In this document: positions 1 to 64,000 of the stretch, piece by piece | Numbering within the stretch: position 1 is the stretch's first letter | Layout of the letters: each line of letters opens with the position of its first letter | Sequence record: PP400785 | Length of the DNA: 64,000 nt | Reading direction: 5' to 3' (one strand) | Source of the DNA: Escherichia phage FL08 | Notes under the pieces: generated by a model | Databases searched by the model: none | The model's input: only the letters and a program-made list of their open reading frames with translations | What the model was told of the DNA's origin: nothing | Made by a program: the position numbers and the translations under genes

Positions 1-152
1 GCCATTCACATGCTTAGGGGCAGAGACTAACCGAATAGCAATCCGATGACAATCAGGACATACATCAGTATCTCTTTCAGAAATTTTCTTGATTTTTTCG
101 TATTCTTTTGCGCAGTCTTTTGATTGACATTTATAATCATAAAGCGGCATAA

Positions 153-566
153 TTATTCCTTAAAGTGAGCTTTCAACATCTGATACAAGGACCATGCCTG
201 TTCATCATTTTCAATAGTAACTTTCATTACAGGGAATTTAGATTGATCAGTTATCGGTGCAGATTCTTCCTGCTCTTCAGCTGCCTGGTATGGATTTTCA
301 ACTTCATTAAAGAATTCAGCTTCATTCGATGAAAGCCAAATAAAATCTTCATCCAAAATATCTTTACCAGAAGATAGTACTAAATTTCCAGCAAATGACA
401 TAATTTTAATAGGACGCCCAAGAGCATCCACATCTAAAATTTTAAAAGGGTGCATACCTAAACGGCGTGCATAGATTCCGTTATCAGTATGGTCTTTAAT
501 AAAATTTTCTTGAGCTTGTTTATTTTTAAATTGATACCATTTATTAACTTCAAATTTAATAGCCAT
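153..566 (-). CDS. hypothetical protein (137 aa)
   Basis: ORF tightly packed in minus-strand operon; no recognisable motif. Confidence 0.45.
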
Positions 567-784
567 TAATAAATTTCCTTCCAGTAAGTTGTGCCATCTT
601 CAGTGATTTCACGAAATACACCGTAAATTGGTTGTTTATCCCCAACCTTTTCATACACATAAACCGAAGTCAAGTGAGTAAACTTAGCAGTGTGTTCCTT
701 TTGAACTACTACCAAATCTGGATCGAATAATACATCTTCAAATTCATCATTAGTGCAATTCTGAACAATTTTACGTTTCATCAT
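566..784 (-). CDS. hypothetical protein (72 aa)
   Basis: ORF abutting downstream gene with stop/start overlap typical of T4 translational coupling. Confidence 0.4.
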
Positions 785-854
785 AATTTCCTCATTAATT
801 GAACATTGGAGCGATGCGTTTCAGAAGAGTATCAGCGCACCTTTAACGAATTAT

Positions 855-950
855 CCATTTTATTCTTCAAGTTGTTTTCTGTATCAGTAGTTGATATTGA
901 TATAGTACCATAATCAACTACTGATGTATATAGTTTTATGAAAAAATTTT
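855..950 (-). promoter_or_regulatory. early-promoter-like repeat cassette (possibly decayed)
   Basis: Shares tatagtaccat core and upstream leader-like sequence with other cassettes in window but lacks clear GTTTAC -35. Confidence 0.35.
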
Positions 951-955
951 AAACT

Positions 956-1447
956 TTATGCATAGCGAGCTTTGCTGTAGTGTTTAATCCAACTTTCAGG
1001 AATGACTTTGTATGTTCCTAAAAATACCGCGTTGTATAACTTAACGCCATCTTCTACCCATTGATCAGTAATGTATGCACACATAGCGCGAGTACGCTGA
1101 GGAAGTGGTTGTCCACCTTCGGTAAATTCAAACTCATAAGGAGCAATGAACTTGATAGCTTGACCAAGTTTCCACTTAAAGTCTACACCTACATGCGAAG
1201 TATCAATCGTTTCAATTCCTTTAGCAGGAACAGCTTTCAAAAACGCAGGCTCAAGAAATTTCCATCGAACATAACCAAACTGGGGCTTAGACATTCCATC
1301 TTTAGCAATGATACGTACTTTTACTTCAGAATCTTCATCTTTAACACCGTGTTTAAGCTGAATGCTTACAACTTCGACCAATTTTCCTGCTGCTTTAGAA
1401 CGGGATTTATCAGATACACGAGCAATTTCACCGATATTAATATTCAT
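956..1447 (-). CDS. hypothetical protein, paralog A of tandem pair (163 aa)
   Basis: C-terminal segment YITDQWVEDGVKLYNAVFLGTYKVIP closely matches neighbouring ORF 1521..2069. Confidence 0.5.
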   Translation of the reverse strand: MNINIGEIARVSDKSRSKAAGKLVEVVSIQLKHGVKDEDSEVKVRIIAKDGMSKPQFGYVRWKFLEPAFLKAVPAKGIETIDTSHVGVDFKWKLGQAIKFIAPYEFEFTEGGQPLPQRTRAMCAYITDQWVEDGVKLYNAVFLGTYKVIPESWIKHYSKARYA

Positions 1448-1520
1448 AATTATCTCTCACTTGTTAAAAAGATTTTATACTCCACAGGACCATTATACTC
1501 TGGTCCCAAGAGTTTGTAAA

Positions 1521-2069
1521 CTAGCTTACACGAACATTAATCACTGCGCTACGAGGAACTACAGAGTATTCTCCAGCATGAACTACGTTCAGAAGTTCAA
1601 CACCATCTTCAATCCACTGGTCTGTTACCCAACCACAGATAGGATTATCAAAAGGACGACGGATAGACACAGCAGCACACAACAGGTCTGTAGGGTCTTG
1701 TTCTTCAACTTCTTGGAACAGGATGAACTCATCTTCATAAACCAGGTTTTTCTTTATTTTGTTATTATCTAACCGGCGACCGTGGATGACGTAAGATTTG
1801 TCAAACCACTCACTTTTGGCAAATTCTTCAACAATAAATTCGCCTTCGCCAAAAACATCAGTCAGAGTTTTATGACCAGAAATCAAGGCATTAGTTTTAA
1901 TTTTAGGTTCAACCAGTTTGTAGGTTTTGCCGATTTCAATAGCGGTAGTCATAGTAGGTTCCTTAATTTCCAGTGGTTTAACAGGGCATACATAAGTGCT
2001 TACAACATCAAAATCAATCAGTTTAGCTACCGGATTTGGTATGTATTCAGGATTATAATTAAATTTCAT
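1521..2069 (-). CDS. hypothetical protein, paralog B of tandem pair (182 aa)
   Basis: C-terminal segment GWVTDQWIEDGVELLNVVHAGEYSVVP matches ORF 956..1447. Confidence 0.5.
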   Translation of the reverse strand: MKFNYNPEYIPNPVAKLIDFDVVSTYVCPVKPLEIKEPTMTTAIEIGKTYKLVEPKIKTNALISGHKTLTDVFGEGEFIVEEFAKSEWFDKSYVIHGRRLDNNKIKKNLVYEDEFILFQEVEEQDPTDLLCAAVSIRRPFDNPICGWVTDQWIEDGVELLNVVHAGEYSVVPRSAVINVRVS

Positions 2070-2071
2070 AA

Positions 2072-2572
2072 TTATCTCATTTCAATAAAATCTACGAGTT
2101 CAGCATGCGATTTGCGGAACATTACTTGGTGCCCACCAATGATAACTTCATCTTCAGGAACTTCGTATACAGCGAGATAAAATCCTTTAGAAGATAATTC
2201 TTCCCGCTCTTCTCGTGTGAACCATCTCATCATATCATATTCACTAGCGAAAGCAAAATGATAAAGACCTATAAACCATCCTGGAATATGATATTCTACT
2301 CCAACATAATCTTTCTTGAACTTAGTATTAATTACTATATTAGCGTTTTTAACTAATAGTTTATCTTCGTGTGGTAAAGGAATTCTTTTATTATTATCGC
2401 TGTGATGCATAAAATTAGGTCTGTCATAACCTACGTGTAATAGCCACTCTTCGCTCCATGAATCTATTATACTCCTGTACGGCGTTATTTGAACACAAAG
2501 ATTTCGACGTATTGTTATAGCATCTTCATTATTAAGAATACTAAAAGATGATTCAACACGATAAATTTTCAT
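2072..2572 (-). CDS. hypothetical protein (166 aa)
   Basis: ORF in operon, early promoter-like sequence (GTTTAC ... TATTAT on minus strand) just upstream at ~2595..2636. Confidence 0.45.
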   Translation of the reverse strand: MKIYRVESSFSILNNEDAITIRRNLCVQITPYRSIIDSWSEEWLLHVGYDRPNFMHHSDNNKRIPLPHEDKLLVKNANIVINTKFKKDYVGVEYHIPGWFIGLYHFAFASEYDMMRWFTREEREELSSKGFYLAVYEVPEDEVIIGGHQVMFRKSHAELVDFIEMR

Positions 2573-2635
2573 TTTATTATCCTCAGTAGCTATGGTGTTA
2601 TAATACCATAACTAACCGAGGAAGTAAACAACTTT

Positions 2636-3319
2636 TTATCGTTTTGTTGGAAGAGATAGAGGATCGCATTCTTCCTCTGATGGAGCGTCTTCAAGACCCA
2701 TAGCATACCGCAAAGCATACTTCATCATCAGGATGTCTTTCGCACAGTCATGAATAGAATCATGTGCAACAAATCCATCTAAAGTTCCCTTTGGAAGAGG
2801 ACACGTGGTCATATCACGAACAAGGAGAAGTGCTTCAATTCTGGTACGAATATCACGCTGATTCCAGAATTTACATGGTTCTAGCTTAAATGTGTCAAGT
2901 TCATTCTCAGAAACACCATTAAGACGTTGAATATCACGAATTAGATCGACTAAAATTGGAAAATCAAACGACATTCCACGGCACCAGCCTTGAGATTTCC
3001 AAGGATCGATATTATGCGAATTGATGTAATCATTAAATTTTGCAATACCATCGATGGTGCTTACATCTTCATCTGATGGCGCAATATTTTTTCGAGCTTC
3101 GGGAGATTGATTCTTCCACCATTCGATAGTGCTTTTAGTAAAAAGACGATGTCCTTTTTGGCTTTTTAAATCAAATTTGATTTTAATGCCGCGTGAAACT
3201 AATTCATCAAATGTTTCAACTACTTCTGGGTTAGGGTCAAAAGCAATTACAGCTAAATCAATAACAGCTGCTTTTTCACCACTTCCCATTGTTTCAAAAT
3301 CTATAATAAAATCAAACAT
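2636..3319 (-). CDS. dexA: exonuclease A (DexA), DEDD-type 3'-5' exonuclease
   Basis: 227 aa, N-terminal FIIDFETMG acidic exonuclease motif; size and position next to dda as in T4. Confidence 0.85.
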   Translation of the reverse strand: MFDFIIDFETMGSGEKAAVIDLAVIAFDPNPEVVETFDELVSRGIKIKFDLKSQKGHRLFTKSTIEWWKNQSPEARKNIAPSDEDVSTIDGIAKFNDYINSHNIDPWKSQGWCRGMSFDFPILVDLIRDIQRLNGVSENELDTFKLEPCKFWNQRDIRTRIEALLLVRDMTTCPLPKGTLDGFVAHDSIHDCAKDILMMKYALRYAMGLEDAPSEEECDPLSLPTKR

Positions 3320-3594
3320 TAAATTTTCCTTGCTAAATCGCGAATTTGACCTACAGTATAGTCTTGAATATAAACTTTATTAATAGGTTCATCAATAAAT
3401 TTTGCCATAGATTCAATATCTTTTTGCATCTCTTCAAGACTGTATATTATCTTTAAAGCTTTTTCGCGAATAGTAATATTTTCAGGACCAGAATTTTTCT
3501 CAATGACAGCTTTAACATTTGTCATAAGAGATTTAAACTGACACCAACTTAATTCAATCATTAATAACCGCCTTATAAAGATGGCTAATTTCAC
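3319..3594 (-). CDS. hypothetical protein (91 aa)
   Basis: small ORF between dexA and dda, packed. Confidence 0.4.
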   Translation of the reverse strand: MKLAIFIRRLLMIELSWCQFKSLMTNVKAVIEKNSGPENITIREKALKIIYSLEEMQKDIESMAKFIDEPINKVYIQDYTVGQIRDLARKI

Positions 3595-3814
3595 CTAAAA
3601 TGTAATCGCTGATTGTAACAGTTTTTACTTCACCACAAAAGAATTCTAACGCAATCAAATCTCGTTCAATTTCTTCCAATTGAAGCATTAACTTGCCTGA
3701 TTCAGTTTTCACATTTTTGCGATTTTTGCTATAAGCTATTTCATAAATTTCGCTTACTTTATCTTGAAGAAGATAAAACTGATCTTTAGTTATTTCCACG
3801 AATAGCTTCCTCAA
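3554..3814 (-). CDS. hypothetical protein (86 aa)
   Basis: small ORF between dexA and dda; start may lie downstream of track start. Confidence 0.4.
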   Translation of the reverse strand: MRKLFVEITKDQFYLLQDKVSEIYEIAYSKNRKNVKTESGKLMLQLEEIERDLIALEFFCGEVKTVTISDYILGEISHLYKAVIND

Positions 3815-3820
3815 ATTTAA

Positions 3821-5140
3821 TCATACATAAAATACATCATAACGACCACGGGTAACACCAACATAAAGAAGTTGTTGGGCCAATTCAGCATCTGCATAAT
3901 GAATGCAAGGCGTATAAATGAAAGCACGGTCTACAGACATACCCTGAGCTTTATGGAATGTTGATGCAGGAAGTGCTTTCACTTTACTAAACTGTGATTT
4001 AGCATCCCAAAAATCACTCCATGGAGCTTTTCCGCCTTTGTTCCAATTTTTATAAGTTTCTGCCGTTTTACCTAAAAATAGGTTAAACTTATACAGTTCT
4101 TCATCAGATGAAATTATTTTAATCTTTTCACGATAATATTCATCATCGCCATAAGTTTCTACTGTTAAATCCCAGTGACGAATTAGATATTCTCCAGAAA
4201 CACCACGAGCTTTAACAAAGGTTGATGTATACTCTGCTTCTATAATACGAACTAATTGTCCGTTATTAAAAATAATTTCTGACACAGGCTTTCCATCAAT
4301 TTTATATGTTTTAATTAATGGTTCCTGCATTACAATAATTTCACCGACAATAAAATCTTTATCAGTTTCAAAAATCTTTTTACGAATAATGCTATTTAAC
4401 TTGTCAACAGATTTATTCGTAAATGCCATTACGCGATTTTCAAACAAATCATCTAGTGATTTGACGATTGAAAAATAATTTACCATAAAATCGCGTAAAG
4501 CGGTATCACCAGTAAATCCACGTACTCCATGCCCGTCAACAACTTTATCATAAATCCACTTACCGTTACGAACGTCAGTAGCTACATCAATAATAGGAGC
4601 ATTACTGCGTTTAACTTCAGTGAGTTCACACTGATAAAAATCTTTGTGTGTAAAGAATGGACTGATATAAGCAGTATTTTCTCCTGGGTCAACAGGTCTA
4701 ATTTGCTTATTATCACCTATTCCAATTATAGTACACCAAGGTGGGATAGTTGAAAGCAAAATTTTGAAGAGCTTTCTATCATACATTGACACTTCGTCGC
4801 AGATTAATACCCTGCATTTAGCTAAATCTGGTACTTCTTTTTGTTCAAAAAGAACGTTTTCTTCATATGTTACTGGGTTAATTTTAAGAATGCTGTGAAT
4901 AGTACTTGCTTCTTTCCCAGATAGTTTTGAAAGAATCTTTTTAGCTGCATGAGTAGGAGCTGCTAAAATAATACCAGTTTCACCTGTAGATATTAAAGCT
5001 TCAATGATGAATTTGGTAAGAGTAGTCTTACCAGTACCAGCAGGTCCATTAATAGTTACATGATGTTTCTTTTCTTTAATAGCCTTCATAACAATGTTAA
5101 AGGCATTTTTCTGGCCTTCGGTCAAATCATCAAATGTCAT
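3821..5140 (-). CDS. dda: Dda DNA helicase (SF1B)
   Basis: 439 aa, Walker A GPAGTGKT, sequence recognisable as T4 Dda; T4 size 439 aa. Confidence 0.9.
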   Translation of the reverse strand: MTFDDLTEGQKNAFNIVMKAIKEKKHHVTINGPAGTGKTTLTKFIIEALISTGETGIILAAPTHAAKKILSKLSGKEASTIHSILKINPVTYEENVLFEQKEVPDLAKCRVLICDEVSMYDRKLFKILLSTIPPWCTIIGIGDNKQIRPVDPGENTAYISPFFTHKDFYQCELTEVKRSNAPIIDVATDVRNGKWIYDKVVDGHGVRGFTGDTALRDFMVNYFSIVKSLDDLFENRVMAFTNKSVDKLNSIIRKKIFETDKDFIVGEIIVMQEPLIKTYKIDGKPVSEIIFNNGQLVRIIEAEYTSTFVKARGVSGEYLIRHWDLTVETYGDDEYYREKIKIISSDEELYKFNLFLGKTAETYKNWNKGGKAPWSDFWDAKSQFSKVKALPASTFHKAQGMSVDRAFIYTPCIHYADAELAQQLLYVGVTRGRYDVFYV

Positions 5141-5448
5141 CGTAAATTCCCTGCAATTGGTATACTAACAATACGCCCAGTATCTAAAATTCGCTGATAT
5201 AATCTTTGTGTGTCTACATCAGGCTTAACATGTTTAACTTCTATTTTATTAAACCAAAATTTACGTGGAGTCTCAACTAATCTTGGAATTCCCTTACCTA
5301 AAGCTAGTCGATACTGCTCTTTAAGAGTAGTAAATACTTTATCAGCAATATTCCATTCAAAAAATACAGCAGGACGATGTTCATCAAGTGGAACTGGCGC
5401 TGTAAATCCGTCTTTGTCTCGGTAAACTATCGCATATACATAAACCAT
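5137..5448 (-). CDS. hypothetical protein (dda.1 position)
   Basis: 103-aa ORF overlapping dda start by 4 nt. Confidence 0.45.
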   Translation of the reverse strand: MVYVYAIVYRDKDGFTAPVPLDEHRPAVFFEWNIADKVFTTLKEQYRLALGKGIPRLVETPRKFWFNKIEVKHVKPDVDTQRLYQRILDTGRIVSIPIAGNLR

Positions 5449-5449
5449 A

Positions 5450-6196
5450 TTATCCTCGGATAAGTTTAAAAATTGAACAATTTAGCGGGTATCCTCTTTT
5501 CAGTTTAAGTTTATCAATAAAAGACAAATTTTGATATCGCTCTACACCTTGAATAATTTTATCACACATATCATATTGCATTTCTGCTTCTGACAGCTTT
5601 TTCACAATTTTCCAATCCGAGCCTTTAAGAAGAACGTTCAATTTAACAACTTCAGCGCCTTCTGCTATGCGAGAACCATCAATACGTGCTTTAAGTGCTA
5701 TAATCCTTAGCTTAATGTCAGAGGTCTGTTTTGATTTAGAAAGCTGAGAAATGTGTTCAATTCGGTTTTCACGTTTTTTCTGTATAGCTTTAATTTGATT
5801 ATAAGTCTTTTTGATTTTAGCCCATTTCTTTTCATCTAAATTTAGTTTATGAACTTTTTTCGCAGATGAACGACCAATTCGCAAAGCAAATAAATCACGC
5901 TTTTCAATCAACTCTTCTAAAGTATAATCAGAACGAAATGTATTATACTTTTTCTTTACTGCAATAACATTCCCTTTAATGTATCCAACGTTATTATCAA
6001 AACGTTCTAATGATAATTTCTCTCCTTCAATACGATTATCAAAAGGTTCTCCCGAGTAAGCGCAAACTTTTTGATCTAAAATGTTCTTAATGTAATTGAA
6101 GTCTAAGTTAAAATCTTTAGAACGTCTTTTTGCAGATGCCTGAGTGTGCTCTAAACGACGTTTAATTTTACGAATTTGATTATTAGACAGTTTCAT
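5450..6196 (-). CDS. hypothetical basic protein, possible Srd-like (T4 srd position)
   Basis: 248 aa Lys/Arg-rich ORF between dda.1 and mod genes; assignment by position and size only. Confidence 0.4.
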   Translation of the reverse strand: MKLSNNQIRKIKRRLEHTQASAKRRSKDFNLDFNYIKNILDQKVCAYSGEPFDNRIEGEKLSLERFDNNVGYIKGNVIAVKKKYNTFRSDYTLEELIEKRDLFALRIGRSSAKKVHKLNLDEKKWAKIKKTYNQIKAIQKKRENRIEHISQLSKSKQTSDIKLRIIALKARIDGSRIAEGAEVVKLNVLLKGSDWKIVKKLSEAEMQYDMCDKIIQGVERYQNLSFIDKLKLKRGYPLNCSIFKLIRG

Positions 6197-6319
6197 ATTT
6201 TTCTCACATCTTACGGACGGTTAACTACTTATACTATAACATTTTTACTTTAACTTGTAAACAACTTTATGTAAAAATGCTTTAAAACTTTCGTGGTATA
6301 ATGAATCTAAGTCCTTCCA

Positions 6320-6922
6320 TTATAGATTAAATCCTTCAAAATCAAGAGTATAGATAGCGTATGTTGAATACTTTTTGTACTCATATCTATCTGCAATTCT
6401 AAATACACTTCCAGCTGGTATCATTACTTCTTGTTCATCTGAAACTAATTCCATATTACGATAACGATGGCTATCCGGAAACTTAAAGTTTGGATTGTAT
6501 TCTTTACAGCGTAGAGCTTTTATAGCATACTCCTGGAAATTGAATACCATAGGAGCTTTGAATTCAAAAATAACTTGTGTGTTATACTCTAAACTGGAAG
6601 CAAAATGCAGAGCTATATTTTTATCATATGAAGCTGATACTACTTTATCAAATGTAATAACATCAATTCCTTGATTTAATATTTGTTTAGTCTCAACTGG
6701 AACACCTCTCCAAAGAGGTTTATCGTTTGGTTCCAAACGAGATTTGATTATTTCATTTAACCAAGTATGGTCATCTGGTTTGTTGGTAATACAATGAATT
6801 AAAAGTTCAATTTCAGATAAATTAAACCCTTCAGAAAGTAATTCTTCACGAATAGAAGCACGCACCGATGCATCCATTGATTTTATTTTAAAATCTTTTA
6901 GTTGCATTACTGAGTATTTCAT
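6320..6922 (-). CDS. modA: ADP-ribosyltransferase, ModA-like
   Basis: 200 aa (T4 ModA size); Arg (WRGVP), STS-like (SASYD) and catalytic EQE (EQEVMIP) motifs of R-S-E ADP-ribosyltransferases; modA/modB order assigned by size. Confidence 0.65.
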   Translation of the reverse strand: MKYSVMQLKDFKIKSMDASVRASIREELLSEGFNLSEIELLIHCITNKPDDHTWLNEIIKSRLEPNDKPLWRGVPVETKQILNQGIDVITFDKVVSASYDKNIALHFASSLEYNTQVIFEFKAPMVFNFQEYAIKALRCKEYNPNFKFPDSHRYRNMELVSDEQEVMIPAGSVFRIADRYEYKKYSTYAIYTLDFEGFNL

Positions 6923-7542
6923 TCAACTACCTCAATATCATAAACTTTAAATGTTCCAAATGAATCGTGTAATTTTTCTTTTGAAATAGAAGTTATTTTA
7001 TACTTTCCAATTGGAATCATCCATTCTTGTTCACGCACAATCATCATTAAGTTATCAGTACGCTCTGAATCTAATCCATCAGTATCTTCATACGTGTACT
7101 TAAACTCAGTATTAGGAGAAGAAAGTATAATATCGCTGATATGGTCAGAATAATTAAAAGCTTTATTAGTTTTTAAGCGAAGTATTATTTTAGTAAAATA
7201 TTCAGCGTAAGAAAAAGAACATGCTGTGAGCAAACTAGTAGTAAATGAATCTACCCTGTTCGTTGAAAACACTTCTCCAACTTGTAAATCTTTAATAAGT
7301 TCTTTTGTTGATTTTGATATACCACGATATAACTGATAAGGCGATTTAGTTAAATGCTTTTTAATGATTTTATTCAACTGCCTATGAAGAGCTTCATTCT
7401 TTTTAGCTTCCATACATTGCCAAAGAATTGACTGCTCAAAGTCAGTAAATTTTTCACAGACTTTTTTATACATATCATATTGAAAATCAACGCTTTCAGC
7501 TTTTATAGATAACTGTTCAACATCTGCAAGATTAATAATCAT
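6919..7542 (-). CDS. modB: ADP-ribosyltransferase, ModB-like
   Basis: 207 aa (T4 ModB size); YRG ... STN ... EQEWMIP motifs; paralog of adjacent ORF. Confidence 0.65.
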   Translation of the reverse strand: MIINLADVEQLSIKAESVDFQYDMYKKVCEKFTDFEQSILWQCMEAKKNEALHRQLNKIIKKHLTKSPYQLYRGISKSTKELIKDLQVGEVFSTNRVDSFTTSLLTACSFSYAEYFTKIILRLKTNKAFNYSDHISDIILSSPNTEFKYTYEDTDGLDSERTDNLMMIVREQEWMIPIGKYKITSISKEKLHDSFGTFKVYDIEVVE

Positions 7543-7609
7543 GATAGCCTCCGTATACTTCAGAAGCTATCATATCATCGTTAGAAAGGAAAGTAAACAA
7601 CTTTTTGAA

Positions 7610-7792
7610 TTATTTTGCCCAGGGAGCCCAGGGCGGAGGGTCAAGATGGTATGAAGCTAGTTCTTCTAGAAGAGCATCTGGGGCTTCAATTCCATAATTC
7701 TGTAATACTATACGGTACTCTTTCTTATAATCACTAGAATCATTCTGGATATTCGTAGAATGATTATCTTCTAACATCTCAAATAAATCCAT
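7610..7792 (-). CDS. hypothetical protein (60 aa)
   Basis: small ORF, packing only. Confidence 0.3.
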   Translation of the reverse strand: MDLFEMLEDNHSTNIQNDSSDYKKEYRIVLQNYGIEAPDALLEELASYHLDPPPWAPWAK

Positions 7793-7800
7793 ATTAATTC

Positions 7801-8271
7801 CTAGCGATAAAAACCAAAATGACGATTAGCTTCAATAATCTTTCTTTCTTCTTCGGACATTCTCCAGCGTAGTCCAACATCAAAATGAGCCCAGACCATC
7901 TTAACAAATGCATTTATATCTTTAATATCTTCAATAATGAATGTTTTACTTTTAGAAGGTTGACTAGCTAATTTAACTTTATCGTCTTCAAACAGGTCAA
8001 AAAGACCATATTCATGAGCTCTTTTATAGCCTTTAATAGTTAAAGCTTCAGAAGAAGAAAACGGTGAATCAGTATTCTGCAAAATATCTTCAGTATGCTT
8101 TATAATTAGAATAACATTTTCTGGATATTTTCTTTCTTTTATATCTTTAATTAAAAGATCCGGATTTTCTGCTAAAGGAATAATTAATGAGCACTTTTTA
8201 TCAAGCGTATTCACTGATTTACCTTCTTTAGACATAAATTCTATTGAATAATGTTTTGCTACTTCAATCAT
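7801..8271 (-). CDS. hypothetical protein (156 aa)
   Basis: ORF in operon. Confidence 0.45.
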
Positions 8272-8424
8272 GGGATTTCCTTTTGCCTACTAATGGACCG
8301 TCGGGAATTTTGTTTTCCTGGATATATTTCTCATTTTCTTCCATCATTTTACTGCCAATTTTAAGAAGCAAATCCATTGCTTCATTTGCTTTTGCTTTAG
8401 CCTCTTCCAGCGTCATATCTTTGC

Positions 8425-8628
8425 TCATGATTTATCCCCATAGATGTCTCTCATCAATTTAAGCGCTGAGCGTTCTAATTTCTTTTCTTTCTCGGCACTA
8501 ATCATTGATTTCATCCATTCTTCTGATTCGTTCTGCATTTCTTTATTTGCCTGTTCAACCCAACCATCATCAATATACATTGAGTTTGGTCTATTGAACC
8601 ATTCAAGCATCTTCTTCAGAGCTTTCAT
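8425..8628 (-). CDS. hypothetical protein (67 aa)
   Basis: small ORF. Confidence 0.35.
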
Positions 8629-9100
8629 TTGTTTTACCTAAAACAACAGTAGGAGCATCATCAAATTCATGAATTTTGAGCAAATTTGGATGTAAACTAT
8701 TCCATACAGAAGAAATAAAGTATGATAAAGCATCTTCACTCGCAATTATAAATTTATTTCCTTTATCTATTTTCCAACTATATACTGAATCGTACGAATA
8801 AAAAGATAAAGGTTTATCATTATATTGTTCTGCGCTAACATTAATGTATTCTGATTTAGTAAATGCTTCAATTGCTCTAAACGGAATATTTGGTACAGTT
8901 TCAATAATACCAATCTTTTTAAGTTTTATTTCAGCATCTTCTGGAACTGGCATTGAAACGAAATTTTCTACGAGATACATTGGGTCACAATAACCCTTAT
9001 CAATCATTACTGCTACAGTAATTGGAACATCTTTAGCAAATGACAAACTATTACTGCTAATATACATTTCAAACAAAATCGCTTCCATAATTTTCCTCAA
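8603..9100 (-). CDS. hypothetical protein (about 161-165 aa; possible Mrh-like by position)
   Basis: ORF between modB and soc; start uncertain. Confidence 0.45.
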
Positions 9101-9435
9101 TCACAAGATGTAGATGAACAACTAGAATCACAAGAACTTCCACATGAATCGCCCGTCCACACATGAACAGGAACATTAGTATCATATGAATCAGAACTAG
9201 ACTGTGTATTCTGCGTATTAGATGATGTAGGTGTTGACCAACGCCAAGGATTTTTATAATATTCCTGGGCTTCTTCATAAGTCATAGTAACTGCTTCTAC
9301 TGTTCCATCTCCCATATAAACATATTCAACTACAGTTAAAGGAAGGTAGTCATTTGAAATAGGAACTACACCTTCTCCGGGAGTTGTAGAGAAAAAATCC
9401 GTAAAGAAACTTTTAAACCAATTAAAGATAAACAT
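9097..9435 (-). CDS. hypothetical protein with Cys/Ser-rich C-terminal tail
   Basis: Start moved to MFIFNWF (TAATG stop-start overlap with upstream ORF); hydrophobic N-terminus; C-terminus [18 protein letters not shown]. Confidence 0.45.
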
Positions 9436-9647
9436 TACAAAAAGCCTCTTTGAAATTCGACTCTTTGAAATCCACCCCAATCAGTGTATCGCATTTCAGC
9501 ATTGAACTCGACTGAACCATCTGCATGCATCATGAATGAATGCGTGACGACATCACAATCCCAGCTTTTCATACCCCATTTATCAGCGATAGCTTTATCA
9601 AGAACCTTCTGGAGGTCTTCATTTGGTTTAATCCAACGATTTAACAT
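9435..9647 (-). CDS. hypothetical protein (70 aa)
   Basis: small ORF upstream of Cys-rich ORF; stop overlaps its start. Confidence 0.4.
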   Translation of the reverse strand: MLNRWIKPNEDLQKVLDKAIADKWGMKSWDCDVVTHSFMMHADGSVEFNAEMRYTDWGGFQRVEFQRGFL

Positions 9648-9718
9648 AGTGTTCTCCTCTATAAGATATTTTTATTATACCACACTCATTTTGACATGTA
9701 AACCATAAAATGAAAAAA

Positions 9719-9736
9719 GGAATCCCGGAGGATTCC
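9719..9736 (-). terminator. intrinsic terminator hairpin downstream of soc
   Basis: ggaatcc-cgga-ggattcc inverted repeat followed by U-run on minus transcript. Confidence 0.6.
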
Positions 9737-9745
9737 TTAAATTAT

Positions 9746-10003
9746 TTAACCACCGACACCAGGTGTCGGTGTAACAGTCCAAAGACCTTCATTAGCAGTG
9801 ATCCATTCAGTACGCTGATTTTCTTCATATACTGTAGAATATGCTGCTTTTTCAGAAGGGAATGTCTGATAATGAGCATCAGAAATTTTGTGAACATCAG
9901 AATAAAGAGGGAAAGCTACAGAAATTTCTTTACCCTGAATTGTACCACCATCAACTGCTTGGTCAAATGTTTTGATATTAACATAACCACGAGTACTAGC
10001 CAT
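9746..10003 (-). CDS. soc: small outer capsid protein Soc
   Basis: Sequence MASTRGYVNIKTF...ISVAFPLYSDVHKIS...YQTFPSEKAAYSTVYEENQRTEWI recognisable as T4 Soc. Confidence 0.85.
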   Translation of the reverse strand: MASTRGYVNIKTFDQAVDGGTIQGKEISVAFPLYSDVHKISDAHYQTFPSEKAAYSTVYEENQRTEWITANEGLWTVTPTPGVGG

Positions 10004-10033
10004 GTAATTCTCCTTTTATTTAAATTACATGAT

Positions 10034-10041
10034 TATTTATA
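10034..10041 (-). promoter_or_regulatory. late promoter (TATAAATA) for soc
   Basis: Minus-strand TATAAATA about 30 nt upstream of soc ATG; matches T4 gp55-dependent late promoter consensus. Confidence 0.6.
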
Positions 10042-10071
10042 ATAAATTCTCGCGGCTTTTAAGACGAGCTG

Positions 10072-10590
10072 TTAATAACCTCGGTCTTGACGAGCGAAAT
10101 TTTCAGCATTTTTCAGATAATAAAGTTTAAAGATTTCTTCTGCTGTAAGACCAAGACCTTGAAACATGTTCAGAACAAAATGGAGAATATCAATCATTTC
10201 GAATTTGATTTCTAACTGGTCCTGTGGAGACAAATCAGTAATCAGAGTTTCACGACGTTCACCATGCTGAGCTTTCCACGGCTTCCATACAGCAGATGCA
10301 TCTTTTTCGCCATTGCTCATACCACCAAGAGAAGTCAGAAGTTCGCGGAATTCATCATCAATATAATCTTTCTGATTACGCAGCCAATCAACAACTTCAC
10401 CTGCAGTAGCCAAATCATCAGGATGACGGTTATATTCAGGTTTATCTTTAGCTAAACGAACTTGCAGAGATTTCTGCATATCAAGCATTACCTGCAGCGG
10501 GTCTTTTTCATCACCGAGAATATCCCAATATTCATTTTGAGCTTTATCAGCGCCTTCGATCAGTTGACTACATTCGTTGAAATGTGGCAT
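10072..10590 (-). CDS. 56: dCTPase / dCTP pyrophosphatase (gp56, MazG-like)
   Basis: 172 aa; position between soc and 61; all-alpha MazG-like composition; T4 gp56 about 171 aa. Confidence 0.8.
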   Translation of the reverse strand: MPHFNECSQLIEGADKAQNEYWDILGDEKDPLQVMLDMQKSLQVRLAKDKPEYNRHPDDLATAGEVVDWLRNQKDYIDDEFRELLTSLGGMSNGEKDASAVWKPWKAQHGERRETLITDLSPQDQLEIKFEMIDILHFVLNMFQGLGLTAEEIFKLYYLKNAENFARQDRGY

Positions 10591-10591
10591 G

Positions 10592-11242
10592 TTATTTTTC
10601 CTTTCTTATGAAGTTTTCTATCATATGTCTATAGCAGATATTAGGATAACCTGCCTTGACAGCTATTTTATTAAATTTTGTGCGCTTAGGTCTATTATTA
10701 TAAACCCATAATTCATAAAGCGCATCATAACTATTCCATATTTCTCCTCGCCTAGGATTTGGTAAACCATATCGAGGTGAATTTTTACCGCTAAATCTTC
10801 CTTTTCGGGCTTTACTCATATTAGCCTTGGCTTCATCGGATATAATTTTACCTTTATGAGCTAGACGCATTTTGGCTTTAGTTTCTTCTGGGGTCTTTTT
10901 GCCTTTAATCCATGACGGCTTGCCATATCTAGGATTATTTTCACCCGAGAAAAGAACAGAGTTTTGGATTTTAAGGGTTTCTATTAATCTACTTGTTAAT
11001 TTAACACCTTTATTATATCGCATTAAATTTACAGCATAATGCAATCCTCTCACATCTGGATATATTTTAGTTAATAATCTATGAGCTATAAAATGCTCAC
11101 GCGCAGTTAACTCAACAAGATTGTTTTTGTCATCTGCTCCTCCTATACATCTAGGAATTATATGATGGCGTTCTTTATATCCGCCAAGATGCCGGCATTT
11201 AGCTTTTGTAATTAAAGCCGAGTAAATTTTTTGGTAATTCAC
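10592..11242 (-). CDS. HNH homing endonuclease (Mob-like)
   Basis: N-terminal HHIIPRCIGG...NLV.LT..EH..AH HNH motif; C-terminal NUMOD-like repeats (NPRYGK, SPRYGL). Confidence 0.8.
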   Translation of the reverse strand: MNYQKIYSALITKAKCRHLGGYKERHHIIPRCIGGADDKNNLVELTAREHFIAHRLLTKIYPDVRGLHYAVNLMRYNKGVKLTSRLIETLKIQNSVLFSGENNPRYGKPSWIKGKKTPEETKAKMRLAHKGKIISDEAKANMSKARKGRFSGKNSPRYGLPNPRRGEIWNSYDALYELWVYNNRPKRTKFNKIAVKAGYPNICYRHMIENFIRKEK

Positions 11243-11313
11243 ATATATCCTTTCAATTCATGGGTTAGTAGATTAATTATACAATAAATATATAAAAGCA
11301 ATAAGGAGGACAT

Positions 11314-11514
11314 ATGGTACAAAAATTAATGGCACTTGTTGATGCCATAAAAGGTAATAAAAAACGTATAGCTTTTACTATTTCTGCTATGGTAGGAATT
11401 TTACTCTGGAACTTTATTTTATCACCCATTGCAATTGCACATGGTATTAATATTCCAGTAGTTACTCTTGATACATTCGTAGATTTAGCATTTGCTTTAG
11501 TTGGGTTAATTTAA
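11314..11514 (+). CDS. small hydrophobic (membrane) protein, 66 aa
   Basis: Plus-strand ORF preceded by consensus Shine-Dalgarno (AAGGAGG, 5-nt spacer); two predicted TM segments. Confidence 0.5.
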   Translation: MVQKLMALVDAIKGNKKRIAFTISAMVGILLWNFILSPIAIAHGINIPVVTLDTFVDLAFALVGLI

Positions 11515-12539
11515 ATCTTAGCATATTTAGATAACCGCATTTTAGCCATCAACCCCTGTGCAATATTATTTTTCATATATTCCATAATTTGTTCAGGGGT
11601 TGCACCTTCCTTTCTAATCATATCATTAACATCTTTTGATTTCCAGGGAGATTTATCCCAAAACATAACCCTTTCTCCTGCATCAACTAATTTAGTCATT
11701 CGCTTGATAGTGTCAGGGTGACGAGGTTCATTATCTAAAACCCATACTCGTCTATCTTTAAATGGAACAACTTCTAGGTCTAATTGACCACCCGTAATAG
11801 CTATACCATTTTCAATAAAAAGCGAATCTATAGGTCCTTCTAGAACATATACATCACCGTCTTTAACTCGTTCGACTCCATATATTTTTGTTGCCTCAGG
11901 ATAAGCTTTAATGGTGATATATTTTTGAGGAGCATCTTTCTTTAATGCACGTCCTTGAAAAGACTCAGCTTTTCCATTAGCATTATAAATTGGAATAACA
12001 AGACGAGGCTCAGGTATTTCCTTTTTATATGTTCCCGGTGCTATGCTATTAACTAATTTAGGCCATTCGGTTGTAAACCAAAGATATTTCCATTTATCCT
12101 TTGGAATACAACGAGCTTTTACATATTTTATAATTGGATGGTCTTCCGCCAGTTTATCTAATCTAACACATGACGGAAGAGATTTAATTATTTTCTTCTC
12201 AGGTTGTTTAGGAAGTTCTTTAGGTTTTTCTACTGGACGACTTTTACCTTTTTCTTTTCTTATTTCAAAAATATACTCACGATATAAATCGGGTTCAAAC
12301 TCCTTTAAATATATTCCGATTGGTGCATGATAGTTACAGTTATAACAATGAATATTTCCTTCATTATTATCGCCATAATACCATCCACGGGCTTTATTTT
12401 GGTCGGTTTTTGAATCTCCACAAACAGGGCATCTAAACCGCAATTTAAAAGTTGAACTATTATTTACTTGTGTGAATTTAGGTAAATGAGCTAATGCACG
12501 GTATGCAAACTCATTATCAATCCAAGGTATTGATGACAT
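11511..12539 (-). CDS. 61: DNA primase (gp61)
   Basis: 342 aa; N-terminal zinc ribbon CPVCGDS...CYNC; TOPRIM-like core; T4 gp61 size. Confidence 0.9.
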   Translation of the reverse strand: MSSIPWIDNEFAYRALAHLPKFTQVNNSSTFKLRFRCPVCGDSKTDQNKARGWYYGDNNEGNIHCYNCNYHAPIGIYLKEFEPDLYREYIFEIRKEKGKSRPVEKPKELPKQPEKKIIKSLPSCVRLDKLAEDHPIIKYVKARCIPKDKWKYLWFTTEWPKLVNSIAPGTYKKEIPEPRLVIPIYNANGKAESFQGRALKKDAPQKYITIKAYPEATKIYGVERVKDGDVYVLEGPIDSLFIENGIAITGGQLDLEVVPFKDRRVWVLDNEPRHPDTIKRMTKLVDAGERVMFWDKSPWKSKDVNDMIRKEGATPEQIMEYMKNNIAQGLMAKMRLSKYAKI

Positions 12540-12541
12540 TT

Positions 12542-12706
12542 TTACTCTTCTTTTTCTTTAGATTCCTCTTTTTTCTTTTTAGGAATCTGTTCAGGACCTT
12601 TATTTACTACAGCGCCTGACGTTGTTCCAGTAGAGATATTTTCAGGATTACCACCTGAATCTCCAGCTACCATATCTTCTTTGATAAATTCTTTATATGT
12701 TTTCAT
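12542..12706 (-). CDS. small protein (54 aa) with capsid-targeting-sequence-like N-terminus
   Basis: Sub-threshold ORF exactly filling the 61-upstream gap; SD AGAGG; N-terminus MKTYKEFIKE resembles T4 CTS MKTYQEFIAE; Lys/Glu-rich tail. Confidence 0.4.
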   Translation of the reverse strand: MKTYKEFIKEDMVAGDSGGNPENISTGTTSGAVVNKGPEQIPKKKKEESKEKEE

Positions 12707-12707
12707 A

Positions 12708-13064
12708 TTAACCTCTATTCATAAAAGCATTAAAAATTTGGTCATCAATAGATGGTGCAGTAATATTTTCTGCATCATTTAGCAAATCATTAATTTCATC
12801 AGATAGCATAACACATGTACCTTTATTTCCTGTAATTGTTACTGCGCAATTACGAACGTTTTCTTTATTAAATTTTAGGTTAATATTTTCGTAATGAAAA
12901 TCCTTTAATGCTGAATATATTTTTAAAATAAAATTATCTTTTACTACAATAAACCCAACCTCACTATTAAAACGTGGTTCATGGAAACTGTAATAAACCT
13001 TTTCATCTATAAAATCGTATGAAATTTTTTCCATTTTTAAATATGAAAATTCAGAACTATACAT
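12708..13064 (-). CDS. hypothetical protein (118 aa)
   Basis: ORF in 61-41 interval. Confidence 0.45.
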   Translation of the reverse strand: MYSSEFSYLKMEKISYDFIDEKVYYSFHEPRFNSEVGFIVVKDNFILKIYSALKDFHYENINLKFNKENVRNCAVTITGNKGTCVMLSDEINDLLNDAENITAPSIDDQIFNAFMNRG

Positions 13065-13076
13065 ATTAACCTCTAA

Positions 13077-13370
13077 TTACTCACCTACCACTTCAGCGAT
13101 AATATTTTTATTATTAAAGTTTTTATCGCAATACAGAACATAATTATACTGCATTACACCACCAGACTTAAGCTGTTTTTGCACTTCGGCTTTCATTTCA
13201 GGACGATCACGCTCAACGATATTCATAATATCCGCTTCAATTTGAGTTTCAACTTCAGTCTGATCCGCAGTCATAGACCATTCACACAAATCTTTATCAT
13301 ATCCTGCCATAGCAGGCTGAGCAGCACAAGAAGCCAAAGCAAAAATTGTAGCAAAGATAAATTTTTTCAT
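13077..13370 (-). CDS. hypothetical secreted/periplasmic protein (97 aa)
   Basis: N-terminal signal peptide MKKFIFATIFALASCAAQPAMA. Confidence 0.5.
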   Translation of the reverse strand: MKKFIFATIFALASCAAQPAMAGYDKDLCEWSMTADQTEVETQIEADIMNIVERDRPEMKAEVQKQLKSGGVMQYNYVLYCDKNFNNKNIIAEVVGE

Positions 13371-13430
13371 GATAATCTCCTCAGTAGTTTATGTTTATAT
13401 AGTATCTCAATTTCCAATAAAAGTAAACAG

Positions 13431-13730
13431 TTATTTTAAAACTTCTGCGTAATCACATGTTACAAACTGTTTCTCTAGCTTAACGATCTTACGAAAATAC
13501 CTTTTACACTGACGAATCTGCCTCTTCGTAGGGCGAACAGCAAACTTAATAAATTCCACTCGACCAAATGGAGGGTTTTCTTCTGCTGGAATATCTAACA
13601 CCAATTCCCACATATCTGCAATAAGTGCTTTGAATTGCGTATTTTTCCTGACGTTATACGGAGTAGGTTTAAATAAAACAATATGCATATTATCCTCGGC
13701 AATCCACTTCACACACTTTCTTGTCATCAA
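13431..13730 (-). CDS. hypothetical protein (99 aa or shorter)
   Basis: ORF in 61-41 interval; overlaps upstream ORF so true start probably internal. Confidence 0.4.
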   Translation of the reverse strand: MMTRKCVKWIAEDNMHIVLFKPTPYNVRKNTQFKALIADMWELVLDIPAEENPPFGRVEFIKFAVRPTKRQIRQCKRYFRKIVKLEKQFVTCDYAEVLK

Positions 13731-13872
13731 TGAAAGCTTTAACTAATGCTTTATTAACTTCAGCATATTGAGTAGTAGCCCATTGAACGTCATCTTTCAT
13801 CATTGTGATTTCTTTAGTAAACATGCTTTCATTCTTAAACCACCCCATAAAAACTACCTTTACCAATTCCAT
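13690..13872 (-). CDS. possible Dmd-like antitoxin (60 aa)
   Basis: 60-aa ORF immediately downstream of gene 41, the position and size of T4 dmd (61.5); sequence identity not verified. Confidence 0.4.
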   Translation of the reverse strand: MELVKVVFMGWFKNESMFTKEITMMKDDVQWATTQYAEVNKALVKAFIDDKKVCEVDCRG

Positions 13873-13930
13873 AACAATCTCCTCATTTAACCAACAAGAC
13901 TACTATACCATAGTCTTGTCAGCTTGTAAA

Positions 13931-15358
13931 CTAAAATTTTAATTCATTTGCCAAAGCATCTAACTGAGCTCGAGTGGATTCATTTCTTTGATAACGATTC
14001 TGCTCAGCCTGAATCTGTTGTGAACCTGCTACTTCGTTCACTTCAGTTGGAGTAGAATCTTGTTCAATTTCTACCCATTTCTGATTTCCCTTTTGAACAC
14101 CCATCAAAAACTTATTCCATTTGTTCTTATCACCATATCGTGATTTGATTTGCTTAATGAGTTGTTGTTCAGCAGCTGCTAGCTCCTCGGTTTCAATGAC
14201 CGCAAGCATAAAATCGGCTGTTGCTGGAAGACCAGCAGATTCTGCAATATCGCTCATGTTAACATCGGAAGAGTCCCAAGCTTGTTTACCAACCTGTGCT
14301 GCAGTCCAAAGAACAGTTTCGGTTTCAACAGCCAGAGCACGCAATTCCTCGGCAATAGCTTTAACAGTTGTGTAACTATTTTCTGAATAAACTCTAATGC
14401 GGCAAGATTTACAAATACCTAGATAGTCGACAATAATGATTGTTGGAACAAAATTCTTCTTGAGCTTCAATTCGTTTAAAAGTGATCGAAATGTATTAGC
14501 GTCTGCTCCACCAGTAGGATACTGTTTAACGATTAAACGGCCGAGAGTAGATTTCTCACGCCATTTTTCCATTTTTCCTTTATATTCAGCGTAAGAAATA
14601 TGCCCATCATCAATGTCATCAAGAGAAACATCAAGCATGTTAGCGTCAATACGCTTAGCACAGACTTCTTCTGCCATTTCCATGGAAATATAAAGAACAT
14701 TATGTCCGAGCTGTAAATAATCTGCCGCTAATGAACACAATCCTAATGATTTACCAACGTTAACGCCAGCCATTAAAACGTTCAGTGTTCCAGTTTCAGC
14801 TCCGCCTTTCGTAATTTTGTTTAGAATTCTGAGTTTAAATGGAACCTTACGAGCTTTATTCATATAAGATAGCCAACGCGCTTCATAGTCATCCATCCAA
14901 TCATGACCAACGTAGCTATCAAATGAAATTGATAATGCTTGGCGCATGATGTCAGGAATAGCACCTACATCTGGCATTTTCTTATTTCGTTTTTCCGGAG
15001 GAAGCTCAGCATTAGTTTGAATTTCGATTATTTTAGACGTAGCATTAAACATCGCCCTTTGCTGAACATATTTTTCTGTTTCTTTTACTAACCAGCTGTG
15101 GTCTTCTGGAGAATCAGCCAGTTTTGAAATAAGTGTTTTTACACCAGAATATTCTGTTTCAGTAAATGAACTATTTTCTAATGCAACATTTAACGCATTA
15201 ATAGATGGAACGCTATGATACTCATTAACATGAGATTTAATTAATTTGAATGTATTTTTAGCTGGACCACTTTCAAAATATTCTGAATCCATATATGGCC
15301 AAACTTTTGAAAAATAAGCTTGATCAAATATGAGATGAGAAAGAATAATTTCTACCAC
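13931..15358 (-). CDS. 41: replicative DNA helicase (gp41, DnaB-like)
   Basis: 475 aa; Walker A GVNVGKS; T4 gp41 size and neighbourhood. Confidence 0.9.
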   Translation of the reverse strand: MVEIILSHLIFDQAYFSKVWPYMDSEYFESGPAKNTFKLIKSHVNEYHSVPSINALNVALENSSFTETEYSGVKTLISKLADSPEDHSWLVKETEKYVQQRAMFNATSKIIEIQTNAELPPEKRNKKMPDVGAIPDIMRQALSISFDSYVGHDWMDDYEARWLSYMNKARKVPFKLRILNKITKGGAETGTLNVLMAGVNVGKSLGLCSLAADYLQLGHNVLYISMEMAEEVCAKRIDANMLDVSLDDIDDGHISYAEYKGKMEKWREKSTLGRLIVKQYPTGGADANTFRSLLNELKLKKNFVPTIIIVDYLGICKSCRIRVYSENSYTTVKAIAEELRALAVETETVLWTAAQVGKQAWDSSDVNMSDIAESAGLPATADFMLAVIETEELAAAEQQLIKQIKSRYGDKNKWNKFLMGVQKGNQKWVEIEQDSTPTEVNEVAGSQQIQAEQNRYQRNESTRAQLDALANELKF

Positions 15359-15367
15359 ACTTACTCC

Positions 15368-15730
15368 TTAAAAGAATTTAAATTTTTTCTTTGACCTTTT
15401 ATTAAATGCATCTTGTAGTTGCATTGTAATACATTTTTCTACATGAGGAGCTAACTCAGCTTTTCTTTCTTGGTCAAGAACAGCAAAGTCCATTACGACT
15501 TTTCCATCAACCCAATCTAATTTTGTCACATACACAATGTGTGTAGAACCATCTTCTAGTTTAATGACAATCTCCTGGATAACATTTTCCATAGCAGATT
15601 TAATTATCTTAAGAGACTCATTAAAAAGACGTTCTTTTCTTTCTTCTTCCCCCTCCGAAGAGGGGGATTCATCGATAATTTCTAGATCTAAATCTAAATC
15701 ATCTTTATTCATTAAATTCTTCCATATCAC
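15368..15730 (-). CDS. 40: head vertex assembly chaperone (gp40)
   Basis: 120-aa acidic ORF between uvsX and 41 as in T4. Confidence 0.55.
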   Translation of the reverse strand: MIWKNLMNKDDLDLDLEIIDESPSSEGEEERKERLFNESLKIIKSAMENVIQEIVIKLEDGSTHIVYVTKLDWVDGKVVMDFAVLDQERKAELAPHVEKCITMQLQDAFNKRSKKKFKFF

Positions 15731-16886
15731 TTAACTGCTCGAGGTCAGTTTCTAAATCAGATGCTGATTTACTTTTACTTTCTGGAGATTTAAATTTTTC
15801 AACCTTTGAGTTAATCAATTCATCAACTTCAGCTTCAACAATTTCATTGCTATCAATAGCACCTAACTGATAAGCACGTTTAATAGCATCTCGGAATGGT
15901 TGATGCTTAAATAAAGGACCCCAGAATGTAGTGCAGTTGGTATCTTTTGCACGCCAAGATTTTTCTTCGCGAATCATCTCACCGGTTTCTTCATCAAGAA
16001 ATTCACGGGCATACCAGCCATTTTTAGGTTTTACCACGAATCCTAATTCTAGAGCCATATCTAACAATCCAGAATAAGGATCGATACCACCGTCAAATTT
16101 AACATCAATAAAGAATTTACTTTTTTCTTTAACGGTACGAGATTTTTCTACATTTAGAACAAATTGATACCCCTGAAGATCAGAACCATCTTTAATCTGG
16201 CGTTTACCGATAATGAATACGGTATCAGCCGAATACATTACGCCTGTACCACCTGTCATCACGGTTTTACTAAACATTTCAATTGTTTCAATTGTATGGT
16301 TAACCGCAACACATGGAATATTTTTAATGCTAAAATAAGGAGTAACAATACGGAATAATGACTTCAGTGATTTAGCACGAGTCATATCTGCCACAGATTT
16401 TTCATTCAAGGCATCTTCCGTTTCTTTCTTAGAAGCCATATTACCGATTGAGTCGATGAATACAATAACCTTTTCACCACGCTCAATAGCTTCAAGCTGA
16501 TTCACCATGTCAATTTTCAGTTGTTCAACTGACTGGATTGGTGTATGAATTACTCGTTCCGGGTCAACTCCCATGGATCGCAAATAAGCTGGAGTAATAC
16601 CAAATTCGCTATCATAGAATAGACAAACCGCGTCAGGATATTTGTTCAAATATGCCGCAACCATAGTCAAAGACATATTTGATTTAAAGTGTTTAGAAGG
16701 CCCTGCGAAAATAGTTAAACCAGACTGCATGCCGCCATCAATCGCACCAGAAATAGCAATATTAAGCATTGGGATTTTTGTACGGATTACATCCTTTTCA
16801 TTAAAGAATTTAGATGTAGTCAGTTCAGCAGTCATTTTAGAAGTGGAAGCTTTAATCAAACGGGATTTTAAATCTGCAATAGACAT
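15705..16886 (-). CDS. uvsX: UvsX recombinase (RecA/Rad51 family)
   Basis: 393 aa; Walker A GPSKHFKS; long stretches recognisable as T4 UvsX. Confidence 0.9.
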   Translation of the reverse strand: MSIADLKSRLIKASTSKMTAELTTSKFFNEKDVIRTKIPMLNIAISGAIDGGMQSGLTIFAGPSKHFKSNMSLTMVAAYLNKYPDAVCLFYDSEFGITPAYLRSMGVDPERVIHTPIQSVEQLKIDMVNQLEAIERGEKVIVFIDSIGNMASKKETEDALNEKSVADMTRAKSLKSLFRIVTPYFSIKNIPCVAVNHTIETIEMFSKTVMTGGTGVMYSADTVFIIGKRQIKDGSDLQGYQFVLNVEKSRTVKEKSKFFIDVKFDGGIDPYSGLLDMALELGFVVKPKNGWYAREFLDEETGEMIREEKSWRAKDTNCTTFWGPLFKHQPFRDAIKRAYQLGAIDSNEIVEAEVDELINSKVEKFKSPESKSKSASDLETDLEQLSDMEEFNE

Positions 16887-16963
16887 TCATTTTTTCCATA
16901 GGCATCATTATATTTTCCTCACTGGTTAAAGATAGAGTAATTATAACACAATAAATTTAGGCA

Positions 16964-17812
16964 TTAATCAACTGCTATCGGATGAATAGCATTAAACTTA
17001 TGAAATGCTTCTGATTTTTCTTTACGCGAAACACACATGCGAAGAACCTTTAATGGCTCGTCTTCTTCACCCAACGATTTTCGTTTTTCAATATTAGAAG
17101 TTTTCCAACGAGCTTGTTCTGGAAACTCTCTATTGATTTGCTCAAGCGCTCTATTATGTTTAGAATTACTACGAATTGAACTGCACCCGCCAGGAGCTTG
17201 TGCTTTTCCAGATACAACCAGATATTTGAACAAGGCCAAATGCGGATAACCTTGATTAATTAAATTGAGAAATGCATACATATCTTCGCATAAATCAATT
17301 TTTCCATACCCAATTTGTTCTGTCGTAAGTTTTCCGAGGTCATACCATGTATTCGTGAATCCATATGAATTTTCACGATAATTACCCCAAGATGAAGTAA
17401 TTTTAAAAATAGGTAGACGAGCATGACCATGATAATACCCGCAATCCATGGCATCCTCAACATATTGAATCAATTCATAGAACTGTTCACGAGTCAATTG
17501 ATTGACTTTATCTACACAACGACGATCATCTCTTTTTCGCATTGAACTCATACGAATAGTAGTATCATCGTCAATCATCCAGATTCGTTGACCTGCATAC
17601 ATATCAGTAATTGCTTTACGAGTACCGGCAATTCCATTTACATCATCAGGAATAGTTATAATTTTAGCTCTAGACCCATAGGCATCATAATAAGCTTTTT
17701 CTTCGTGTTCACGTACTACAATATGTGGTTCATAATCAGTCGGAAACATATCAAGGGCAGAAACTGCCCCTACACGTTGATAGCTTGGAATTACGAATTG
17801 AATCATTTCCAC
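16964..17812 (-). CDS. glycosyltransferase with DxD motif at the bgt locus (possible T2/T6-type beta-glucosyl-HMC-alpha-glucosyltransferase)
   Basis: 282 aa; WMIDDDT DxD motif; lies between uvsX and 42 where T4 has 351-aa bgt, but does not resemble T4 Bgt. Confidence 0.5.
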   Translation of the reverse strand: MEMIQFVIPSYQRVGAVSALDMFPTDYEPHIVVREHEEKAYYDAYGSRAKIITIPDDVNGIAGTRKAITDMYAGQRIWMIDDDTTIRMSSMRKRDDRRCVDKVNQLTREQFYELIQYVEDAMDCGYYHGHARLPIFKITSSWGNYRENSYGFTNTWYDLGKLTTEQIGYGKIDLCEDMYAFLNLINQGYPHLALFKYLVVSGKAQAPGGCSSIRSNSKHNRALEQINREFPEQARWKTSNIEKRKSLGEEDEPLKVLRMCVSRKEKSEAFHKFNAIHPIAVD

Positions 17813-18543
17813 TCACCGTTATAATCTTTTTTCACAATATGAGTTTCGCCAGTATTCCACCAATGATCAACCAAGTAAAAATGACGAGAATATACATGAA
17901 GACTTCCAACATTCCATATAATAGAACCTGCTTTATACTGACGAGTTGAATCGCCTGCATTCAAATCAGATACTAATTTATCTAATACGTATTTTTGCCA
18001 TGCATAATCATTACGGAATCCGAAGACCACGTCATTTGAGCGCATGCTTACTACTGCATTGACTTTCTTATCACGAATCAGGTACTGTACTGTATTCGTA
18101 CACATGAAATCTGACATACCATCTTTATTGTAGTCAAATTGCATGGATGGACGAGTATAAATCATGATACCACGTCGAGAATCAGGATTTTGACCAAGTT
18201 CAGCTAAACACATATCATACTGGGCATAGTTATCTTCTGACCAGATAGCCCAGCCATAATTCGAGTTAATTTCACCTTTAGAAGATGCTACTTGTTGCCA
18301 AATCTTCGGTGTTTCACCCGGAATATCTTTAACAAACAGACTTTGAGACTTGTACCATTCAAGTTCACGCTGAATGTATTCATCATTAAGAGCGCCAAAA
18401 ATAAACGGTTCATCTGCTACAAATGATGCGCCAATAATTTCAATAGTTTTAACGCCAGTTTTATCAACTACGAAATCTTTTTCTTTTAATGCAAGCCCCA
18501 AATGAAGACGGATTTCTTCAACTGTCATAGAGTCACTAATCAT
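17803..18543 (-). CDS. 42: dCMP hydroxymethylase (gp42)
   Basis: 246 aa (T4 gp42 size); thymidylate-synthase-like sequence. Confidence 0.9.
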   Translation of the reverse strand: MISDSMTVEEIRLHLGLALKEKDFVVDKTGVKTIEIIGASFVADEPFIFGALNDEYIQRELEWYKSQSLFVKDIPGETPKIWQQVASSKGEINSNYGWAIWSEDNYAQYDMCLAELGQNPDSRRGIMIYTRPSMQFDYNKDGMSDFMCTNTVQYLIRDKKVNAVVSMRSNDVVFGFRNDYAWQKYVLDKLVSDLNAGDSTRQYKAGSIIWNVGSLHVYSRHFYLVDHWWNTGETHIVKKDYNGEWK

Positions 18544-18696
18544 TTAAACCTCAATTGATACATTCATATTTAACTTGTAACAGTAATAAACCCCACCCTA
18601 TGATAAGAGTTGGAATCATAGCAGGAACTGTTACGCTATAGTATATACTTATTATAACCATCAAGATTAAAAGCAACACTGTTATAATTTTGCTTT

Positions 18697-18948
18697 TCAT
18701 TCCTTCTCTCTGATGATAATTACCTGATTTGGTTGTGCAGACTTTTTAGTTTCACCCGCAATTGACCAAATAAATGTAATAAACCAACCAATAATTGACC
18801 AGTTAAACAGTAAAGACGTGAAAAAGATTCCTACTGTAGATTTTGACCCACGCATCAAGGCGATAAACCATGGAAGCATGTATATAATAATAGCCAACAC
18901 ACCTGAAACTAAAACCATAAAAATTGAACCTGCTACTAAAGTTTCCAT
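18697..18948 (-). CDS. imm: superinfection immunity protein Imm
   Basis: 83-aa two-TM membrane protein between 42 and 43; T4 Imm is 83 aa. Confidence 0.75.
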   Translation of the reverse strand: METLVAGSIFMVLVSGVLAIIIYMLPWFIALMRGSKSTVGIFFTSLLFNWSIIGWFITFIWSIAGETKKSAQPNQVIIIREKE

Positions 18949-18955
18949 GTTTTCC

Positions 18956-19336
18956 TCACTTAGTCAAATTTTTTACACATGAATTATAAGAATTCACTAC
19001 ATACTCCATCGGAGCATTTTTACCAGTACGCCATTGGTAATTATTAGCCCAATTAGCCCAAATTTCGGCGCAGTAGTTTTCAATTTTTTCTTCGCGTGTA
19101 ATTACATCTGAATTACGATATGCTTGAGCAGATTCATCTGGACGAATAGCTTCGTCAAAATTCGCCTGCATTTGTTCTACTGTTTGCTTTGGAGCTTCTT
19201 TATAACACTTGACATTAGGATTATAAAATTTGCTTGAACAGTTTACAATTTTTCCTGCATCAGACTGATTTACTACCGGTCCTTGAGCTACACAACCAGT
19301 AAGACCTAATGCAATAACCAAAATAGCGATTTTCAT
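18956..19336 (-). CDS. putative lipoprotein (imm.1 position)
   Basis: Signal peptide with lipobox LTGC at N-terminus. Confidence 0.5.
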   Translation of the reverse strand: MKIAILVIALGLTGCVAQGPVVNQSDAGKIVNCSSKFYNPNVKCYKEAPKQTVEQMQANFDEAIRPDESAQAYRNSDVITREEKIENYCAEIWANWANNYQWRTGKNAPMEYVVNSYNSCVKNLTK

Positions 19337-19346
19337 AATAATTTCC

Positions 19347-19583
19347 TCAAATGCAAGTAGTAATTACTCCAGTAGTGCTTATGCAGGTATTACCCATTTG
19401 CACACCTAAAGATCCATTTGTATTCACATGAAGATTATCATCAATTTTAACTGATATTTTACCATTAGTGTGAATAACGGTGCTAGATTCAATCACAGGT
19501 TGAGTATCATTTTCAACACTAACAAATGGAACTGCTGCTAATGCAACTAAACAAACTGCTAAGCATCCCATAACAATTTTCAT
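19347..19583 (-). CDS. small secreted protein (78 aa)
   Basis: Start moved to ATG (MKIVMG) preceded by GGAG; signal peptide; track start is a TTG inside the promoter leader. Confidence 0.45.
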   Translation of the reverse strand: MKIVMGCLAVCLVALAAVPFVSVENDTQPVIESSTVIHTNGKISVKIDDNLHVNTNGSLGVQMGNTCISTTGVITTCI

Positions 19584-19609
19584 TTTATTCTCCAAATCCG
19601 TATTAGTTG

Positions 19610-19670
19610 ATAGTTGTATAGTACCATGGAAGAACAGTCTTGTAAACAGTTTTGTGAAAATTTTTTTAGG
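19610..19670 (-). promoter_or_regulatory. early promoter cassette (GTTTAC -35, TACTATAC -10, A/T-rich UP element)
   Basis: Minus strand aaaattttcacaaaactGTTTAC-18nt-TACTATAC; -10 and leader repeated near-identically at 47770..47830, 62488..62550. Confidence 0.6.
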
Positions 19671-19735
19671 GAATTCTAAAGGTCCAGAATCATCTGTTTT
19701 TCATAAGTATAGATTTATATTACTTGTATGAAAAA

Positions 19736-19751
19736 GGGACCCGGAGGTCCC
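19736..19751 (-). terminator. intrinsic terminator hairpin downstream of gene 43
   Basis: gggacc-cgga-ggtccc hairpin followed by U-run on minus transcript. Confidence 0.6.
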
Positions 19752-19764
19752 TAGATTTATTCTA

Positions 19765-22461
19765 TCAGCCAAACAGGAAGTCTAACGAAGCTTTTTCTTC
19801 ATAGTCCATACCAGCCGATTCACACATGCCTGCAAGCGGTTTAACAAACGATTTTTGGAACAAAGTTGAGTAGTCAATCCAAGACAGTACGTCAGAACGA
19901 ATTTCTTTTGGAAGTTCTGTACCCGACGGCCAAGCAATGCACTTGTCACCAAATGGATTTCCTTCACGCAATGGAAGAACCATTACTTTATTTCCATCCA
20001 AAATTGGAGCTACACCTAAACCGCTAACAGCTCGACGATAAGTTAGCACACCACGAATATGGAACGGACATTTAAATCCTGGCCAACCTTTATCATCATA
20101 TTTCGCTATATCGTTCGCAGTTTTTACTTCAGCAATAACTTTATAGTCAAGTTGACGATATTCTTTCTCGAAGTTCTTGTAATATTCTTGGACAGACTCT
20201 TCACCTTCCTGAAGAATACGACGAATACTTTCTTCGAGAGCTTCTTGGACCGCTTTAGGCGTTGAACTCTGCTGAGTTTCCATACCCATGATTTTTAGAT
20301 GTGGTTCAGCAAAACGCTTATCTTCCATATCATAAACGTTCAGAGCATAACGCTTTTTCGCTTTCCAAAATCCACCAACGCCCTTTGAACCAAGTGGAGG
20401 GCAAGAAATAGCTTCACGGTCCATATGCATCAGATGCTCGCGGTTATTCATATAATCACATAACTCACGATATGCAACATCAATCATAGGTTCCATCTTT
20501 TTCTTACCGAACTGATTCATGAATTCAACTAAATCGTTCTGCTCTTTGAATCGGTCAAGACCAACTTTTTCAATAACTTTATCTACACAAACATATACCG
20601 AATCAGTATCACCTGCTGCAATGAAATCTTCGCCATTAGTTCCGCATACTTTATTCAGATATTCATTAATTTTACGAGCAATCCACTGAATACCGACTTG
20701 GCCAAAAATTGTGATAGCAGTAGCATTTCGCAAATCATAGTAACGGAAATGAATATTACCAAGAGCACCATAAAGACTGTTAATGAGAATTTTACGGTTC
20801 AGCTGATTTGTATTAGCAAGTGTAGCCGCTTTTTCACATTCTTCAATCAGACTATTGAGAACAGATTCGGTGTAATTCGACAGTTCATTTAAAAAATCAT
20901 CAGTGAACTTAACATATCGTTCAACTTCTGGTTTAGTTGAACAAGACCCTGCGCCTTTCATAATAATCTTTTTAATAGCTTCGGCATTCATTTCTTCAGC
21001 GAACATTTTCTTTTTCCAGTCTTTACGCTGGAAAAATACTTTAGCGATTTCCTTTGGAATGATACCTTCTTGATGCTTATCATACATCCATCCATTCGGA
21101 GAACAAGAATATTCTTCACTTGGCTTAGGAGCTGTTCCTGCGATATATTCATGAATTGGATGAACTTTAAATTGTCCACGAATAGTCTCAGGACTAATGT
21201 TAACCTGACGAATAATGCTCGGATACAGAGACGTCAAGTCAAAACTCATAATATATCGACGAGCAATTGGTTTAGGTTCAAACACAAATGCACCCGGAAA
21301 ACTCTGTTTAACGTGCGAACCTTGTTGAGGAATAACCTTATGTTCACCTTTCAATGAGTTAAAAATAATAGCATCCCAGGTTTTAATAGGACTCATTACA
21401 CCAGAAAAAGGCATTTTAGCGTAATAAGACATACTTAAAACTAGATCGATAAACCCGCGAATTTTATCAATTGCTTGAACTGATTCTACGTCAATGATGT
21501 TATAACTAATGTATCGTTGATGATTAGTCTCACGAAGTTTATTAATAGGACCATCATACGGTAATTTACCTTTTTTGGTTTCATGTTGAGCAACTGATTC
21601 CAAAGAGAATGACGGCAAATTAGTAAAAGCGAATTTCTTGTACAAATCTAAATAATCAAGAATAGATACGCCATCAATAGAATAAATTTCTTTGCTACCG
21701 TACATATTTTGAATTAGTTTAGATTTTACTCGACCGATTGGAGAGAAGCGTTTCATACTACGTTCACCGAGAACCATTTTAACACGATTCATGATATACG
21801 GAACGTCAAATCCCTCAATATTCCAACCGGTAAAAATAGCAGGTCGTTTCTGTTCCCAGAGATTAATATATTCCATGAGCATATCACGCTCATTATCAAA
21901 TGACATATAAATTACTCGGTCAAGAATTTCTTGAGGAACTTCATCACCACCTTCACAGTCAAGCTTAGCAGCTAACTTTGCATCCCATTTTGATACTGAA
22001 CCGTACATTGAATTCAACAAATCAAAGACGTAAAAACGATCGTCAATTGAATCATAATGAGTGATAGCATCAATTTCATATTCAGCTTTCATTGGGTCAG
22101 GAAATTTATCACCAGTAACCTCAATGTCACAGTTAGCTACACGAACAAATTTTCGGTCATAAACAATTTCTGAACCATACGTATCACTGATATAAGCGAG
22201 TTTAAAATCGTTCATACCAAGAGCTTCGAGACCGATGTCTTCCATTCGCTTCATCCAATCTCGAGCATCTTTCATTGATTGAAATTTTTGAGGAGCGCAA
22301 TTTTTACCATAAATGTCTTTGTACTTTGACTCTTCCTTACAATGCCTAAACATAGTTGGAAGATATTCTACTTCACGAGTACGTTCCTTTCCGTTTTCAT
22401 CAATATAACGTTCAACAATGTTATTTCCGACTGTTTCGATAGAGATATAAAATTCTTTCAT
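19765..22461 (-). CDS. 43: DNA polymerase (gp43, family B)
   Basis: 898 aa (T4 gp43 size); exonuclease and polymerase motifs incl. DTDS; sequence recognisable as T4 gp43. Confidence 0.95.
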   Translation of the reverse strand: MKEFYISIETVGNNIVERYIDENGKERTREVEYLPTMFRHCKEESKYKDIYGKNCAPQKFQSMKDARDWMKRMEDIGLEALGMNDFKLAYISDTYGSEIVYDRKFVRVANCDIEVTGDKFPDPMKAEYEIDAITHYDSIDDRFYVFDLLNSMYGSVSKWDAKLAAKLDCEGGDEVPQEILDRVIYMSFDNERDMLMEYINLWEQKRPAIFTGWNIEGFDVPYIMNRVKMVLGERSMKRFSPIGRVKSKLIQNMYGSKEIYSIDGVSILDYLDLYKKFAFTNLPSFSLESVAQHETKKGKLPYDGPINKLRETNHQRYISYNIIDVESVQAIDKIRGFIDLVLSMSYYAKMPFSGVMSPIKTWDAIIFNSLKGEHKVIPQQGSHVKQSFPGAFVFEPKPIARRYIMSFDLTSLYPSIIRQVNISPETIRGQFKVHPIHEYIAGTAPKPSEEYSCSPNGWMYDKHQEGIIPKEIAKVFFQRKDWKKKMFAEEMNAEAIKKIIMKGAGSCSTKPEVERYVKFTDDFLNELSNYTESVLNSLIEECEKAATLANTNQLNRKILINSLYGALGNIHFRYYDLRNATAITIFGQVGIQWIARKINEYLNKVCGTNGEDFIAAGDTDSVYVCVDKVIEKVGLDRFKEQNDLVEFMNQFGKKKMEPMIDVAYRELCDYMNNREHLMHMDREAISCPPLGSKGVGGFWKAKKRYALNVYDMEDKRFAEPHLKIMGMETQQSSTPKAVQEALEESIRRILQEGEESVQEYYKNFEKEYRQLDYKVIAEVKTANDIAKYDDKGWPGFKCPFHIRGVLTYRRAVSGLGVAPILDGNKVMVLPLREGNPFGDKCIAWPSGTELPKEIRSDVLSWIDYSTLFQKSFVKPLAGMCESAGMDYEEKASLDFLFG

Positions 22462-22521
22462 AGATATTCCTTAGTTTATAGCCCGAGTTATTAGGCTCTT
22501 GATATATTATACTCCAATTAA

Positions 22522-22535
22522 GGGGCCGAAGCCCC
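22522..22535 (-). terminator. UUCG-tetraloop hairpin between regA operon and gene 43
   Basis: ggggc-cgaa-gcccc on plus = GGGGC-UUCG-GCCCC in minus transcript. Confidence 0.55.
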
Positions 22536-22539
22536 TTGC

Positions 22540-22761
22540 TTAAATTAGTACTATTTGTCGGGTGAAAATTGTCAATCCATCTGCATTAATTGACTTAACG
22601 ACCGCGGTAAAGTGTTTTTGTTCTGGGTGAACTAATTTTTGAAATTCTACCTGAAATTTTAGTTGAAGGTTTTCTGGTAAATCGAAAAGTGTTTCTGTTG
22701 CAGAAAGACTATATTTTTCTTTAAGAGACGCCATGTATTCTTGCGGAGTTATAGCAGTCAT
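22540..22761 (-). CDS. hypothetical protein (73 aa)
   Basis: ORF between regA and 43; start trimmed to internal ATG abutting regA stop. Confidence 0.4.
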   Translation of the reverse strand: MTAITPQEYMASLKEKYSLSATETLFDLPENLQLKFQVEFQKLVHPEQKHFTAVVKSINADGLTIFTRQIVLI

Positions 22762-22762
22762 A

Positions 22763-23131
22763 TTAATTACCAATCGTATATTTAGGAACGAGTTTCCATT
22801 CATGTTTTTGTTTAAAAGAAATAACTCGGAAGTTATTAGTTAAATCTTTCATAAAAGTTCTTTGACCAGGAACGATTTCAATCAGTCCCCAATCTTCTAA
22901 TAGCCATGCAATCGAATCACGACGAACTTCATCTTCTTCTGTCATTTCAACTTGACGACCATCCATACGAAGCATTTCTTTAAAATGAACGATATAGTAT
23001 AGTCCTTTTTTCTGAAGAATATGACAGGACTGATACAGAACTTTATCTTTATTATTAGCAATTCCCATACGAGTCAAAGTTTCTTTTACTTTCAGAAAAT
23101 CTTCAGGTTTTTTAAGAGTAATTTCAATCAT
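22763..23131 (-). CDS. regA: translational repressor RegA
   Basis: 122 aa; sequence recognisable as T4 RegA; position downstream of 62. Confidence 0.9.
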   Translation of the reverse strand: MIEITLKKPEDFLKVKETLTRMGIANNKDKVLYQSCHILQKKGLYYIVHFKEMLRMDGRQVEMTEEDEVRRDSIAWLLEDWGLIEIVPGQRTFMKDLTNNFRVISFKQKHEWKLVPKYTIGN

Positions 23132-23132
23132 T

Positions 23133-23696
23133 TTACCATTCCAATGCTAGTTTTTTGAGTTGTTTCTGTTCTTTTACGTTCTTAGTCACTTCTTTCAAAA
23201 AATCATCCGTGACTAAACCTTTTAGTTCTTTTAATACTAAAGGAAGTTTTCCATTTTTAGTAAGAATTGATTTATAGTTAATTGCATCATTTGTATTAAC
23301 TTGATACCGCTTAGCAAGTAACTTAATAATCAATACTTCGGTGGAATCTTCAACCAGTTTTGCCCATTTACCATATCTTTTACCACGAGGAACTGCAGCC
23401 ATTAGATAATTAAAATGAGCTTCATCACTTAAGCCTGATCCAATTAAATTCATAGCATATACAGCTGGCATGCACTCTGGAAATTGTGATAATGCATTTT
23501 CAACCATGAATTTTGAATAATCTTTTTGGGCAATTGAGCATTTAGTTTTATTATTAATAGCTCCAATTATTTCAAAAAATTCATTTTCAGCTTTTTCTTT
23601 AAAAGAATCAGCAGCAGATTGGACAGCTGTCCAATCTTTTGAATACCAAGCAACTTGATGCTCGTTTAATTGAATATCATCTTCAAATAAGCTCAT
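23133..23696 (-). CDS. 62: clamp loader small subunit (gp62)
   Basis: 187 aa (T4 gp62 size); between 44 and regA. Confidence 0.85.
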
Positions 23697-23697
23697 A

Positions 23698-24672
23698 TCA
23701 CTTCCACTGCATTTCGCATGCTAATTGAATGAAAAGATAAGCTAAATGCAATTCAGTATTAGCTGCAATACCATGATACTGATTATTTTCGCCGACAATT
23801 TCGTACATACGAATAATACTCTGTGGTGTTACACGTGAATAGATTTCTTCGGCAAGTTTACCCACGAACCACGAATAATCGGCTGCATATTTTGGTGCTA
23901 AAGCTCTGAGTTGTTTAACATCTTTATTTTTGAGAGACTCAAGAACATCATCAATAGCACCACGATCGTTAGTAACCAGTGATAAAATACCAGCATCCAA
24001 AACACCTTTAGATGAATAACTATCGAGCTCACCAATAGTTTTACGAAAATCAGGAAAATTCTTTTTAACCAAAGCTGCTACAACTTTCATATCAGCTATA
24101 GCAATTCCTTCATGCTTGCAGATTTCAGTCAATCGACGAATCATCTGCTTCATCATTTCAATTTTATCTTCATCAGTCGGTTGACCGAATGTAATAACAC
24201 GACAGCGTGACTGAAGCGGTTTAATAATACCATCAATATTGTTAGCAGTAATAATAATACTACAGTTTGAACTATAAGCTTCCATAAAGGAACGAAGATG
24301 TCGCTGAGACTCTGCTAACCCTGAACGGTCAAATTCATCAATAACGATTACTTTTTGACGACCATCAAATGAAGCTGCACTAGCAAAATTAGTCAAAGGA
24401 CCACGAACGAAATCAATTTTACAATCTGACCCATTCACAAACATCATATCAGCATTTACATCATGACACAATGCTTTTGCTACAGTCGTTTTACCTGTTC
24501 CTGGAGAAGGAGAATGAAGAATAATATGTGGAATTTTACCTTTACTTGTAATAGATTTAAAGGTTTCTTTATCAAAGGCGGGAAGAATACATTCATCGAT
24601 AGTAGATGGACGATATTTCTGTTCAAGAATGTGTTCTTTTTCATTTACGGTAATCATAATTTCCTCATTCAA
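23698..24672 (-). CDS. 44: clamp loader ATPase subunit (gp44, AAA+)
   Basis: 324 aa; Walker [15 protein letters not shown] Walker B, SRC-like motif. Confidence 0.9.
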
Positions 24673-24692
24673 GTTTTAGTGTAAATTATAAA

Positions 24693-24704
24693 GGGCCGAA
24701 GCCC
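24693..24704 (-). terminator. UUCG-tetraloop hairpin between 45 and 44
   Basis: gggccgaagccc inverted repeat followed by U-rich tract on minus transcript. Confidence 0.5.
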
Positions 24705-24708
24705 TCTA

Positions 24709-25395
24709 TTAAAAATCATGGGTAGAATCAGCTTCAAGAGCTACTACATAATTCGCGTGTTCACCTTCAAATTTAGCAGCACCTTGTTTACCTTTTGCCC
24801 AGAGCAGAAGTTTATAATTTCCTGGTTGCATTTTCATATTTGCCATATTGATAATGAAATTAAATGTATTTTCACCATCATAATCACCAAGAGTCAAAGA
24901 ATATTTAACACGGGTCAGAGCAGAATCTTCTACTTTATTAAAACCGTTAATTACGATTTTACCTTCTTTTACTGTGATAGCAATTGTATCAATTTGCAGA
25001 CCACGAGATACACGTAACAGTTGTTGAAGGTCTTCAGCTTTAATTTCGGTAACAACAGATGCTACCGGGAATGGAATTGGTTTATTAGGAGCAACTACTG
25101 TACTTGGATCGGCTGCTGGCCAAAAAATTGTTGAGCGAGCATCAGCAATTTTAATATTTCCATCTTCTGACTGGGAAATTTCTGCATCATCATTAACTAG
25201 AGACAGAATACCGAGAAAACCGTTCAAATCGTAAATTGCTACATCAAAATCAATAACGTCAGAAATATTTGCTTCCGCATAAGTTGTACCATTAACTGCG
25301 CGAGTCATAATAAATTGACCGGATTTAAGCATAATACCAGAGTTAATAGTAGCGAAATTTTTAAGCAGAGCAGTAGTATCTTTAGACAGTTTCAT
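24709..25395 (-). CDS. 45: sliding clamp (gp45)
   Basis: 228 aa; sequence recognisable as T4 gp45. Confidence 0.9.
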   Translation of the reverse strand: MKLSKDTTALLKNFATINSGIMLKSGQFIMTRAVNGTTYAEANISDVIDFDVAIYDLNGFLGILSLVNDDAEISQSEDGNIKIADARSTIFWPAADPSTVVAPNKPIPFPVASVVTEIKAEDLQQLLRVSRGLQIDTIAITVKEGKIVINGFNKVEDSALTRVKYSLTLGDYDGENTFNFIINMANMKMQPGNYKLLLWAKGKQGAAKFEGEHANYVVALEADSTHDF

Positions 25396-25450
25396 GTAAT
25401 TTCCTTCAATTCAAATGAGATTTAATTTTATAACTAATTTAATAAAGCAA

Positions 25451-25840
25451 TTAACGATTAAAATCAGCTGCGATTGTTTCGGCAACAATTTGAGCAGCAA
25501 CAATTAGACGTTCATCTGCATTGCCGCAATATTCATCTTCAAGGCGTTCACCACATGAAGTCATAATAAATTTAGCACCAGCGTTTAGGGATTCTGTAGT
25601 ATGTTTGCGCATTAGTTCAATCCATTTATTACTTACTTCACGATCGATAGCTTCATAATACGCATGACGAGCAGGTGCAGATTTAATTTTGTTCTGAATA
25701 ACTTCCATTGCGTTATCAGAAAGAGACAAAACCCATGCTCGACGAATTTTATTTTGGTTTTGTGGATTTGATTCAGAACGCACGTGTTTTGGCTGAATAT
25801 CTTTTACATCAACAGTATAATTCACAGTAATTTTAGTCAT
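25451..25840 (-). CDS. rpbA: RNA polymerase binding protein RpbA
   Basis: 129 aa (T4 RpbA size), located just upstream of 45. Confidence 0.7.
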
Positions 25841-25849
25841 AATACACCT

Positions 25850-26041
25850 TTAGTCATAATAATCAGTAACAGTCCAAGCTTCATTTCTATTGGACATTAT
25901 TTTTGTATATTCTGCTTTAAATGCATTCCTAAGCATAGATTCAGTAACTATATGCTCTTCATTAGAAAAATTATTTCTCAGAATATATCGTTTTATTTCA
26001 GGAATAGTTAATAGATGCTGTCCGGTTGAATATTCTGCCAC
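25850..26041 (-). CDS. hypothetical protein (63 aa)
   Basis: small ORF upstream of rpbA (45.2-like position). Confidence 0.4.
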   Translation of the reverse strand: MAEYSTGQHLLTIPEIKRYILRNNFSNEEHIVTESMLRNAFKAEYTKIMSNRNEAWTVTDYYD

Positions 26042-26092
26042 AATTCCTCCGTATAAATATGTTTATCACTCGCTGTATCAAAAGGATATGTT

Positions 26093-26809
26093 ATGAATTA
26101 TAAACTAATTTATGAAAAGTTAATCTCTAATGCTAAATCTCGAAAACTTGATTGCTATACTGAATCTCATCACATTATACCACGCTGTTTAAATGGCAGC
26201 GATGATGCTTCAAACTTAGTAGATTTAACACCAGAAGAGCACTATGTAGCTCATCAACTTTTAGTAAAAATTTATCCTTCTGAACCAAAATTAGTCTATG
26301 CTGCTAACATGATGACAGTTTCCACGAAATACGCTAAACGCAACAATAAAACTTTCGGTTGGATTCGTCGTAAACTCTGGGAAATAGAAAAGAATAAAGA
26401 ATTCTCCCAAGAGACACGAAAGAAAATGTCTGATGCAGTAGCTAATAAAGCAAGACTAACTTGTCCTCATTGCGGTAAGTCTGGATTAAGCGGGAATATG
26501 AATCGATGGCATTTTGATAACTGCCCGAATCACCCTAATCCTAAAGTTAGACCACCGATGTCTAAAGAACACAGAAATAATATCTCAAACGGGCTTAAAG
26601 CAATCATTCTTGAAGAAACATCCTGCGAATTCTGCGGAATGATAGGCAAGAAATGCGTTATCGCAGCGCATAGAAATTTCTGCAAGAAAAATCCAAATGG
26701 ACGCAAGAAAACTGAAAAGACTGGTACTTGCGTCCATTGTGGTAAAGTTACCACTTTCGGAAATTTATCAAGGTGGCATAATGATAACTGTAAATATAAA
26801 CCTAGCTAA
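26093..26809 (+). CDS. HNH homing endonuclease (Mob-like) with C-terminal Cys-rich zinc-finger repeats
   Basis: Plus strand; N-terminal ESHHIIPRCLNGSDD...NLV.LT.EEH..AH HNH motif shared with the two minus-strand HNH genes; CPHCG / CEFCG / CVHCG repeats. Confidence 0.8.
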   Translation: MNYKLIYEKLISNAKSRKLDCYTESHHIIPRCLNGSDDASNLVDLTPEEHYVAHQLLVKIYPSEPKLVYAANMMTVSTKYAKRNNKTFGWIRRKLWEIEKNKEFSQETRKKMSDAVANKARLTCPHCGKSGLSGNMNRWHFDNCPNHPNPKVRPPMSKEHRNNISNGLKAIILEETSCEFCGMIGKKCVIAAHRNFCKKNPNGRKKTEKTGTCVHCGKVTTFGNLSRWHNDNCKYKPS

Positions 26810-28490
26810 TCTTAGCTAAACTAAATCTACCAACTTTTTCCATTTGAATATGCTGACCATATTCTTGTGGGTCATGGTCTTTATGCGAAATTATGAAGAA
26901 GTTGGTATCCTTCAAACCATCTAAAATTTTAGCTACATTTTTAATACCTTCAGCATCAAATGCACCGTCATACACTTCATCAAGAAATAAACAACTTATT
27001 TTAACACCTGAAACTTTTTCAGCAATATCACGCCAAGTAAATAAAAGAGCAATATCAATTCGTGCTTTTTCGCCTTGACTGAATGAAGCATAACTAAAAT
27101 CTTCGCGACCGCGGGATTTAATTGTCTCATTAAATTCTTCATCTAATGTAAACACATAATCCGCTTCCATTATTTTAAGATAATGGTTAATCTGCTTATT
27201 AAATAATGGAATGTACTTTTTAATAATAGCACCTTTAATACCAGAATCTTTGAGCATATCAGTCAAAATTCCTCGGTGGTATTTTTCCATTACCAAATTA
27301 GTTTTTGTCTTAACAATTTTATCAAGTTCTTCTTGAAGCAGTGCTATTTCATCAGCATGGTCAATAAACTCAGAAGATGCTTTTTCTATAGCTGCTTTAA
27401 CTTTTTTGGCTTTATCTACCGTCGTGATTAGAGATTGCTTTTTATTGCGAATATCATTTGCCAACGACTGTTGGGTTTTAATATTATCTCGGTATTCATC
27501 AACAAGAACTTTTAAATTATCACGATGTGTTGAAAGCTGTTCAAACGAATGAGTACATTCAGAAACTTTATCTTTAATTTTAGAAACAACTTTATCACCG
27601 GAACTTAATTGTGACAAACAGGTTGGACATAATCCACCTTCGTGATACATATTAATGACTTTATTATACGAGTCAATTTTCGATTTAATTAAAAATGCTT
27701 CTTGGCCGATTTTATTAAATGCATCAGTCGGGTCTTCATCCAAAACAATATTAACTAATCTTTCATTAGCTTCTTCTATTTCCGATTTTAGCGTTCTAGC
27801 TTCTTTTGCCAAATCATCGTACATATTTTGCAGACGAGTAAGGTTGTCACCCGTTAATTTTTTCTGGCGTTCAACGTTATCATTATATATTTTAATTTGT
27901 TGGATAATACTATCTCTTTTAACATCAAGCACTTGGTTTTGTGAATTTAATTCACGTATTAGCGCTTTATTAAGCTTATCCATTTCAGCTAATGTTCCTA
28001 CCTCAAGCAGGTCTTCCACAAGCTTTCTTCGTGCAGGGGTCGACAAACCCATGAAAGGGGTATACCCTGCTGTACCAAGGACAACAATCTGCTTGAAACT
28101 GGCATATGACATTCCGATAAGCTGTTCAAATTCTGCTTGGAAATCTTTACTGCTGGCAGATTCATTAAGACGTGTACCGTTAACGGTGATTTCGAAAACG
28201 TTTGGTTTTTGTCCTCTTTTGATATAGTACTTTTTCTCATCATATTCCATCCACAGTTCAACTAAAAGTTCTTTCTTATTTGTGCTGTTTATTAATTGAC
28301 CTTTCTTTACATCACGGAATGGCTTGCCAAAAAGCCCAAATGTGATGGCTTCTAACATAGTAGACTTACCACCGCCATTTCGTCCAGTAATAAGAGTTTT
28401 TTGAACCTTATCTAATTGAATGTCAATAGGATTTCCACCTACTGACATTATATTTTGATACCTAACTCGGTTTAGTTTAAAATTCTTCAC
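26802..28490 (-). CDS. 46: recombination endonuclease subunit gp46 (Rad50/SbcC-like)
   Basis: 562 aa; Walker A GRNGGGKST, central coiled coil with CPTC zinc hook, C-terminal signature/Walker B LFLDE. Confidence 0.9.
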   Translation of the reverse strand: MKNFKLNRVRYQNIMSVGGNPIDIQLDKVQKTLITGRNGGGKSTMLEAITFGLFGKPFRDVKKGQLINSTNKKELLVELWMEYDEKKYYIKRGQKPNVFEITVNGTRLNESASSKDFQAEFEQLIGMSYASFKQIVVLGTAGYTPFMGLSTPARRKLVEDLLEVGTLAEMDKLNKALIRELNSQNQVLDVKRDSIIQQIKIYNDNVERQKKLTGDNLTRLQNMYDDLAKEARTLKSEIEEANERLVNIVLDEDPTDAFNKIGQEAFLIKSKIDSYNKVINMYHEGGLCPTCLSQLSSGDKVVSKIKDKVSECTHSFEQLSTHRDNLKVLVDEYRDNIKTQQSLANDIRNKKQSLITTVDKAKKVKAAIEKASSEFIDHADEIALLQEELDKIVKTKTNLVMEKYHRGILTDMLKDSGIKGAIIKKYIPLFNKQINHYLKIMEADYVFTLDEEFNETIKSRGREDFSYASFSQGEKARIDIALLFTWRDIAEKVSGVKISCLFLDEVYDGAFDAEGIKNVAKILDGLKDTNFFIISHKDHDPQEYGQHIQMEKVGRFSLAKIS

Positions 28491-28750
28491 AAAAGATTCC
28501 TTTTAATGTATCTTTTAGACCATTCTATCATATCATCATAATCTAAAAAGTATTCATCAAATTCAGCCATGCAAACAACACCTTGTGCTGCTTTTGATGT
28601 GATATAAATTATTCCAACATATCTAGAATCTTCTTCGGTATAATCAATGTTTGCTATGAATTCATCATTAATGTCAAATGTCGAAAACTTCACAGTATGC
28701 ATCCTTAATACAAGATACGGCCATATCTCGCAATGATTTAGGTGTGTCAT
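28487..28750 (-). CDS. hypothetical protein (87 aa)
   Basis: small ORF between 47 and 46. Confidence 0.4.
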   Translation of the reverse strand: MTHLNHCEIWPYLVLRMHTVKFSTFDINDEFIANIDYTEEDSRYVGIIYITSKAAQGVVCMAEFDEYFLDYDDMIEWSKRYIKRNLL

Positions 28751-28937
28751 TATCTAAAATGTTGAAGTTAAAAGATACAGCCCAATCTGTACAGACCGTA
28801 ACTTTTTTAATACAATTATCTTCAACTTCTAGTGGTTCAAACCAATATTCAATAATTTCTTTATGCCCAATATCATCTTTTACTTCGCATTCAAAATGCT
28901 GACTCATCATAACATTTTTAAATTCATCAAAAGTCAT
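28674..28937 (-). CDS. hypothetical protein (87 aa or shorter)
   Basis: small ORF between 47 and 46; overlaps neighbour so start may be internal. Confidence 0.35.
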   Translation of the reverse strand: MTFDEFKNVMMSQHFECEVKDDIGHKEIIEYWFEPLEVEDNCIKKVTVCTDWAVSFNFNILDNDTPKSLRDMAVSCIKDAYCEVFDI

Positions 28938-29953
28938 TGTGTTGCCTCTACATATAACTGATTTGCATATTGAATAAGTGCTTCACGGTCAGAATCAGTG
29001 ATGTCTGGAATTGCATTAATGTATTCTTCCATCAACGTCTGAAGCGATTGAACTTCAACTTCTTCACTATCATCTGACCCGACAGAGTTATCAATCTTTG
29101 ACACAACTCGTAATGAATGCACAACTTTTTCTAGTTCAGATTCGAACTTCGTCAGATTTTTGTCTACTTCAGTTACTATAACACGTACTGATAGATTTGT
29201 AAAATCTTTATAGTCAATTTTTCCTTTAAATGGATAATGAATTCTACGATGCCAGGTAGTGTTGTTTGGAATAAATTCCATTCGTTCTGTTTCTGTATCA
29301 AACATCCAGAACCCACGAGGGTCATTCTCGTCACCTGCAGTTAGTGTCCATGGTGTCCCAATATACTTGACGTTTGCAGCCTCAGAAATAGTATGGAAGT
29401 GACCAGACCACACTTCTTTATAAGTCTTAAGGAAATCAGGTTCAAGACCATGAGATTTCATTCCTTTATAAAAATAAAATCCGTTCAGTTCCCAGTGACC
29501 AACACAAAAAGAAGCAGATGAAGTTTTGATATGCTCAAGAATTTCACCAGTATTTTCTTCACACATCCAAGGAATTAAATCAATCAAACATCCATCAAAA
29601 TCTACTGTAGTAGGCTTATCATACACTTTAACATTAGGATATTTAGCCAAAAGCTCAGTAGAGGCATTTGGATGCATTACATTTTTGTAGTGGAGATCGT
29701 GATTTCCTACAATAGTATGTAATGTGATTCCAGCGTCATCAAGCATTTGAACTATTTCACGGGCAAACTCCATAGTTTTATGCGTGATTGCTTTTCGCAC
29801 ATCAAAAATATCACCATATTGAATCCATACAGTAATTCCATTTTTCTTAGAATATTCTATCGCTTGCTTAATTCCATCAATTTGAATACCGCGAATCCAC
29901 TCATCATCAGCTTTAACGCCTAAATGCCAATCACCCAAGTTTAGTATTTTCAT
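28934..29953 (-). CDS. 47: recombination endonuclease subunit gp47 (Mre11/SbcD-like)
   Basis: 339 aa (T4 gp47 size); calcineurin-like phosphoesterase motifs GDWHLG, GDIFD, GNHD. Confidence 0.9.
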   Translation of the reverse strand: MKILNLGDWHLGVKADDEWIRGIQIDGIKQAIEYSKKNGITVWIQYGDIFDVRKAITHKTMEFAREIVQMLDDAGITLHTIVGNHDLHYKNVMHPNASTELLAKYPNVKVYDKPTTVDFDGCLIDLIPWMCEENTGEILEHIKTSSASFCVGHWELNGFYFYKGMKSHGLEPDFLKTYKEVWSGHFHTISEAANVKYIGTPWTLTAGDENDPRGFWMFDTETERMEFIPNNTTWHRRIHYPFKGKIDYKDFTNLSVRVIVTEVDKNLTKFESELEKVVHSLRVVSKIDNSVGSDDSEEVEVQSLQTLMEEYINAIPDITDSDREALIQYANQLYVEATQ

Positions 29954-30554
29954 GGTGTCTTTTCCATCCTAATTTAGCTGCTTTTGAAACCAGTTCTTTA
30001 ATTTTTCCTTTTGTCCATTCAGGACCAGGAGGTTCATGACATAACATTTGCTTAACTCCGTTATTATACCATTTTTTACCTTTATTATGTGATGAAGCTT
30101 TAAATTTATTTGACCTTCCTTTTACATAACCTTCTGGAATATAAGGCAAAAAGGCAGATTTTCCTGTTAATGGATCATGTGAATGTATATTTCCTTTACA
30201 ATTATGAGAACCATATAATGGATGATTTTGTCCTTTATTATCTCTTCCAAACGAACCTTTTGGAGCAGCATATGACATATTAAAGAATAATGGATTTTTA
30301 ACTGCATCATGCAATCGTTGATAATATAACTCGCATTTAATAGCTTCTTCACGCGTATCAAATTCAGCTAAAATGCATGAATCAAATAAGTGAGGATTAT
30401 CTGAAAGCTCTTTATTATAAATTTTCTTATACTTTTTAGATAAAACTGAACCATGATATCCAGCTAAATGCCTATCTAAAGACGTAGATCCAATATAAAA
30501 AGGAGGAAGTTTATCTCCACTATATATTGTTAAATAAGTTATATATTTTTTCAT
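29931..30554 (-). CDS. GIY-YIG homing endonuclease (Seg-like)
   Basis: N-terminal YITYLTIY...FYIGST GIY-YIG motif; C-terminal NUMOD-like GxxHPLYG repeats; inserted between 47 and a-gt. Confidence 0.65.
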   Translation of the reverse strand: MKKYITYLTIYSGDKLPPFYIGSTSLDRHLAGYHGSVLSKKYKKIYNKELSDNPHLFDSCILAEFDTREEAIKCELYYQRLHDAVKNPLFFNMSYAAPKGSFGRDNKGQNHPLYGSHNCKGNIHSHDPLTGKSAFLPYIPEGYVKGRSNKFKASSHNKGKKWYNNGVKQMLCHEPPGPEWTKGKIKELVSKAAKLGWKRHHENTKLG

Positions 30555-30716
30555 ATATCAAGAACCGTCATTGAAATGCAAAATAAAATTATTGAAATAA
30601 ATCCATCTGGAGTGCTAAAGAACCCAATCCAACATGCTCTAGTGAATAGATAAAATGCAAGAAAAAGTATCACATATCCAAGAAATATCATTATATCAAA
30701 CTCCGTATAAAGCTAA

Positions 30717-30730
30717 AGGGCCGAAGCCCT
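30717..30730 (-). terminator. UUCG-tetraloop hairpin immediately downstream of a-gt
   Basis: agggccgaagccct adjacent to a-gt stop codon. Confidence 0.5.
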
Positions 30731-31933
30731 TTATTTTGTAATAATGTCAAACTGTTCTTTAAAGCAGAAGCTTGAATCTTGATGTTGATACAAAAATTCA
30801 TACGCTTTTTCTCGCTCACGGTCATAAAGAGCTCGGTCAGATGACAGTTCTTTAATACGTTCAAATGTTGATTCCATATCATTTTCATCAAACCAAATGA
30901 TACCACTATCATGCGAGGTCAAAGGAGTATTATCAACACGGAATTTTAAATTTTCGCCAGTAGATTTCCAAAATACCGGAATTGTTCCACATGCACCAAG
31001 CTCGAGGTGAGTATATTCTAAAGAACGTTGTAGATATTTTTTATCCAACTTACTCAACTGATAACCAAATCCGGATTTACTCATGCGTTCAAGCATTTCG
31101 CTATTTACATAACGGTCGAGAATTTGCGTCGGCAAATTAGGAGCAATTTTAATTTGGTCTACTTGATGAAGACGATAATACTCGTATGGAATTCCTTTTT
31201 CTTTAATAGGAATGAACGCTGGAGAACGTTCCAGACCTTCCATAATAGTACTTAGTCCTGCAGGTTTAAGATGTTTTTCGTGAAAATCAAACATCTGATA
31301 AAAACCTTTCCATGTAGTCGTACGACCAATCCAACGGTTGATATTCATGTTAATTTCAGAAACATCTTTCCAGTAGGTTGATCGAACCTTCGCAATATCC
31401 ATAGGAGGCTGAAAGTTGTATACGGTCGGTGCTTCTTCAATATCATCAAACAGAGAAACTGTTTCTGGATACCATTCTTTCATCAGAACTTTATTAAAAT
31501 CGCCATTATCAGAATGACTAAAAATAACATCAGCTCGACGAACAGTTTCTTCTAATCCCAAATTTCGACGCAAAGAAAGAGAAGAATGGTCATGCTGATA
31601 AACTACAACACGAACCGAAGGTTTAATGTTATCAATAATTTTTTTATAGTTATTAATAGTGTCTTCTTCAACTGAAGTAGCAGGAACTGAATTGATAATT
31701 AGAATATCACAATCATTTACCAGCTTAAGTGTTTTATCGTATTCTTTTGCCAATAAAACCGGAATTGAAAATGATTTATAATCATGTGCACAGTTACGAG
31801 TAAATGATTTATCTTTAGCATAAACCAAAGTTACTTCATGACCATTTTTAATAAACCAATCACGCTGCTCAAGAGAAAATTTAGTTACACCACAACCTTC
31901 AAGACCTCGAGCCATAAAAATACATACTTTCAT
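30731..31933 (-). CDS. agt: DNA alpha-glucosyltransferase
   Basis: 400 aa; N-terminus ICIFMARGLEGCGVTKFSLEQRDWFIKNGHEVTLVYAKDKSF recognisable as T4 a-gt. Confidence 0.9.
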   Translation of the reverse strand: MKVCIFMARGLEGCGVTKFSLEQRDWFIKNGHEVTLVYAKDKSFTRNCAHDYKSFSIPVLLAKEYDKTLKLVNDCDILIINSVPATSVEEDTINNYKKIIDNIKPSVRVVVYQHDHSSLSLRRNLGLEETVRRADVIFSHSDNGDFNKVLMKEWYPETVSLFDDIEEAPTVYNFQPPMDIAKVRSTYWKDVSEINMNINRWIGRTTTWKGFYQMFDFHEKHLKPAGLSTIMEGLERSPAFIPIKEKGIPYEYYRLHQVDQIKIAPNLPTQILDRYVNSEMLERMSKSGFGYQLSKLDKKYLQRSLEYTHLELGACGTIPVFWKSTGENLKFRVDNTPLTSHDSGIIWFDENDMESTFERIKELSSDRALYDREREKAYEFLYQHQDSSFCFKEQFDIITK

Positions 31934-31983
31934 TTAATATCCTCTTTGTTTTGGTTTATTTTACCAAAAATTTATAAAGCAAT

Positions 31984-32003
31984 ATAGGAGCCGAAGCTCC
32001 TAT
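31984..32003 (-). terminator. hairpin upstream of a-gt (terminator of 55.x transcripts)
   Basis: ataggagccgaagctcctat inverted repeat. Confidence 0.45.
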
Positions 32004-32176
32004 CCGCATAATACGCCATACAAAGGCTCATTAGAACTTCTAAATTTTATGCGCTTATATGTTATAGTTCCTTCTGCTTTAGCTTTATCATGAGACTCTT
32101 TAAAACGTCTCATCATTTCCTCTTTAGAGGAACGAATTTTATTATAATCTATTTCAGAAGTCTGGGTGTTCATCTT

Positions 32177-32383
32177 TCATAACTGCCACCATTTTTTAAC
32201 TTGATAAGAATCAACCCACACTTTCATATTAGGGTCTGCTCTTACAATAGGAGGATTAACTTCTTTAATTGAACTATCATGGTATTCTTTTTCAGAAATT
32301 TTCACACAAAGATGACCATTCAAAGATTCAGTAAATCCTGCATTAATTTTAAGACGCTTGAATTTTACGTGTGTAAGCATCAA
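32177..32383 (-). CDS. hypothetical protein (68 aa)
   Basis: small ORF between a-gt and 55. Confidence 0.35.
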   Translation of the reverse strand: MMLTHVKFKRLKINAGFTESLNGHLCVKISEKEYHDSSIKEVNPPIVRADPNMKVWVDSYQVKKWWQL

Positions 32384-32666
32384 TCATATCCTCAATCTGC
32401 GATCTAGTAGTCTTCCAAAGAATACTGATGAGTTCATCGTTATATGGCTGTTTTAGAATATCCCGACTTTTCTTGATAGCATATTCGTATTGAGCAAAAT
32501 TATTATTTTCAGCTGCAATCTGAGCGTGCTTATAAAGACGATTCAGTTCGCGTTTGTTTTTAGACAATAACTTATTTGCTTTTCTTTCTGCTTCAAGACG
32601 GTTCTTTTCTTCAATAGAAGAAATAAGCTTTTCCACTTCATCATTAATTTCGGGTTTATCAGTCAT
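32349..32666 (-). CDS. hypothetical protein (105 aa)
   Basis: ORF between a-gt and 55. Confidence 0.4.
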   Translation of the reverse strand: MTDKPEINDEVEKLISSIEEKNRLEAERKANKLLSKNKRELNRLYKHAQIAAENNNFAQYEYAIKKSRDILKQPYNDELISILWKTTRSQIEDMIDAYTRKIQAS

Positions 32667-32667
32667 A

Positions 32668-32886
32668 TTATTTCTCTAATATAAAATAAAAATCATCATC
32701 TGTTAAATGATACCGATAGTTTAATTCTACACCATTAGATTTAAAAGCGGTATCATACGGATTTTCTGGATCAATATCAATGTCAAGAGCTAAAACTTCC
32801 CTGAGATACATTTTAAGTAAATAGGGAATAGCTTCAACTTCAGGTATTTCTTCCAAGAATCCGGAGAGGTTAATCGTTAGCCTCAT
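32668..32886 (-). CDS. hypothetical protein (72 aa)
   Basis: ORF immediately downstream of 55. Confidence 0.4.
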
Positions 32887-33433
32887 ATAAAAAATCCAAA
32901 CTAGGAGAATCGTCTACAACACTTTTCTTTTCAGCCCCCGGTGTTCTATAGGTTGATTCTTCGTAATGCGTCATTTTATCATAGATGTCTTGAATAAAAG
33001 TTTCATCTATTAACGCAACCATATCGTCGTCACGACTGTCATAGACATTGTGAACGAAGTAACTATATTTCTTTGCAACTTCCTTACGTTCTTTTTTAAT
33101 ACGTTGGACGAATGCATTAAAACAAGCTTGAGTTATATACGCATGTGGGTTTTTATATTTCGTTTCGTCAAAATTGTGAAGCCCCTTAATAGAAGCTTCT
33201 ATACCATCTGCAATCATTTCTTGTTTCCAAGACTGGGTGTATCCTGAAAAGTTGAAACGTTTAGATAAGCCTTCTGCAATAAGCATAATGGCTAATCCGA
33301 TAGTATCATTCTGACGAACTACTTTATTTGGGTCTTTATTATTTGCTAATTCTGTTTTCCAATCAATAATAGCCTGTAAAAGCTCTTTATTGTTTACGTA
33401 ATTATATTTAGGCTTAGTTTCTGACATTTTCAC
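32870..33433 (-). CDS. 55: late-transcription sigma factor gp55
   Basis: 187 aa; sequence recognisable as T4 gp55 (T4 size 185 aa). Confidence 0.85.
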
Positions 33434-33505
33434 CTCTTAGCTCAATTCATAGATCTATTATATCATAATATTTGAAGATCTATCTTAAAGCATAGAGGAT
33501 ATCAG

Positions 33506-33775
33506 TTATCTAAGTAAGCAGTATGCTTGGAACACTTTCTCCATCATCTTTTTAAATTCATGAATATCTATATAATGACTAGTTAGATCAGCATGATATA
33601 AAAAGTCTAAAAACTTTTCATGTGTACTAACATATTCACTTTCATTTAATTCAGAAACATGGCTTTCCCAATATCCAACACCAGTCTTATTTGGGAAAAA
33701 TGAAATTTTCATGTATTGGTCAACATAGAAAATGCCATAATTTTCAATAGTAATAGAAATATTAATAAATTTCAT
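33506..33775 (-). CDS. hypothetical protein (89 aa)
   Basis: ORF upstream of 55. Confidence 0.4.
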   Translation of the reverse strand: MKFINISITIENYGIFYVDQYMKISFFPNKTGVGYWESHVSELNESEYVSTHEKFLDFLYHADLTSHYIDIHEFKKMMEKVFQAYCLLR

Positions 33776-33993
33776 ACATTCATCAATTTAGCCGCTTCAA
33801 GAGCTGCATCTAGTGAATCAAATTGGTCAACATATTCAATTAATTCGCCGTAATTAGCGTATAACCACCATTGGCTAAATTCATACTCAAGGATGAATCC
33901 GTTTCCTTCAATTTGAGTTAAACCAATGCCATTTGTATTTACTTCATATCCGGCAAGACGCAAATCGTTAATAAGAGCTTCGTTCATATTCAT
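33772..33993 (-). CDS. hypothetical protein (73 aa)
   Basis: ORF, 4-nt overlap coupling. Confidence 0.4.
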   Translation of the reverse strand: MNMNEALINDLRLAGYEVNTNGIGLTQIEGNGFILEYEFSQWWLYANYGELIEYVDQFDSLDAALEAAKLMNV

Positions 33994-34316
33994 ACCTTAG
34001 TAATTTTCAGGTCTGCAAATTTTTTCTTGCGTTGATTTTTCATACGACGAATAGTTTTATCAGAAATTTCATGCTTTTGATAAGCTTTAGATTCTACACC
34101 AAAAGCTTTAACATCAAATTCTGACAAGATATATTGAACCAACAATTCACGGACAGTATTGCGTCCAATCTTCTGATCATTCTGTTTCATCGTCTGATGA
34201 AGCTCTTTTTCCCATTTATCCAAAATTTGAGGAGTTACAATATCGCCTTTTTCTAGCAAAGAAACTACTTTATCATATGCATAAGAATTGATGGCGTTTT
34301 TAATTTGAATAGTCAT
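33990..34316 (-). CDS. hypothetical protein (108 aa)
   Basis: ORF, basic C-terminus. Confidence 0.4.
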   Translation of the reverse strand: MTIQIKNAINSYAYDKVVSLLEKGDIVTPQILDKWEKELHQTMKQNDQKIGRNTVRELLVQYILSEFDVKAFGVESKAYQKHEISDKTIRRMKNQRKKKFADLKITKV

Positions 34317-34356
34317 ACATTATCCTCAATTACGTTAAAATTTTATTATCCAAAAA

Positions 34357-34370
34357 AGGGCCGAAGCCCT
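34357..34370 (-). terminator. UUCG-tetraloop terminator hairpin
   Basis: agggccgaagccct followed by UUUUUU on minus transcript. Confidence 0.55.
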
Positions 34371-34570
34371 TAGCTAAACTTTTTGGCACCCTTCCAGCCT
34401 TCGTACATCATTGCGACTGACAATGACAAAGCTCCTTCACATGCTGCATACTTATTATTCCAGAACCAATTTAGAAAAACTTCATCCTCAATACCATTGT
34501 GTTTCATGTTCTGGAAAAATTTGGCGCGTTCTTCGGCAATTCGCTGTGATAATTTAGATTCAGGATTCAT
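34370..34570 (-). CDS. hypothetical protein (66 aa)
   Basis: small ORF. Confidence 0.4.
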   Translation of the reverse strand: MNPESKLSQRIAEERAKFFQNMKHNGIEDEVFLNWFWNNKYAACEGALSLSVAMMYEGWKGAKKFS

Positions 34571-34705
34571 TTAAATTTCCCACCAATTGCCATTTTCATC
34601 AATAAATTTAATCCAGTCATTTACTGACCACTTGGTCGTATCGCCTTTTGGAGTAACATTTAAAGTATATAGTCCTTGCTTAAAAAGCATTCGTTTGATA
34701 TTCAT
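34571..34705 (-). CDS. hypothetical small protein (44 aa)
   Basis: start trimmed to internal ATG just downstream of upstream ORF stop. Confidence 0.3.
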   Translation of the reverse strand: MNIKRMLFKQGLYTLNVTPKGDTTKWSVNDWIKFIDENGNWWEI

Positions 34706-34712
34706 ATTTTCC

Positions 34713-35006
34713 TCAGCTGTAACGATAACACTCGTTTGATTTACGTTTAGCAACTCGTTGAGAAGTATTATAATCAAAATCATCGTCAATGTAAACTGAT
34801 TTTTTCAACTTTCTTACTTCACCGCGTAATTGACGATTTAACTCATCTTTAACTTCTGAATCAATACCTTTCATTCTACGCCATTTATCTGAGCGAAAAA
34901 TGTTTTCAACCATATCTTTATGACTTACACCATCAGGAGCTTTACGTTTTCCGAAATAGTCATAATCACGCACTTTTAAGTCTTTACGACGATACGTTTT
35001 ACCCAT
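34713..35006 (-). CDS. hypothetical basic protein (97 aa)
   Basis: start trimmed to MGKTYRR ATG preceded by AAGGAA. Confidence 0.4.
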   Translation of the reverse strand: MGKTYRRKDLKVRDYDYFGKRKAPDGVSHKDMVENIFRSDKWRRMKGIDSEVKDELNRQLRGEVRKLKKSVYIDDDFDYNTSQRVAKRKSNECYRYS

Positions 35007-35189
35007 GGAGTTTAATTTCCTTAGCAACTGAACTAAATACAGCACGATCGCAAATCATCTGTTTATTCCATTTAAGTACAGTATAATGAACATCTAGATC
35101 ATCTACTGCTGTAACAATAACAATATGTCCGTTAACACGATAATACTGATCTCTTTTAATCTCTTTATCAACCATATCAAATCCTCAAA

Positions 35190-35255
35190 GGTAATTCATA
35201 TGTTAATAATACCACAGTTTGAACTTCTTGTAAACAACTTTGTGAAAATTATTTT
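35190..35255 (-). promoter_or_regulatory. early promoter (GTTTAC -35 with upstream A/T tract)
   Basis: minus strand aaaataattttcacaaagttGTTTACaag ... tattatta. Confidence 0.5.
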
Positions 35256-35315
35256 AGGGAATGATAAGAAGGGAACGATAGTTAGAATGGTAATATACAG
35301 AATGTGAGAAAGAAA

Positions 35316-35328
35316 GGCCCAGAGGGCC
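35316..35328 (-). terminator. hairpin downstream of nrdH
   Basis: ggccc-aga-gggcc inverted repeat just after nrdH stop. Confidence 0.45.
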
Positions 35329-35332
35329 CATC

Positions 35333-35641
35333 TTAGTCTTCTATGATATCTCTATCATATCCAAGTGAAATGAGAGTTTCTTTGAAGTGTTTAATGTTCT
35401 TTTGTCTAGAATCATTGATGAAAATGACTGGATAACGAATGTTAAGAGATGTGAATCCAGCTCGTTTAGCAAGAGATACAATCAGTGGACGATCATACTC
35501 AATCTTACCATTATTTGTAAGAACTTTATAGAAAGTAAAAGGAGCATTGAGCTCCTTTAGAAGTTTTGTAACTGATTGACATCCAGGACAACGACCTACT
35601 TCATCTGGAATTCCATAGACTTCAATCTTATTTTGTTTCAC
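35333..35641 (-). CDS. nrdH: glutaredoxin-like protein NrdH
   Basis: 102 aa; CPGC redox motif; position next to nrdG/nrdD. Confidence 0.7.
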   Translation of the reverse strand: MKQNKIEVYGIPDEVGRCPGCQSVTKLLKELNAPFTFYKVLTNNGKIEYDRPLIVSLAKRAGFTSLNIRYPVIFINDSRQKNIKHFKETLISLGYDRDIIED

Positions 35642-35643
35642 AA

Positions 35644-35856
35644 CTATTCCTTACTAAGAGCAGAATTCAGCTTGTTAGTAATTTTATCCAGACGCTCATT
35701 AAACTCACTAGAAGATAAGCCCTTTTCTGGAGAAATCAAACTAATCACGAAAAATATAGCAATAAAAGGAATAAGGAAAATAGCTCCAACTGCCATAAAC
35801 AGAAAGAATGTTACAGTTGTAAGAAAATCAGCTAAACCTTTACGAAATTTATACAT
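35644..35856 (-). CDS. small membrane protein (70 aa)
   Basis: single long hydrophobic segment. Confidence 0.4.
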   Translation of the reverse strand: MYKFRKGLADFLTTVTFFLFMAVGAIFLIPFIAIFFVISLISPEKGLSSSEFNERLDKITNKLNSALSKE

Positions 35857-35971
35857 ATTTTACCCTTAATTGATTAACCAAGCATTGATAAGCACTAAAC
35901 TATACTGCGAATAAAATTCTGGACCAAAATGAAAAATCATATCATTTATAGTATCCATAATGTAATTCAAT

Positions 35972-36442
35972 TTAATCATGTTTCCACACCCAATCGGTAT
36001 TTGACCAAAGTCGCTGATTATTTGATCCTCGCCACAGCTTTTTAGTCGGAAGATTTTTCTCATACTTCCCATCAATAATAACATCAACATATTTAAGCAT
36101 TTCTAGTTGTTTAATATCTTCAAACTTATATCCTGTCCACAACCAAATGCTTTTATTGGGATAAAGATTTTTTACTGTTTGAACAATGCAATGAATAACA
36201 TCTCGGTTATCAGGATAGAGAGGGTCTCCTCCAGTTATAGTTAATCCTTCTATATAATCATTATTCAAACATTCAATTAATTGTTCTAGTGTTTCGCCAG
36301 TGAATGGAATACCATTTCTAGCATTCCATGTTGATTTATTATAACACCCTTCACATTTATGCAAACAACCTGTAACGAAAAGAACGACCCTGCAACCAGG
36401 GCCATTCACAAAATCGCAAGGATAAAATCTATCATAATTCAT
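35972..36442 (-). CDS. nrdG: anaerobic ribonucleotide reductase activase NrdG (radical SAM)
   Basis: 156 aa; CLHKCEGC CxxxCxxC radical-SAM cluster motif. Confidence 0.85.
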   Translation of the reverse strand: MNYDRFYPCDFVNGPGCRVVLFVTGCLHKCEGCYNKSTWNARNGIPFTGETLEQLIECLNNDYIEGLTITGGDPLYPDNRDVIHCIVQTVKNLYPNKSIWLWTGYKFEDIKQLEMLKYVDVIIDGKYEKNLPTKKLWRGSNNQRLWSNTDWVWKHD

Positions 36443-38256
36443 TGGTGCTTAACCCTATGCATGATTTCTTTATTTTTACCGAGATTAAATCCGCGTTCGT
36501 TCGGATTTCCCAAATAACCACATGTTCTTCTTATTGTATTCATCTTTTTAGGATCAGTTTCTCCACAAATAGAACAAACAAATCCGTTTTCGGTAGGAGT
36601 CATTTCATGGGTACTTCCACATGTAAAACATTTATCTACTGGCATATTAACACCAAAATAATCTAAATGTTGCGCAGCATAATCCCATACAGCCTCAAGA
36701 CCCTTTAGGTTATTTTTCATATCAGGAAGTTCAACATAAGAAATGTGACCACCTGTCGCAATGAAATGATATGGCGCTTCACGAGAAATCTTTTCAAACG
36801 GAGTAATATTTTCTTCTACTGAAACATGGAAACTATTAGTGTACCAGCCTTTATCGGTAACATCTTTTACACTTCCATATTTTTCTGTATCAAGTTTACA
36901 GAAGCGGTAACAAAGGTTTTCAGCAGGAGTCGAATATAAACTAAAAGCAAATCCGGTTCTTTCAGTCCACTGTTTAAGATGAGCATTCATTTTAGTTAAA
37001 ATTTCTTGTCCAATATCACGACCGACAAGAATATTCAATTCGTGAATACCAATGTATCCTAAAGACACTGAACTTCTACCGTTTTTAAATAACTCAATTA
37101 TATCGTCATCGGGTTTAAGACGAACCCCGAATGCACCTTCTTGGTAAAGAATAGGAGCAACAGTAGCTTTAACTCCTTTTAAGGAACTAATTCTACACAT
37201 CAAAGCTTCAAAACACAAATCCATTCGCTCATTGAATAATTCAGTAAATTTCTGTTCATTGAATTGTGTTCCAATATAAGAATCTAACGCAATACGAGGA
37301 AGATTCAGTGTTACAACACCAAGATTATTACGTCCATCAAGAATTTCATTACCAGTCGAATCTTTCCATACGCTCAAGAAACTACGGCAACCCATTGGAG
37401 AAATAGGAACAGATGAACCAGTGATAGCTTTATTGTTCTTAGCTGAAATAATATCAGGATACATCCTTTTGCTTGCACACTCTAAAGCAAGCTGCTTAAT
37501 ATCATAGTTCGGATCGTCTTTATAAAGATTAACACCTTCTTCAACGAACATAACAAGTTTAGGGAAAATAGGAGTTATCCCGTCACGACCAAGACCTTTA
37601 ATACGATTTTTCAGAATTGCTTTCTGAATCATTCGTTCAGTCCAGTCAGTTCCCGTACCAAATGTAATTGTTACAAAAGGCGTTTGTCCGTTTGAACTAA
37701 AGAGAGTATTTACTTCATATTCATAAGCTTGGAATGCATCGTATACGTCTTTTTCTGTTTTAGATTGAGCATAATTCAACGCATCAGCGATTTGCCATTT
37801 TTCTGCATCCTCAATATGTTTTGCATAGGTGCGTTTAACATAAGGAGAAAGTACTTTATCTACATTCGCAAAAGTTGTTCCGCCATATTGATGGGAAGCA
37901 ACTTGCGCAGTAATTTGTGCCATAATTGCAGTAGCAACACCGATTGATTTAGGAGTTTCAATCTGTGCATTACCGAGCTTAAATCCGTTCTCAAGCATTC
38001 CTTTTAAATCTACTAAACAGCAATTAGTAAAAGGCAATGATATACTGTAATCTAAATCGTGAAAATGAATTAATCCGACATTATGAGCATTTACAATATG
38101 GCTCGGAAGAATACTACAAGCGATATGTTTAGAAACAATACCGGCCATTAAATCTCTTTTTGTTGGAAAGACACGAGAATCTTTGTTGGCATTTTCGGTA
38201 TTTAATTCTTTATCTTTATTTGAAATAAAATTTAAAACATCTTTCTCTAAAGACAT
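36439..38256 (-). CDS. nrdD: anaerobic ribonucleotide reductase NrdD (glycyl radical enzyme), uninterrupted
   Basis: 605 aa continuous ORF; C-terminal glycyl radical motif RRTCGYLG; C-terminal Cys4 zinc ribbon. Confidence 0.9.
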   Translation of the reverse strand: MSLEKDVLNFISNKDKELNTENANKDSRVFPTKRDLMAGIVSKHIACSILPSHIVNAHNVGLIHFHDLDYSISLPFTNCCLVDLKGMLENGFKLGNAQIETPKSIGVATAIMAQITAQVASHQYGGTTFANVDKVLSPYVKRTYAKHIEDAEKWQIADALNYAQSKTEKDVYDAFQAYEYEVNTLFSSNGQTPFVTITFGTGTDWTERMIQKAILKNRIKGLGRDGITPIFPKLVMFVEEGVNLYKDDPNYDIKQLALECASKRMYPDIISAKNNKAITGSSVPISPMGCRSFLSVWKDSTGNEILDGRNNLGVVTLNLPRIALDSYIGTQFNEQKFTELFNERMDLCFEALMCRISSLKGVKATVAPILYQEGAFGVRLKPDDDIIELFKNGRSSVSLGYIGIHELNILVGRDIGQEILTKMNAHLKQWTERTGFAFSLYSTPAENLCYRFCKLDTEKYGSVKDVTDKGWYTNSFHVSVEENITPFEKISREAPYHFIATGGHISYVELPDMKNNLKGLEAVWDYAAQHLDYFGVNMPVDKCFTCGSTHEMTPTENGFVCSICGETDPKKMNTIRRTCGYLGNPNERGFNLGKNKEIMHRVKHQ

Positions 38257-39068
38257 AATTCTAATTTATCCTTTTGAAATTCTTCGTCTAAATATGGGTT
38301 CCAACCCATTTTAAACCTTTTGATGAAATTATCAATTCTAAATTTCGGTAAATTTAACTCCGCAAAAATAGATGATTTACTTTTAAAATCTGGACCTAAA
38401 TAATCATATAAAATTTCTGCGTATTTTAACCATAATATATAAGTACCAGATTTAATTGCTCTAGGAGTTTTCCAAGGTTTTACGCCGTACATCGGATTTC
38501 CACTTCCTTTATGCCTGATAGAAGATGAAATTCCAATTTTAATTTTAGCTTCCTTTGTGTGCGAAAATCCATGATGTGGATTTTCTTTCCAGTATTTTTT
38601 AGAAGCTTCTGATATTTTCTTTCTGGCTAAATTAGTATGATGCTTTCCATAAAATCCATGATTTTTACCTTTATTACGATTTCTTTTAATCATGGTTATT
38701 GATTGCTTTTCTCTAGTTTCTTTAGAAGGAGAAACACCGTACGTTGTAAATTGACCATTAGCATATGCTAAATTAAAATACTCTTTATTCCATATATCTT
38801 TTTCTATATTCTTTTGAAATTCAGCTTCAATGCTAGTTATTTGTTCATCTCCGACTAATTGAAAATATAATATTTCAACTTTCGGTGTTTCTTTCAACAG
38901 AGCTTTTTGAAATTCGGAAGATGACGAAGACGAATAATAAAATTTACCATTTTTATCAATAATATTCGTTCCGTCAAAAGTGCAATTGGTTTTACTTCCA
39001 ATATAATAATATGGCGGGGTTTTAGCATTAATTCTACTAATAAATGATAGTTTATATACTACATTCAT
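38247..39068 (-). CDS. GIY-YIG homing endonuclease (Seg-like), free-standing upstream of nrdD
   Basis: N-terminal VYKLSFISRINAKTPPYYYIGSKTN GIY-YIG motif; NUMOD-like repeats (NHGFYGKHHT, GSGNPMYG). Confidence 0.65.
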   Translation of the reverse strand: MNVVYKLSFISRINAKTPPYYYIGSKTNCTFDGTNIIDKNGKFYYSSSSSSEFQKALLKETPKVEILYFQLVGDEQITSIEAEFQKNIEKDIWNKEYFNLAYANGQFTTYGVSPSKETREKQSITMIKRNRNKGKNHGFYGKHHTNLARKKISEASKKYWKENPHHGFSHTKEAKIKIGISSSIRHKGSGNPMYGVKPWKTPRAIKSGTYILWLKYAEILYDYLGPDFKSKSSIFAELNLPKFRIDNFIKRFKMGWNPYLDEEFQKDKLELCL

Positions 39069-39538
39069 TTTAAACTCTTTCTAAGCTGCTTCTTAAATGA
39101 AGCTATTAACTGTGTTTTGGTGTCAGATTCATTATATTCAAATCCTCTTTGAAGCATCTCGGCCATCATTTCCTCTTTTCCTAAACGAGAAAATTCCTTT
39201 GATTTATCTCCAACAAAGTTAGGGTGAATATTATTTTGGGTGTAATCGGATTTTAAGTAAGTAAGTAAATTTTCTAACCATTCAAGATAATCAACACCTT
39301 GTCCCTTTAAGCCAGAACGATTAAATTTATGCTTCATTTGACCTTCTGCGGCATTGCAGAGATTACAAAGCAATCCACGTACCTTTCCAGCTTTCGGTCC
39401 GTTTAATTCATGGTCATGGTCGAGGTGATTAGCTTGAACATCAGGATTTAGTTCTCGTTGGCAAATTAAGCATTTACCGTTTTGCGCATCATAAAATTTC
39501 TGTTTTTCTTCTTTATATAATTTGCCAGTCAATAACAT
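39065..39538 (-). CDS. 49: endonuclease VII (gp49), Holliday junction resolvase
   Basis: 157 aa (T4 gp49 size); CLICQ ... HLDHDHELNG ... CNLCN zinc/H-N-H-type motif. Confidence 0.85.
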   Translation of the reverse strand: MLLTGKLYKEEKQKFYDAQNGKCLICQRELNPDVQANHLDHDHELNGPKAGKVRGLLCNLCNAAEGQMKHKFNRSGLKGQGVDYLEWLENLLTYLKSDYTQNNIHPNFVGDKSKEFSRLGKEEMMAEMLQRGFEYNESDTKTQLIASFKKQLRKSLK

Positions 39539-39579
39539 AATAAACCCTTACCTTAAATAGATAAGGGTATTTATTATTT

Positions 39580-40083
39580 TCAAGTATTGTAAAACATTTG
39601 ATGCAATCGCTTATATTGCCGAATCTTTTGGTCAGAAAAAGAAATTTGATTTTCAAGCCATTCAATGTATTCTGCGGCAGCTTGCATCAGGTTACCTTCA
39701 TAGCCATCGTTATTTTCTTGTGCAGCTAATTTAGCTAATGCGTATGAAATACGTTCACCTTGAAAATCGGCTTTAGGCTTCTGAACAACTTGATTAGTTC
39801 GCTCTACAACTTCTTCAATTTCGCCATTTTCGACTGATTCAGTATTCCACAAGCACCAATACGTAATTGGCTTATCGTAGATGTTAATAATTTTTCCATC
39901 AGAAAGTTCAATTTCAATAATTCCAGTGTCAGGCTCTATATCATCTTCACATTCTTTTGCAAGTTCACGAACTTTAAAGACAGTACCTGCACTAAGTTCC
40001 GGCCAGTAATTACACAACCCTGTATCAGCACGATTAATTCTAAACCACTTATCTACTGTAATCATGTCCCATCTCCATATCAA
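39580..40083 (-). CDS. hypothetical protein (pin position)
   Basis: 167-aa ORF upstream of 49 where T4 encodes Pin; identity not verified. Confidence 0.4.
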   Translation of the reverse strand: MIWRWDMITVDKWFRINRADTGLCNYWPELSAGTVFKVRELAKECEDDIEPDTGIIEIELSDGKIINIYDKPITYWCLWNTESVENGEIEEVVERTNQVVQKPKADFQGERISYALAKLAAQENNDGYEGNLMQAAAEYIEWLENQISFSDQKIRQYKRLHQMFYNT

Positions 40084-40188
40084 TTAAGTCATTTATCGTT
40101 GGTTCATTATATACTGTTTCTTCATCAGTGTAAACCGGTTCTTCCGGCTCTGGCTCTACAGTTTCCCATCTAGCCGCCCACCAAGGTT

Positions 40189-40509
40189 TTATAGCGTAAT
40201 CCATTCTCGTACTGTCTGAGTTACTACACGTTCTCGAAGCTCAACCAGTTCAACGGTAGGAACTGCATAATACCAGTCAGAATGGTAAGAACCTGAGCGA
40301 GATTCATTTACAGAAACATATACGTAGTGTTTTGGGCTAAAGTAAATTACTCGGCGATATTGGCATTTGCCTTGTTGAGTCCATTCTTCGGATTCAATCT
40401 GAATAAGATAGTCGGAAAAATCGAAATCATAGTTTTCCGAAAATGCATCGTGGTCTTCGATGATTTCGCTCAGAACTGCATCAACATCTAATTTATTTTC
40501 AATAGTCAT
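40189..40509 (-). CDS. hypothetical protein (106 aa)
   Basis: ORF in operon. Confidence 0.4.
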   Translation of the reverse strand: MTIENKLDVDAVLSEIIEDHDAFSENYDFDFSDYLIQIESEEWTQQGKCQYRRVIYFSPKHYVYVSVNESRSGSYHSDWYYAVPTVELVELRERVVTQTVREWITL

Positions 40510-40519
40510 TTTTCACCAA

Positions 40520-40729
40520 TTAATTTCGCAATTTATTAAGTTCTTCATAATCAATCCAGGATTCTAATCCTGATGGCAAATCAGATTCAATTTCCCACAG
40601 AAGTTCTTCAATTTTATGAAGACGATCTAATTCTTCAGCTGGAATAGTAACCATTGATGGAGCTCTTGATACACTAATATCGTAAATCATATTTACCCCA
40701 GTTTGACCATACAATCGCCGTATTTCCAC
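40520..40729 (-). CDS. hypothetical protein (69 aa)
   Basis: small ORF. Confidence 0.35.
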   Translation of the reverse strand: MEIRRLYGQTGVNMIYDISVSRAPSMVTIPAEELDRLHKIEELLWEIESDLPSGLESWIDYEELNKLRN

Positions 40730-40908
40730 TTAGAAATAGACTTTTCACCATTAGAATAATAAACTTCGAGTTTAGCGCGGCCATTTTTAATTTGAATAAC
40801 CTTGGCTGTCATCAAAGTTCCATACCCATAGTAAACTGCAACTTCATCACCTACATATACCGCGCTTCCGCGGTAATCATGGATATAATCAGTTCCTTCG
40901 AGCATCAT
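40693..40908 (-). CDS. hypothetical protein (71 aa)
   Basis: small ORF downstream of nrdC. Confidence 0.4.
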   Translation of the reverse strand: MMLEGTDYIHDYRGSAVYVGDEVAVYYGYGTLMTAKVIQIKNGRAKLEVYYSNGEKSISKWKYGDCMVKLG

Positions 40909-41168
40909 TTAAAGTATTCCCGCAATTGGTCAAATCCACCAATATGACTTCCATCAGGAGCAAATACCTGAGGCATTGTCAAGCCGATTTGAGTATCACG
41001 ACCTAGTTTAGTCAGAAGCTCAGCGATTTTCTCATCATCAAAAACACCTTTTTCCGGCATAATGTTGATAAATTCAAACGGCTGTTTCTTCACGGTCAAA
41101 AGACGTTTTGCATTATCGCAATACACACATTTATGGATGTTGCTATCATAACCATATACTTTAAACAT
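40905..41168 (-). CDS. nrdC: thioredoxin/glutaredoxin NrdC
   Basis: 87 aa (T4 NrdC size); CVYC redox motif. Confidence 0.8.
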   Translation of the reverse strand: MFKVYGYDSNIHKCVYCDNAKRLLTVKKQPFEFINIMPEKGVFDDEKIAELLTKLGRDTQIGLTMPQVFAPDGSHIGGFDQLREYFK

Positions 41169-41169
41169 A

Positions 41170-41412
41170 TTATTCCTTAATTCCTAGTACTTGTTTAAAA
41201 GTCTCGTCGTAATCAAGACTTTGGCCCGTTTGTTCTTTATGTTTGTATATAATATCACTTACTTCTGATAGCATATTTTTATATGAACGAGTTAAAGCAG
41301 ATTTAAGCACGCTGTATCTATCAGGAAATTTACCATGTTCATTATAATAAGCTATTGCTAATTCACGGACTGCCTTTTCAGCAGTCTCCATATATTCTTT
41401 ACGCTTGGTCAT
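41170..41412 (-). CDS. hypothetical protein (about 73-80 aa)
   Basis: ORF trimmed to avoid zinc-ribbon gene upstream; alternative start at 41391. Confidence 0.35.
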
Positions 41413-41713
41413 TTTCTTCTCGGTCAAATCGGTGTTTACAATGACGACATTTATAACGAAGATTACTAGTCTGCCAATGGACCAATTGCACCTGTTCAGT
41501 TCCACATTCAGGGCAATTAGGAACGTTTTTAGAAGCACGTTCGCGGCGTTCAACCATGACCATTACAGAATCCCAATTAATAGGGCTGCTATAATCATCA
41601 CAACCATAAATCTTTCCACGCATTTCCAAATCGTCTTCTTCACCAGCCATAATAATTTTAATTAGACTAGAATTACTTGAAGCTGCAATGTCTTCTAATA
41701 GACGCTTTTTCAT
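41399..41713 (-). CDS. zinc-ribbon protein (104 aa)
   Basis: CPECG ... CRHCKH Cys4 zinc-ribbon arrangement. Confidence 0.45.
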
Positions 41714-42666
41714 TTCAATACCTCAATAGCATTACGTAAACCATTTGCTTTTGCATTAAGAGCTTTTAACAATTTGGTGTGTTCTGCAATTTGGGCTTCA
41801 ACTTCAATCAAACGAGCATTGAGATATTCACGTTCTTCGCTCAAGTTATCAACTTTTTCTACTTTAGGTTCTTTTACAACTGGCTTATACGTATTAGGGT
41901 TCTTCAGTTTAATTAGAATGCGTGAACTGTATAACATTGAACCATTATCTTCGGTTTCATCATACATTTCTACTACGTCCATGATTTTTAACATCATGCG
42001 AAGTTTATAAGACAACGAACGAATAGTTTTGTTGTGCTTATTAATTTCTTTAGCTGTCATGGTGCCGAGATTACGTGAGTAATAATAAGGAACCTGGATA
42101 TTAATTAATACTGATGAACCACCTGGCTTGTGTGTTACTTCATCAGCAATAACCCAGTCCTTAACATGAACTGTATTTGTACGGTCATCGCCTGCGGTAA
42201 ATAGTTTACGAGCATGCTTAAAAAGCATATTCACTTGGTCATTGAATTGACAAGCGAATTTATCAGCAAATTTAGTTTCAGGAATGGTAGATAACCAATC
42301 AGCCAAATGGGTCTTTTTAACATCGTTAACAATAGTAAATTCAACCAAATCGGTTATAGATGTCGCAGATTTAATGAAGCTCGGCTTCATAAAGTTTTTA
42401 ATGTTCTCATGAGCTACAGTAGAAGATAACATACGAGAACGTTTAAACCATTCAAGCAAATTGCCTAACGAATGAGAATAAGCGTTTTGAGTATCTTTAC
42501 AGATATGATTTTCCTGGCCAACATATTGAAGGAAATCACGAAGAATATTATTAATTACTGCTCTGTGTCCGATCTGATAATTGCGGTGTTTAGTAATAAG
42601 ACTGTCAAAATAATCAATATAATGTTTACGAGTCATATTAATCTCCTCAGTAGAAAGTAAGAACAT
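41710..42666 (-). CDS. hypothetical protein with C-terminal coiled coil (318 aa)
   Basis: Large ORF; last ~45 aa heptad-rich ([44 protein letters not shown]). Confidence 0.5.
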   Translation of the reverse strand: MFLLSTEEINMTRKHYIDYFDSLITKHRNYQIGHRAVINNILRDFLQYVGQENHICKDTQNAYSHSLGNLLEWFKRSRMLSSTVAHENIKNFMKPSFIKSATSITDLVEFTIVNDVKKTHLADWLSTIPETKFADKFACQFNDQVNMLFKHARKLFTAGDDRTNTVHVKDWVIADEVTHKPGGSSVLINIQVPYYYSRNLGTMTAKEINKHNKTIRSLSYKLRMMLKIMDVVEMYDETEDNGSMLYSSRILIKLKNPNTYKPVVKEPKVEKVDNLSEEREYLNARLIEVEAQIAEHTKLLKALNAKANGLRNAIEVLK

Positions 42667-42693
42667 TATACCACATCCTTGTGGCGAAGTAAA

Positions 42694-43713
42694 CTAGTTT
42701 AGTGCATTTAGTGCATTGTTCAGTTTAGAACGTTGCTTCGTGAGATTTTTGACTTTTTCTTGAGCTTTTTCTAGCATCTTTTCAGCTTCTAACACTTCAT
42801 TAGTTGCTTTAACGAGTTCATCATCTACTGCCTTAAGGGACTTCTCAATCGCATCCGCGTGCCATTTTTCAACAGGTTTAAGACTCGGATTTTCAACAGG
42901 AAGAAAATTCGCTTTATTGAATTTCCATGCATCCTTATTACCTGAACTATACATCCAATATTTAGGATCGTTTGATGAGTAATTGGATAAATTTAAGATA
43001 TCTTGCACTTCCTGCTTTTTCTCTTGCGGGATTTCGTCCTTTCTCAAAAAATCGTATTTAAATGAAACGATCATATCAAGTTCATATGTTGTTGTGTCTA
43101 ATTTAAATCGCTCAAAACGAGGTAAAATCTTAGACTGAACAGCGGCAACAACATCCATATACTTAAATGCTTCTGCCAACTGCGATTTAAGGCATTCGCA
43201 AATTGAAAGAGAATTTTTTGTATTAGGTTTAAAGCTAATTCGTGCAGTTCTATTATTTTCTTTAAATGGTCTTACTTCCATCTGAAGAGTATAACCATCA
43301 AATTTCAGATTCTTTAAGTTAATATCAGAGCCCTTTAATCGACTAGCAGTAGACAAAATTTGCTTTAATTGTTTACGAAATAGAGCAATAAATCTCCATT
43401 CAATACGATAATGATTTGGATTAAAAAATCCTGTTGATAAATCAACCTTACTCTGACCAACGCCTTGAACAAATAGAGGATTTTTATAATCAATAGTTTT
43501 ACAGAAATCGGTGAGCTGCTCACGAGCAGTCATTTGTGTAATATATCCCGCTTTACTAAAATGACGTAACCATTCACTGCTATTCATATACTTAAAGTGA
43601 ATGGAACTATTAACTCTATCAGGGTCTAAATTATTTTGGCACAAAAATGTCATAACATTACGGGTATAGCTGGCATTACGAACCATATCTTCAATTTGAG
43701 AACGAGTTTTCAT
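42694..43713 (-). CDS. hypothetical protein with C-terminal coiled coil (339 aa)
   Basis: Large ORF; coiled-coil tail (DELVKATNEVLEAEKMLEKAQEKVKNLTKQRSKLNNALNALN). Confidence 0.5.
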   Translation of the reverse strand: MKTRSQIEDMVRNASYTRNVMTFLCQNNLDPDRVNSSIHFKYMNSSEWLRHFSKAGYITQMTAREQLTDFCKTIDYKNPLFVQGVGQSKVDLSTGFFNPNHYRIEWRFIALFRKQLKQILSTASRLKGSDINLKNLKFDGYTLQMEVRPFKENNRTARISFKPNTKNSLSICECLKSQLAEAFKYMDVVAAVQSKILPRFERFKLDTTTYELDMIVSFKYDFLRKDEIPQEKKQEVQDILNLSNYSSNDPKYWMYSSGNKDAWKFNKANFLPVENPSLKPVEKWHADAIEKSLKAVDDELVKATNEVLEAEKMLEKAQEKVKNLTKQRSKLNNALNALN

Positions 43714-43721
43714 AGTGTTCC

Positions 43722-44627
43722 TTAAGATTTAAGTAAATCAACAATTTTAATTAATTTTTCACGCTCAGATTTAGCTTTACTACTCAATCCAGATAATCTG
43801 AAAATTTCATCGTCATATTGTTGAATAGAAATATTCAGCTCTTCAATTTGCTTATTAAAATAATCAATTTGTTCAGAATGTTTTTCGTTACTACGAACTG
43901 GTACAAGTTTTGTAGGCAATTTAGTTGAACTGGATTCATCCGGGCGATAAATTAAAATACAACTTGAACCAATAGGGCATTTAGCACCAGATGAATATTC
44001 TAATGTTCCGGCTTCTTTTAAAACTTCAAAAGCTAAACAGAGATGATGCCCCATATTAACATAATCTGTAGAGTGAGCTCTGATATAATAATCATCGCCG
44101 CGAATACTAAATTTAAAGCATTTAAGGTCTTCTGTATTATTGGTCTTAAAAATCATTTGTTTATCTAGACCTTTAGCTAATCGAGCGCCTAATGCTAATA
44201 ATCGTCGTTGATTTTCCCACAAATCCGCAATCATTTGATCGAATGATAATTTCGGCATTAGTCGACCATAAAGGTCATATCCTTTATTATAATTGCGAAG
44301 GATTTCACTCGCATTAATACGAGACAACGCTCCAATTTTATTAAGGGCTTTCATGATGCGATCAGATAAACTCATTCCAGACCCGTTTGTTCGCTGTAAA
44401 TGTTTTTCTAATCCAAATCCAATATCAACTTTAAATTTATCTAAAATTTCAGCATGAACATCTCTGTCAATAACACTCAAATCCAAAGTTGTGTTAAATC
44501 TATGAAAAAACTTATCTGGCTCTCCACGACGAAATACAGTCCATTCATTCATCATTTTTTTATTAACTAAAGATTTAATTACTGCATTGACATTATTAAT
44601 TACTACTGACATATTTTTCTCACTCAA
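43722..44627 (-). CDS. hypothetical protein with C-terminal coiled coil (301 aa)
   Basis: Large ORF; coiled-coil tail (IDYFNKQIEELNISIQQYDDEIFRL). Confidence 0.5.
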   Translation of the reverse strand: MSEKNMSVVINNVNAVIKSLVNKKMMNEWTVFRRGEPDKFFHRFNTTLDLSVIDRDVHAEILDKFKVDIGFGLEKHLQRTNGSGMSLSDRIMKALNKIGALSRINASEILRNYNKGYDLYGRLMPKLSFDQMIADLWENQRRLLALGARLAKGLDKQMIFKTNNTEDLKCFKFSIRGDDYYIRAHSTDYVNMGHHLCLAFEVLKEAGTLEYSSGAKCPIGSSCILIYRPDESSSTKLPTKLVPVRSNEKHSEQIDYFNKQIEELNISIQQYDDEIFRLSGLSSKAKSEREKLIKIVDLLKS

Positions 44628-45028
44628 TTTTCAATTTTACTAAATACACAGAATATGATGGAAAAGACTATATAAGCACCGCATACAGATTGAACTAATA
44701 CCATTCCAAAGAACCAAACAATATTATCAAACAATGTCTGTTTTACGTCGAAAGGACGTAAACTTACAGTAATATTATCACCTTTTTCTATTGACGAATA
44801 CATCTCTGGTGAAATATATTCACTAAATCTATAACCGTCTTTGAGTTCATATACGGCAATAAACGATAAACTAGACCCCTTTCCTTGAGTTCCTGTAAAG
44901 GTATTAACTACAGTAACATCATAATCTTTATAATGCATATAATCATTAATTGCGTAATAACCATATGCAATTACTATACATAAACAACATATCAATAAAT
45001 TCAATCTTTTAATTATCAACTGTTTCAT
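44624..45028 (-). CDS. membrane protein (134 aa, TM at both ends)
   Basis: N- and C-terminal hydrophobic helices. Confidence 0.45.
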   Translation of the reverse strand: MKQLIIKRLNLLICCLCIVIAYGYYAINDYMHYKDYDVTVVNTFTGTQGKGSSLSFIAVYELKDGYRFSEYISPEMYSSIEKGDNITVSLRPFDVKQTLFDNIVWFFGMVLVQSVCGAYIVFSIIFCVFSKIEN

Positions 45029-45083
45029 AATAATCTCAATTAAAAGGGCTTAGAACCATTATACCATCCTTGGTATAAAGCGG

Positions 45084-45611
45084 TTATGCGAGTACCGTCT
45101 TTAACCGTTCTTCAAACTTCCGAAGAGTATTCTGGCGTTCAGCTCTTTGCTTTTTGTAAGTTTCAATACGCTCTGAAATGAGAGTGTATCGTTCATTTAC
45201 TGATTCTTTCATAAAATCAGGAATTTCACGAGAAGCTTTAATCTCATCAAATTTATCAATAACAGCTTGCTCTTCAGCAATTAAGTTATCATACATCAAA
45301 ATATCTTTCTTGATGAACTCAATATCTTCTTGAGTTACACGAGATAATTTAGATGCTTTATCCTTTTTGTACTGTTCGTTAGTATCACGAGACCAGTGTA
45401 ATGTACGATTTTTATTCGTATTTTTGTAAATTTCTACAATACCAATCTCATCGATAATAACGATCCAATTCCAACGAGATTTGTAAATTTGTCCTCCATC
45501 AACCGTGATTTCACCTCCAATTGAGATGTCATTAAAGAACTTGCTTTGAGCTTCAGATTTAAATTTACCATCATTGTAGTTTACCAAGTTGAAAATATCT
45601 TTAGCATTCAT
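45084..45611 (-). CDS. hypothetical protein with C-terminal coiled coil (176 aa)
   Basis: Start trimmed to ATG after GGAGG; track start lies inside promoter. Confidence 0.45.
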   Translation of the reverse strand: MNAKDIFNLVNYNDGKFKSEAQSKFFNDISIGGEITVDGGQIYKSRWNWIVIIDEIGIVEIYKNTNKNRTLHWSRDTNEQYKKDKASKLSRVTQEDIEFIKKDILMYDNLIAEEQAVIDKFDEIKASREIPDFMKESVNERYTLISERIETYKKQRAERQNTLRKFEERLKTVLA

Positions 45612-45617
45612 TTTCTG

Positions 45618-45675
45618 TTCCTCCGTAGTTGATAGTTGTATAGTACCACAGAGGAACGGTCTTGTAAACAACTAA
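45618..45675 (-). promoter_or_regulatory. early promoter cassette
   Basis: tagttgatagttgtatagtaccac ... cttgtaaaca core shared with other cassettes. Confidence 0.5.
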
Positions 45676-45986
45676 AAGAAACTTCTTTCACAATTTTTTC
45701 CACTGAACCACGCGCTCACTGCTTTCTTAGTCTCAGGAGCAGTGTTATCCATAAACCATTCAAAGGCAGCCTTTTTATGATTCTGGAGGGCTTCTCGGGC
45801 TTTAATCTGCTCACGGTCTATTAACACTAACATATGAGCCTTTCTTGTCACCATGGGCTTCTTATGATTTTTTGAATACTCCCAGTCATTTGTCCATCGC
45901 ATTGTCGTTGCGAATTGAAATACAGCTTCTTTAATTTTAGTTTCGTAAATTTCACGAGCCTTTGAGTATAACATCATTACCTCCAT
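45672..45986 (-). CDS. hypothetical protein (104 aa)
   Basis: ORF in operon. Confidence 0.4.
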   Translation of the reverse strand: MEVMMLYSKAREIYETKIKEAVFQFATTMRWTNDWEYSKNHKKPMVTRKAHMLVLIDREQIKAREALQNHKKAAFEWFMDNTAPETKKAVSAWFSGKNCERSFF

Positions 45987-46057
45987 TTACCAGTTTAATT
46001 CTAGTCATCTTTTTGATGGCAGTCCATATAATCTATTTCTGAACTGCCTTTTTTGTC

Positions 46058-46777
46058 TTAGGATTCTTCTAAATGTCTTTTCTGAAAAGTTGATACCATA
46101 CTACGATACGGTTCATTTGGATATCCGTGTTTTATAGCTTCCTTTGTAAATTTTCTCCATCCATATTTAGTTTCTTTCCAAAGCTCGAATAATTCATCTT
46201 CATACTGCCATATAGTTAAATGAGAACGCTTTGCAGCTTTAATTCCATTAATATGCTTTTCTTTTACTGCAGGATTGCTTAGTTTCTTTTTAATAATATT
46301 ACTAACTTTTCTAACAAAAACTGGGTCCTTATATCGTTGCGAAGTTTTTATTGAAGTGTTTAATTTAGCTTCCGGCGTGGATGTAACCTCTTTCATCTTT
46401 TTCTTCATATGCTGTATATGATTAGGATTTTTCCATAAATTTATAGAATGCTTTTTGCATTTTATCCTAGTTTCATCTGCAACCTTTCCTCCTTCACCCC
46501 CGTATGACAGGTTAACACAGTTTTTTCCATATTTCAATTTACCTGCCATGATATATAATATTTCAGCTTGTACCATTTTATCATAATTATCAAAAACTTC
46601 TAAAACCGTTTTTGATAATATGTGGTCATTTGACACTTTTACACGTTCTATATAATTTCCACTACCAACATACGAATCATTGATGTTATTAGTTATATGT
46701 CGACCATAATAGTATTTCTTAATACCTGTCTTTAAATTTAATATTTCAGTTTTATAGATAGTAAAATATTTTTTCAT
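46058..46777 (-). CDS. GIY-YIG homing endonuclease (Seg-like)
   Basis: N-terminal IYKTEILNLKTGIKKYYYGRH GIY-YIG motif; basic C-terminal DNA-binding region. Confidence 0.65.
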   Translation of the reverse strand: MKKYFTIYKTEILNLKTGIKKYYYGRHITNNINDSYVGSGNYIERVKVSNDHILSKTVLEVFDNYDKMVQAEILYIMAGKLKYGKNCVNLSYGGEGGKVADETRIKCKKHSINLWKNPNHIQHMKKKMKEVTSTPEAKLNTSIKTSQRYKDPVFVRKVSNIIKKKLSNPAVKEKHINGIKAAKRSHLTIWQYEDELFELWKETKYGWRKFTKEAIKHGYPNEPYRSMVSTFQKRHLEES

Positions 46778-47742
46778 TTTAATAATACCGTTTCAGCAAT
46801 TTCTTCCCAACCGTTTTTGTCGGTCATAATAAAGTCAGCAAGATAAAGAGCAGTACGCAGTGAAACATTGCGTAAACGATTAACATTAACTTTCATCCAT
46901 GATAATGCTTTATAAGTTTCTTCATCAGAAAGACCGCGCTTTTGCATCATGTCAGTTGAAAGAATAACATCTTCAACCCTGACCATAATTTCTTCATTAG
47001 TGTGAACACCCAAATCCAAATAAACCGAGCGGGACACTAATGCTTGTAAATGTGGAGCAAGTTTAGTACCACGGTCTAATTCGCGGTCAATGTCAACGTT
47101 TGTGATAAAAACAATCGTTCCTTTAAATTCAAACTCACGCTCAATGCCTTTTTCTTCTAAGTAAGAAGATGCAGTGCTCCAGCAGACTTTACGGGTCTCT
47201 CCAGTGTCCAGAGCGGCTTTTAGAAGATTAAGAATGTCCATATCAGAGAAAACATCCACATCATCAATCAAAAGGACAGAATTCTCTTCACGATTATTCC
47301 AAAGCTGCTCATAAAGACCAATACCAGAGATTTTACCATTAATGCTTTTATATTCAATGTATCCAATATCATTTGCTTTATTTAAAGCTTTATCTAAAGA
47401 ATACGTTTTACCAATACCTGCTGCTCCCGAGATAATTAATGAACGAATGTTTCCGTTAATAATACCATTCGTCATCATTCCCATAACATTAAATCTTTTA
47501 TTAATGCGGGTTTTCATATCTTCATACGATTCTTTAACTTCTTCAACTTTTACACCATCATATGAAATGTCTGATTTGTAAACCCAAACACCGCGACGCT
47601 TACCGTCAATTTCAACAAAAACTTTACCATCTCCTTGTGCATCTACCGGAGCATTATCAGGAAACCACTCACCTAAGAGTTCAAAAGTTCCAGAGATTTC
47701 TTTACCAAAGTAGATACCCTTATTGATAGTTACAGTTTTCAT
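46774..47742 (-). CDS. P-loop NTPase (about 323 aa)
   Basis: Walker A GAAGIGKT; Walker B-like LLIDDVD; start trimmed to MKTVTI ATG after GGAG. Confidence 0.55.
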   Translation of the reverse strand: MKTVTINKGIYFGKEISGTFELLGEWFPDNAPVDAQGDGKVFVEIDGKRRGVWVYKSDISYDGVKVEEVKESYEDMKTRINKRFNVMGMMTNGIINGNIRSLIISGAAGIGKTYSLDKALNKANDIGYIEYKSINGKISGIGLYEQLWNNREENSVLLIDDVDVFSDMDILNLLKAALDTGETRKVCWSTASSYLEEKGIEREFEFKGTIVFITNVDIDRELDRGTKLAPHLQALVSRSVYLDLGVHTNEEIMVRVEDVILSTDMMQKRGLSDEETYKALSWMKVNVNRLRNVSLRTALYLADFIMTDKNGWEEIAETVLLK

Positions 47743-47769
47743 TTTATTCTCCAAATCCGTATCAGTTGA

Positions 47770-47830
47770 TAGTTGTATAGTACCATAAAGCTTTATGCTT
47801 GTAAACAGTTTTGTGAAAAATTTTTGAAAT
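47770..47830 (-). promoter_or_regulatory. early promoter cassette
   Basis: GTTTAC -35 and TACTATAC -10; leader and RBS identical over ~50 nt to cassette at 19584..19630. Confidence 0.6.
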
Positions 47831-47835
47831 AAAAA

Positions 47836-47853
47836 GGGAGCCCGAAGGCTCCC
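47836..47853 (-). terminator. UUCG-tetraloop terminator hairpin
   Basis: gggagcc-cgaa-ggctccc followed by U-run on minus transcript. Confidence 0.55.
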
Positions 47854-47855
47854 TA

Positions 47856-48866
47856 TCATTTATAATAACTTCGGTGGTTTTCAAGATAGACCTTCTCAAG
47901 GAAGTCATCCCAGAAACCCATGTCTACTTTTTGCTGCATACCATTCTTAGAAGCTTCAGTAGATGCTGCTTCTACTTGATCGACCACATCTTCCAAAAAC
48001 TCTTGAACTGTTTTAAATGGATGTTTACCCAACTTCACGTCGAGAATAAATGGAGCATCTTGAAGTGGATAGACTAAGTCACCAGTTTTGTAAATTTCCA
48101 ATAGTTGGAGTCCACCACGACAAGCATGACTCAGAGCTTTCCAGTCAATACCTTCGTTGGCTTCGGCCTTACGAGCGCGTTCACCGTATTCAGCATCTAA
48201 TTTGTTCAGTGACTGCTTAAGCTCAATAAGAGAAAGCGTTGTCTGATATTTACGACCCAACACAGTGTAAAACGTCTGTGGGCCTGTTTTCTCATGATTA
48301 TGAAACACCCATTCACAAAATTCGTTTTCTGGAAGACGATGCTTAATATCTTCAACTTTAGTGCGACGTTGCTTAATAGAACCATCTTCTTGGTAATCAA
48401 CCCATTGCTCAGGGATTTGATTAACTACTTTCAATACATCACGTAATGCAGCCAAACGAGAACCCTTGACACCGTATTTAGAAGCTTGCTTGCGGACATA
48501 TCCTAAATATGATTTCATGTTAGTCGTATAAAAACGAGAACGGTTGTCTTGAATAAACTTCCACACATCAGGCAAATCAGATTTAACCACTAGCTCAGGT
48601 GGAGTGTGAAGCATATCTAATGCTACAGTTTCACCATCTGCTGCTAATTTAAAGAAATATTTAAGACTGTATAGTTCATGGTCAATATCATCTTTAGTGT
48701 TTTTAGATGATGTGTTGTTAGTGTTTTTACTCATGTGCTCTTTGACATTTCCGATAAGAATATCGCGAGCAGGAGGAACAAAAATTTCTTTAAAATCTAC
48801 ATCAGATTCTGGGGTAGAAGTTCCATAAAGATGACTACCAAAATAAGACTTAACTACAGTTTTCAT
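47856..48866 (-). CDS. Pol-beta-superfamily nucleotidyltransferase-like protein
   Basis: N-terminal G-S-x10-D-x-D signature (GSHLYGTSTPESDVD); start taken at MKTVVK (track ORF extends to 48902). Confidence 0.5.
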   Translation of the reverse strand: MKTVVKSYFGSHLYGTSTPESDVDFKEIFVPPARDILIGNVKEHMSKNTNNTSSKNTKDDIDHELYSLKYFFKLAADGETVALDMLHTPPELVVKSDLPDVWKFIQDNRSRFYTTNMKSYLGYVRKQASKYGVKGSRLAALRDVLKVVNQIPEQWVDYQEDGSIKQRRTKVEDIKHRLPENEFCEWVFHNHEKTGPQTFYTVLGRKYQTTLSLIELKQSLNKLDAEYGERARKAEANEGIDWKALSHACRGGLQLLEIYKTGDLVYPLQDAPFILDVKLGKHPFKTVQEFLEDVVDQVEAASTEASKNGMQQKVDMGFWDDFLEKVYLENHRSYYK

Positions 48867-49629
48867 TATTAGACCTTTCATAATCTTCATTAAATTGTAC
48901 AATCAATCGATGATAATTAGATTTTGGATATCCTAATTTACTTATATAAGTTCCGAATGACCCACGTTTAGGTCTATTTAATTTAATCCATAACTTATAA
49001 AGTAAGTCATAGTCTTGCCAATGTTTACCAGTTCTTTGTCTAATTTTAGATGAATTTGATTGTTTCTTTTTAGTTTCAAAATTATTCAAAGATTTTTTGA
49101 CTGCAGCAGAGTGTTTTTCTTTAACTCCCGGTCGTTTAAAAGCAGCTTTCACCCCTTTAGATATTTTTTCTTTAACTTCCGGTTTGTTTTGTGCTTCTAA
49201 CTGGGATTCTGAAATTTTAGCCCTTATTTCAGGAAGACTTAATGTTATCGAACGTTTTTCTCTGTATTCATTAGACTTCCACATTTCTTTCATTGTATTA
49301 GAATGTATTTTTGAAAATTTTTCTCTAACTAACTGATATCCTCTTGAAGTTAATTTGAGATTTCTTCCTAAAGAATCTTCTCCAAAATTATAAAATGACC
49401 ACCATGCATAAATTAATCCAGGCGAATTATAATGAATTTTAGCTAAAAGCCAATGGGCTATAAAATGCTCTCTAGCTGTTAATAAAACTAGATTATCAGA
49501 ATCATCATTACCACCAATACAAGATGGAATAATATGATGCTTTTCCGTATAAAAATTTAATTTAGATTTATCTAATTTTCTGAGTTTTCCTTTCTTAATT
49601 AAATTATTATATACTTTAGTATAATTCAT
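48850..49629 (-). CDS. HNH homing endonuclease (Mob-like; mobD position)
   Basis: N-terminal EKHHIIPSCIGGNDD...NLV.LTAREHFIAH HNH motif; Lys-rich C-terminal repeats. Confidence 0.8.
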   Translation of the reverse strand: MNYTKVYNNLIKKGKLRKLDKSKLNFYTEKHHIIPSCIGGNDDSDNLVLLTAREHFIAHWLLAKIHYNSPGLIYAWWSFYNFGEDSLGRNLKLTSRGYQLVREKFSKIHSNTMKEMWKSNEYREKRSITLSLPEIRAKISESQLEAQNKPEVKEKISKGVKAAFKRPGVKEKHSAAVKKSLNNFETKKKQSNSSKIRQRTGKHWQDYDLLYKLWIKLNRPKRGSFGTYISKLGYPKSNYHRLIVQFNEDYERSNNENCS

Positions 49630-49703
49630 TGGTTCTTCGTCTCATTTAATTTTGCTTTGCATTTATAACACATGTCTGTTCCACTTGAAATAAACATATT
49701 TCC

Positions 49704-50261
49704 TCACTTTGAAATCATAGTTGGAATGACAGAATCAAGATAAGTCTTTAGCGCAATAGCTTCGTCTTTGGTAAATGTGACAATATGTGATCGAAAATCG
49801 TCAATTTGGCGAATAGATACTACATCTCCCTCTTCATAACATTTTGATACATTTAAAAGAGTTTCATCATTCTGATTGCAAGCGTTAGTAATAATAGCAT
49901 TGCAATTTTTGAGCCATTTTAAACTATGTTTTCTTTCATTAGAATAATAAAAATATTTAATCTTAGCTATAAAACTATCCCAATGGATAACTGATAAACG
50001 CATTGACTCACTTTTAATATTAAATCCTGGGCATGAAGAATAAAAATGAATTTTGTGCTCATCATTGATGCTTACAATTTTATCAGTATAAGGATATTCA
50101 ATTTGGGTTAAATGAATAATTTCACTAGATGTAAAATACAGCATATCGTCTTTTTGCGTCAAACGATACATGTTATTTACTTTTTCTATAGCAAATTCAC
50201 CAAAAAGCGGACTAACTTCTAATACTAATCGTTTCATATTGATTCTCTTCGACTCGCTCAC
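49704..50261 (-). CDS. hypothetical protein (185 aa)
   Basis: ORF in operon. Confidence 0.45.
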   Translation of the reverse strand: MSESKRINMKRLVLEVSPLFGEFAIEKVNNMYRLTQKDDMLYFTSSEIIHLTQIEYPYTDKIVSINDEHKIHFYSSCPGFNIKSESMRLSVIHWDSFIAKIKYFYYSNERKHSLKWLKNCNAIITNACNQNDETLLNVSKCYEEGDVVSIRQIDDFRSHIVTFTKDEAIALKTYLDSVIPTMISK

Positions 50262-50430
50262 AATTACATACTCCTTTGAATAATATCAATAATGTTGTTC
50301 ACCAAATTATAAGTAAACATTGGGTAATTTTATATTGAATCATCACATACACAACAAACAAAATTTTCATTCTCTTCTCCCCAGCAGTTGACAAGATTAC
50401 TATACCATAACCTTGCCAACTTGTAAACCA

Positions 50431-50604
50431 TTAAATGACGTTTTCAATAAAATTCTGAAGCTTTGTATGAGCATCAACCATGATTTTCATTTCTTCTTTG
50501 GCGAAAGCTATACCTCTTTCCCGAGAAGAACACTCATAGTCAGAAACTGCATTAGCATATTCTTCAATTAACTTCATTAAAAACATCTGCTTTTCAGTTT
50601 TCAT
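50431..50604 (-). CDS. small acidic protein, member of MxT(R/E)(E/K)Q paralog family (57 aa)
   Basis: Sub-threshold ORF MKTEKQMFLMKLIEEYANAVSDYE...; resembles N-termini of 50594..50788, 50791..50982, 52793..52981, 52978..53163. Confidence 0.35.
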   Translation of the reverse strand: MKTEKQMFLMKLIEEYANAVSDYECSSRERGIAFAKEEMKIMVDAHTKLQNFIENVI

Positions 50605-50788
50605 TATTCCACCTAATCATTTCAAGATATTGAACTAACTTAGCTTTAGATTTATCCAAATCCTTTTTAGCTGCTTCTATACCGTCGTATGAATATCCTT
50701 CACAATGCTCAACTGCTAATTGATATGAATCTATTTCAATATCACGTGCTAATTTAATGATTTTTTCAAACTGTTCGCGTGTTAGCAT
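50594..50788 (-). CDS. small acidic protein, paralog family member (64 aa)
   Basis: MLTREQFEKIIKLARDIEIDSYQ N-terminus shared pattern. Confidence 0.4.
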   Translation of the reverse strand: MLTREQFEKIIKLARDIEIDSYQLAVEHCEGYSYDGIEAAKKDLDKSKAKLVQYLEMIRWNNEN

Positions 50789-50790
50789 AC

Positions 50791-50982
50791 TTAAACTCTC
50801 GTATTATGATCGATAATTTCATCAAGAAACATATCTAACGCTTCTACAGCATTATTAAATTTAGCTTCAAATTCTTCAATACCTGATAAACCTGATAAGG
50901 CAAAGTTAATGCGTTCCTCATCTGCTTTACGAATTAAAGCTACCAATTCCTTAATTTTATCCGCTTGTTCGATACTAATCAT
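50791..50982 (-). CDS. small acidic protein, paralog family member (63 aa)
   Basis: start trimmed to [17 protein letters not shown]. Confidence 0.4.
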   Translation of the reverse strand: MISIEQADKIKELVALIRKADEERINFALSGLSGIEEFEAKFNNAVEALDMFLDEIIDHNTRV

Positions 50983-51170
50983 TATTCCACCACATATGAA
51001 AGAGAGAACATTGCACACGCCATGTGAGTTGCAACTTCATCACACATATTATAACGTTTCTTAAGAAGTTCTACAAGTTCTTCACTAGTAACTTCATCCA
51101 TGTCGACGAAAAAATCACCATTAATGATGACGTAGATATTTCCTTCTTGATTGAGTGCTTCAATTTTCAT
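50982..51170 (-). CDS. hypothetical small acidic protein (62 aa)
   Basis: start trimmed to MKIEALNQ after GGAG; track start is inside promoter. Confidence 0.4.
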
Positions 51171-51187
51171 GATGTTCTCCTCTTTAT

Positions 51188-51232
51188 CCGATAGTTGTAT
51201 AGTACCACAGCTCAAACGGAAAGTAAACCGGT
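51188..51232 (-). promoter_or_regulatory. early promoter cassette
   Basis: gatagttgtatagtaccacag ... gtaaacc core. Confidence 0.5.
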
Positions 51233-51244
51233 AAAATGAAAAAA

Positions 51245-51260
51245 GTCTCCCGAAGGAGAC
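51245..51260 (-). terminator. UUCG-tetraloop terminator hairpin
   Basis: gtctcc-cgaa-ggagac followed by UUUUUU on minus transcript. Confidence 0.55.
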
Positions 51261-51265
51261 TAATG

Positions 51266-51652
51266 TTATTCGAGGGAAAGAAGATACTTACTCTGGTAAA
51301 ACATTCCAGTAATATCATCTATCGTGCTTTGGATGGCTGGAGGCATTTCTTTATAAATGCTGTTAGATTGGTCTAGTATGCGATCAATCATTTTAATTGT
51401 GTCGGTAGGAAGTTTACTGGCATCTGGAATTGAAGGTGTGTATTTTCTACCAGAATACCCCAAATATTGCTCACCAAATTTATCAATCAAATCTGGTAAC
51501 TCGGAGAAAATAAAATCGTATGCTTTGTGTCTAGCATAACTTTTAGTTTCAAAATGTGCAGAATGAAAATAAGCTTGTGCAGCCATTAATAAACCTAAGT
51601 ATTCATCTGCCTTTGAAGGTTTTCCACTTTGTGAAAAGTCGCTGAATTTCAT
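51266..51652 (-). CDS. hypothetical protein (rI.1 position)
   Basis: 128-aa ORF downstream of rI. Confidence 0.45.
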
Positions 51653-51942
51653 TCAGTCTCCAATTTAATGTTCATAATTCTAGCGTATGATTGTGCCATC
51701 TCCGCGCCTCGCTCTATACATTCAAAATCAGAAGAGCACGGGTCATTTTTATAGGTCGTTCTCATAAAACTATAGAATTGTTCAGACGATTCTACGCTTT
51801 TATTTTCAAAAAGCATATAAACGTGCCTAATACCAGATTCCATAAATTTATCAAAATGAGGATCGACATTCGCTTCAATTGGTGGAGATAAAACAAATGA
51901 CAATCCTAGCATGGCAAATAGTGCCGTTGCTTTTAAGGCCAT
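51649..51942 (-). CDS. rI: lysis inhibition regulator RI
   Basis: 97 aa; signal-anchor N-terminus and sequence recognisable as T4 RI. Confidence 0.8.
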   Translation of the reverse strand: MALKATALFAMLGLSFVLSPPIEANVDPHFDKFMESGIRHVYMLFENKSVESSEQFYSFMRTTYKNDPCSSDFECIERGAEMAQSYARIMNIKLETE

Positions 51943-51954
51943 AAAGGCCTCCTA

Positions 51955-52167
51955 TCATTTTTGTCCTGTATTTACTTTATGCCGATGCACGGCCTTAACT
52001 TTATCAAGGTATTTTTCAAAATTTCGCAATCTAGTATAGTCTGCCGGAGATTGGTTGAGTGATACTTCTCGACGCAAAGCTGAAATGATATTTCCAACTT
52101 CCCTACGAATTTCATCTAATTGAAGCACAGTAAGATTGCGAAGTTGCTTTTCAGTTAATTGTAGCAT
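51955..52167 (-). CDS. hypothetical protein (70 aa)
   Basis: ORF between tk and rI. Confidence 0.4.
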
Positions 52168-52209
52168 ATATACCCCTTTAGTTAGATAAACCTATTTATA
52201 ACTTTTGCA

Positions 52210-52791
52210 CTAACCGAGCTTTTTAGTTAATTCATTCCAATGTTTTCTACACAAAGAAACATAAATTTCATCACCAATACAGATTTGATTACCTTCTTTA
52301 ACTGGTGTTCCATCTTCCATTAATCGAGCTGTCATAATCGCTTTTTTTCCGCAATGACAAACTGCCTTTAGTTCAATAAGTTTATCTGCAATCGCTAAAA
52401 GTTCTTTAGAACCTTCAAACAATTTTCCAGCGAAATCAGTCCTTAATCCATAAGCCATAACAGGAACATTATATGTATCAACAATTCGGCTCAATTGATG
52501 CACTTGTTCAGTTTTTAAAAACTGAGCTTCATCTACAAATACACAATGAATATCTTTTTGTGCTTCAGCCCATTTATAGAACTCGAAAATATCCATATCA
52601 TCTGTGATAATATTCGCTTCCTGTTTAATTCCAATGCGAGAAACGACTTCACAGACAGAGTCGCGAGTATCAATAGCAGGCTTAAGAACTAATACACTCA
52701 TTCCGCGTTCTTTATAATTATGTGCAGCAGTCAAAAGAGAAGCAGATTTTCCAGCATTCATTGCTGCATAAGTAAAAATTAAACTCGCCAT
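52210..52791 (-). CDS. tk: thymidine kinase
   Basis: 193 aa (T4 Tk size); P-loop AAMNAGKS; C-terminal Cys4 zinc motif. Confidence 0.9.
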   Translation of the reverse strand: MASLIFTYAAMNAGKSASLLTAAHNYKERGMSVLVLKPAIDTRDSVCEVVSRIGIKQEANIITDDMDIFEFYKWAEAQKDIHCVFVDEAQFLKTEQVHQLSRIVDTYNVPVMAYGLRTDFAGKLFEGSKELLAIADKLIELKAVCHCGKKAIMTARLMEDGTPVKEGNQICIGDEIYVSLCRKHWNELTKKLG

Positions 52792-52792
52792 T

Positions 52793-52981
52793 TTAGTCCT
52801 TAGTTAAATTTTCTAAATATGTTTCTAAATCATTTTCAGCTTTATCGATAGATTTTACTAATTCGTAATATGTTTCGGCATCTCCATAATCAGAAGATAA
52901 TTCAAAAGACAAATCCTTTTCTAAACTAATAATTTCACCAACTAAAAATAATATTTCGTTCTTTTGTTCGCGAGTAATCAT
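52793..52981 (-). CDS. small acidic protein, paralog family member (62 aa)
   Basis: MITREQKNEILFLVGEIISLEKDL pattern. Confidence 0.4.
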   Translation of the reverse strand: MITREQKNEILFLVGEIISLEKDLSFELSSDYGDAETYYELVKSIDKAENDLETYLENLTKD

Positions 52982-53163
52982 AATGAATTTATATAATCAA
53001 TGAGTTCTTGTTCTTTATTATCGAATTCTTTAGAAAGTTCTTCGTATTCATTTGCATTAAAAGGACCGCATTCATCACAAACTTTTTCCAATTCACTGTT
53101 TTTATCCATAACTTCGTGGATAAGAGAAAAGAGTTTGTCTTTTTGTTCTTTGCTTAAACTCAT
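52978..53163 (-). CDS. small acidic protein, paralog family member (61 aa)
   Basis: MSLSKEQKDKLFSLIHEVMDKNSELE pattern. Confidence 0.4.
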   Translation of the reverse strand: MSLSKEQKDKLFSLIHEVMDKNSELEKVCDECGPFNANEYEELSKEFDNKEQELIDYINSL

Positions 53164-53329
53164 ATATTAATTTCCAAAAGTTTTAAAATAATTCGCTTTT
53201 GCTTAAATATTTCCACAGTTAAATGATCAGTATCTTTTTGACCAATTCCAATGGCAAAACCTTTATTAACAGCGAGTTCAATTAAATTATCAAGTTCACG
53301 TAACACTTCATATTGTAACTCAGAACTAT

Positions 53330-53542
53330 TCATTTCGGTTTACCTTCTTTAACGAATTCTGGATAAGGATAAAATCCCGAATAAAATCCTTCACCTTTAT
53401 GATTGATGCATCCTTTATTAGAACAATAGCACCAATAATCAAAATCACAAGCCATTTCATCGTTGCATAAAGCAAAAACAACCGGCCATTTACACTTTTC
53501 ACAGTGGGCATTTTTAAGAATACTAGTTTGGCTCATAACCAT
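53330..53542 (-). CDS. small Cys-rich (putative zinc-binding) protein (70 aa)
   Basis: 7 Cys incl. CEKC pair. Confidence 0.4.
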   Translation of the reverse strand: MVMSQTSILKNAHCEKCKWPVVFALCNDEMACDFDYWCYCSNKGCINHKGEGFYSGFYPYPEFVKEGKPK

Positions 53543-53760
53543 GTCACCTTTAAGCAGTATTCTTCTACATGCTGTTTACGACCTTTCTTATCAATAAAGG
53601 TATATTCAACGAATGTTCCAATGTAGTCTTTATCTACATCATGTGGACTATTAATTGGACATTTAGTACGGCAAATGCGTTCCCATTGACGAATAATTAC
53701 TGCCTTATTCTTTGGGTCATATGGATGTGGATAATGTATATTCATAATAACGGTTCCCAA
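53533..53760 (-). CDS. hypothetical protein (75 aa)
   Basis: ORF in operon. Confidence 0.4.
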   Translation of the reverse strand: MGTVIMNIHYPHPYDPKNKAVIIRQWERICRTKCPINSPHDVDKDYIGTFVEYTFIDKKGRKQHVEEYCLKVTWL

Positions 53761-54209
53761 TCAACAATCACAATTTCTAATTTAGAGGAATATGTATCTA
53801 AAATATCTTCAATAATATCCCAGTTCCCTTTACCTATGCCTGCACCAATCCTAGGCATATAGATTGTAGGTTTAATCAGTTTATTTTTACCAAACTCATT
53901 TAATTTTAACATACAATTCATTAAAGCGGAATACTCAAAATTTGGCCCTGGTTGAAATTGAGTATAAAGATTAAAGCAGTAAGCTTTATGAGTCCTAAAG
54001 TATTTTTCATAAACTGAGTAAGAACCAAGTTTAGTTACATCACCCCATTCAGTCTGTAATTTATCAGCTTCCAAAATTTTAGGGAAAGCTTTGGTTAATT
54101 GACCCGCTACGCCTGAACCCATAGTATGAAAACAATTGCATCCATGCGCAATATTTTTACCTTCAGCGAAAAGGGCGACAATATCGCCCTTGATATATTT
54201 TACAATCAT
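53742..54209 (-). CDS. macro domain protein (ADP-ribose binding/processing)
   Basis: 155 aa; macro-domain signatures GDIVALFAEGKNIAHGCNCFHTMGSGVAGQL and PRIGAGIGKGNW. Confidence 0.6.
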   Translation of the reverse strand: MIVKYIKGDIVALFAEGKNIAHGCNCFHTMGSGVAGQLTKAFPKILEADKLQTEWGDVTKLGSYSVYEKYFRTHKAYCFNLYTQFQPGPNFEYSALMNCMLKLNEFGKNKLIKPTIYMPRIGAGIGKGNWDIIEDILDTYSSKLEIVIVDWEPLL

Positions 54210-54553
54210 CTAGTACTCAATCCTCGATTATAAGAATCTACCAAACGGTCAACCATTGAATGACAAGCGGCTTTATCTTTCTCCTCCGCAACTGAACATT
54301 CTAAGGTATTCCACTTTTTAGCATATCGTTTTAATAATGTATCATTTTTGTATCTGCTTGATTTATCTCTTTCTCCGTCTTTATATGCATATATTAATTT
54401 CTGTGCAAATTCAGCTTGGCATGCTTTATTTTTCCCACAATAATCTGCCGCAGTGCGGTTTACATATTCTCTAATTTCAGTATATGATGTATCTGCTGAC
54501 GCAGAAGCAGAAAATGAAATTAATCCTATACATAAAACCAAAATTTTAGTCAT
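54206..54553 (-). CDS. secreted/periplasmic protein (115 aa; vs position)
   Basis: Signal peptide MTKILVLCIGLISFSASASA; size equals T4 Vs but identity not verified. Confidence 0.4.
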   Translation of the reverse strand: MTKILVLCIGLISFSASASADTSYTEIREYVNRTAADYCGKNKACQAEFAQKLIYAYKDGERDKSSRYKNDTLLKRYAKKWNTLECSVAEEKDKAACHSMVDRLVDSYNRGLSTR

Positions 54554-55091
54554 TTACTATTTCCAAAAGTTTATTATTTTTAAGGTAATTAGCCTTTTCT
54601 AGGACTTCAGAAGCATATTTAGAACCAGCTTTAACATTCCATCCCGAATTATAAGAGGATATTGCTTTTCTTATATCGCCCTTATGTATATTTAACCAAT
54701 AAGAAAGTTCAATGTACGCCCAGGAAGCTGAATTGGATCGTTTATTCAACATTCTTTTTATTTCAGCATCGGTCATATTATAACCAAGTTCCTTAACTCT
54801 TGCTCGCATAGTAGGCAAATAATTTTGGAACATTCCGTAGGCGTGATGCTTTGGTTTAGATTTTAAATTAACTCCGCCAGAGCTTTCTTGCCATAAAATG
54901 GCTGCCATTATATGACCTAATCCACTCTTGTGGATATTTTTGTGTGTTTTATATTTTCCATCCTTAGAAAATTGTTCCCCGAATTGATATGCATAACGCA
55001 TGTTATCGAGTTGGACATTACTGAAAGTATGCTCGGAGCTATGTGCCATCATTGAAATGGCCAATAGACCAGCGAGTAGTGCTTTTCTCAT
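54546..55091 (-). CDS. secreted lytic transglycosylase-like protein (SLT domain)
   Basis: Signal peptide; ILWQESSGG catalytic-glutamate motif typical of lytic transglycosylases. Confidence 0.55.
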   Translation of the reverse strand: MRKALLAGLLAISMMAHSSEHTFSNVQLDNMRYAYQFGEQFSKDGKYKTHKNIHKSGLGHIMAAILWQESSGGVNLKSKPKHHAYGMFQNYLPTMRARVKELGYNMTDAEIKRMLNKRSNSASWAYIELSYWLNIHKGDIRKAISSYNSGWNVKAGSKYASEVLEKANYLKNNKLLEIVND

Positions 55092-55098
55092 GCTTACC

Positions 55099-55560
55099 TC
55101 ATTGAGTTTTAATTACTGCTTTAGAAGCCTTTCCTGGTAAACGACGACTGTTGATAATTGCCATCCTACATTGAAGTGACGGGTCTTTGAACTTCTCGTT
55201 AGGTTTACAAACTGTAAATCCAAGCCAAAGATTTCCATCTGTGATTTCTAAACGTCCAGGACGATATTCAACCCCATCAATAAAATCTTCGTCAATGTCA
55301 GGACGCGGAGGCATACTCAGGAATTCATTAACTTCTAAAACATGGTCTTTTATTTTATGGAATAATTCAAAAACGTATGTCTCATCAATCTCCCGTTGAA
55401 TTGCGCGATCAAGAAGATGTTGAGAATATTTTAGATGAAACGATGAGACCCCTGCTGCTTTTGATGCCTCACGAATCTCATTGTTAATTTGACGAAACTC
55501 CGACTCAAAGTGACGACGAAGCTTATTTCGACGGATAAAAACTTCTGTATTGATAGTCAT
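55099..55560 (-). CDS. regB: endoribonuclease RegB
   Basis: 153 aa (T4 RegB size); sequence recognisable. Confidence 0.85.
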   Translation of the reverse strand: MTINTEVFIRRNKLRRHFESEFRQINNEIREASKAAGVSSFHLKYSQHLLDRAIQREIDETYVFELFHKIKDHVLEVNEFLSMPPRPDIDEDFIDGVEYRPGRLEITDGNLWLGFTVCKPNEKFKDPSLQCRMAIINSRRLPGKASKAVIKTQ

Positions 55561-55691
55561 GTTGTTCTCCTCTTAACTGATAGAAAAATTATACCACAGT
55601 CAAGAGGAAAAGTAAACAGTTATTCTTTAAATCTAATCAATTTATTCATAGACTTTGAAACTTCTGCACGAACCTCATGTAGATTTTTGAG

Positions 55692-55940
55692 CTATTCAAG
55701 ACGCTGCGTATAGTAAGCAATTTCATCTTCTTCGAGACAGTCCTGCGAATCTTCTTTAAGATAACGTGCATAGTCCTGGAAAGCGTTACGGATTACTTCC
55801 TGGAAATCATCAAGACTTTGAATTTTCTTAGGAGCAGCAGATACACGACGAGGGGCAGTATAATACTCATAACCAAACCCTGCGCTTAATTGAGCCATTA
55901 GTATTTTTCCTCTGGTTGGAACACTGCACGACAAGCCCAC
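55692..55940 (-). CDS. hypothetical protein (82 aa)
   Basis: ORF in operon. Confidence 0.4.
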
Positions 55941-56200
55941 ATACTGGCTTCTTTGAGTTTCGTTTTAGCAATAGTTAACTGATCGAGGCTTTCGGCATAA
56001 TTCTTCGCGAATTCACAATCTTCACAATTATCTAGTGCTTCCCAGAATTCATCATACAAAGCATCAAAGATAAGTCCTAAACGAACTTCAGCGTCTTTGA
56101 TAGCATTCACTTTACCGATTTTCTCTTCAGTATGTGGTTTATAACCCTTAATATCTTCAATCATATTTGACTTCCTCACCAGTACATAAATCATATTCAA
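55898..56200 (-). CDS. hypothetical protein (100 aa)
   Basis: ORF in operon. Confidence 0.4.
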
Positions 56201-56378
56201 CTAAACGAATAGGTTCATGAATGCCATATCCCTGAACAGAAATTTCTGTCGTAGGATAAATTCCATCAATATCACCCATATTCCAGGCTTCATTAAATTG
56301 CTGTTCGCCTGAATTACTAAACCACTCGGCGAAAGCATTTAGCACATCTTTAGAACCTTCAATAATTATCTTTGCCAT
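56157..56378 (-). CDS. hypothetical protein (73 aa)
   Basis: ORF in operon. Confidence 0.4.
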   Translation of the reverse strand: MAKIIIEGSKDVLNAFAEWFSNSGEQQFNEAWNMGDIDGIYPTTEISVQGYGIHEPIRLVEYDLCTGEEVKYD

Positions 56379-56740
56379 TACAAACTCTCGGTGAAGGTAC
56401 GAGCGATAACGTCGCGCTGCTGTTCCGGAGTCAGAGAGTTAAAGCGAACTGCATAACCGGATACACGGATGGTCAGCTGCGGATATTTTTCCGGATGCTT
56501 AACTGCATCTTCCAGAGTTTCACGACGCAGAACGTTAACGTTCAGGTGTTGACCACCTTCAATTTTAACTGTAGGTTGTTGCTCAATTTCAATTTCACGG
56601 GCATGCAAACCGTAGAAAATTTCTGGGTCTACAAAAGAGTCCTCTTTAAAGGTTTTAGAGACAATAATTCGTGCTTGAATACCATCTTCAAAATAAATAG
56701 TACCTTTATGTGTGCCTTCAAGAATTTGATATGCTTTCAT
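56378..56740 (-). CDS. autonomous glycyl radical cofactor (GrcA/YfiD-like)
   Basis: 120 aa; glycyl radical signature RVSGYAVRF near C-terminus; PFL C-terminal domain-like. Confidence 0.7.
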
Positions 56741-56747
56741 ATAAACC

Positions 56748-57077
56748 TCAATTAGAAAATAAATTTATCCAAGATTGTTCTTTAATTAAAAATGGCTCAG
56801 AATCATATGCCATTAAACTTTGCGTAATTAATCCTTTAAAAGGTCCATCAATAAATTCCATGGTAAAATATGGAATTTTATTCATTAGCCGTGCATTAGG
56901 AGCAGTGCACAAAACTCTGCATCCTTTGAATACGCCTTTTTGTAATTTGTATTGCTTAGGATAAAATTCGCTTAAAATGTTATTTTTTGCTAAAATTTCA
57001 AAATGATTCACCAATTTATTTTTAATAGTTTTTGGCGAAAAATAAAGATATTCGAAAAGCTGAGTGTCTGTCATCAT
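56748..57077 (-). CDS. hypothetical protein (about 110 aa)
   Basis: start trimmed to ATG overlapping upstream stop. Confidence 0.4.
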
Positions 57078-57613
57078 TGCATTCCAATTACGAAAAACTG
57101 TGGACGAGTAATACCACCAATACAACATTTAATATTACAGCAGCAGTGTACAGTGTCAATATGGACACTATAAATCTTATCCATATCAGGAGATTTGACA
57201 GGCTCATCAATTATATACAAAATTCGCGAAAGCGATAAACCTCTGAACTTACTTCCTTTATTACCAATAAAACTGCGTACAGAATCAGTAAATAAACGAA
57301 AACGTATATCATCATTAGAATAACGCGAAAATTCCTTTTTGATGTTATTTGCAGAAATTTTAGCATAAGCTGAAGTATTAGAAAGAACAATAACTGTTCC
57401 GCCATCATACAACCAATTAGCAGCGAAGTTAGTCACAGCAATTGATTTACCGGATTGACGTCCACCATCTAGTCGAAGTGTGCAATACTGTTTAAGTAAG
57501 TCTTCAAATGGCGGGATATATTCGTTTTTACAAATTTCTTCTACTCTAGCATCAGAATGGTGTGTAAAAGCATTCATCAGGGATAGATAAGGACCAGTTA
57601 AAAATGTTCTCAT
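57074..57613 (-). CDS. P-loop-containing protein with Cys-cluster C-terminus
   Basis: GRQSGKS Walker A-like motif; C-terminal HCCCNIKCC; start trimmed to MRTFLTG. Confidence 0.45.
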   Translation of the reverse strand: MRTFLTGPYLSLMNAFTHHSDARVEEICKNEYIPPFEDLLKQYCTLRLDGGRQSGKSIAVTNFAANWLYDGGTVIVLSNTSAYAKISANNIKKEFSRYSNDDIRFRLFTDSVRSFIGNKGSKFRGLSLSRILYIIDEPVKSPDMDKIYSVHIDTVHCCCNIKCCIGGITRPQFFVIGMQ

Positions 57614-57754
57614 TTTGTTCTCTCTAGGTTTGGGACAATTCATGCGCCATGAATTGTCCATTTCTGTATTTACCCATTACCGCACTTAGGCTCGACCTTA
57701 TTACAGGTTGGCGGGAATCCCTTATAGAATCATAAGGTCCAGGTTGTTCCCATA

Positions 57755-58228
57755 TTATTTGAACGATTTAACGTACTGAATAGAACCTTTACTATTTACA
57801 AAGACAATTTTACCATTTTTATTATACATGGTAGCAGTACGTTGATAGCCATAAGTTTGTTTACCAGATTGATAACCAACTAATGCGAAATTATCTTCAC
57901 CCATTTTATTCTGTTTAGCGCGAATGCGTTCATGGCCATGTGCCATAAGAACCTTAGCATCACCTGTTGCAATGGATCGACGAGTTTTTTCATCTTCAAC
58001 TGTATTAACAAAATCGTCAAATGAATCAAATTTAGCATGAGATTTATTATACAGTTTTCCATCTACTGCATAATTATATCCTTGTACATCCATCTCAACT
58101 TCTGTACCATCATCCAGTACAGCAGTGATTTTCTGTCCTTTTTTAAATTTCAAAAGATCAGTAAAAGATTCAGCAATAATTTGAGAATTAATAGCTGCTT
58201 CAGTAATAAATTCTTGATATGTTTTCAT
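57755..58228 (-). CDS. internal protein (IP) with capsid targeting sequence
   Basis: N-terminus MKTYQEFITE matches T4 CTS MKTYQEFIAE 9/10; basic 157-aa body; position upstream of regB, adjacent to e. Confidence 0.6.
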   Translation of the reverse strand: MKTYQEFITEAAINSQIIAESFTDLLKFKKGQKITAVLDDGTEVEMDVQGYNYAVDGKLYNKSHAKFDSFDDFVNTVEDEKTRRSIATGDAKVLMAHGHERIRAKQNKMGEDNFALVGYQSGKQTYGYQRTATMYNKNGKIVFVNSKGSIQYVKSFK

Positions 58229-58322
58229 GTGTATCCTTTAAATGTAAATATTTTAATTAATAATTTATCTCTTCAAGTAACTGTGAATATACTATCACAA
58301 TTCTAGGAGAAAGTAAATAACT

Positions 58323-58853
<531 letters not shown>

Positions 58854-59309
58854 TTAAAAGAGGGTGTTCATTATTCGGTAAAGTGAAGGACCCATCACAT
58901 ATTGCCACTGAGTACGAGGAATAAGAGCAAAAGCGTCCATTTCTGGAATCATAACGCCATCTTTATTTTCAAAATAAGACTCGCAGCGGCAATTTCTAAA
59001 CATCTCATGCTCTACTGGAATCGTATAATAAAATAACTGTAGGTCTTTATTACTAGAATATTTAAATACACCTAGGTCTTCTAGAAGGTCTGGATTATAA
59101 TTGCTAAAACCGGTCTCTTCTAAACATTCTCTTCGTGCTGCATCTAATGCGCTTAAATCCGAATTTTCTACACGGCCCTTTGGAATATCCCAACGATGTG
59201 CCATCATTCCAGGCTTACGAGAACCAGTAACCCGACCCATAAATAAATCTTTATCTTCTGTCATAAAGATAATACCAGCTGATAATGTTTTCATTTTAAT
59301 TTCCTGCAT
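58854..59309 (-). CDS. nudE: Nudix hydrolase NudE
   Basis: 151 aa; Nudix box GRVENSDLSALDAARRECLEETGF. Confidence 0.8.
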   Translation of the reverse strand: MQEIKMKTLSAGIIFMTEDKDLFMGRVTGSRKPGMMAHRWDIPKGRVENSDLSALDAARRECLEETGFSNYNPDLLEDLGVFKYSSNKDLQLFYYTIPVEHEMFRNCRCESYFENKDGVMIPEMDAFALIPRTQWQYVMGPSLYRIMNTLF

Positions 59310-59779
59310 TCAGTGATAAAGTTATTTAAATTTTGAGTATATTTCTTTTCATCAAAAATCTTTTGTTGTCTGCGTAAACGCCATGGCATTTCAATGAACA
59401 CACACCATATCCCAGATAATATTGCTGCTGTCAAAATATTAACAAATATAGTACAAAGAACCCAATCTCCTATTCTGTCCATTGGATTTTTTCCAAAGAA
59501 GTAAAATACGAATGATGACACAGGAAGACTAATGATATACCACAGAAGCATATTCTTATCCGTAAACCATTCAGCGTTCGTTAACTTAGCACGACCGTTT
59601 TGAATACACACGAATTTATCGTCTGTTATAGTAGATGGCTTAGCTGCTTGATATCCCATTCTAAACTCCCTAATCAACAAATTTTTCATATCTTCGGAAC
59701 AACCATTCCAGTCAACTCTATCAACTGAAATGCCATCGTCCCCATCGTCTAAATCATACCAGCGAGTTTTTAAAATCAT
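59291..59779 (-). CDS. membrane protein (162 aa)
   Basis: two hydrophobic helices in C-terminal half. Confidence 0.45.
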   Translation of the reverse strand: MILKTRWYDLDDGDDGISVDRVDWNGCSEDMKNLLIREFRMGYQAAKPSTITDDKFVCIQNGRAKLTNAEWFTDKNMLLWYIISLPVSSFVFYFFGKNPMDRIGDWVLCTIFVNILTAAILSGIWCVFIEMPWRLRRQQKIFDEKKYTQNLNNFITECRKLK

Positions 59780-59855
59780 TTGATTTTCCTACAATTACTC
59801 ACAAACTCTTCCATTGATTCTTTTTCAATATAAGACATGTAGCTATTATATTCTT

Positions 59856-60137
59856 TTAATTGTATTTTGTAATCTTTTTTCTTTGCCAATTTATTTTAAA
59901 ATTATCATAATGAAAATATAACATAGTACCAAAGAATGAAAATAATGAAATCGCTATAGTATAACGAAGTTCACTCCAAACCTCTGTTATAATTACTGTG
60001 CCGTCAATGTTTAAAATAAAACAGTCAATTAACAATCCAATAAGACTACCCGCAAGAGCTGCAAATACTGATACAGCAAGAATTAATAGTGCCTCAGGAA
60101 ACGAATATTTGACTTTATTTAATTTTGGCTTTTGCAT
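59856..60137 (-). CDS. small membrane protein (93 aa)
   Basis: two TM helices. Confidence 0.4.
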   Translation of the reverse strand: MQKPKLNKVKYSFPEALLILAVSVFAALAGSLIGLLIDCFILNIDGTVIITEVWSELRYTIAISLFSFFGTMLYFHYDNFKINWQRKKITKYN

Positions 60138-61087
60138 CGTGATTCCTTAACAAATTTCATAATTTCATTAAATTCATACATATCAAGTTTAAGCTGATGT
60201 TCTTTTTTAATCTTTTTGCACTGGGCTTTCCAATCACGTACACGTTTACGATAGTGTCTTCCTTGATACCAGTATCCTACCCAATTTACAGGTATTAATA
60301 AAAGCGGAACTACCAATGGAAGAATTAGTGTTGCTCCAAATATTACACCAGATTCAATATCAGTCATAACGTCTATAACCATTCCAGCAATCAGCAGAAT
60401 CACAAATGATACAGCTACCACAGGACCTATTAACACATCAGTAGAAATTATCTGACGCTTTAATTCATACTTCAACGGTTTACTTGGAAGGTATAGTGAT
60501 GGTTTTGACATATTCTCTGCATTCCTTAACAAATTTTCTAATAATAAATCGCTTTCAAAATTGGGATTTTCTACGAATTTATCAAAAAGATCATCAACAA
60601 TAGTTAAGATATTCTTTTTACTAAGAATACGTTTATTTTCATGCTTCGTTTCAGAATCAACTATAAGAGTAAAGAAATATTTCTTGCCCTGAAATTTTAC
60701 AGTAGTATCAATATAAAATAAATTTGACTTTTGTAAATTACGTTTAAACCATGCATCACTTAAACTATAAACGCCAAGATAATCATAATCGTCGTTTAAA
60801 TAACAGACCGTCCATTCAGGAGAAACAAAATCAGTAAATTCAACGTCAAAATCGCATGTTAATAAATGAATTGATTCAATACTGTTAATAAGTATTCCAG
60901 GACGTATTAAAGACTTTTTACCTCTGGAAAATCTTCCAGAAAGACTTTCATCAGTTTCATATGAAGAACCCCAATAATAATTACGTCCTTCTGCCATACG
61001 TTTAAGAGCATTTAATAATTGATCTGGAACATCAACCTGTCTTTGGAACTCTTCAAACATTGAATTGAAATCACTTTGCATTTTCAT
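60119..61087 (-). CDS. membrane-anchored protein (322 aa)
   Basis: soluble N-terminal domain, two C-terminal TM helices, basic tail. Confidence 0.45.
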   Translation of the reverse strand: MKMQSDFNSMFEEFQRQVDVPDQLLNALKRMAEGRNYYWGSSYETDESLSGRFSRGKKSLIRPGILINSIESIHLLTCDFDVEFTDFVSPEWTVCYLNDDYDYLGVYSLSDAWFKRNLQKSNLFYIDTTVKFQGKKYFFTLIVDSETKHENKRILSKKNILTIVDDLFDKFVENPNFESDLLLENLLRNAENMSKPSLYLPSKPLKYELKRQIISTDVLIGPVVAVSFVILLIAGMVIDVMTDIESGVIFGATLILPLVVPLLLIPVNWVGYWYQGRHYRKRVRDWKAQCKKIKKEHQLKLDMYEFNEIMKFVKESRCKSQN

Positions 61088-61107
61088 TCCTACTTACTCC
61101 AAGTAAT

Positions 61108-61123
61108 AGGGGCCGAAGCCCCT
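61108..61123 (-). terminator. UUCG-tetraloop hairpin
   Basis: aggggccgaagcccct inverted repeat. Confidence 0.5.
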
Positions 61124-61128
61124 TATCA

Positions 61129-61722
61129 TTATTTCAGAGAATTAATATATTCCTGAACATCGGCAGAGGTAGTTTCAACCCCAGAAATATTACCATTAAA
61201 GGTTTCAACTCGAGCAAGAGTATCTTCAATATCAACCTTAGTCAGCGCTGCAATTTCAACTACATCATCAGCAGTACTAATTCCAAGTGCATTCGCTGCA
61301 CGAGTTTCACGGATATATTCCAATTTAACTGCAAGTTCTTGGCGAGCATCATCTAACTCAACTACTTTCTTAGCGATTTCAATTCGCATTTCAGCATAAC
61401 CATCAGCTTTAGTAGTCAGCTGTTCAGCTGTTCGACGATATAGCAAACCGAGTTTAGCATGCATTGTTACATCTTGACCTTCGGAAAGAAGCTTGCGAAT
61501 TTCACGCTCTTTTGATTCGGCTTGCTTATTCTTTTCGACAATAAGTTCACGAATACGCTTTTCTTCATTAATAGATTTAACGGAAGCAGTTTTTAGATCT
61601 TTAATCTTATCAAGTAGTTTTGCTGCCGCAGCAGTATACTGTTCTTCAACAGATAAATTTTTAGCCATAGCAGAACCAAGTTTAGTGCGAATAAACTCAA
61701 CAATTTTCTTCAGCATGTTCAT
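61129..61722 (-). CDS. coiled-coil protein (197 aa)
   Basis: heptad-rich alpha-helical sequence throughout. Confidence 0.45.
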
Positions 61723-61797
61723 AGCATTTCCTTTAGTTAATTAAGAGTTTTTATAATCCGTGGGAGTATTATACTCTACTCCCAAGAGTTTGTAAAC

Positions 61798-62130
61798 TTA
61801 TTCTTCGTCCAATTCATCAATAAATTTATCGATACTACTATTAATAGACTCATCGATGATTAACAAAGCATCATCATCCATAATATTAATATTTTCTAAA
61901 GCATCAATATAAGCTTGATTGACTATAGACCATGCCCTTTGAAAATATGGGGCTTCATCATCAGGACTGAACCAACGTACACCTTCAAAGATACGTTTGG
62001 CATAATCTAACACCCATTGTACAGGCATGTTTTGAGAACGTTCGTTAAACTCTTTAAAGTCCTTAGATTCAAAAAGCTCTTCAGGATAATAATTTCTATT
62101 ACAAAAAGCTTTACTAAAGTTACGTTTCAT
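61798..62130 (-). CDS. hypothetical acidic protein (110 aa)
   Basis: ORF preceded by GTTTAC early-promoter-like sequence. Confidence 0.4.
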   Translation of the reverse strand: MKRNFSKAFCNRNYYPEELFESKDFKEFNERSQNMPVQWVLDYAKRIFEGVRWFSPDDEAPYFQRAWSIVNQAYIDALENINIMDDDALLIIDESINSSIDKFIDELDEE

Positions 62131-62186
62131 AATGTTCTCCTCAAAGTTATAGGCTCATAATATCTCAATCATGAGCCTGTGTAAAC

Positions 62187-62450
62187 TTATTTCATATTAT
62201 TGAAATATTCTTCTGCGATTTCATCGTTATCATGGTAAACTTTAGAAGACAGTTTAACATAACCTTCAGCAGTGAACATGTTAATCACAACCTTTACAGT
62301 ATACCACTGACCATCTTCATTACCCATTACTGCGTAAGTTTCAAACATCGGATGATCAGGACCGATAACTTTAATATCATTCACTGTACGACCAAAATCT
62401 TCTGAAACACATTTCATAAAGAAGTTGAACAGTTCGCCGTAATTATCCAT
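62187..62450 (-). CDS. hypothetical protein (87 aa)
   Basis: start trimmed to ATG after GGAG; track start is a TTG in promoter leader. Confidence 0.4.
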   Translation of the reverse strand: MDNYGELFNFFMKCVSEDFGRTVNDIKVIGPDHPMFETYAVMGNEDGQWYTVKVVINMFTAEGYVKLSSKVYHDNDEIAEEYFNNMK

Positions 62451-62487
62451 TTCATTCTCCAAGTTGTTTTCTGTATCAGTAGTTGAT

Positions 62488-62550
62488 AGTTGTATAGTAC
62501 CATGGAAGGGTAAGGATGTAAACTGTTTTGTGAAAAAATTTTTAAAAAGT
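62488..62550 (-). promoter_or_regulatory. early promoter cassette
   Basis: aaaaattttttcacaaaacaGTTTACatcc-18nt-TACTATAC on minus strand. Confidence 0.6.
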
Positions 62551-62633
62551 TTTGGGGAATTCTAGGGCAGGGAGGGGCAATTAAAAGATAGGATAATATA
62601 TTATAAAGGGTAGAAACTAAATGATGTCTAGAG

Positions 62634-62649
62634 AGGCCCGGAAAGGCCT
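62634..62649 (-). terminator. hairpin (aggcc-cggaa-aggcct)
   Basis: inverted repeat in 3' region of IP-like gene. Confidence 0.4.
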
Positions 62650-62660
62650 AGATACCAAAA

Positions 62661-62684
62661 AGCCCCAACCTTTTGGTCGGGGCT
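62661..62684 (-). terminator. terminator hairpin, copy 1 of direct repeat flanking IP-like gene
   Basis: agccccaacc-tttt-ggtcggggct; followed by UUUUU on minus transcript; near-identical copy at 63217..63240. Confidence 0.55.
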
Positions 62685-62691
62685 AAGAATG

Positions 62692-63165
62692 TTATTTGAT
62701 TTGTTTAGCAGACCAAATGCGATCTTTAATAATTTTTTGGATGTCTTCAACATACTCTAGGTCATGAGCATGTGGATTATCTTTGAAACTATGAGCTCGC
62801 GCAAGTTTCTGGCCTTCGGTCTTAATTATCAAAAGTTCTTTAAGAATTGCTTCATACCTAGAGATAATTCCTTTAGCAATATTTTTTTCTTGTGCTGCTT
62901 TAGGGTCAGCCTTAGGAGCAGGTTTACCTGAAGCCTTTGCAAAAGCAGCTCCAGTAGCAACTAAACTTTTCCAGGCCATACTAACTGCATTTCCCGTAAA
63001 TCCTTCCGCTTTCATGTCGCGTGCGAACTGGAATCGCGATTCATCAGAAGCATCTTTATAAGAATATTTACCCGCTGCAATGGCTGCTTTTGCGACAGCT
63101 TGAATTTCGGTGCTAGATGCTTCATTTAACACCGCTTCATTTAAAAATTGAGTATATGATTTCAT
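62692..63165 (-). CDS. internal-protein-like protein with CTS-like N-terminus
   Basis: 157 aa; N-terminus MKSYTQFLNE resembles CTS; Lys/Ala-rich; late promoter TATAAATA upstream. Confidence 0.55.
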   Translation of the reverse strand: MKSYTQFLNEAVLNEASSTEIQAVAKAAIAAGKYSYKDASDESRFQFARDMKAEGFTGNAVSMAWKSLVATGAAFAKASGKPAPKADPKAAQEKNIAKGIISRYEAILKELLIIKTEGQKLARAHSFKDNPHAHDLEYVEDIQKIIKDRIWSAKQIK

Positions 63166-63201
63166 CTTATTTCCTGTTTTAATTCGTGGTTTTAATATAC
63201 T

Positions 63202-63209
63202 TATTTATA
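63202..63209 (-). promoter_or_regulatory. late promoter (TATAAATA) for IP-like gene
   Basis: minus-strand TATAAATA ~35 nt upstream of ATG, directly after terminator hairpin. Confidence 0.55.
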
Positions 63210-63216
63210 CTAAAAA

Positions 63217-63240
63217 GCCCCAACCTTTCGGTCGGGGCTA
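63217..63240 (-). terminator. terminator hairpin, copy 2 of direct repeat
   Basis: agccccaacc-tttc-ggtcggggct with U-run on minus transcript. Confidence 0.55.
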
Positions 63241-63287
63241 AGCCTTGCGGCAACCTTGTCGGGGTTCCACCTGCTAAGGCAAGTGTT

Positions 63288-63382
63288 TGTACGAAACGCC
63301 GGGATTCGAACCCGGTTATCAAGCAGTTGACGCTACTCAATATTTTTAAAAGGCCATATCTCGACCATATCCGAACGTTCCG
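63288..63382 (-). ncRNA. tRNA-like / small stable RNA candidate (unresolved)
   Basis: Minus-strand T-arm CCGGG-TTCGAAT-CCCGG and 7-nt acceptor-like 3' segment pairing with CGGAACG ~90 nt upstream; could not fold a canonical cloverleaf by hand. Confidence 0.3.
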
Positions 63383-63555
63383 TCAAAAACGCTACTCGGC
63401 TTACGGCAAAGATATTTCCTCGAATCGATAATTCGGTGCGCCGTTTCTGCTGTGATGTAAGGGGACATTAACAAAACATAAAGATTTATTAATGCCAGTC
63501 CTTAAACAGGGAACATCAGTCCGACGACTTGCCGGTAGCGACCCGGCTTCTTGTC

Positions 63556-63631
63556 TGGTCGAGGCAGTAGGGATCGAACCTACGACCCAGGACTTAGAAG
63601 GTCCTTGCTCTTCCTTCTGAGCTATGCCTCG
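63556..63631 (-). tRNA. tRNA-Arg (anticodon TCT)
   Basis: 76-nt cloverleaf on minus strand: 7-bp acceptor CGAGGCA/TGCCTCG, anticodon loop CTTCTAA, T-loop GGTTCGATCC, encoded CCA. Confidence 0.85.
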
Positions 63632-63634
63632 TAG

Positions 63635-64000
63635 TTAAAATTTCATTTTTCGACCTTTAAACCATCCTTCTGGAATTGGGTCAGTTTTCTTAATACGTTT
63701 AGAAACTTTTTCATCTAATGAATGAATCCACATCATACCAAATTGGGAATTCTTTTCACCTTTCTGGTGATTATTTTTAGCGTGAGATTCTTTCATTTTA
63801 TTAATAGTTTCAGGAGTATGGGTCTTACCCAAGAAAGATTTAGTATTTAAAAATTTCTCTCTATACTTAGGATTATCCCAAAGCTGTTTAAACCTTTCTG
63901 AACCCATTTTACGATATTTTTCTTTAAGGTCTGGGTCGTTCTCAAATCTGGTTTTAAAAGCGGCAGCTCCTTTTAAGGAAGCTTCTTTCTTTTTATCCAA
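63635..64000 (-). CDS. GIY-YIG (Seg-like) homing endonuclease, C-terminal part; segB-like by position
   Basis: Truncated by window edge; NUMOD-like repeats (GKTHTPETINKMKESH, GEKNSQFGMMWIH); stops 3 nt from tRNA-Arg. Confidence 0.5.
   Translation of the reverse strand: MDKKKEASLKGAAAFKTRFENDPDLKEKYRKMGSERFKQLWDNPKYREKFLNTKSFLGKTHTPETINKMKESHAKNNHQKGEKNSQFGMMWIHSLDEKVSKRIKKTDPIPEGWFKGRKMKF

Follow-up and report, generated by a model that had tools for sequence, protein, structure and literature searches.

The window, by which we mean the whole stretch of 64,000 nucleotides of Escherichia phage FL08 (PP400785) analysed here, belongs to a Tequatrovirus and is colinear with T4 (NC_000866) from 5.7 to 71.6 kb, local blastn resolving the two into 21 blocks of 75-99% identity. 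Its GC content is 31-38%, its GC skew is negative throughout, and its early and middle genes occupy the minus strand. The flagged segment (19584-19670) lies between gene 43, encoding the DNA polymerase (19765-22461), and the imm.1/imm/42 cluster; over the surrounding 3 kb (window bases 18500-21500), Escherichia phage teqhal is 99.9% identical and hundreds of further Tequatrovirus genomes are 95-99% identical. The segment holds a promoter and leader that serve a small variable gene, ORF78, and it recurs elsewhere in the window in front of quite different genes (table 1).

A family of six promoter/leader copies

A preliminary description, made from the letters alone, had reported about 50 nt of identity upstream of the genes starting at 19583 and 47742. 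This was borne out when the two focal copies were compared in register and ungapped: 50 of 51 positions are identical across 19577-19627, from the TGG of the extended -10 to the seventh base of the ORF, in codon 3, as are 27 of 28 across 19639-19666, a stretch comprising the A/T tract of the UP element, GTTTAC, and AAG. The spacer core, on the other hand, is identical at only 4 of 11 positions, confirming that each GTTTAC is followed by a different spacer; the 18 nt ascribed to that spacer hold when counted after GTTTAC, and taking TTTACA as the -35 hexamer gives the canonical 17 nt. Over the whole flagged interval, 73 of 87 positions agree. A 45-nt pattern, GGTACTATACAACTATCAACTRATACGGATTTGGAGAATAAAATG, running from GGTACTATAC to the ATG, has exactly two matches in the window, 19581-19625 and 47740-47784, both on the minus strand, and none in 100 shuffles. 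Four further copies carry TACTATACAACTATC, one of them decayed, and the repeat finder placed all six in a single family. When the six are aligned together with the T4 imm.1 copy, the columns without variation are TTTAC, TGGTACTATA, TATC, the G and A of the Shine-Dalgarno (SD) sequence, and the ATG. Each of the six copies is followed by a gene of a different PHROG family. The repetition is real and far beyond chance.

Table 1. Positions of the six copies, their component elements, and the genes they serve (window coordinates)
Feature	Position	Strand	Remarks
Copy 1, terminator hairpin	19735..19752	-	After gene 43; AGGGACCTCCGGGTCCCT, then T run; 7 pairs, 5 GC
Copy 1, UP-element-like A/T-rich tract	19648..19672	-	ctaaaaaaattttcacaaaact; within the block 27/28 identical to copy 2 (19639-19666)
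Copy 1, core early promoter	19618..19647	-	GTTTAC -35 (TTTACA and 17-nt spacer), TGg extended -10, TACTAT -10
Copy 1, start-site region and 5' leader	19584..19617	-	acaactatcaactaatacggatttGGAGAATAAA; transcription start probably near 19611
Copy 1, SD and perfect RegB/S1 consensus site	19583-19593	-	GGAGAATAAAA
ORF78, variable gene served by copy 1	19347..19583	-	Small protein, hydrophobic N-terminus, PHROG 4189
Copy 2, terminator hairpin	47835..47854	-	After nrdC.11; AGGGAGCCTTCGGGCTCCCT, then T run
Copy 2 (nrdC.10 promoter)	47743..47831	-	UP tract, GTTTAC 47801-47806, TACTAT 47777-47782, type A leader
Copy 2, SD and RegB consensus site	47742-47752	-	GGAGAATAAAA
nrdC.10 homologue, served by copy 2	46774..47742	-	322 aa, P-loop NTPase-like, PHROG 1250
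Copy 3 (nrdC.8 promoter)	45612..45690	-	GTTTAC 45664-45669, TACTAT 45640-45645, short leader CAACTACGGAGGAACAGAAA
Copy 4 (mobD.5 promoter)	51171..51261	-	Terminator 51244-51261, GTTTAC 51223-51228, TACTATACAACTATC 51190-51204
Copy 5 (e.8 promoter)	62451..62544	-	UP tract, GTTTAC 62518-62523, TACTAT 62494-62499, type B leader CAACTACTGATACAGAAAACAACTTGGAGAATGAA
Copy 6, decayed, between motB and cef	832..952	-	UP tract, TGgTACTAT (902-907), type B leader

The related copies had been described as having the same -10 and leader as the focal pair. The -10 box is indeed the same, but a substantial part of the leader recurs only in the e.8 copy, which has CAACTACTGATAC and GGAGAATGAAATG in common with the focal leaders and a different, longer middle; in the nrdC.8 copy the likeness stops at CAACTAC, and in the mobD.5 copy, which has a leader and SD of its own (GAGGAGAACATC), it stops at ACAACTATC. 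The spacer of copy 2 is the palindromic aagcATAAAGCTTTATgg. The decayed copy, placed earlier at about 855..950, is also real, 849-911 being 92% identical to 62441-62503. Its -35 has mutated to ATATAC (926-931; TATACA in a shifted reading), its SD is GAAG, its ATG lies at 858, and the ORF behind it (832-858) has only eight codons and should be annotated as a gene remnant. Some records carry about 540 nt of additional sequence close to the e.8 site. The start codons proposed for the five intact copies stand: the true starts for annotation are the SD-preceded ATGs at 19583, 47742, 45611, 51170, and 62450. The mechanical ORFs have their first in-frame start 12, 117, 60, 45, and 12 nt upstream of these, respectively, the two 12-nt over-extensions beginning at a TTG that overlaps the SD. 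The claim that such ORFs are over-extended into the promoter is therefore correct as to the over-extension (12-117 nt), which mostly reaches the leader and SD, but the promoter proper is entered only for nrdC.10, nrdC.8, and mobD.5.

Early promoter signals, leaders, and the RegB site

Among the promoter patterns scanned, only the T4-specific GTTTAC-N18-TAnnnT was significant: the window has 20 matches (expected number 0.87), every one of them on the minus strand, and a genome-wide census of T4 counted 38 on the minus strand and none on the plus strand. A generic sigma-70 scan was uninformative (97 and 99 matches in the window against 83 and 87 expected). The narrower GTTTAC-N18-TACTATAC has five matches in the window, again all on the minus strand, with the -35 at 19647, 45669, 47806, 51228, and 62523. 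The TACTATACAACTATC subfamily makes up 5 of the 20 GTTTAC-N18-TAnnnT matches in the window and, as intact copies, 8 of the 38 in T4. Five copies fit TTTACA/T-17-TACTAT with a TG before the -10, and every intact copy has GGAG or GAGG 6-8 nt before its ATG. An A/T tract, aaaaattttcacaaaac, directly upstream of the -35 is kept in copies 1, 2, 5, and 6 and is weaker in those of nrdC.8 and mobD.5. T4 early promoters have been characterized as "uber" UP/-35/TGn/-10 promoters, with further conserved positions beyond the sigma-70 elements (Hinton 2010, PMC2988021). T4 has an orthologue of every copy in the corresponding place, namely at imm.1, nrdC.10, nrdC.8, mobD.5, e.8, and the motB-cef spacer (T4 positions 27080, 55384, 53943, 58780, 70696, and 6606), and the T4 promoters of motA, ndd.6, and frd.3 belong to the TACTATACAACTATC subfamily as well. 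From this orthology and the literature we infer that the copies are active promoters in the present phage. The records AF158101 and NC_000866 carry no promoter features annotated at the imm.1 site, and a literature search for genome-wide 5'-end mapping in T4 returned no paper.

Terminator-like hairpins stand upstream of four copies: copies 1, 2, and 4 (table 1), and copy 5, whose nearest one is at 62661-62684. From stem-loop to UP tract the distance is about 60 nt in copy 1 and about 115 nt in copy 5. The nrdC.8 copy lacks an upstream terminator and has in its place an 11-bp inverted repeat through which spacer and SD pair across the -10 (-14.5 kcal/mol, z = -4.0). The decayed copy has no stem-loop.

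The SD segment of the focal copies, GGAGAATAAAA, is identical to the published optimal site for RegB and S1 (PMC1702504). RegB targets intergenic GGAG motifs of early transcripts (PMC1702504) and works together with ribosomal protein S1 in cleavage (PMC1702504; Uzan & Miller 2010, PMC3014915); efficient cleavage requires GGAGAAUAAAA, with GGAGRAYARAA as the consensus (Durand 2006, PMC1702504). In the 64 kb this consensus matches only twice, precisely at the two focal SDs. The exact 11-mer occurs eight times in T4, always on the early strand, at eight early genes, some of them outside the subfamily. The non-focal copies deviate from the consensus at 1-3 positions, the variants including GGAGAATGAAA, which the window has at e.8 and T4 at imm.1, and GGAGGAACAGA, found at nrdC.8. 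Folded from about 7 nt after the -10 into the first codons, the leaders have predicted minimum free energies of -2.1 to -3.8 kcal/mol; that of copy 1 is predicted to be unstructured (z = +0.9), and in the focal leaders the RegB/SD site is predicted to be single-stranded. We infer, from identity to the published site, that the focal SDs function as RegB targets in this phage. Because the SD-to-ATG segment is an optimal RegB/S1 site, part of the leader identity can be explained functionally.

Putting these elements together with published T4 biology, the working of a copy may be outlined as follows. The upstream hairpin would end or attenuate incoming transcription, except in the nrdC.8 copy, whose hairpin straddles the -10. 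The UP tract, TTTACA, 17-nt spacer, TGn, and TACTAT would recruit host sigma-70 RNA polymerase, still unmodified, immediately upon infection. Transcription would probably start about 7 nt after the -10, inside CTATCAA, and yield an apparently unstructured leader, some 30 nt long, that ends with the GGAG SD and the ATG. Since the focal SD would be an optimal site for the phage nuclease RegB with S1, any gene behind such a cassette would be expressed in a strong but brief early pulse.

Gene content and probable block exchange at the cassettes

Compared across about 560 relatives, the gene content beside the cassettes differs between T4-like genomes at two junctions, 43|imm.1 and nrdC.11|nrdC.10. 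The former has three alleles: ORF78 stands between cassette and imm.1 in 325 records, as in the window; an unrelated ORF of 83 aa, ORF83, takes its place in 31 Tequatrovirus records, including T2, RB27, RB51, and Ptacy1496 (tblastn gives 38 matches to ORF83 in all); and T4 has neither, its cassette being joined directly to imm.1. The ORF78 and ORF83 alleles end at an identical junction, gaggaaattattATGaaaatc, and the breakpoint of the T2 allele falls within the -35 region. At nrdC.11|nrdC.10, before or inside copy 2, at least three different promoter-bounded inserts occur among the relatives. In fPS-90 and G3G6 the insert comprises two ORFs, one with DUF4031, its upstream breakpoint lying directly after TACTATACAA(c/t)TATCAA (TACTATACAACTATCAA), and a second early promoter precedes nrdC.10; in HY01 it is a 161-aa ADP-ribosylase-like ORF equipped with a promoter and terminator of its own, and in PhiZZ23 a 66-aa ORF with its own early promoter. 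The mobD.5 cassette shows no breakpoint and is stable across about 500 Tequatrovirus records. Farther afield, the ORF78 homologue of Dhakavirus dhabil has an e.2 homologue as its neighbour and is preceded by another early cassette, whose end is GGAGAATAAAATG; Dhakavirus records also contain diverged homologues of ORF83 (52-54% identity) at coordinates far from the ORF78 homologue. Salmonella phage STML-198, a Gelderlandvirus, has a -10 box and type A leader with 93.5% identity over 46 nt, in a segment that lacks the -35 and UP tract and stands after an ADP-ribosylase-like ORF similar in kind to the HY01 insert. Thus, the modules appear to cross genus borders, judging from the leader in Gelderlandvirus (about 93%) and from homologues of ORF78 and ORF83 at other loci in Dhakavirus. 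Overall, the comparison of relatives supports shuffling at the cassettes.

Alternatively, homing endonucleases, or random illegitimate recombination whose products survive in intergenic regions, might have produced the differences in gene content, the homology of the cassettes being irrelevant. The comparison of the window with T4 lends some substance to this explanation. Only 2 of 20 indel or replacement gaps end in the early-cassette zone (permutation P = 0.43, no enrichment), and several others correspond to homing-endonuclease genes present only in T4, namely segF, mobB, mobC, and the I-TevII intron; the cassettes were therefore not the dominant route by which window and T4 diverged. The two gaps in the cassette zone, the imm.1 site and a deletion of nrdC.4, both have 8-nt microhomologies just inside the ORFs, ATGAAAAT at imm.1 and ACTCGTAA at the nrdC.4/nrdC.3 junction, and the same 8-nt junctions would also be expected from short-homology illegitimate recombination. 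Nonetheless, as an account of the variation at the cassettes themselves it is unlikely: no endonuclease gene adjoins the inserts at 43|imm.1 or nrdC.11|nrdC.10, the inserts are bordered by early promoters of the same family, the breakpoints in fPS-90/G3G6 and in T2 lie inside cassette blocks, and whole spacer and leader blocks have been swapped between paralogous cassettes.

The evidence for such swaps comes from the distribution of blocks, which assort independently of one another, among orthologous and paralogous copies. In T4, the nrdC.10 and frd.3 promoters have the same UP tract, -35, spacer (18/18), and -10 box but different leaders; conversely, nrdC.10, imm.1, and ndd.6 have a type A leader in common and differ in their spacers. 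The 15-nt middle of that leader, AACTRATACGGATTT, is found only in the imm.1-site, nrdC.10, and ndd.6 copies, and the e.8 and decayed copies have a type B leader in common, even to ATGGA-AATT. The T2 allele at 43|imm.1 combines a spacer and leader of the nrdC.8 type with an upstream part of the imm.1-site type. Likewise, one IMG/VR genome carries at the ORF78 site a spacer that agrees with the e.8 spacer of the same genome rather than with its orthologue in the window; the underlying scan for the -10 box returned only 21 stretches, drawn from a few T4-like contigs, and serves for examples, not statistics. These patterns support an exchange of spacer and leader blocks between paralogous cassettes.

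Two causes would account for the likeness of the copies: selection maintaining the polymerase contacts and the RegB/SD segment, and copying from cassette to cassette by the phage's own homologous recombination. One might ask whether the first alone suffices, that is, whether selection toward one best promoter and RegB/SD sequence has made the copies similar while the cassettes were never copied and had no role in rearrangement. The invariant columns do coincide with known elements (UP tract, TTTAC, TGgTACTAT, GGAG, and ATG), the optimal RegB site also recurs at T4 early genes outside the subfamily, and indel ends relative to T4 are not enriched at cassettes. Yet copying should show up at positions whose sequence is left free by function, the spacer cores and the leader middle AACTRATACGGATTT, and it is in such apparently unconstrained positions that identity is found, including the 18/18 spacers of nrdC.10 and frd.3, whereas the spacers and leaders of other early promoters in the same genome are quite different. 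Because no sequence requirement is known for them and they vary widely elsewhere, identity in spacer core and leader middle points to common descent and not to convergence. Adding the blocks of paralogous cassettes held at orthologous sites and the differing ORFs at the same cassette junctions, we regard selection alone as an improbable explanation. That the leader is conserved as a structured or protein-bound regulatory RNA (riboswitch-like, an sRNA, or a translational operator such as that of RegA) can be dismissed as scarcely credible: although unrelated genes have some 30 nt of conserved transcribed sequence in common and T4 uses RNA operators for RegA, gp32, and gp43, the leaders fold more weakly than their shuffled controls (z +0.05 to +1.4), no Rfam match at gathering threshold lies near the cassettes, the sole match in the window being a tRNA (63559-63631), the RegB/S1 site and SD fully account for the conserved 3' part, and the 5' part is common to promoters whose leaders then diverge.

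We thus consider it very probable that the copies are T4-type immediate-early promoters of one subfamily which, with their leader and translation-initiation region, constitute the promoter-early stem-loop cassettes (PeSLs) of T4-type phages, and that they have been copied between cassettes and provide homology for the swapping of ORFs. The roughly 50-100 bp of shared sequence would act as portable homology, with small accessory ORFs gained, lost, or replaced at the junctions. The likeness to PeSL-type module-shuffling cassettes suggested in the preliminary description is accordingly supported, through the match in anatomy, the three alleles at 43|imm.1, the inserts at nrdC.11|nrdC.10, and the block mosaicism.

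Cassettes and known systems

Taken as elements, the cassettes are ordinary T4 early promoter/leader units already described as PeSLs, and current understanding is unchanged by them. What is added here is that the shared SD segment is an optimal RegB site and that 43|imm.1 and nrdC.11|nrdC.10 are well-populated, multi-allelic junctions. They provide a clean natural example of the proposed mechanism, cassette homology serving the swapping of small accessory genes in T4-type phages. Being multi-allelic across hundreds of Tequatroviruses, both are good sites in which to seek host-range, exclusion, and anti-defence genes; for engineering, cassette junctions would be natural insertion sites with strong, brief early expression. 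More tentatively, and with somewhat less than even confidence, we suggest that the type A cassette (TGgTACTATACAACTATCAACT..ATACGGATTTGGAGAATAAAATGAAAA) is a portable "pulse-expression" module, coupling an immediate-early promoter type that ranks among the strongest to the optimal RegB/S1 cleavage site, with 43|imm.1 and nrdC.11|nrdC.10 as landing pads for small accessory genes. If so, synthesis from a captured ORF would begin immediately and cease within minutes, and the genes on trial at the landing pads might serve superinfection exclusion or anti-defence. Such a module would extend the PeSL idea with a post-transcriptional component; it would not be a new kind of element.

PeSLs were defined in RB49 and phi1, for which reporter fusions and inverse PCR demonstrated activity as promoter and terminator as well as mini-circles, and in which crossovers fell between the -10 and the ATG (Arbiol 2010, PMC2839356). 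For T4 and PST the published element is made up of stem-loop, AT-rich region, TTTACW-N17-TAYWAT, SD, and ATG; the same paper describes PST PeSLs in a degraded state, at about 43-51 kb, and an ndd.4/ndd.5 exchange (Comeau, Arbiol & Krisch 2014, PMC4122927). The nrdC.10 region of PST maps at about 52 kb. The T4 ndd.5 and ndd.6 promoters found in our census adjoin the published ndd.4/ndd.5 exchange. At the level of sequence, the copies of the window have every feature of a PeSL given in those accounts: the composite of stem-loop, A/T tract, sigma-70-type promoter, SD, and ATG with about 100 bp conserved, the position beside small ORFs that differ between close relatives, and crossovers either between -10 and ATG or in the upstream tract. 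Relative to the PeSLs as there described, nothing essential is different, two of the six window copies having their terminator 60-115 nt off and one being without. Mini-circles, in these accounts, are shown only for the RB49/phi1 PeSLs. The passages of the two papers that describe the elements (PMC2839356, PMC4122927) make no mention of an SD overlapping an optimal RegB site.

As regards T4 early promoters (PMC2988021), the imm.1, nrdC.10, nrdC.8, mobD.5, and e.8 copies have the same elements in the same positions; that review treats promoters only, whereas the conservation in the window runs through the leader into the first codons and defines the TACTATACAACTATC subfamily. The focal SD segment resembles the known RegB/S1 targets (PMC1702504, PMC3014915) in having the same sequence, lying in an intergenic translation-initiation region, and being predicted single-stranded. 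The e.8 and nrdC.8 variants are off consensus; the T4 nrdC.8 translation-initiation region is only moderately cleaved by RegB in vivo, as determined by primer extension on RNA from infected cells (PMC1702504). Finally, lambdoid morons and integron cassettes likewise consist of an accessory ORF with or behind its own expression signals, inserted between intact genes. Morons, however, comprise a gene with its own promoter and terminator and, unlike the window cassettes, are not thought to move via homology of regulatory sequences; integrons employ a dedicated integrase and attC sites, whereas the window cassettes have neither an associated recombinase gene nor an attachment site. General homologous recombination between repeated promoters offers the best explanation of their exchange.

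Shared cassette segments and the nrdC region

A segment comprising the -10 box and the type A leader (the leader common to both focal copies) recurs across genera with 93.5% identity, in the Salmonella phage STML-198 (Gelderlandvirus; L034, 701-746), where it carries neither the -35 nor the UP tract and is preceded by an ADP-ribosylase-like ORF. An inserted ORF of the same kind occupies the nrdC.11/nrdC.10 junction of Escherichia phage HY01 (L008, 1010-1631), and the two cases hint that ORF and cassette were transferred together between genera. The nrdC.10 promoter of the window shares an identical 18-nt spacer with the T4 frd.3 promoter; a perfect 12-nt palindrome, ATAAAGCTTTAT, lies within this spacer (47783-47800). 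The interval between the nrdC.10 and nrdC.9 homologues spans about 730 nt in the window (46061-46795) but only about 40 nt in T4.

Gene content differing from T4

The nrdC.4 gene, about 1 kb in T4, is missing from the window (site 42617-42694); its early promoter and ATG are joined to the body of nrdC.3 via an 8-nt microhomology, ACTCGTAA, placed directly 3' of the start codon of the fusion. Three homing-endonuclease genes of T4 (segF, mobB and mobC) and the nrdD intron with I-TevII are also missing from FL08, and about 950 nt of different sequence replaces the T4 segA/beta-gt segment. Only one tRNA gene is present (Rfam RF00005, score 65.8 bits), and its location agrees with that of the tRNA cluster in T4.

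Features of the window
Feature	Position	Strand
tRNA gene	63559-63631	minus
157-aa ORF, PHROG 2280 (unknown function)	62692-63165	minus
31-nt motif at ORF starts	12676-12706, 58198-58228, 63135-63165	minus
Gaps: endonuclease genes and intron absent, segA/beta-gt replaced	10041-10072, 31924-31949, 36422-36442, 37718-37721, 16874-17821	
Early promoters with -10-bracketing inverted repeats	-35 at 1521, 2629, 13931, 45669, 50428, 55617, 61797, 62186	

Possible internal-protein-like ORFs

Three ORF starts have a 31-nt motif in common, encoding MKTYKEFIKE, MKTYQEFITE and MKSYTQFLNE, peptides which we take to resemble internal-protein targeting sequences. At the gap 57755-58197, some 440 nt stand in place of the 1.4-kb T4 denV-ipII-ipIII segment; this replacement is in keeping with the internal-protein locus being known as hypervariable. 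The 157-aa ORF lies between two copies of a terminator hairpin, which form 36-nt direct repeats (62652-62687 and 63207-63242, 94% identical); the corresponding place in T4 holds a single copy of the terminator and no ORF. The ORF begins with MKSYTQFLNE, presumably akin to the N-terminal sequence that directs internal proteins of T4 to the capsid, and looks like a module inserted via recombination between the duplicated terminators.

Inverted repeats around the -10 hexamer

Strong inverted repeats, with folding energies between -14 and -24 kcal/mol and z-scores between -4 and -7, bracket the -10 hexamer in 8 of the 20 early promoters of the window. In three of these (-35 at 2629, 45669 and 55617) the arm in the spacer is complementary to, and pairs with, the Shine-Dalgarno sequence, which would then be hidden in read-through transcripts and exposed in those started at the promoter. 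The arrangement matches that subclass of promoter-early stem-loop (PeSL) cassettes in which the stem-loop overlaps the -10.

Follow-up and report, generated by a model that had tools for sequence, protein, structure and literature searches.

All genes surrounding the reading frame at 26093..26809 in the 64,000 nucleotides of Escherichia phage FL08 DNA analysed here (the window) are encoded on the minus strand, while the frame itself is on the plus strand. This raises the question of what kind of gene has settled there against the direction of its neighbours, and whether it serves itself or the phage. An earlier note on this DNA had taken the frame, with exactly the extent that we find (ATG start, 238 residues), for a homing endonuclease gene inserted beside recombination-nuclease genes. 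This is supported by the polymorphism of the site, by the Mob-type domain of the protein, and by a linked tract of gene 46 that is found on unrelated backbones. With a probability of about 85%, we consider the product to be a site-specific homing endonuclease of the T-even mob type that is functional and encoded by a free-standing gene; its target is probably the 3' end of gene 46.

The window is a segment of a T4-like (Tequatrovirus) genome, and the Escherichia phage teqhal is the top match over 25400-27400 (99.3% identity). The names of the surrounding genes (Table 1) were assigned by comparison with T4 and RB32. The gene had been placed between rpbA and 46, which is correct for the right side only, because the left neighbour is 45.2 and not rpbA. 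The convergent overlap with the end of gene 46 was confirmed and comprises 8 nt, the stop codon of the endonuclease gene (TAA) being at 26807-26809 and that of gene 46 (TAG, minus strand) at 26802-26804. It is also true that this is the only sizeable plus-strand gene in the window, because every other plus-strand ORF that reaches 90 residues overlaps a minus-strand ORF of this minimum length. The ORF at 9710-10042, which seemed to occupy a gap and was considered as a second plus-strand gene, was rejected as a shadow of soc (9746-10003, minus strand), the gene of the small outer capsid protein. The endonuclease gene is not intron-encoded: the cassette that contains it lies between two genes and splits neither of them, and the ORFs of both neighbours are complete.

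Table 1. Features at and around the endonuclease gene (positions in the window).
Feature	Position	Strand	Remarks
gene 44	23698-24672	-	
gene 45	24709-25395	-	
rpbA	25451-25840	-	
45.2	25850-26041	-	left neighbour of the endonuclease ORF
gene 46	26802-28490	-	right neighbour, convergent with the endonuclease ORF
46.1/46.2		-	listed between 46 and 47
gene 47	28934-29953	-	
cassette without counterpart in empty-site relatives	26036..26821	.	786 bp replacing 72 bp of T4
new 5' end of 45.2	26039..26050	-	GTG start 26039-26041; ribosome-binding site GGAGGAA 26044-26050
late promoter, T4 consensus	26052..26059	+	TATAAATA, 33 nt upstream of ATG
Shine-Dalgarno	26083..26086	+	AGGA, 6 nt before ATG; read from the sequence
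HNH (beta-beta-alpha-metal) catalytic core	26162..26254	+	aa 24-54; E24, H26, H27, N41, H50, H54
zinc finger 1	26462..26524	+	aa 124-144, CX2CX12HX3C, CPHCGKSGLSGNMNRWHFDNC
candidate MotA-type middle promoter	26577..26602	-	TGCTTTA-N13-TATTAT, antisense within the endonuclease ORF
zinc finger 2	26624..26683	+	aa 178-197, CX2CX11HX3C, CEFCGMIGKKCVIAAHRNFC
zinc finger 3	26729..26791	+	aa 213-233, CX2CX12HX3C, CVHCGKVTTFGNLSRWHNDNC
new 3' end of gene 46	26802..26822	-	..GRF-SLAKIS-stop; T4 ..GRF-TVMV-stop
HEG-linked divergent tract	26822..26996	-	~175 bp, last ~60 codons of gene 46
candidate core of the homing/immunity site	26928..26966	-	39 bp; codons G-A-F-D-A-E-G-I-K-N-V in HEG+ genomes

The N-terminal ~95 residues are predicted to fold into a Mob-type HNH nuclease domain. 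The HNH core that had been noticed before (ESHHIIPRC...NLVDLTPEEHYVAH) is present, and its key residues belong to the positions that are invariant in an alignment of 38 homologues (E24, H26, H27, P30, G35, N41, H50, and H54). The motif ExHH[IV]xP was found in all of the 120 best homologues. Searching a large database yielded 2299 homologues at E<=1e-5, and the protein matches PHROG 655 'homing endonuclease' with an E-value of 1.1e-68. The score against the Pfam HNH profile (PF01844) is below the gathering cut-off (16.9 vs 21.4 bits). The family profile built from the 38 aligned homologues matches the HNH motif of the solved McrA 6ghc (E 7.8e-4) and also the En domain of group II intron maturases and the HNH domains of IscB and Cas8-HNH; the NCBIfam IscB model matches residues 19-104 of the protein (E 3.8e-5). 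The closest relations of the domain in T4 are MobE (43% identity over 120 aa, E 2e-29) and MobB (44% over 126 aa, E 6e-30), and nothing similar to either is found beyond these stretches, the resemblance to MobB ending after about residue 126. Around the HNH motif, the AF2 model of the protein (pLDDT 90.8) contains two strands (24-27 and 42-45) followed by a helix (47-60).

The C-terminal half is predicted to be a DNA-binding array composed of two NUMOD3-like segments and three I-TevIII-type CCHC fingers. The NUMOD3-like segment SQETRKKMS (aa 105-113) precedes finger 1, and SKEHRNNIS (aa 157-165) precedes finger 2. Pfam NUMOD3 (PF07460) itself scores under its gathering cut-off here (12.6 vs 20.4 bits), and it is carried by many homologues. 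The earlier note had described three Cys-rich repeats of the CxxC type at the C-terminus. Their number and position are correct, but the description is incomplete, because each repeat is a full CX2CX11-12HX3C finger homologous to those of I-TevIII. Finger 1 is 50% identical over 28 aa to an I-TevIII finger, and fingers 2 and 3 together align with the T4 I-TevIII remnant (BLASTP, 38% over 63 aa, E 1e-8). Each finger is a beta-hairpin plus helix in the AF2 model, and the ligands of finger 3 (C213, C216, H229, and C233) are invariant in the 38 aligned homologues. At least one CCHC finger is present in 118 of the 120 best homologues and three fingers are present in 25 of them; the remaining ones combine one finger with zero to six NUMOD3-like repeats. 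From these combinations and from the matches to MobE, MobB, and I-TevIII it follows that the protein joins a Mob nuclease domain to an I-TevIII-type finger array, an architecture that is best described as modular shuffling of known parts. In this it resembles the T-even mob-type enzymes, which share the N-terminal Mob domain and differ in a family-specific C-terminal domain.

How the gene is set into the genome becomes evident from comparison with T4 and other T-even phages, by which the earlier note had hoped to define the boundaries of the insertion. Homology with 11 empty-site genomes stops at 26035 and restarts at 26822, so that the cassette between these positions has no counterpart in the relatives. 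The boundaries were taken from BLAST and from end-free pairwise alignment; a MAFFT global alignment against T4 misplaced the large gap. The replaced T4 DNA corresponds to L003:745-816 and the net gain is therefore 714 bp, in agreement with the spans of the database matches (1715 bp when occupied and 1001 bp when empty). The cassette is built to be harmless: it supplies a start codon and a ribosome-binding site to 45.2 and the terminal codons and the stop codon to gene 46. The beginning of 45.2 reads ATG-GAA-TAT in T4 and GTG-GCA-GAA-TAT in the window, the extra Ala codon (26036-26038) following just 3' of the new start region on the minus strand. The right junction exists in a second version in RB51, where gene 46 ends with ..SVATIN-stop.

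The site is clearly polymorphic within Tequatrovirus. The insert was found in 59 of 526 records matching the flanks, and the T4 empty site has 501 full-length matches, of which about 445 are uninterrupted and the rest have the longer span. Overall, Tequatrovirus comprises about 58-60 occupied and about 445 empty records, T4, T2, and T6 being among the empty ones. Presence at this position in all relatives, with no insertion polymorphism, would have spoken against the proposal of the earlier note, and the empty records show the opposite. Six further loci retrieved from IMG/VR with gp45.2 all have empty sites, and these were used as additional empty-site genomes. When only the flanks were used as query, the occupied records among the matches listed were at least 98% identical to the window and the empty ones at most 94.0%, in line with linkage of the insert to its flanks.

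Six occupied (HEG+) and 11 empty (HEG-) genomes were aligned. All 20 fixed differences between the groups are found at 26828-26993, and there are none in the 636 bp leftward and none from 26994 to 28490. Within the tract that starts at the right boundary of the cassette, the divergence is 24.6% between the groups (minimum 17.1%), 2.3% within the occupied genomes, and 12.3% within the empty genomes. The far flanks on both sides differ by 2.0-2.5% between the groups, by about 2% within the occupied, and by 2-3% within the empty genomes. In these flanks, HEG+ genomes are mostly closest to HEG- genomes, and the cassette thus moves between backbones as a unit that includes about 175 bp of gene 46. 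Such movement is the population signature expected of homing with co-conversion, and we infer that the tract is a co-conversion and immunity tract.

Gp46 is the essential Rad50-like nuclease subunit, and by our reading of its sequence the tract appears to cover the region from Walker B to the His-loop of the ATPase (..LFLDEVYDG..FIISHKD..), including the D-loop segment. The last ~60 residues of the Tequatrovirus gp46 alleles are only 66-74% identical to each other, which equals the level between genera, and the remainder of the protein is 98-99% identical within the genus. However, this variability is not restricted to the comparison of occupied with empty genomes. The T4-type and T2-type alleles of the tract, both from empty sites, differ by up to 22.9%, and the 3' end of gene 46 is therefore a mosaic hot spot in its own right. 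This weakens a simple reading of the tract in terms of immunity, and the linkage could reflect a recombination hot spot instead.

Within the tract, the positions that best separate the alleles are concentrated in a short segment. Ten of the 12 positions that distinguish the HEG+ alleles, uniform in both Tequatrovirus and Jiaodavirus, from the likewise uniform T2-type and JD18-type empty alleles are located in the 39-bp segment listed last in Table 1. Here these empty alleles encode S-A-T-D-V/A-E-G-V-K-A-I, with a D in front. The segment is thus a candidate for the core of the target and of the immunity determinant. Two observations complicate this assignment. The T4-type empty allele resembles the occupied type within the candidate core. 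In addition, Dhakavirus MX01 encodes an orthologue of the endonuclease and yet has a T2-like gene 46 tract, so that the determinant of targeting and immunity may lie elsewhere or may vary between sublineages.

Orthologues are also found at the same junction and on the opposite strand in other genera, between 45.2 (or rpbA) and 46. These include the Jiaodavirus phages Phi_KR8 and Roth04, Dhakavirus MX01 (about 60% identity to the protein of the window), Yersinia phage MHG19, whose protein is 63% identical, and two metagenomic T4-like contigs with proteins of 56% and 42% identity; in one of these contigs the gene order left of 45.2 is different. Seven of about 144 Jiaodavirus records are occupied. 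The empty site of this genus is a 4-nt overlap of the stop codon of 46 and the start codon of 45.2, and the cassette splits exactly this junction and also provides 45.2 with a new N-terminus. The occupied and empty Jiaodavirus alleles of gene 46 again differ over the final ~50 codons of this gene, and the segment CLFLDEVYDGAFDAEGIKNV is common to the gene 46 alleles of occupied Jiaodavirus and occupied Tequatrovirus. The enzyme is specialised for the 45.2|46 junction. A recent insertion, as the earlier note had suggested, is not supported for the lineage as a whole, given the orthologues with 42-65% identity at the same junction and the synonymous differences of up to 11% among the Tequatrovirus copies. 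For six of these copies pN/pS is 0.02-0.09, and pS reaches 0.11. The protein is thus under purifying selection, and the Tequatrovirus copies do not derive from one very recent event.

The gene has its own expression signals, which point to expression late in infection. The T4 late-promoter consensus TATAAATA occurs a single time on the plus strand of the 64 kb, upstream of this gene, and its spacing is unchanged in each of the nine copies examined, among them the Jiaodavirus and Dhakavirus orthologues that are only 68-75% identical at the nucleotide level. The ribosome-binding site is kept as GGA or GAGGA in the orthologues. Scanning the region 25800-27000 for sigma-70 promoters and intrinsic terminators revealed nothing above the expectation from shuffled sequences. 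The endonuclease genes of T4 are all co-oriented with their neighbours except for segD, which does not have its own promoter (Edgell et al., PMC2988022). Compared with these, the arrangement described here, in which a mob gene runs against its neighbours behind a conserved late promoter of its own, is mildly unusual.

Taken together, the following course of events can be proposed. Late in infection, its own promoter would drive transcription of the gene in the direction opposite to that of the early and middle genes around it. During mixed infection with a relative that has an empty junction, the enzyme would nick or cut the genome of this relative. The site would most likely be within the last ~60 codons of gene 46, our best guess being a position some 105-145 bp away from the edge of the cassette at 26822. 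Recombinational repair off the HEG-bearing genome would then introduce the 786-bp cassette and, along with it, about 175 bp of gene 46 from the donor. The donor's own allele would presumably be spared from cutting because it differs at about 25% of the positions of the tract. Cleavage activity (as a nick or a double-strand break), the exact target, and immunity are predictions, and so is late expression, which is deduced from a promoter motif.

It could even be possible, although we regard it as rather unlikely, that the cassette does more than spread itself and is a vehicle that swaps a functional module of gp46 between genera. This idea is based on the finding that homing would replace the last ~60 residues of gp46 with an allele as divergent as those of different genera, and on the segment shared by the occupied alleles of both genera. 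The T4-type allele, which is similar to the HEG-linked one in this segment, might then be a resistant allele that this conflict has left behind. If the idea were true, there would be consequences for recombination, for the breakdown of host DNA, or for the evasion of host defences.

The patchy distribution of a homing endonuclease gene might also be the result of ordinary T-even recombination, if the gene had entered only once, was no longer mobile, and had become resident because of parts that its neighbours need. Such parts would be the start codon and ribosome-binding site of 45.2, the terminus of gene 46, and possibly a middle promoter embedded in the ORF. The T4 spacer contains a MotA-type middle-promoter motif directly upstream of 45.2 (TGCTTTA-N11-TATAAT, L003 788->765), which is deleted by the cassette, and the candidate replacement within the endonuclease ORF (26602->26577) is kept in all five other Tequatrovirus copies. 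The embedded motif might perhaps take over the role of the T4 spacer promoter for 45.2-rpbA; there are ten MotA-type motifs of such kind in the 64 kb. Embedded promoters favour the retention of seg and mob genes (Edgell et al., PMC2988022), and the mosaic hot spot at the 3' end of gene 46 exists even among empty genomes. However, the embedded motif is absent from the other genera. The low pN/pS, which applies to the whole ORF, and the invariant catalytic residues and zinc ligands argue for selection on the protein and not only on DNA signals. In addition, the cassette is found on backbones whose flanks are closest to those of empty genomes, the tract has a sharp boundary, and at least five further lineages are occupied at this same junction. 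Therefore, a resident gene is an improbable explanation, and an endonuclease that still moves by homing is strongly preferred.

Still less probable is that the protein mainly serves the phage itself as a DNA-binding protein or nuclease, homing being secondary. It could then be a late regulator, with an antisense transcript that lowers gp46, or a nuclease directed against the DNA of competing phages or of the host, as in marker exclusion. The gene converges on 46 with the short overlap described above and there is no strong terminator between the two in the window, so that a late transcript would be antisense to gene 46. However, a stem-loop that separates the convergent stop codons in Dhakavirus and Jiaodavirus would limit read-through there. 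I-TevI acts as an autorepressor in addition to being an endonuclease (PMC2988022), and the 5' UTR of the endonuclease gene contains an element, TTTATCaNTCGCnGTATCA, that is conserved in all genera examined. An operator of the I-TevI style, meaning a resemblance of the promoter or 5' UTR to the alleles of the empty site, was nevertheless rejected. The best candidate, with 13 of 14 positions identical (TCGCTGTATCAAAA vs TCGCTGAATCAAAA of T2, near position 26960 of the window), is only about two standard deviations above shuffled sequences (z about 2, not significant) and is unmatched in Jiaodavirus. Most relatives do without the gene, which is therefore dispensable for the phage. Finally, a chance ORF or mis-annotation on a non-coding strand, which the orientation against every other gene in the window might suggest, is refuted by the 2299 homologues, the strong purifying selection, the confident structural model, and the location of the ORF on DNA that is simply absent from the relatives.

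MobE and MobB of T4 are among the known systems closest to the endonuclease of the window. Their nuclease domains are 43-44% identical to it over the N-terminal ~120 residues, and their genes are likewise free-standing in spacers between conserved genes and present or absent among close relatives. As is the case for gene 46 here, the essential gene adjacent to mobE, nrdB, differs between carriers and non-carriers (PMC2790892). MobE, the one mob protein with in vivo evidence, introduces an HNH-dependent, strand-specific nick into nrdB of T2 and promotes its own inheritance (PMC2790892); the activity of the protein of the window is instead deduced from its sequence. MobE also differs in having only 141 residues and no zinc fingers, and its gene points the same way as its neighbours and lacks a separate promoter, whereas the gene of the window runs against its neighbours, has its own conserved late promoter, and encodes three CCHC fingers.

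I-TevIII, the endonuclease of the nrdB group I intron of phage RB3, of which T4 has a truncated remnant, is built in the same order of an HNH nuclease followed by tandem CX2CX12-13HX3C fingers. The fingers of the RB3 enzyme bind zinc and are required for DNA binding, and the enzyme, acting as a dimer, cuts both strands and leaves 3' overhangs of 2 nt (PMC1865063). It is, however, intron-encoded, has two fingers, and targets nrdB, while the gene described here is free-standing, has three fingers, and is located at 45.2|46. With respect to orientation there is a parallel in segD, the only homing endonuclease gene of T4 directed against its neighbours (PMC2988022). SegD is a GIY-YIG enzyme without an identifiable promoter of its own, in contrast to the HNH enzyme with its conserved late promoter.

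The endonuclease gene is already known. It entered GenBank with the RB32 genome, and it is an ordinary gene of its kind, with the biology of T-even textbooks. The same gene is found at the same place in RB32 as RB32ORF054w (98-99% nucleotide identity), annotated in GenBank as 'putative site-specific intron-like DNA endonuclease, similar to mobB', and the mob-like HNH genes of RB32 and RB51 have been counted by Petrov et al. (PMC2993671). A full-text literature search found no paper characterising this particular endonuclease. The discovery value is accordingly small, and the present analysis mainly adds testable detail on an uncharacterised enzyme. This detail comprises the boundaries of the cassette, the candidate 39-bp core, the late promoter kept across genera, the combination of a Mob domain with I-TevIII fingers, and the 3' end of gene 46 as a mosaic hot spot between genera to which the element is linked. 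The gene 46 tract also illustrates cleanly, in nature, how co-conversion may shape an essential gene. For enzyme engineering, an HNH nickase or nuclease that has three fingers and a defined long target could be of some help. Copies are also present in RB51, Ozark, PhiZZ30, UFV09, teqhal, and about 50 other records, mostly labelled 'homing endonuclease'; about 58 Tequatrovirus records carry this annotation. The gene of the window does not differ in substance from RB32ORF054w or from its counterparts in RB51, teqhal, and PhiZZ30, apart from RB51, in which the 3' junction is the variant one and the product has 237 residues.

Besides the studied mob-type HNH homing endonuclease gene, which lies between 45.2 and gene 46, FL08 carries an HNH endonuclease gene from another family (PHROG 10820). 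The latter is located between gene 47 and a-gt, and its 3' end shares 23 nt with the start of gene 47. At this position T4 carries the small gene 47.1 instead. The 46-47 nuclease operon of FL08 thus has an endonuclease gene on either side. A further insert, of about 860 bp and missing in both the window and T4, separates genes 46 and 46.1 in T2 and RB51. The 203-aa ORF of the T2 insert is another mob-type HNH gene (PHROG 655, the homing endonuclease family that also includes the studied protein; E 3.4e-35). T-even phages therefore have an endonuclease insertion site at each end of gene 46, and in RB51 both sites are occupied.

Features identified in the window and in the comparison sequences
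Feature	Sequence	Position	Strand	Basis
Second mob-type HNH endonuclease gene, 216 aa	Window	10592-11242	-	PHROG 655, E 2.2e-58
MotA-box middle-promoter motif, directly upstream of gene 45	Window	25425-25449	-	Motif match
5' UTR element TTTATCACTCGCTGTATCA of the studied gene	Window	26060-26079	+	Conservation among endonuclease copies
HNH endonuclease gene of different family	Window	29931-30554	-	PHROG 10820, E 3.1e-94
Third mob-type HNH endonuclease gene, 259 aa	Window	48850-49629	-	PHROG 655, E 2.8e-55
MotA-box middle-promoter motif, directly upstream of 45.2	T4 (L003)	765-788	-	Motif match
Extra DNA between genes 46 and 46.1, ~860 bp	T2 (L010)	4652-5504
Extra DNA between genes 46 and 46.1, ~860 bp	RB51 (L015)	5352-6216

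In endonuclease-free genomes, the 3'-terminal ~60 codons of gene 46 exist as two strongly divergent alleles, a T4-type and a T2-type (window 26881-27020 compared with T4 and T2), which differ by up to 22.9% within 175 bp but by only 2-3% elsewhere. In the segment D-G-x-F-D-A-E-G-I-K-x-V the T4-type allele is similar to the endonuclease-linked allele. In the Klebsiella phage KPV15, a Jiaodavirus with an empty site, gene 46 is frameshifted at its 3' end (L024 2080-2270) and the annotated CDS ends about 60 codons early. The frame is broken within the tract that in other genomes is linked to the endonuclease; this could be an error in the sequencing, or the gene could be genuinely truncated.

MotA-box motifs (TGCTTYA-N11-13-TAnnnT) occur ten times in the whole 64 kb. 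The motif upstream of 45.2 is deleted in every endonuclease-bearing Tequatrovirus genome. The 5' UTR element TTTATCACTCGCTGTATCA is better kept than its surroundings across the Tequatrovirus, Jiaodavirus, and Dhakavirus copies of the endonuclease; a 13/14 match between part of this element and the T2-type gene 46 allele is not significant (z about 2).

Two more mob-type genes are found in the window. The product of the second shares 36% identity with the studied protein over amino acids 1-151, and its gene is directly followed downstream by gene 56 (dCTPase, 10072-10590), with soc nearby. Its site is probably polymorphic, like the 45.2/46 site, because at least 80% of the gene is covered in only 31 of the 781 records matching window 9300-11400. 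The third product is 53% identical to the studied protein over the first ~70 amino acids.

Follow-up and report, generated by a model that had tools for sequence, protein, structure and literature searches.

Between gene 49 (endonuclease VII) and nrdD (anaerobic ribonucleotide reductase large subunit), the Escherichia phage FL08 DNA analysed here (record PP400785; "the window" is the whole stretch of 64,000 nt) has a free-standing gene for a GIY-YIG protein of the Seg type (Table 1). A preliminary description made from this sequence had reported nrdD as a single intron-less ORF, with a GIY-YIG gene directly upstream that overlaps it by 10 nt and is joined to gene 49 by an ATGA; all of this is borne out.

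Table 1. Features of the gene 49/nrdD/nrdG region (window coordinates)
Feature	Position	Strand	Remarks
nrdG	35972..36442	-	4-nt overlap with nrdD; Pfam Fer4_12 2.1e-48; mobC/SegH site empty
nrdD, anaerobic ribonucleotide reductase large subunit	36439..38256	-	one uninterrupted 605-codon ORF
Empty insertion site of T4 nrdD group I intron	37718..37719	-	between nrdD nt 538 and 539
Endonuclease-linked nrdD 5′ allele (nt 1-225, codons 1-75)	38032..38256	-	co-inherited with endonuclease gene
Free-standing Seg-type GIY-YIG homing endonuclease gene	38247..39068	-	273 aa; PHROG 7504 "homing endonuclease" 1.2e-33
C-terminal region of endonuclease	38250..38483	-	aa 196-273; last codons overlap nrdD start
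Putative nrdD translation initiation region	38257..38275	-	AAGGA 13 nt upstream of nrdD ATG; read from sequence
Helical linker with NUMOD3-type DNA-binding repeats	38484..38723	-	aa 116-195
GIY-YIG catalytic domain	38754..39068	-	aa 1-105
Gene 49 (endonuclease VII), upstream homology arm	39065..39538	-	Pfam Endonuclease_7 5.4e-22, Endonuc-dimeris 1.5e-33

As is typical of Seg genes, the ORF lies between genes that are adjacent in relatives, in the same orientation as its neighbours. Gene 49 and nrdD are themselves joined by an ATGA overlap in T4, T2, RB14, ECML-134, JS09, and mar005P1, and the insertion point is exactly after this ATGA, the nrdD start in endonuclease-free phages. Gene 49 of the window is ~97% identical to that of T4, right up to the ATGA (39065-39068) in which its stop codon meets the endonuclease start, and its last ~100 nt are nearly invariant in Tequatrovirus and Mosigvirus. 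With no promoter of its own, the endonuclease gene would be read from the gene 49 transcript, using the ATG and the ribosome-binding region upstream of the ATGA that serve nrdD in T4-type phages without the endonuclease; nrdD would start at a new ATG, with a Shine-Dalgarno-like sequence in the putative initiation region that lies inside the endonuclease gene, at its 3′ end. The late-promoter TATAAATA is absent from the endonuclease gene, and the 12 sigma-70-like matches there (8.1±2.9 expected) are not above chance. These results fit the promoter-less cassette type, as which segC, segF, and segG have been described (PMC2988022).

The N-terminal 126 aa of the predicted protein are 40% identical to T4 SegG (E 5e-27). 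The protein has the alpha/beta GIY-YIG fold, with the GIY and YIG motifs in an N-terminal beta-hairpin (VVY5K ... Y21-Y22-I-G24); Y5, Y22, and G24 are kept in at least 90% of 25 homologues, some of which have Pfam PF01541. E81 and N99 are the sole invariant columns of our sequence alignment (A1), and from their motif context (IEAEF, YFNLAYA) and the I-TevI sequence we take them to be the equivalents of I-TevI E75 and N90. No Arg matching I-TevI R27 is evident in the same alignment, where YIGSK of the SegG-like clade is followed by a different insert; Foldseek gives I-TevI only at a non-significant E of 3.4. Neither the whole protein nor aa 1-129 matches the Pfam GIY-YIG families (PF01541/PF19835), even at E ≤ 10; since I-TevII and SegH also fall below Pfam thresholds, this is best read as a problem of sensitivity. 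A sequence search of the PDB gave a chance ParB-C match alone (E 0.34).

The linker is modelled as helices at aa 116-131, 146-162, and 172-183, has a Pfam NUMOD3 match (5.3e-08 over aa 130-153; 38610-38681), and is weakly similar to the NUMOD3 region of SegH. The C-terminal region, where model confidence is low, is presumed to be the specificity-determining DNA-binding domain; the only full-length relatives to have it are P0002, P0004, and the SegG-like proteins of the Mosigvirus gene 32/59 site. The protein is of the Seg type, with a GIY-YIG nuclease domain at the N-terminus, a NUMOD3 linker after it, and a presumed DNA-binding region at the C-terminus. The Seg-like identity proposed in the preliminary description is thus upheld, by the SegG-like N-terminus, the conserved GIY-YIG residues, the GIY-YIG fold, the NUMOD3 match, and PHROG 7504.

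The endonuclease gene, always between gene 49 and nrdD, is present in 49 phage records (DNA identity 96-100%), out of about 700-1000 T4-like records (~700 being those with a T4-type nrdD 5′ region). The carriers belong to two genera, Tequatrovirus and Mosigvirus, across which the gene is 96.6-99.6% identical, versus ~80% for the adjoining gene 49. Between the window and Mosigvirus JK42, for example, identity is 79.8% in gene 49, 99.6% in the endonuclease gene, 99.1% in nrdD nt 1-225, and 94.5% in nrdD nt 226-1818; over this last segment, nrdD is 94-99% identical to local endonuclease-free alleles. Gene 49 of endonuclease-positive Mosigvirus is of the Mosigvirus type, with 14-20 mismatches to the endonuclease-free JS09 and mar005 and 95 to the window, and the flanks in JK42 revert to the local type within about 25 nt of the shared block. 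Presence is sporadic and transfer independent of the phage backbone, again as in Seg-type genes. These comparisons support movement of the gene between the two genera as part of a block with sharp borders, nrdD nt 1-225 included.

The gene is under purifying selection (dN/dS ~0.15 among nine copies, all intact), and 48 of the 49 copies are full length. In phage FL18 the copy is truncated and nrdD is deleted; OLB35 (a record flagged UNVERIFIED) has the footprint of an in-frame deletion, its NrdD beginning MNVVYKL-; and a distant phage contig (L021) has, at the same gene 49/nrdD position, a decayed homologue without the N-terminal half of the nuclease domain. There are also near-isogenic pairs with and without the gene (ST0/JS09 and JK42/mar005P1). 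A half-length relative with 57% identity (P0003) is uninformative about the locus, since it adjoins gene 5 in another T4-like phage.

The endonuclease gene is strictly linked to the 5′ end of nrdD. Nine endonuclease-positive and six endonuclease-negative phages have 75 fixed differences, all of them in nrdD nt 4-225; over the first 80 nrdD codons these phages differ by 28 amino-acid changes and 23 synonymous-only ones. The 5′ tract was found in 49 records (the OLB35 footprint and 48 whose endonuclease gene is intact), and all other records are at most 76% identical to it. No donor lineage for this nrdD head was found: the best matches outside the endonuclease-positive phages are Klebsiella phages (~76%) and Tequatrovirus (~72%). 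L021 NrdD has some of the N-terminal motifs in common, yet is only 61% identical over the first 64 residues. The tract is a candidate for containing the target site or a resistant version of it. However, a divergence of 34% with 28 amino-acid changes is far more than resistance needs. The tract may simply be donor-lineage DNA unable to recombine away, so its presence alone does not place the target.

The group I intron of T4 nrdD, by which the preliminary description had framed the locus, has little bearing on it. That description treated an intron-less nrdD as notable, but this is the normal state, and no sign of anything unusual: the intron (1033 nt long, with T as the last base of exon 1 and G as its own last base) is found in only 27 records, versus ~700. 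The window exon-2 sequence is that of all intron-less phages, while intron-bearing alleles differ at six positions (+8 to +20), and Rfam has no intron match in the window. Nor does the endonuclease stand "instead" of the intron, as had been suggested, because phages G8 and fPS-2 carry both; the two are independent elements that co-occur there. (In fPS-2 the nrdD/nrdG junction contains one more endonuclease gene, its third.) Alignment with T4 nrdD had been proposed as a way to find the insertion site and ask whether the enzyme cuts nearby; that site is 313 nt downstream of the end of the endonuclease-linked tract, so nothing ties the endonuclease to it. An intron-encoded endonuclease was rejected as well, the ORF lying between two intact genes and overlapping both, with no Rfam intron.

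Among characterised proteins, T4 SegG (gene 32.1, with gene 32 as its target) is the closest relative of the nuclease domain. Both proteins have MN(I/V)VY...PPYYYIGSK...EYFNL motifs, and both genes are free-standing, promoter-less cassettes read with the upstream gene; SegG, by cutting the gene next to its own, drives co-conversion (PMC2988022). The C-terminal two-thirds are unlike, however, with no significant match past aa 126, and SegG is at gene 59/32, where the window gene is at gene 49/nrdD, so that an orthologue of SegG was rejected. As C-terminus, site, and presumed target all differ, the "SegG" label in JK42 is a misnomer for a paralogue; this label and "hypothetical protein," both found in databases for the endonuclease gene, are misleading.

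SegF is a case of intronless homing (Belle et al. 2002, after the summary in PMC2988022): in relatives that lack the endonuclease it cuts the adjoining gene, and segF, which overlaps the upstream ORF by 11 bp, is inherited together with markers on its flanks. The window gene is likewise a free-standing GIY-YIG gene between conserved genes, overlapping the upstream ORF, but protein, site, and target are different, and its behaviour is deduced from genome comparison only.

Other endonucleases are associated with nrdD itself. The free-standing SegH (U5, LZ2, and others; Sandegren et al. 2005) and T4 mobC genes also flank it, and SegH resembles the window protein in having GIY-YIG and NUMOD3 regions and in accompanying a variant nrdD end (the NrdD C-terminus is ...NLGKMKEMVKRVKHA beside SegH in FL18). 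These genes are at the opposite end of nrdD, however, at the nrdD/nrdG junction, where T4 has mobC, and LZ2, FL18, and TadeuszReichstein have SegH or SegH-like genes. SegH itself was rejected as an identity: its site is empty in the window, and the BLASTP match to LZ2 SegH (26% over 101 aa, E 0.002) covers NUMOD3 only. I-TevII is another GIY-YIG homing endonuclease acting on nrdD, and its intron-bearing alleles also have a linked cluster of exon substitutions, but it is encoded in the intron, 538 nt into a gene that has no intron in the window, and was rejected because it has no significant sequence similarity to the window protein. In the papers reached by full-text search, which do not include those of Sandegren et al. 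(2005) and Belle et al. (2002), no endonuclease of the gene 49/nrdD junction is named or tested.

The cuts that Seg enzymes make are tens to thousands of bp away from the seg genes themselves, whose inheritance comes with co-conversion of the flanking DNA (PMC2988022). The best explanation of the window locus as a whole, and a probable one, is a free-standing T-even Seg-type element homing into the gene 49/nrdD junction. By analogy with SegF, SegG, and SegE, the enzyme would, in a mixed infection, cut an endonuclease-free genome in or near the nrdD 5′ end, and the break would then be resected. Repair from the endonuclease-bearing genome would, on the same kind of analogy, use as its arms the conserved gene 49 3′ end and nrdD from ~nt 226. 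Donor nrdD nt 1-225 being ~34% diverged from the recipient, no crossover would be expected within it, so that the endonuclease gene and this nrdD segment would be copied as one block of ~1.04 kb. The diverged segment may also make the carrier resistant; SegH and Hef reportedly cut their own genomes too, so such resistance is not a rule. The intronless homing on the adjoining nrdD that had been proposed at the outset therefore stands in part: the sporadic, site-constant, cross-genus block with nt 1-225 argues for it, while the intron framing falls away.

Where the enzyme cuts is the point at which other readings diverge most. It is possible, if rather doubtful, that it recognises a sequence common to both alleles, cutting carrier and non-carrier genomes alike; the candidates would be the conserved nrdD block from nt ~226 (PFTNCCLVDLKGMLENGFKLGNAQIETPKS) or the conserved gene 49 3′ end. 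The 225 nt would then not be a resistance determinant, but a heterology block forcing the endonuclease gene to be copied at each repair. Self-cutting would be costly to the carrier, and the perfect linkage of the tract is explained equally well by a target within it; still, the self-cutting reported for SegH and Hef agrees with a recognition sequence common to both alleles, as do the lack of fixed differences either in nrdD downstream of nt 225 or over the final ~100 nt of gene 49 and the coincidence of the tract boundary with the start of the conserved nrdD block. Homing endonucleases also typically aim at conserved, functionally critical sequence (PMC2988022). A main target elsewhere in the phage or host genome, with adjacency to nrdD incidental (the enzyme serving competitor exclusion, say, or acting on another locus), seems very improbable. 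Some seg genes do act beyond their own spread: SegB, for one, is reported to drive amplification of anti-defence loci (PMC13096335). The insertion site of the window gene, however, is invariant in 49 records and two genera, the diverged tract is in the adjoining gene, and a decayed relative is found between gene 49 and nrdD in a distant phage too; together these argue for a local target.

Homing as such might also be questioned. Were the ORF a stranded or domesticated relic, its distribution would have to come from ordinary recombination in T-even co-infections and from vertical descent. Decay at the site does occur, as the FL18, OLB35, and L021 cases attest, but 48 of 49 copies are full length, with intact catalytic residues and the low dN/dS given above, and an identity of 99.6% across genera beside a gene 49 at 80%, in a block whose borders are placed to a few tens of nt, would hardly arise other than by a site-directed process. 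This makes a relic unlikely, though a little less so than a remote target.

Homing into the junction could have a further side, put forward here only tentatively: the endonuclease gene might bring along a substitute of its own for codons 1-75 of the target gene, together with a captured nrdD translation start. If this is true, the foreign 225-nt nrdD head would act in three ways: it would give the carrier resistance to cutting; it would be a heterology block keeping the endonuclease gene from recombining away from the cut site; and it would couple expression of nrdD to the endonuclease gene, which could then be lost only via a rare in-frame deletion (compare OLB35). Three unrelated endonuclease lineages (this one, I-TevII, and SegH/mobC) would partition the 1.8-kb nrdD, and would explain why it is ~94% identical between genera, versus ~80% for gene 49.

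This case leaves the known mechanism of the endonuclease class unchanged. It gives T-even nrdD a third surrounding insertion site for homing endonucleases, besides those of the I-TevII intron and of mobC/SegH. The public genomes form a natural series at this site, of intact, truncated, footprint, and decayed copies along with the near-isogenic pairs, which is convenient for studying endonuclease-target linkage and mosaicism between phage genera.

In T4, gene 49 overlaps nrdD directly at an ATGA, mobC lies between nrdD and nrdG, and an intron carrying I-TevII splits nrdD (T4 locus; endonuclease table in PMC2988022). The window is also a T4-like (Tevenvirinae) phage segment, with the genes of this region on the minus strand, but has an additional 273-codon ORF between gene 49 and nrdD (table). 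In an alignment with T4, gene 49 is ~97% identical up to the ATGA itself, and the ATG opening the extra ORF is the one that starts nrdD in T4; the translation start has therefore been taken over by the extra ORF. The new nrdD ATG is 10 nt ahead of this ORF's stop. nrdD is strongly diverged from T4 over its first ~225 nt, and 96-100% identical again afterwards. The preliminary description was right about the uninterrupted nrdD and about both overlaps, ATGA with the gene 49 stop and 10 nt with nrdD.

Features of the gene 49/nrdD region, and other free-standing endonuclease-like ORFs and a tRNA gene in the window
Feature	Coordinates	Strand	Basis
Gene 49, endonuclease VII	39065-39538	-	ORF, Pfam
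Endonuclease ORF, 273 codons	38247-39068	-	ORF; Pfam NUMOD3 motif only
nrdD, 605 codons	36439-38256	-	ORF; Pfam NrdD, E 1.9e-170
T4 intron insertion point (nrdD nt 538/539)	37719/37718	-	T4 alignment
nrdG	35972-36442	-	ORF, Pfam
HNH-type endonuclease-like ORF, 238 aa	26093-26809	+	Weak Pfam HNH match, E 0.007
GIY-YIG ORF between gene 47 and a-gt	29931-30554	-	Pfam 3e-4, just under cut-off
GIY-YIG-like ORF between nrdC.9 and nrdC.10 homologues	46058-46777	-	By eye; no Pfam match
HNH + NUMOD3 endonuclease-like ORF near gene 56, dam region	10592-11242	-	
mobD homologue	48850-49629	-	
tRNA gene	63559-63631	-	Rfam, gathering level

The HNH-type ORF lies between homologues of T4 genes 45.2 and 46, where T4 has just 55 nt; its orientation is opposite to that of every neighbour, and it overlaps the stop codon of gene 46. 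T4 segF, segA, mobB, mobC, and the nrdD intron are absent from the window. Rfam found no intron anywhere in the 64 kb, its sole gathering-level match being the single tRNA gene, which borders the region corresponding to the T4 tRNA/segB cluster.

Over its N-terminal 126 aa, the 273-aa protein has 40% identity to T4 SegG (E 5e-27). An authentic SegH, that of LZ2, matches in the NUMOD3 region alone (26%, E 0.002), and I-TevII has no significant similarity to the protein. When 25 database homologues were aligned, E81 and N99 were the sole invariant residues, with Y5, Y22, and G24 nearly so; together these make up the GIY-YIG signature. Pfam GIY-YIG models match several distant members of the homologue set; they do not match the 273-aa protein, and I-TevII and SegH fall below their thresholds too. 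The C-terminal region is poorly modelled and common to few relatives, among them Mosigvirus SegG-like proteins at the gene 32/59 site. From these comparisons we conclude that the protein belongs to the Seg family of GIY-YIG endonucleases, as a SegG paralogue; the N-terminal similarity and conserved residues bear out the Seg-like identity first proposed. Identification as SegG itself was rejected, the likeness being in the N-terminal domain only, as were SegH and I-TevII on the matches described. Most GenBank records label the ORF “homing endonuclease,” while several (ST0, G8, Lutter) have “hypothetical protein” or no label; the JK42 record (L011, MK962756.1, locus 2748-3569) has “SegG homing endonuclease,” with the N-terminal domain alone SegG-like.

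DNA of this gene turned up in 49 phage records (96-100% identity), every time at the gene 49/nrdD junction; a T4-type nrdD 5′ region is present in ~700 records, and ~1000 match the wider locus. The carriers span two genera, Tequatrovirus (e.g., AV121, G8, fPS-2, TadeuszReichstein) and Mosigvirus (JK42, ST0, phage 55, FL18). Nine phages with the endonuclease were compared with six without it. One NrdD N-terminus (MSLEKDVLNFISNKDKEL...) is common to all the positives, whichever their genus, and another (M[TK]IEKEIEGLI[HY]KTNKDL...) to all the negatives. All 75 fixed nucleotide differences between these groups lie in nrdD nt 4-225, with zero beyond; 28 of the first 80 codons change the amino acid, and 23 carry synonymous differences only. 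Between the window and JK42, identity is 79.8% in gene 49, 99.6% in the endonuclease gene, 99.1% in nrdD nt 1-225, 94.5% in the remainder of nrdD, and 97.7% in nrdG. Gene 49 of endonuclease-positive Mosigvirus is still of Mosigvirus type (14-20 mismatches to the endonuclease-free relatives JS09 and mar005P1, 95 to the window). At >=95% identity, the 227-bp nrdD head is confined to exactly 49 records, namely OLB35 and the 48 whose endonuclease gene is intact; in all others it is <=76% identical. From these fixed differences, cross-genus identities, and restriction of the head, the moving unit is the endonuclease ORF plus nrdD nt 1-225 (~1.04 kb), flanked by the conserved gene 49 3′ end and a highly conserved nrdD block from nt ~226. 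The ORF is intact in 9/9 copies with dN/dS ~0.15, which indicates that the protein is under selection.

Three loci show what may be stages in the life cycle of the element. OLB35 (L024, MH992122.1, locus 2650-2730, minus strand; flagged UNVERIFIED) is a Mosigvirus with the endonuclease-linked nrdD head and no endonuclease. Its NrdD begins MNVVYKL/LYFISNKDKEL, with endonuclease codons 1-7 leading straight into the nrdD frame at codon ~8, apparently the footprint of an in-frame deletion of the endonuclease gene. In FL18 (L003, PP400780.1, locus 3117-4608) nrdD is lost: endonuclease codons 1-203 run in frame into its final ~15 codons, with a SegH gene (97% identity to LZ2 segH) and nrdG next. A stretch of ~16 nt is common to both breakpoints. 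The gene removed here had an endonuclease gene on either side. One metagenomic contig (L021, Logan SRR27536177, 1718-4712) comes from a T4-like phage that is more distant. In it, gene 49 is followed by two small ORFs, then by a homologue of 222 aa (58% identical) without the N-terminal half of the GIY-YIG nuclease domain, and then by nrdD, which overlaps the homologue's 3′ end. This order suggests that the endonuclease lineage has long been associated with the start of nrdD. The NrdD N-terminus on the contig has several motifs in common with the endonuclease-linked allele.

The comparison with T4 nrdD that had been proposed located the insertion point of the 1033-nt intron (table). This intron was found in only 27 records, so that intron-less nrdD is the rule, and G8 and fPS-2 have both it and the endonuclease gene (in fPS-2 the nrdD/nrdG junction has a third endonuclease gene). 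The contrast originally drawn between endonuclease presence and intron absence therefore carries no information. Over exon 2 (window 37674-37718, nrdD nt 539-583, compared with loci L001, L002, and L013), six substitutions at positions +8 to +20 are common to all intron-bearing alleles (T4, G8, fPS-2), and all intron-less alleles, the window's included, have an alternative sequence there. These form an intron-linked exon polymorphism cluster, near the reported I-TevII cut position.

Free-standing GIY-YIG endonucleases beside ribonucleotide reductase genes are well known in T-even phages. None of the 15 T4 endonuclease genes is at the gene 49/nrdD site, however, and SegH and Hef have other sites; in full-text searches, we found no paper naming or testing an endonuclease there.

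Intronless homing, established for SegF, SegG, and SegE (PMC2988022), is probably how the block has spread; of the original proposal this part stands, as the best-supported reading of the comparative block and of 49 records at one site, and the intron contrast does not. The enzyme would cut genomes that lack the endonuclease gene, within or close to the 5′ end of nrdD; the break would then be resected and repaired from a carrier genome, with the gene 49 3′ end and nrdD past nt 225 as homology arms, and nrdD nt 1-225 would always be copied with the gene because it is ~34% diverged. No promoter of its own was recognisable for the endonuclease gene, which is placed so that its translation can be coupled to that of gene 49, the same arrangement as in promoter-less seg cassettes (PMC2988022).

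Where the target lies is a closer question. Divergence of the nrdD head is far in excess of what carrier resistance would need, and the head may simply be donor-lineage DNA that recombination cannot remove. Alternatively, the enzyme might have its recognition site in the conserved block past nt 225 and cut both alleles. A target inside the tract is only slightly more likely than one in the shared flanking sequence.

Comparing Tequatrovirus and Mosigvirus from gene 49 to nrdG (L006, L015, and L016 against the window), gene 49 is ~80-82% identical, the adjoining nrdD 93-95%, and nrdG 94-98%. Repeated endonuclease-driven gene conversion could be why the nrd genes are far more uniform across genera than gene 49.

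Follow-up and report, generated by a model that had tools for sequence, protein, structure and literature searches.

Do the large proteins encoded one after another in the nrdC region of T4-like phages consist of unrelated heads on one exchangeable tail, or are they relatives along their whole length? The window analysed here, a stretch of 64,000 nt from Escherichia phage FL08 (PP400785), is Tequatrovirus (T4-like) genome. Four of its ORFs had been singled out by an initial annotation as modular proteins, and all four are present on the minus strand at the coordinates it gave. Comparison with T4, as it had suggested, identifies them as the T4-type early genes nrdC.3, nrdC.5, nrdC.6 and nrdC.8. 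Among the sizes it had listed, 339 aa stands for nrdC.5 (42694..43713), and the other three shrink. The 318-aa ORF starts with 10 spurious codons, its ATG at 42666 falling within a -10 box; based on the positions of the promoter and of a GAGGAG Shine-Dalgarno sequence, the real start of nrdC.3 is the ATG at 42636, which gives 308 aa (41710..42636). The annotated ATG of nrdC.6, at 44612, lies five codons into the 301-aa ORF, which begins with a TTG; a start at this ATG leaves 296 aa (43722..44612). The ORF counted as 176 aa, nrdC.8, encodes 175 aa (45084..45611). Between nrdC.8 and nrdC.6 lies nrdC.7 (44624..45028, minus strand, 134 aa, phrog_2547), whose product is 92% identical to T4 NrdC.7, is annotated as a predicted membrane protein in the T4 and RB3 records, lacks a heptad signal by the ad hoc score used below and falls outside the family described here. 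The locus from nrdC.3 to nrdC.8 has the nucleotide-metabolism genes nrdC, nrdD and nrdG as neighbours, and homing endonuclease genes flank nrdC.3 to nrdC.6.

Window NrdC.5 is 92% identical to T4 NrdC.5, occupies the same genome position and matches DUF7235 (PF23882) over profile positions 1-307 of 307 (E 3e-121, 405 bits at a gathering cut-off of 30); none of the other three proteins passed the threshold in the Pfam search. NrdC.3 is 98% identical to RB3 NrdC.3 and 61% to T4 NrdC.3; it has homologs with PF26897 and matches the phrog_1435 profile full-length (E 9e-117), the same PHROG that T4 NrdC.4 matches (E 6e-168). NrdC.6, 96% identical to RB3 NrdC.6, matches phrog_2257 full-length (E 2e-150), and every one of its 105 homologs is tagged PF26899. 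Genes of this type are labelled 'thioredoxin' in many GenBank records. The label was rejected, with zero thioredoxin or glutaredoxin Pfam matches in all four proteins; it is a name carried over from nrdC, and NrdC itself is encoded at 40905-41168 by an ORF of 87 aa. This corrects a widespread mis-annotation of nrdC.3 to nrdC.8-type genes. Word-indexed protein searches found almost nothing beyond close orthologs. For comparison of the locus between phages, NrdC.8 as anchor retrieved 15 closely related loci, and gp49, the better anchor, 33.

The N-terminal regions had been described as unrelated, and for the three large ORFs this does not hold. Head-only profiles, hhalign with decoys, bridging proteins, the order of secondary-structure elements and shared Foldseek targets together indicate that NrdC.3, NrdC.4, NrdC.5 and NrdC.6 have homologous heads and would form one superfamily. 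An iterative HMM seeded with NrdC.3, NrdC.4 and single-copy heads, the tails being left out, reached the heads of NrdC.5 (E 8e-6 to 8e-5) and of 338-aa NrdC.6-type proteins (group S5, labelled C6 from full-length phmmer; E 3e-6 to 2e-5), in both cases before inclusion of those sequences. Heads-only hhalign of the family profiles (C3 to C6 for NrdC.3 to NrdC.6) gave 99% for C3-C4 (P 3e-18) and 66% for C4-C5 (P 6e-5), and linked heads of the single-copy Klebsiella-phage type to C3 (87%), C4 (95%) and C6 (82%); none of the 40 controls, reversed or unrelated, fell below P 0.12. These richer profiles replaced shallow full-length ones, for which the first hhalign probabilities were 0.6-29%. Direct comparisons of the NrdC.6 head are weak (P 0.22 with C3, 0.13 with C4, 0.003 with C5); judged from these alignments, the C3-C4 link appears strong and the C4-C5 link good, and the membership of NrdC.6 would rest on intermediate sequences. 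In Pfam and PHROGs, NrdC.5, NrdC.6 and NrdC.3/4 stand as separate families. The genes were already known, and the family link between them is modestly new.

Structure models point the same way. The AlphaFold2 models of NrdC.6 (pLDDT 78, pTM 0.66) and NrdC.5 (pLDDT 63, moderate) have their secondary-structure elements in identical order, an agreement that is not fully independent because the input alignment for NrdC.5 included NrdC.3 and NrdC.6 sequences. In aligned head columns the secondary structure agrees at 62%, as against 39.5 +/- 5.8% for shifted controls, and none of 92 shifts reaches this value. Six uncharacterised proteins from other T4-like genera were found by Foldseek with both models (E <= 1e-3). 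Searches of Pfam, PDB, PADLOC (zero matches) and structures found no known fold or domain for the head, nor did sequence searches of PDB with NrdC.5 and with profiles of NrdC.6 and NrdC.8 give anything meaningful, so that no specific biochemical activity is supported for the head.

At the other end of the proteins, the heptad-rich C-terminal helix that had been noticed is borne out. By an ad hoc score for the a/d core, the four proteins rank 2-5 among the 65 ORFs that span 100 aa or more on the minus strand; heptad periodicity and a hydrophobic a/d seam extend over 28 residues or more, and the best 28-residue window lies 1-22 residues from the C-terminus in all of them (z = 3.5-4.7 against shuffles). 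Recombination proteins of the gp46 and gp47 types account for the other high heptad scores in the window and have no relation to the nrdC locus. In NrdC.3 the predicted amphipathic helix covers the last 45 aa (41713..41847, minus strand; best window residues 278-305, z 3.9). NrdC.5 has the highest score of the four (z 4.7); its helix, residues 283-338 (42700..42867, minus strand), ending in QRSKLNNALNALN, follows a disordered linker (224-281), is modelled by AlphaFold2 with a pLDDT of about 70-84 and has weak Pfam matches to the coiled-coil families DUF4164 and CENP-F_leu_zip (E 0.01-0.03). The tail of NrdC.6, ending in EREKLIKIVDLLKS, is modelled as a monomer with two helices, residues 243-272 and 278-295 (43728..43886, minus strand), and a break at GLSSK. 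In NrdC.8 the heptad-rich stretch comprises residues 126-175 (45087..45236, minus strand; best window 145-172, z 3.7).

How similar these tails are to each other is another matter. It had been proposed that they can be aligned, and this is true of NrdC.3 and NrdC.5, whose tails line up in register (hhalign 74%, P 3e-5). The tail of NrdC.6 joins them only via intermediates from other genera, and that of NrdC.8 aligns with the others no better than reversed-sequence controls do in hhalign. The terminal helix is closed by a family-specific motif, roughly QRxKLxxAhxxLK. Tested as [LMF]xx[AIVL][LIVMF]x[LIVA][LI][KNI] at most two residues from the C-terminus, it occurs in 62 of 77 family members, including all three large window ORFs, and in 0 of 1062 other ORFs. 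Between orthologs the tail is conserved above the head, for example 70% vs 40% in NrdC.6. Between paralogs, tail identity is 16-34% and head identity 16-26%. Since paralog tails are no more alike than paralog heads, the nrdC.3/4/5/6 array is best read as the product of whole-gene tandem duplication followed by divergence, with no shuffled tail module.

The array has one to four copies across genera and is polymorphic within Tequatrovirus. The window genome is without nrdC.4. When intergenic DNA and gene starts are compared with T4 and RB3, the junction falls at ACTCGTAA (42626..42633, minus strand), an 8-bp match common to the 5' ends of nrdC.4 and nrdC.3, and nrdC.4 was lost by recombination there. 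The identical junction is found in 26 of 500 phage records, and a natural nrdC.5::nrdC.3 fusion protein exists in P0056. Genes of the locus are under purifying selection (dN/dS 0.03-0.38). Positive selection was considered as the cause of the 61% identity between window and T4 NrdC.3 and was rejected; with dS 1.14 and dN/dS 0.27, the two genes are old alleles. Upstream of nrdC.3 lies a T4 early-promoter-like site (GTTTAC, 17 nt, TG-TATAAT; 42665..42694, minus strand) with a small hairpin, CCACA-AGGA-TGTGG, in its spacer. The same DNA precedes nrdC.4 in T4 and RB3, and JK36 and VR20 have related elements in front of paralogs; in the window genome the site drives nrdC.3. Promoter-like sites are in total not above chance in the window, and across the window the spacer motif CAAGGATG shows no enrichment (3 matches vs 1.5 expected); the argument uses only individual GTTTAC...TG-TATAAT sites directly upstream of genes.

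What these proteins do is best approached from T4. Srikant et al. (2022, PMC9391042) have shown by genetic evidence with the T4 protein that nrdC.5 overcomes Dsr1 defence, and the nrdC.1-6 block is dispensable for T4 in laboratory hosts (PMC9825161). That the proteins belong to a variable accessory region, as first suggested, stands, this being a variable T4-like locus, and an effector role is plausible. On balance we favour, with somewhat better than even confidence, the view that nrdC.3/4/5/6 are tandem paralogs of one family confined to T4-like phages and encode early anti-defence proteins with different targets. Each paralog would be built from three parts: a head of the alpha/beta type, some 220-280 aa long, in which N-terminal helices and a conserved pair of helices are followed by a beta-hairpin / helix / beta-hairpin unit; then 15-60 aa of disordered linker; and finally a conserved C-terminal amphipathic helix with the family-specific end motif. 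The genes are non-essential, evolve under purifying selection and have early-type promoters in front of them, and their number changes within Tequatrovirus through recombination between paralogs. T4 NrdC.5 neutralises Dsr1, a defence protein of the SIR2 type; the ortholog in the window, 92% identical, presumably does likewise, and NrdC.3, NrdC.4 and NrdC.6 may be early-made inhibitors of other host immune proteins. Target specificity may reside in the diverged head, and the slower-evolving terminal helix may serve self-association or a common docking function. NrdC.3, NrdC.4 and NrdC.6 are nominated as candidate inhibitors of other defence systems, as are their single-copy relatives in T4-like phages, among them those of Klebsiella, Serratia and Acinetobacter. 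The domain plan of variable head, linker and conserved end helix is a guide to truncation and chimera work, and natural copy-number variants such as the nrdC.4-less window genome are ready-made for host-range comparisons.

Two more far-reaching ideas can be mentioned. The terminal helix might be a common assembly element, by which the co-expressed paralogs bind each other or one partner in common to form a multi-specific anti-defence complex; this is a long shot, and if true, gaining or losing copies in the array would shift the set of host immune sensors that is blocked. Weak Foldseek matches (E 0.01-0.07) to virion proteins of the tail-completion/terminator type are the one observation behind the idea that the beta-hairpin / helix / beta-hairpin core could imitate such a protein and decoy sensors, e.g. 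Dsr1.

Other explanations have to be weighed against the anti-defence paralog family. One exchangeable coiled-coil oligomerisation tail joined to unrelated heads, as the initial annotation had it, would account for the helix at the end of all four proteins, for ortholog tails being conserved above heads and for a region that varies between phages. We regard it as largely refuted and very improbable, given that the three large proteins have homologous heads, that paralog tails have diverged as much as heads, that the NrdC.8 tail is unrelated to the others and that the superfamily profile found only 22 matches in 1.84 billion representatives, all of them family-like or fragments and with zero carriers of a foreign head. 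Compositional chance, with unrelated hypothetical proteins each having a charged amphipathic end helix, is hardly credible as a general account. Coiled-coil-like segments are easy to align, and the C4, C6 and C8 tail HMMs each match their own family only, but the head homology was found with the tails left out, reversed sequences of the same composition fail as controls, the end motif is absent from the other ORFs and the paralogs have their first codons, M(K)TR, in common. For NrdC.3, NrdC.5 and NrdC.6 chance is refuted, and it is the best description of NrdC.8 in relation to the others.

It is also conceivable, though unlikely, that the same paralogs have a role outside anti-defence, for instance in regulating or scaffolding phage DNA, nucleotide or transcription metabolism early in infection, the Dsr1 effect being indirect. 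The neighbouring genes nrdC, nrdD and nrdG fit such a role, as does a very weak Pfam match of NrdC.3 to an integrase SAM-like DNA-binding domain (E 0.098); no mechanism has been published for NrdC.5, one of up to four paralogs of the same architecture, and PMC13464706 still calls DSR1 poorly characterised. However, the block is dispensable in laboratory hosts, paralog copy number varies freely, the Pfam and PDB searches yielded no significant match to a metabolic or DNA-binding domain, the 'thioredoxin' labels are the carry-over discussed above, and the sole recorded phenotype is host-range and defence-specific (PMC9391042).

Known systems offer partial parallels to the favoured paralog family. 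The closest is T4 NrdC.5 itself, of which the 339-aa window ORF is an ortholog and the neighbouring large ORFs distant paralogs of like architecture. DSAD1, a phage protein enabling escape from a defence-associated sirtuin (PMC10973363, PMC11263360), is likened to NrdC.5 by function; its target is DSR2 rather than Dsr1, and unlike for NrdC.5, a tandem paralog array or terminal coiled coil is not reported. The nrdC paralogs, as putative anti-defence proteins that are dispensable and come from a hypervariable locus, resemble the T4 internal proteins IPI, IPII and IPIII, and like them have a common terminal element. In the IP proteins, which are dispensable anti-defence proteins from a hypervariable T4-type locus, this short element is a capsid-targeting peptide at the N-terminus of bodies that are otherwise unrelated, a case of true modularity, whereas the nrdC paralogs are homologous as whole proteins and share a C-terminal helix. 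Among the IP genes, ipIII is an anti-defence gene, and segmental amplification of a counter-defence gene is seen with T4 tifA (both PMC9391042). Together with the SegB-driven amplification of viral counter-defence genes (PMC13096335), tifA resembles the nrdC array in that accessory copy number is altered by short-homology recombination; the tifA and SegB repeats are recent and identical, whereas the nrdC array is old, with paralogs 16-26% identical and each under purifying selection.

The fourth ORF, nrdC.8, belongs to a separate family. Its product matches phrog_2274 over positions 1-175 of 175 (E 7e-111) and is strongly conserved, with 99% identity to T4 NrdC.8 and a dN/dS of 0.03. Head and tail HMM searches and hhalign gave no relation to the NrdC.3/4/5/6 superfamily above controls. 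As far as sequence comparison can tell, NrdC.8 is a separate small protein, and its common trait with the others is a generic amphipathic terminal helix. Upstream of the gene lie an early-promoter-like site (GTTTAC, 17 nt, TG-TACTAT; 45640..45669, minus strand) and a GGAG Shine-Dalgarno sequence at 45621-45624; in T4, the intergenic GGAG of nrdC.8 is moderately cleaved by the early-mRNA nuclease RegB (PMC1702504).

The window belongs to the genome of a T4-like phage (Tequatrovirus). Its segment at 41300-46100, with every gene of the nrdC region on the minus strand, matches RB3, T4_ev151 and a large number of further records at about 96% identity, and it follows the T4 gene order from nrdC to nrdC.11, a comparison (with nrdC.1 to nrdC.11) that the initial annotation had proposed. 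By local BLASTP, the four ORFs singled out there are NrdC.3 (318 aa as first read; 98% identity to RB3, 61% to T4), NrdC.5 (339 aa; 92% to T4), NrdC.6 (301 aa as first read; 96% to RB3) and NrdC.8 (175 aa; 99% to T4). The 134-aa ORF between NrdC.8 and NrdC.6 is NrdC.7 (92% identity), labelled a predicted membrane protein in the T4 and RB3 records. The genes are known already as T4 ORFs, one of them with a published role. The true start of nrdC.3 is the ATG at 42636, with GAGGAG ahead of it; the ATG at 42666, called initially, falls within the -10 hexamer. The start of nrdC.6 is likewise corrected, to the ATG at 44612. NrdC.5 matches Pfam family PF23882/DUF7235, PF26897 and PF26899 are found on homologs of NrdC.3 and NrdC.6, and the PHROG assignments are phrog_1435 (NrdC.3), phrog_2351 (NrdC.5), phrog_2257 (NrdC.6) and phrog_2274 (NrdC.8). 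It is worth noting that in many T4-like GenBank genomes nrdC.1 to nrdC.11, including all four genes studied here, are labelled 'thioredoxin', and that one T6 record names nrdC.5 'tail sheath stabilizer'; neither name has domain evidence on these genes.

The first reading, of unrelated N-terminal regions that carry similar C-terminal coiled-coil tails, was partly confirmed. The helices are real. A home-made heptad score, which takes windows of 28 residues and, in the best of the seven registers, counts hydrophobic residues at a and d and polar ones at all other positions, places NrdC.3, NrdC.5, NrdC.6 and NrdC.8 at ranks 2-5 among the 65 ORFs on the minus strand that reach 100 aa, with z = 3.5-4.7 against whole-protein shuffles and the best window at the C-terminal end in each; only the Rad50-like gp46 scores comparably in the window. 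AlphaFold2 models of two of the proteins agree. For NrdC.5 (pLDDT 63 overall, about 70-84 within the helix) a disordered linker (224-281) is followed by a single helix (283-338), and for NrdC.6 (pLDDT 78, pTM 0.66) a linker (228-242) precedes helices 243-272 and 278-295. Similarity of the tails held for three of the four proteins. In hhalign comparisons of the last 50 residues with reversed controls, in-register matches were found between the NrdC.3 and NrdC.5 family profiles (probability 74%, P 3e-5), between NrdC.5 and the single-copy Klebsiella-phage type, S1 (96%, P 2e-9), between S1 and S5, the 338-aa NrdC.6-type proteins of other genera (95%, P 8e-8), and between NrdC.6 and S5 (57%, P 1e-4). 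The NrdC.4 match is confined to the last 10-12 residues, and the NrdC.8 tail gave no match beating the worst control. A terminal motif, approximately [QENR]RxxLxxA[ILVM]xxL[KN]-COOH, occurs in 62/77 family members and in 0/1062 other ORFs.

The heads of NrdC.3, NrdC.5 and NrdC.6 had been described as unrelated, and this part of the reading did not hold. NrdC.3 and T4 NrdC.4 share 24% identity across about 270 residues (BLASTP). In a database of 1142 ORFs from 54 loci of diverse T4-like phages, iterative HMM searches with the last 60 residues cut off extended from NrdC.3 to NrdC.4 and then to single-copy proteins from other genera. The grown profile matched NrdC.5 heads (residues about 50-194; E 8e-6 to 8e-5) and the S5 heads, assigned to NrdC.6 by full-length phmmer (E 3e-6 to 2e-5), all of these E-values predating inclusion of the sequences concerned. 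Head-only hhalign links C3-C4 (family profiles of NrdC.3 and NrdC.4; probability 99%, P 3e-18) and C4-C5 (66%, P 6e-5), with lower values for C3-C5 (7%, P 0.005) and C5-C6 (10%, P 0.003). S1 is the hub, matching C3 (87%, P 4e-6), C4 (95%, P 2e-8) and C6 (82%, P 1e-5). All 40 controls, comprising reversed profiles and the heads of NrdC.10 and NrdC.11, scored at most 17.5 with P of at least 0.12. Direct C3-C6 and C4-C6 head comparisons were not significant, which makes NrdC.6 the weakest link. By eye, alignment A4 has a first conserved block of HFSKAGYITQMTAREQLTDFCK / WFKRSRMLSSTVAHENIKNFMK / ALNKIGALSRINASEILRNYNK and a second of ASRLKG / ARKLFTAG / GARLAKG, and NrdC.3, NrdC.4 and NrdC.5 have M(K)TR as a common start.

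The models of NrdC.5 and NrdC.6 show the same order of elements: N-terminal helices, helix pair, beta-hairpin, helix, beta-hairpin, linker and terminal helix. DSSP agreement over aligned head columns is 62%, against 39.5 +/- 5.8% for circularly shifted controls (reached by 0/92 shifts), with NrdC.3 and NrdC.6 sequences included in the alignment behind the NrdC.5 model. In BFVD, Foldseek matched both models (E <=1e-3) to the same six uncharacterised 309-346-aa proteins, from Enterobacter, Klebsiella, Serratia, Citrobacter, Yersinia and Pectobacterium T4-like phages, which supports the same picture of related heads; further matches were to Acinetobacter, Aeromonas and Erwinia phage proteins. For the heads, no matching domain, solved structure or defence-system model was found.

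The reading as a modular tail carried by unrelated heads has to give way to one of tandem paralogs derived from a single head-linker-helix protein. Among orthologs, tails are more conserved than heads (NrdC.6 70% vs 40%; NrdC.5 32-38% vs 22-25%; NrdC.3 72% vs 59%), and between paralogs both parts have diverged equally (tails 16-34%, heads 16-26%). Taken together, these identities argue that the tail is an ancient, constrained piece of one ancestral protein and not a transferred module. NrdC.8 is a separate small protein, highly constrained, found solely alongside multi-copy arrays. The superfamily profile found just 22 proteins at E <=1e-3 in 1.84 billion representatives, so the family is narrow and phage-specific. 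The superfamily link is absent from Pfam, PHROGs unites just NrdC.3 and NrdC.4, and the literature found mentioning these genes was not seen to address paralogy; it is a modest, useful addition.

The array reads nrdC.8-.6-.5-.4-.3 in Tequatrovirus, nrdC.8-.6-.5-.3 in Mosigvirus and nrdC.8-.6-.5-.4 in Dhakavirus and Gaprivervirus, and more distant genera have a single copy (309-355 aa) without nrdC.8. In the window nrdC.4 is absent, and nrdC.3 is preceded by DNA that in T4 and RB3 forms the promoter region of nrdC.4. Here, nrdC.3 is joined to the nrdC.4 promoter and Shine-Dalgarno (42626-42694), with the switch point inside ACTCGTAA, an 8-bp match common to codons 2-4 of both genes. This fits loss by unequal recombination of paralog 5' ends. 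Of 500 phage records that matched, 26 have the identical junction, EC121, HY03 and KFS-EC3 among them. All array genes are under purifying selection (dN/dS 0.03-0.38). The Tequatrovirus nrdC.3 alleles (window 41710-42636; T4 reference locus L001, 6934-7860) share 61% amino-acid identity; fast evolution of the gene is contradicted by its dS of 1.14, against about 0.1 in flanking genes, which indicates two old alleles exchanged by recombination. Other rearrangements were also seen. In a natural chimera (P0056), a deletion has fused the two genes, so that residues about 146-270 of NrdC.5 run into residues about 144-308 of NrdC.3; nrdC.4 is split into 193-aa and 158-aa ORFs in one IMG/VR Tequatrovirus (L007/L022); and the T4 reference NrdC.6 (L001 10067-10894, 275 aa) departs from the others at about residue 260, where a frameshift has apparently cost it the conserved terminal helix.

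T4 nrdC.5, an early gene described as uncharacterised, enables a T4 deletion mutant to plate again on dsr1-carrying cells (PMC9391042), and the nrdC.1-6 block of T4 is removable (PMC9825161). DSR1 was still 'poorly characterised' in 2026 (PMC13464706). The paralogs are probably inhibitors made early, each against a different host immune protein; the diverged head would be the seat of target specificity, and the terminal helix would serve self-association or common docking. Below the family, the NrdC.5 model has weak Foldseek matches to tail-completion, tail-terminator and head-tail connector proteins (E 0.01-0.07). These probably reflect generic beta-alpha-beta similarity, and are worth mention because the related sirtuin DSR2 is a sensor of tail tube protein.

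Early-type T4 promoters (GTTTAC, 17 nt, TG-extended -10) lie immediately 5' of nrdC.3 and nrdC.8, and RegB cuts the nrdC.8 GGAG site in T4 (PMC1702504). A small hairpin of the type CCA-AGGA-TGG lies between GTTTAC and TATAAT in promoter spacers 5' of several paralogs and nrdC.7 (42671-42685 and 45062-45075 in the window, and intergenic DNA of L001 and two other collected loci, L003 and L004), and is kept in Tequatrovirus, Mosigvirus and Gaprivervirus. Its 8-mer is not enriched across the whole window. The hairpin may have been duplicated together with the genes, or may act in RNA processing or as an RNA 3' end. Four homing-endonuclease-like ORFs are present, three on the minus strand (38247-39068, 46058-46777 and 29931-30554) and one at 26093-26809 that is a rare plus-strand gene, with matches to NUMOD3 with phrog_7504, phrog_314, GIY-YIG and phrog_655/HNH; the nrdC accessory block is bordered by two of the four. 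Of two neighbouring genes, the nrdC.10 ortholog (46774-47859) gives weak matches to NTPases of AAA/STAND type, all under the Pfam cut-off, and the nrdC.11 ortholog beside it (47856-48902) encodes a nucleotidyltransferase of RlaP type ('RNA repair pathway' family); the pair might form a further counter-defence or RNA-repair module.
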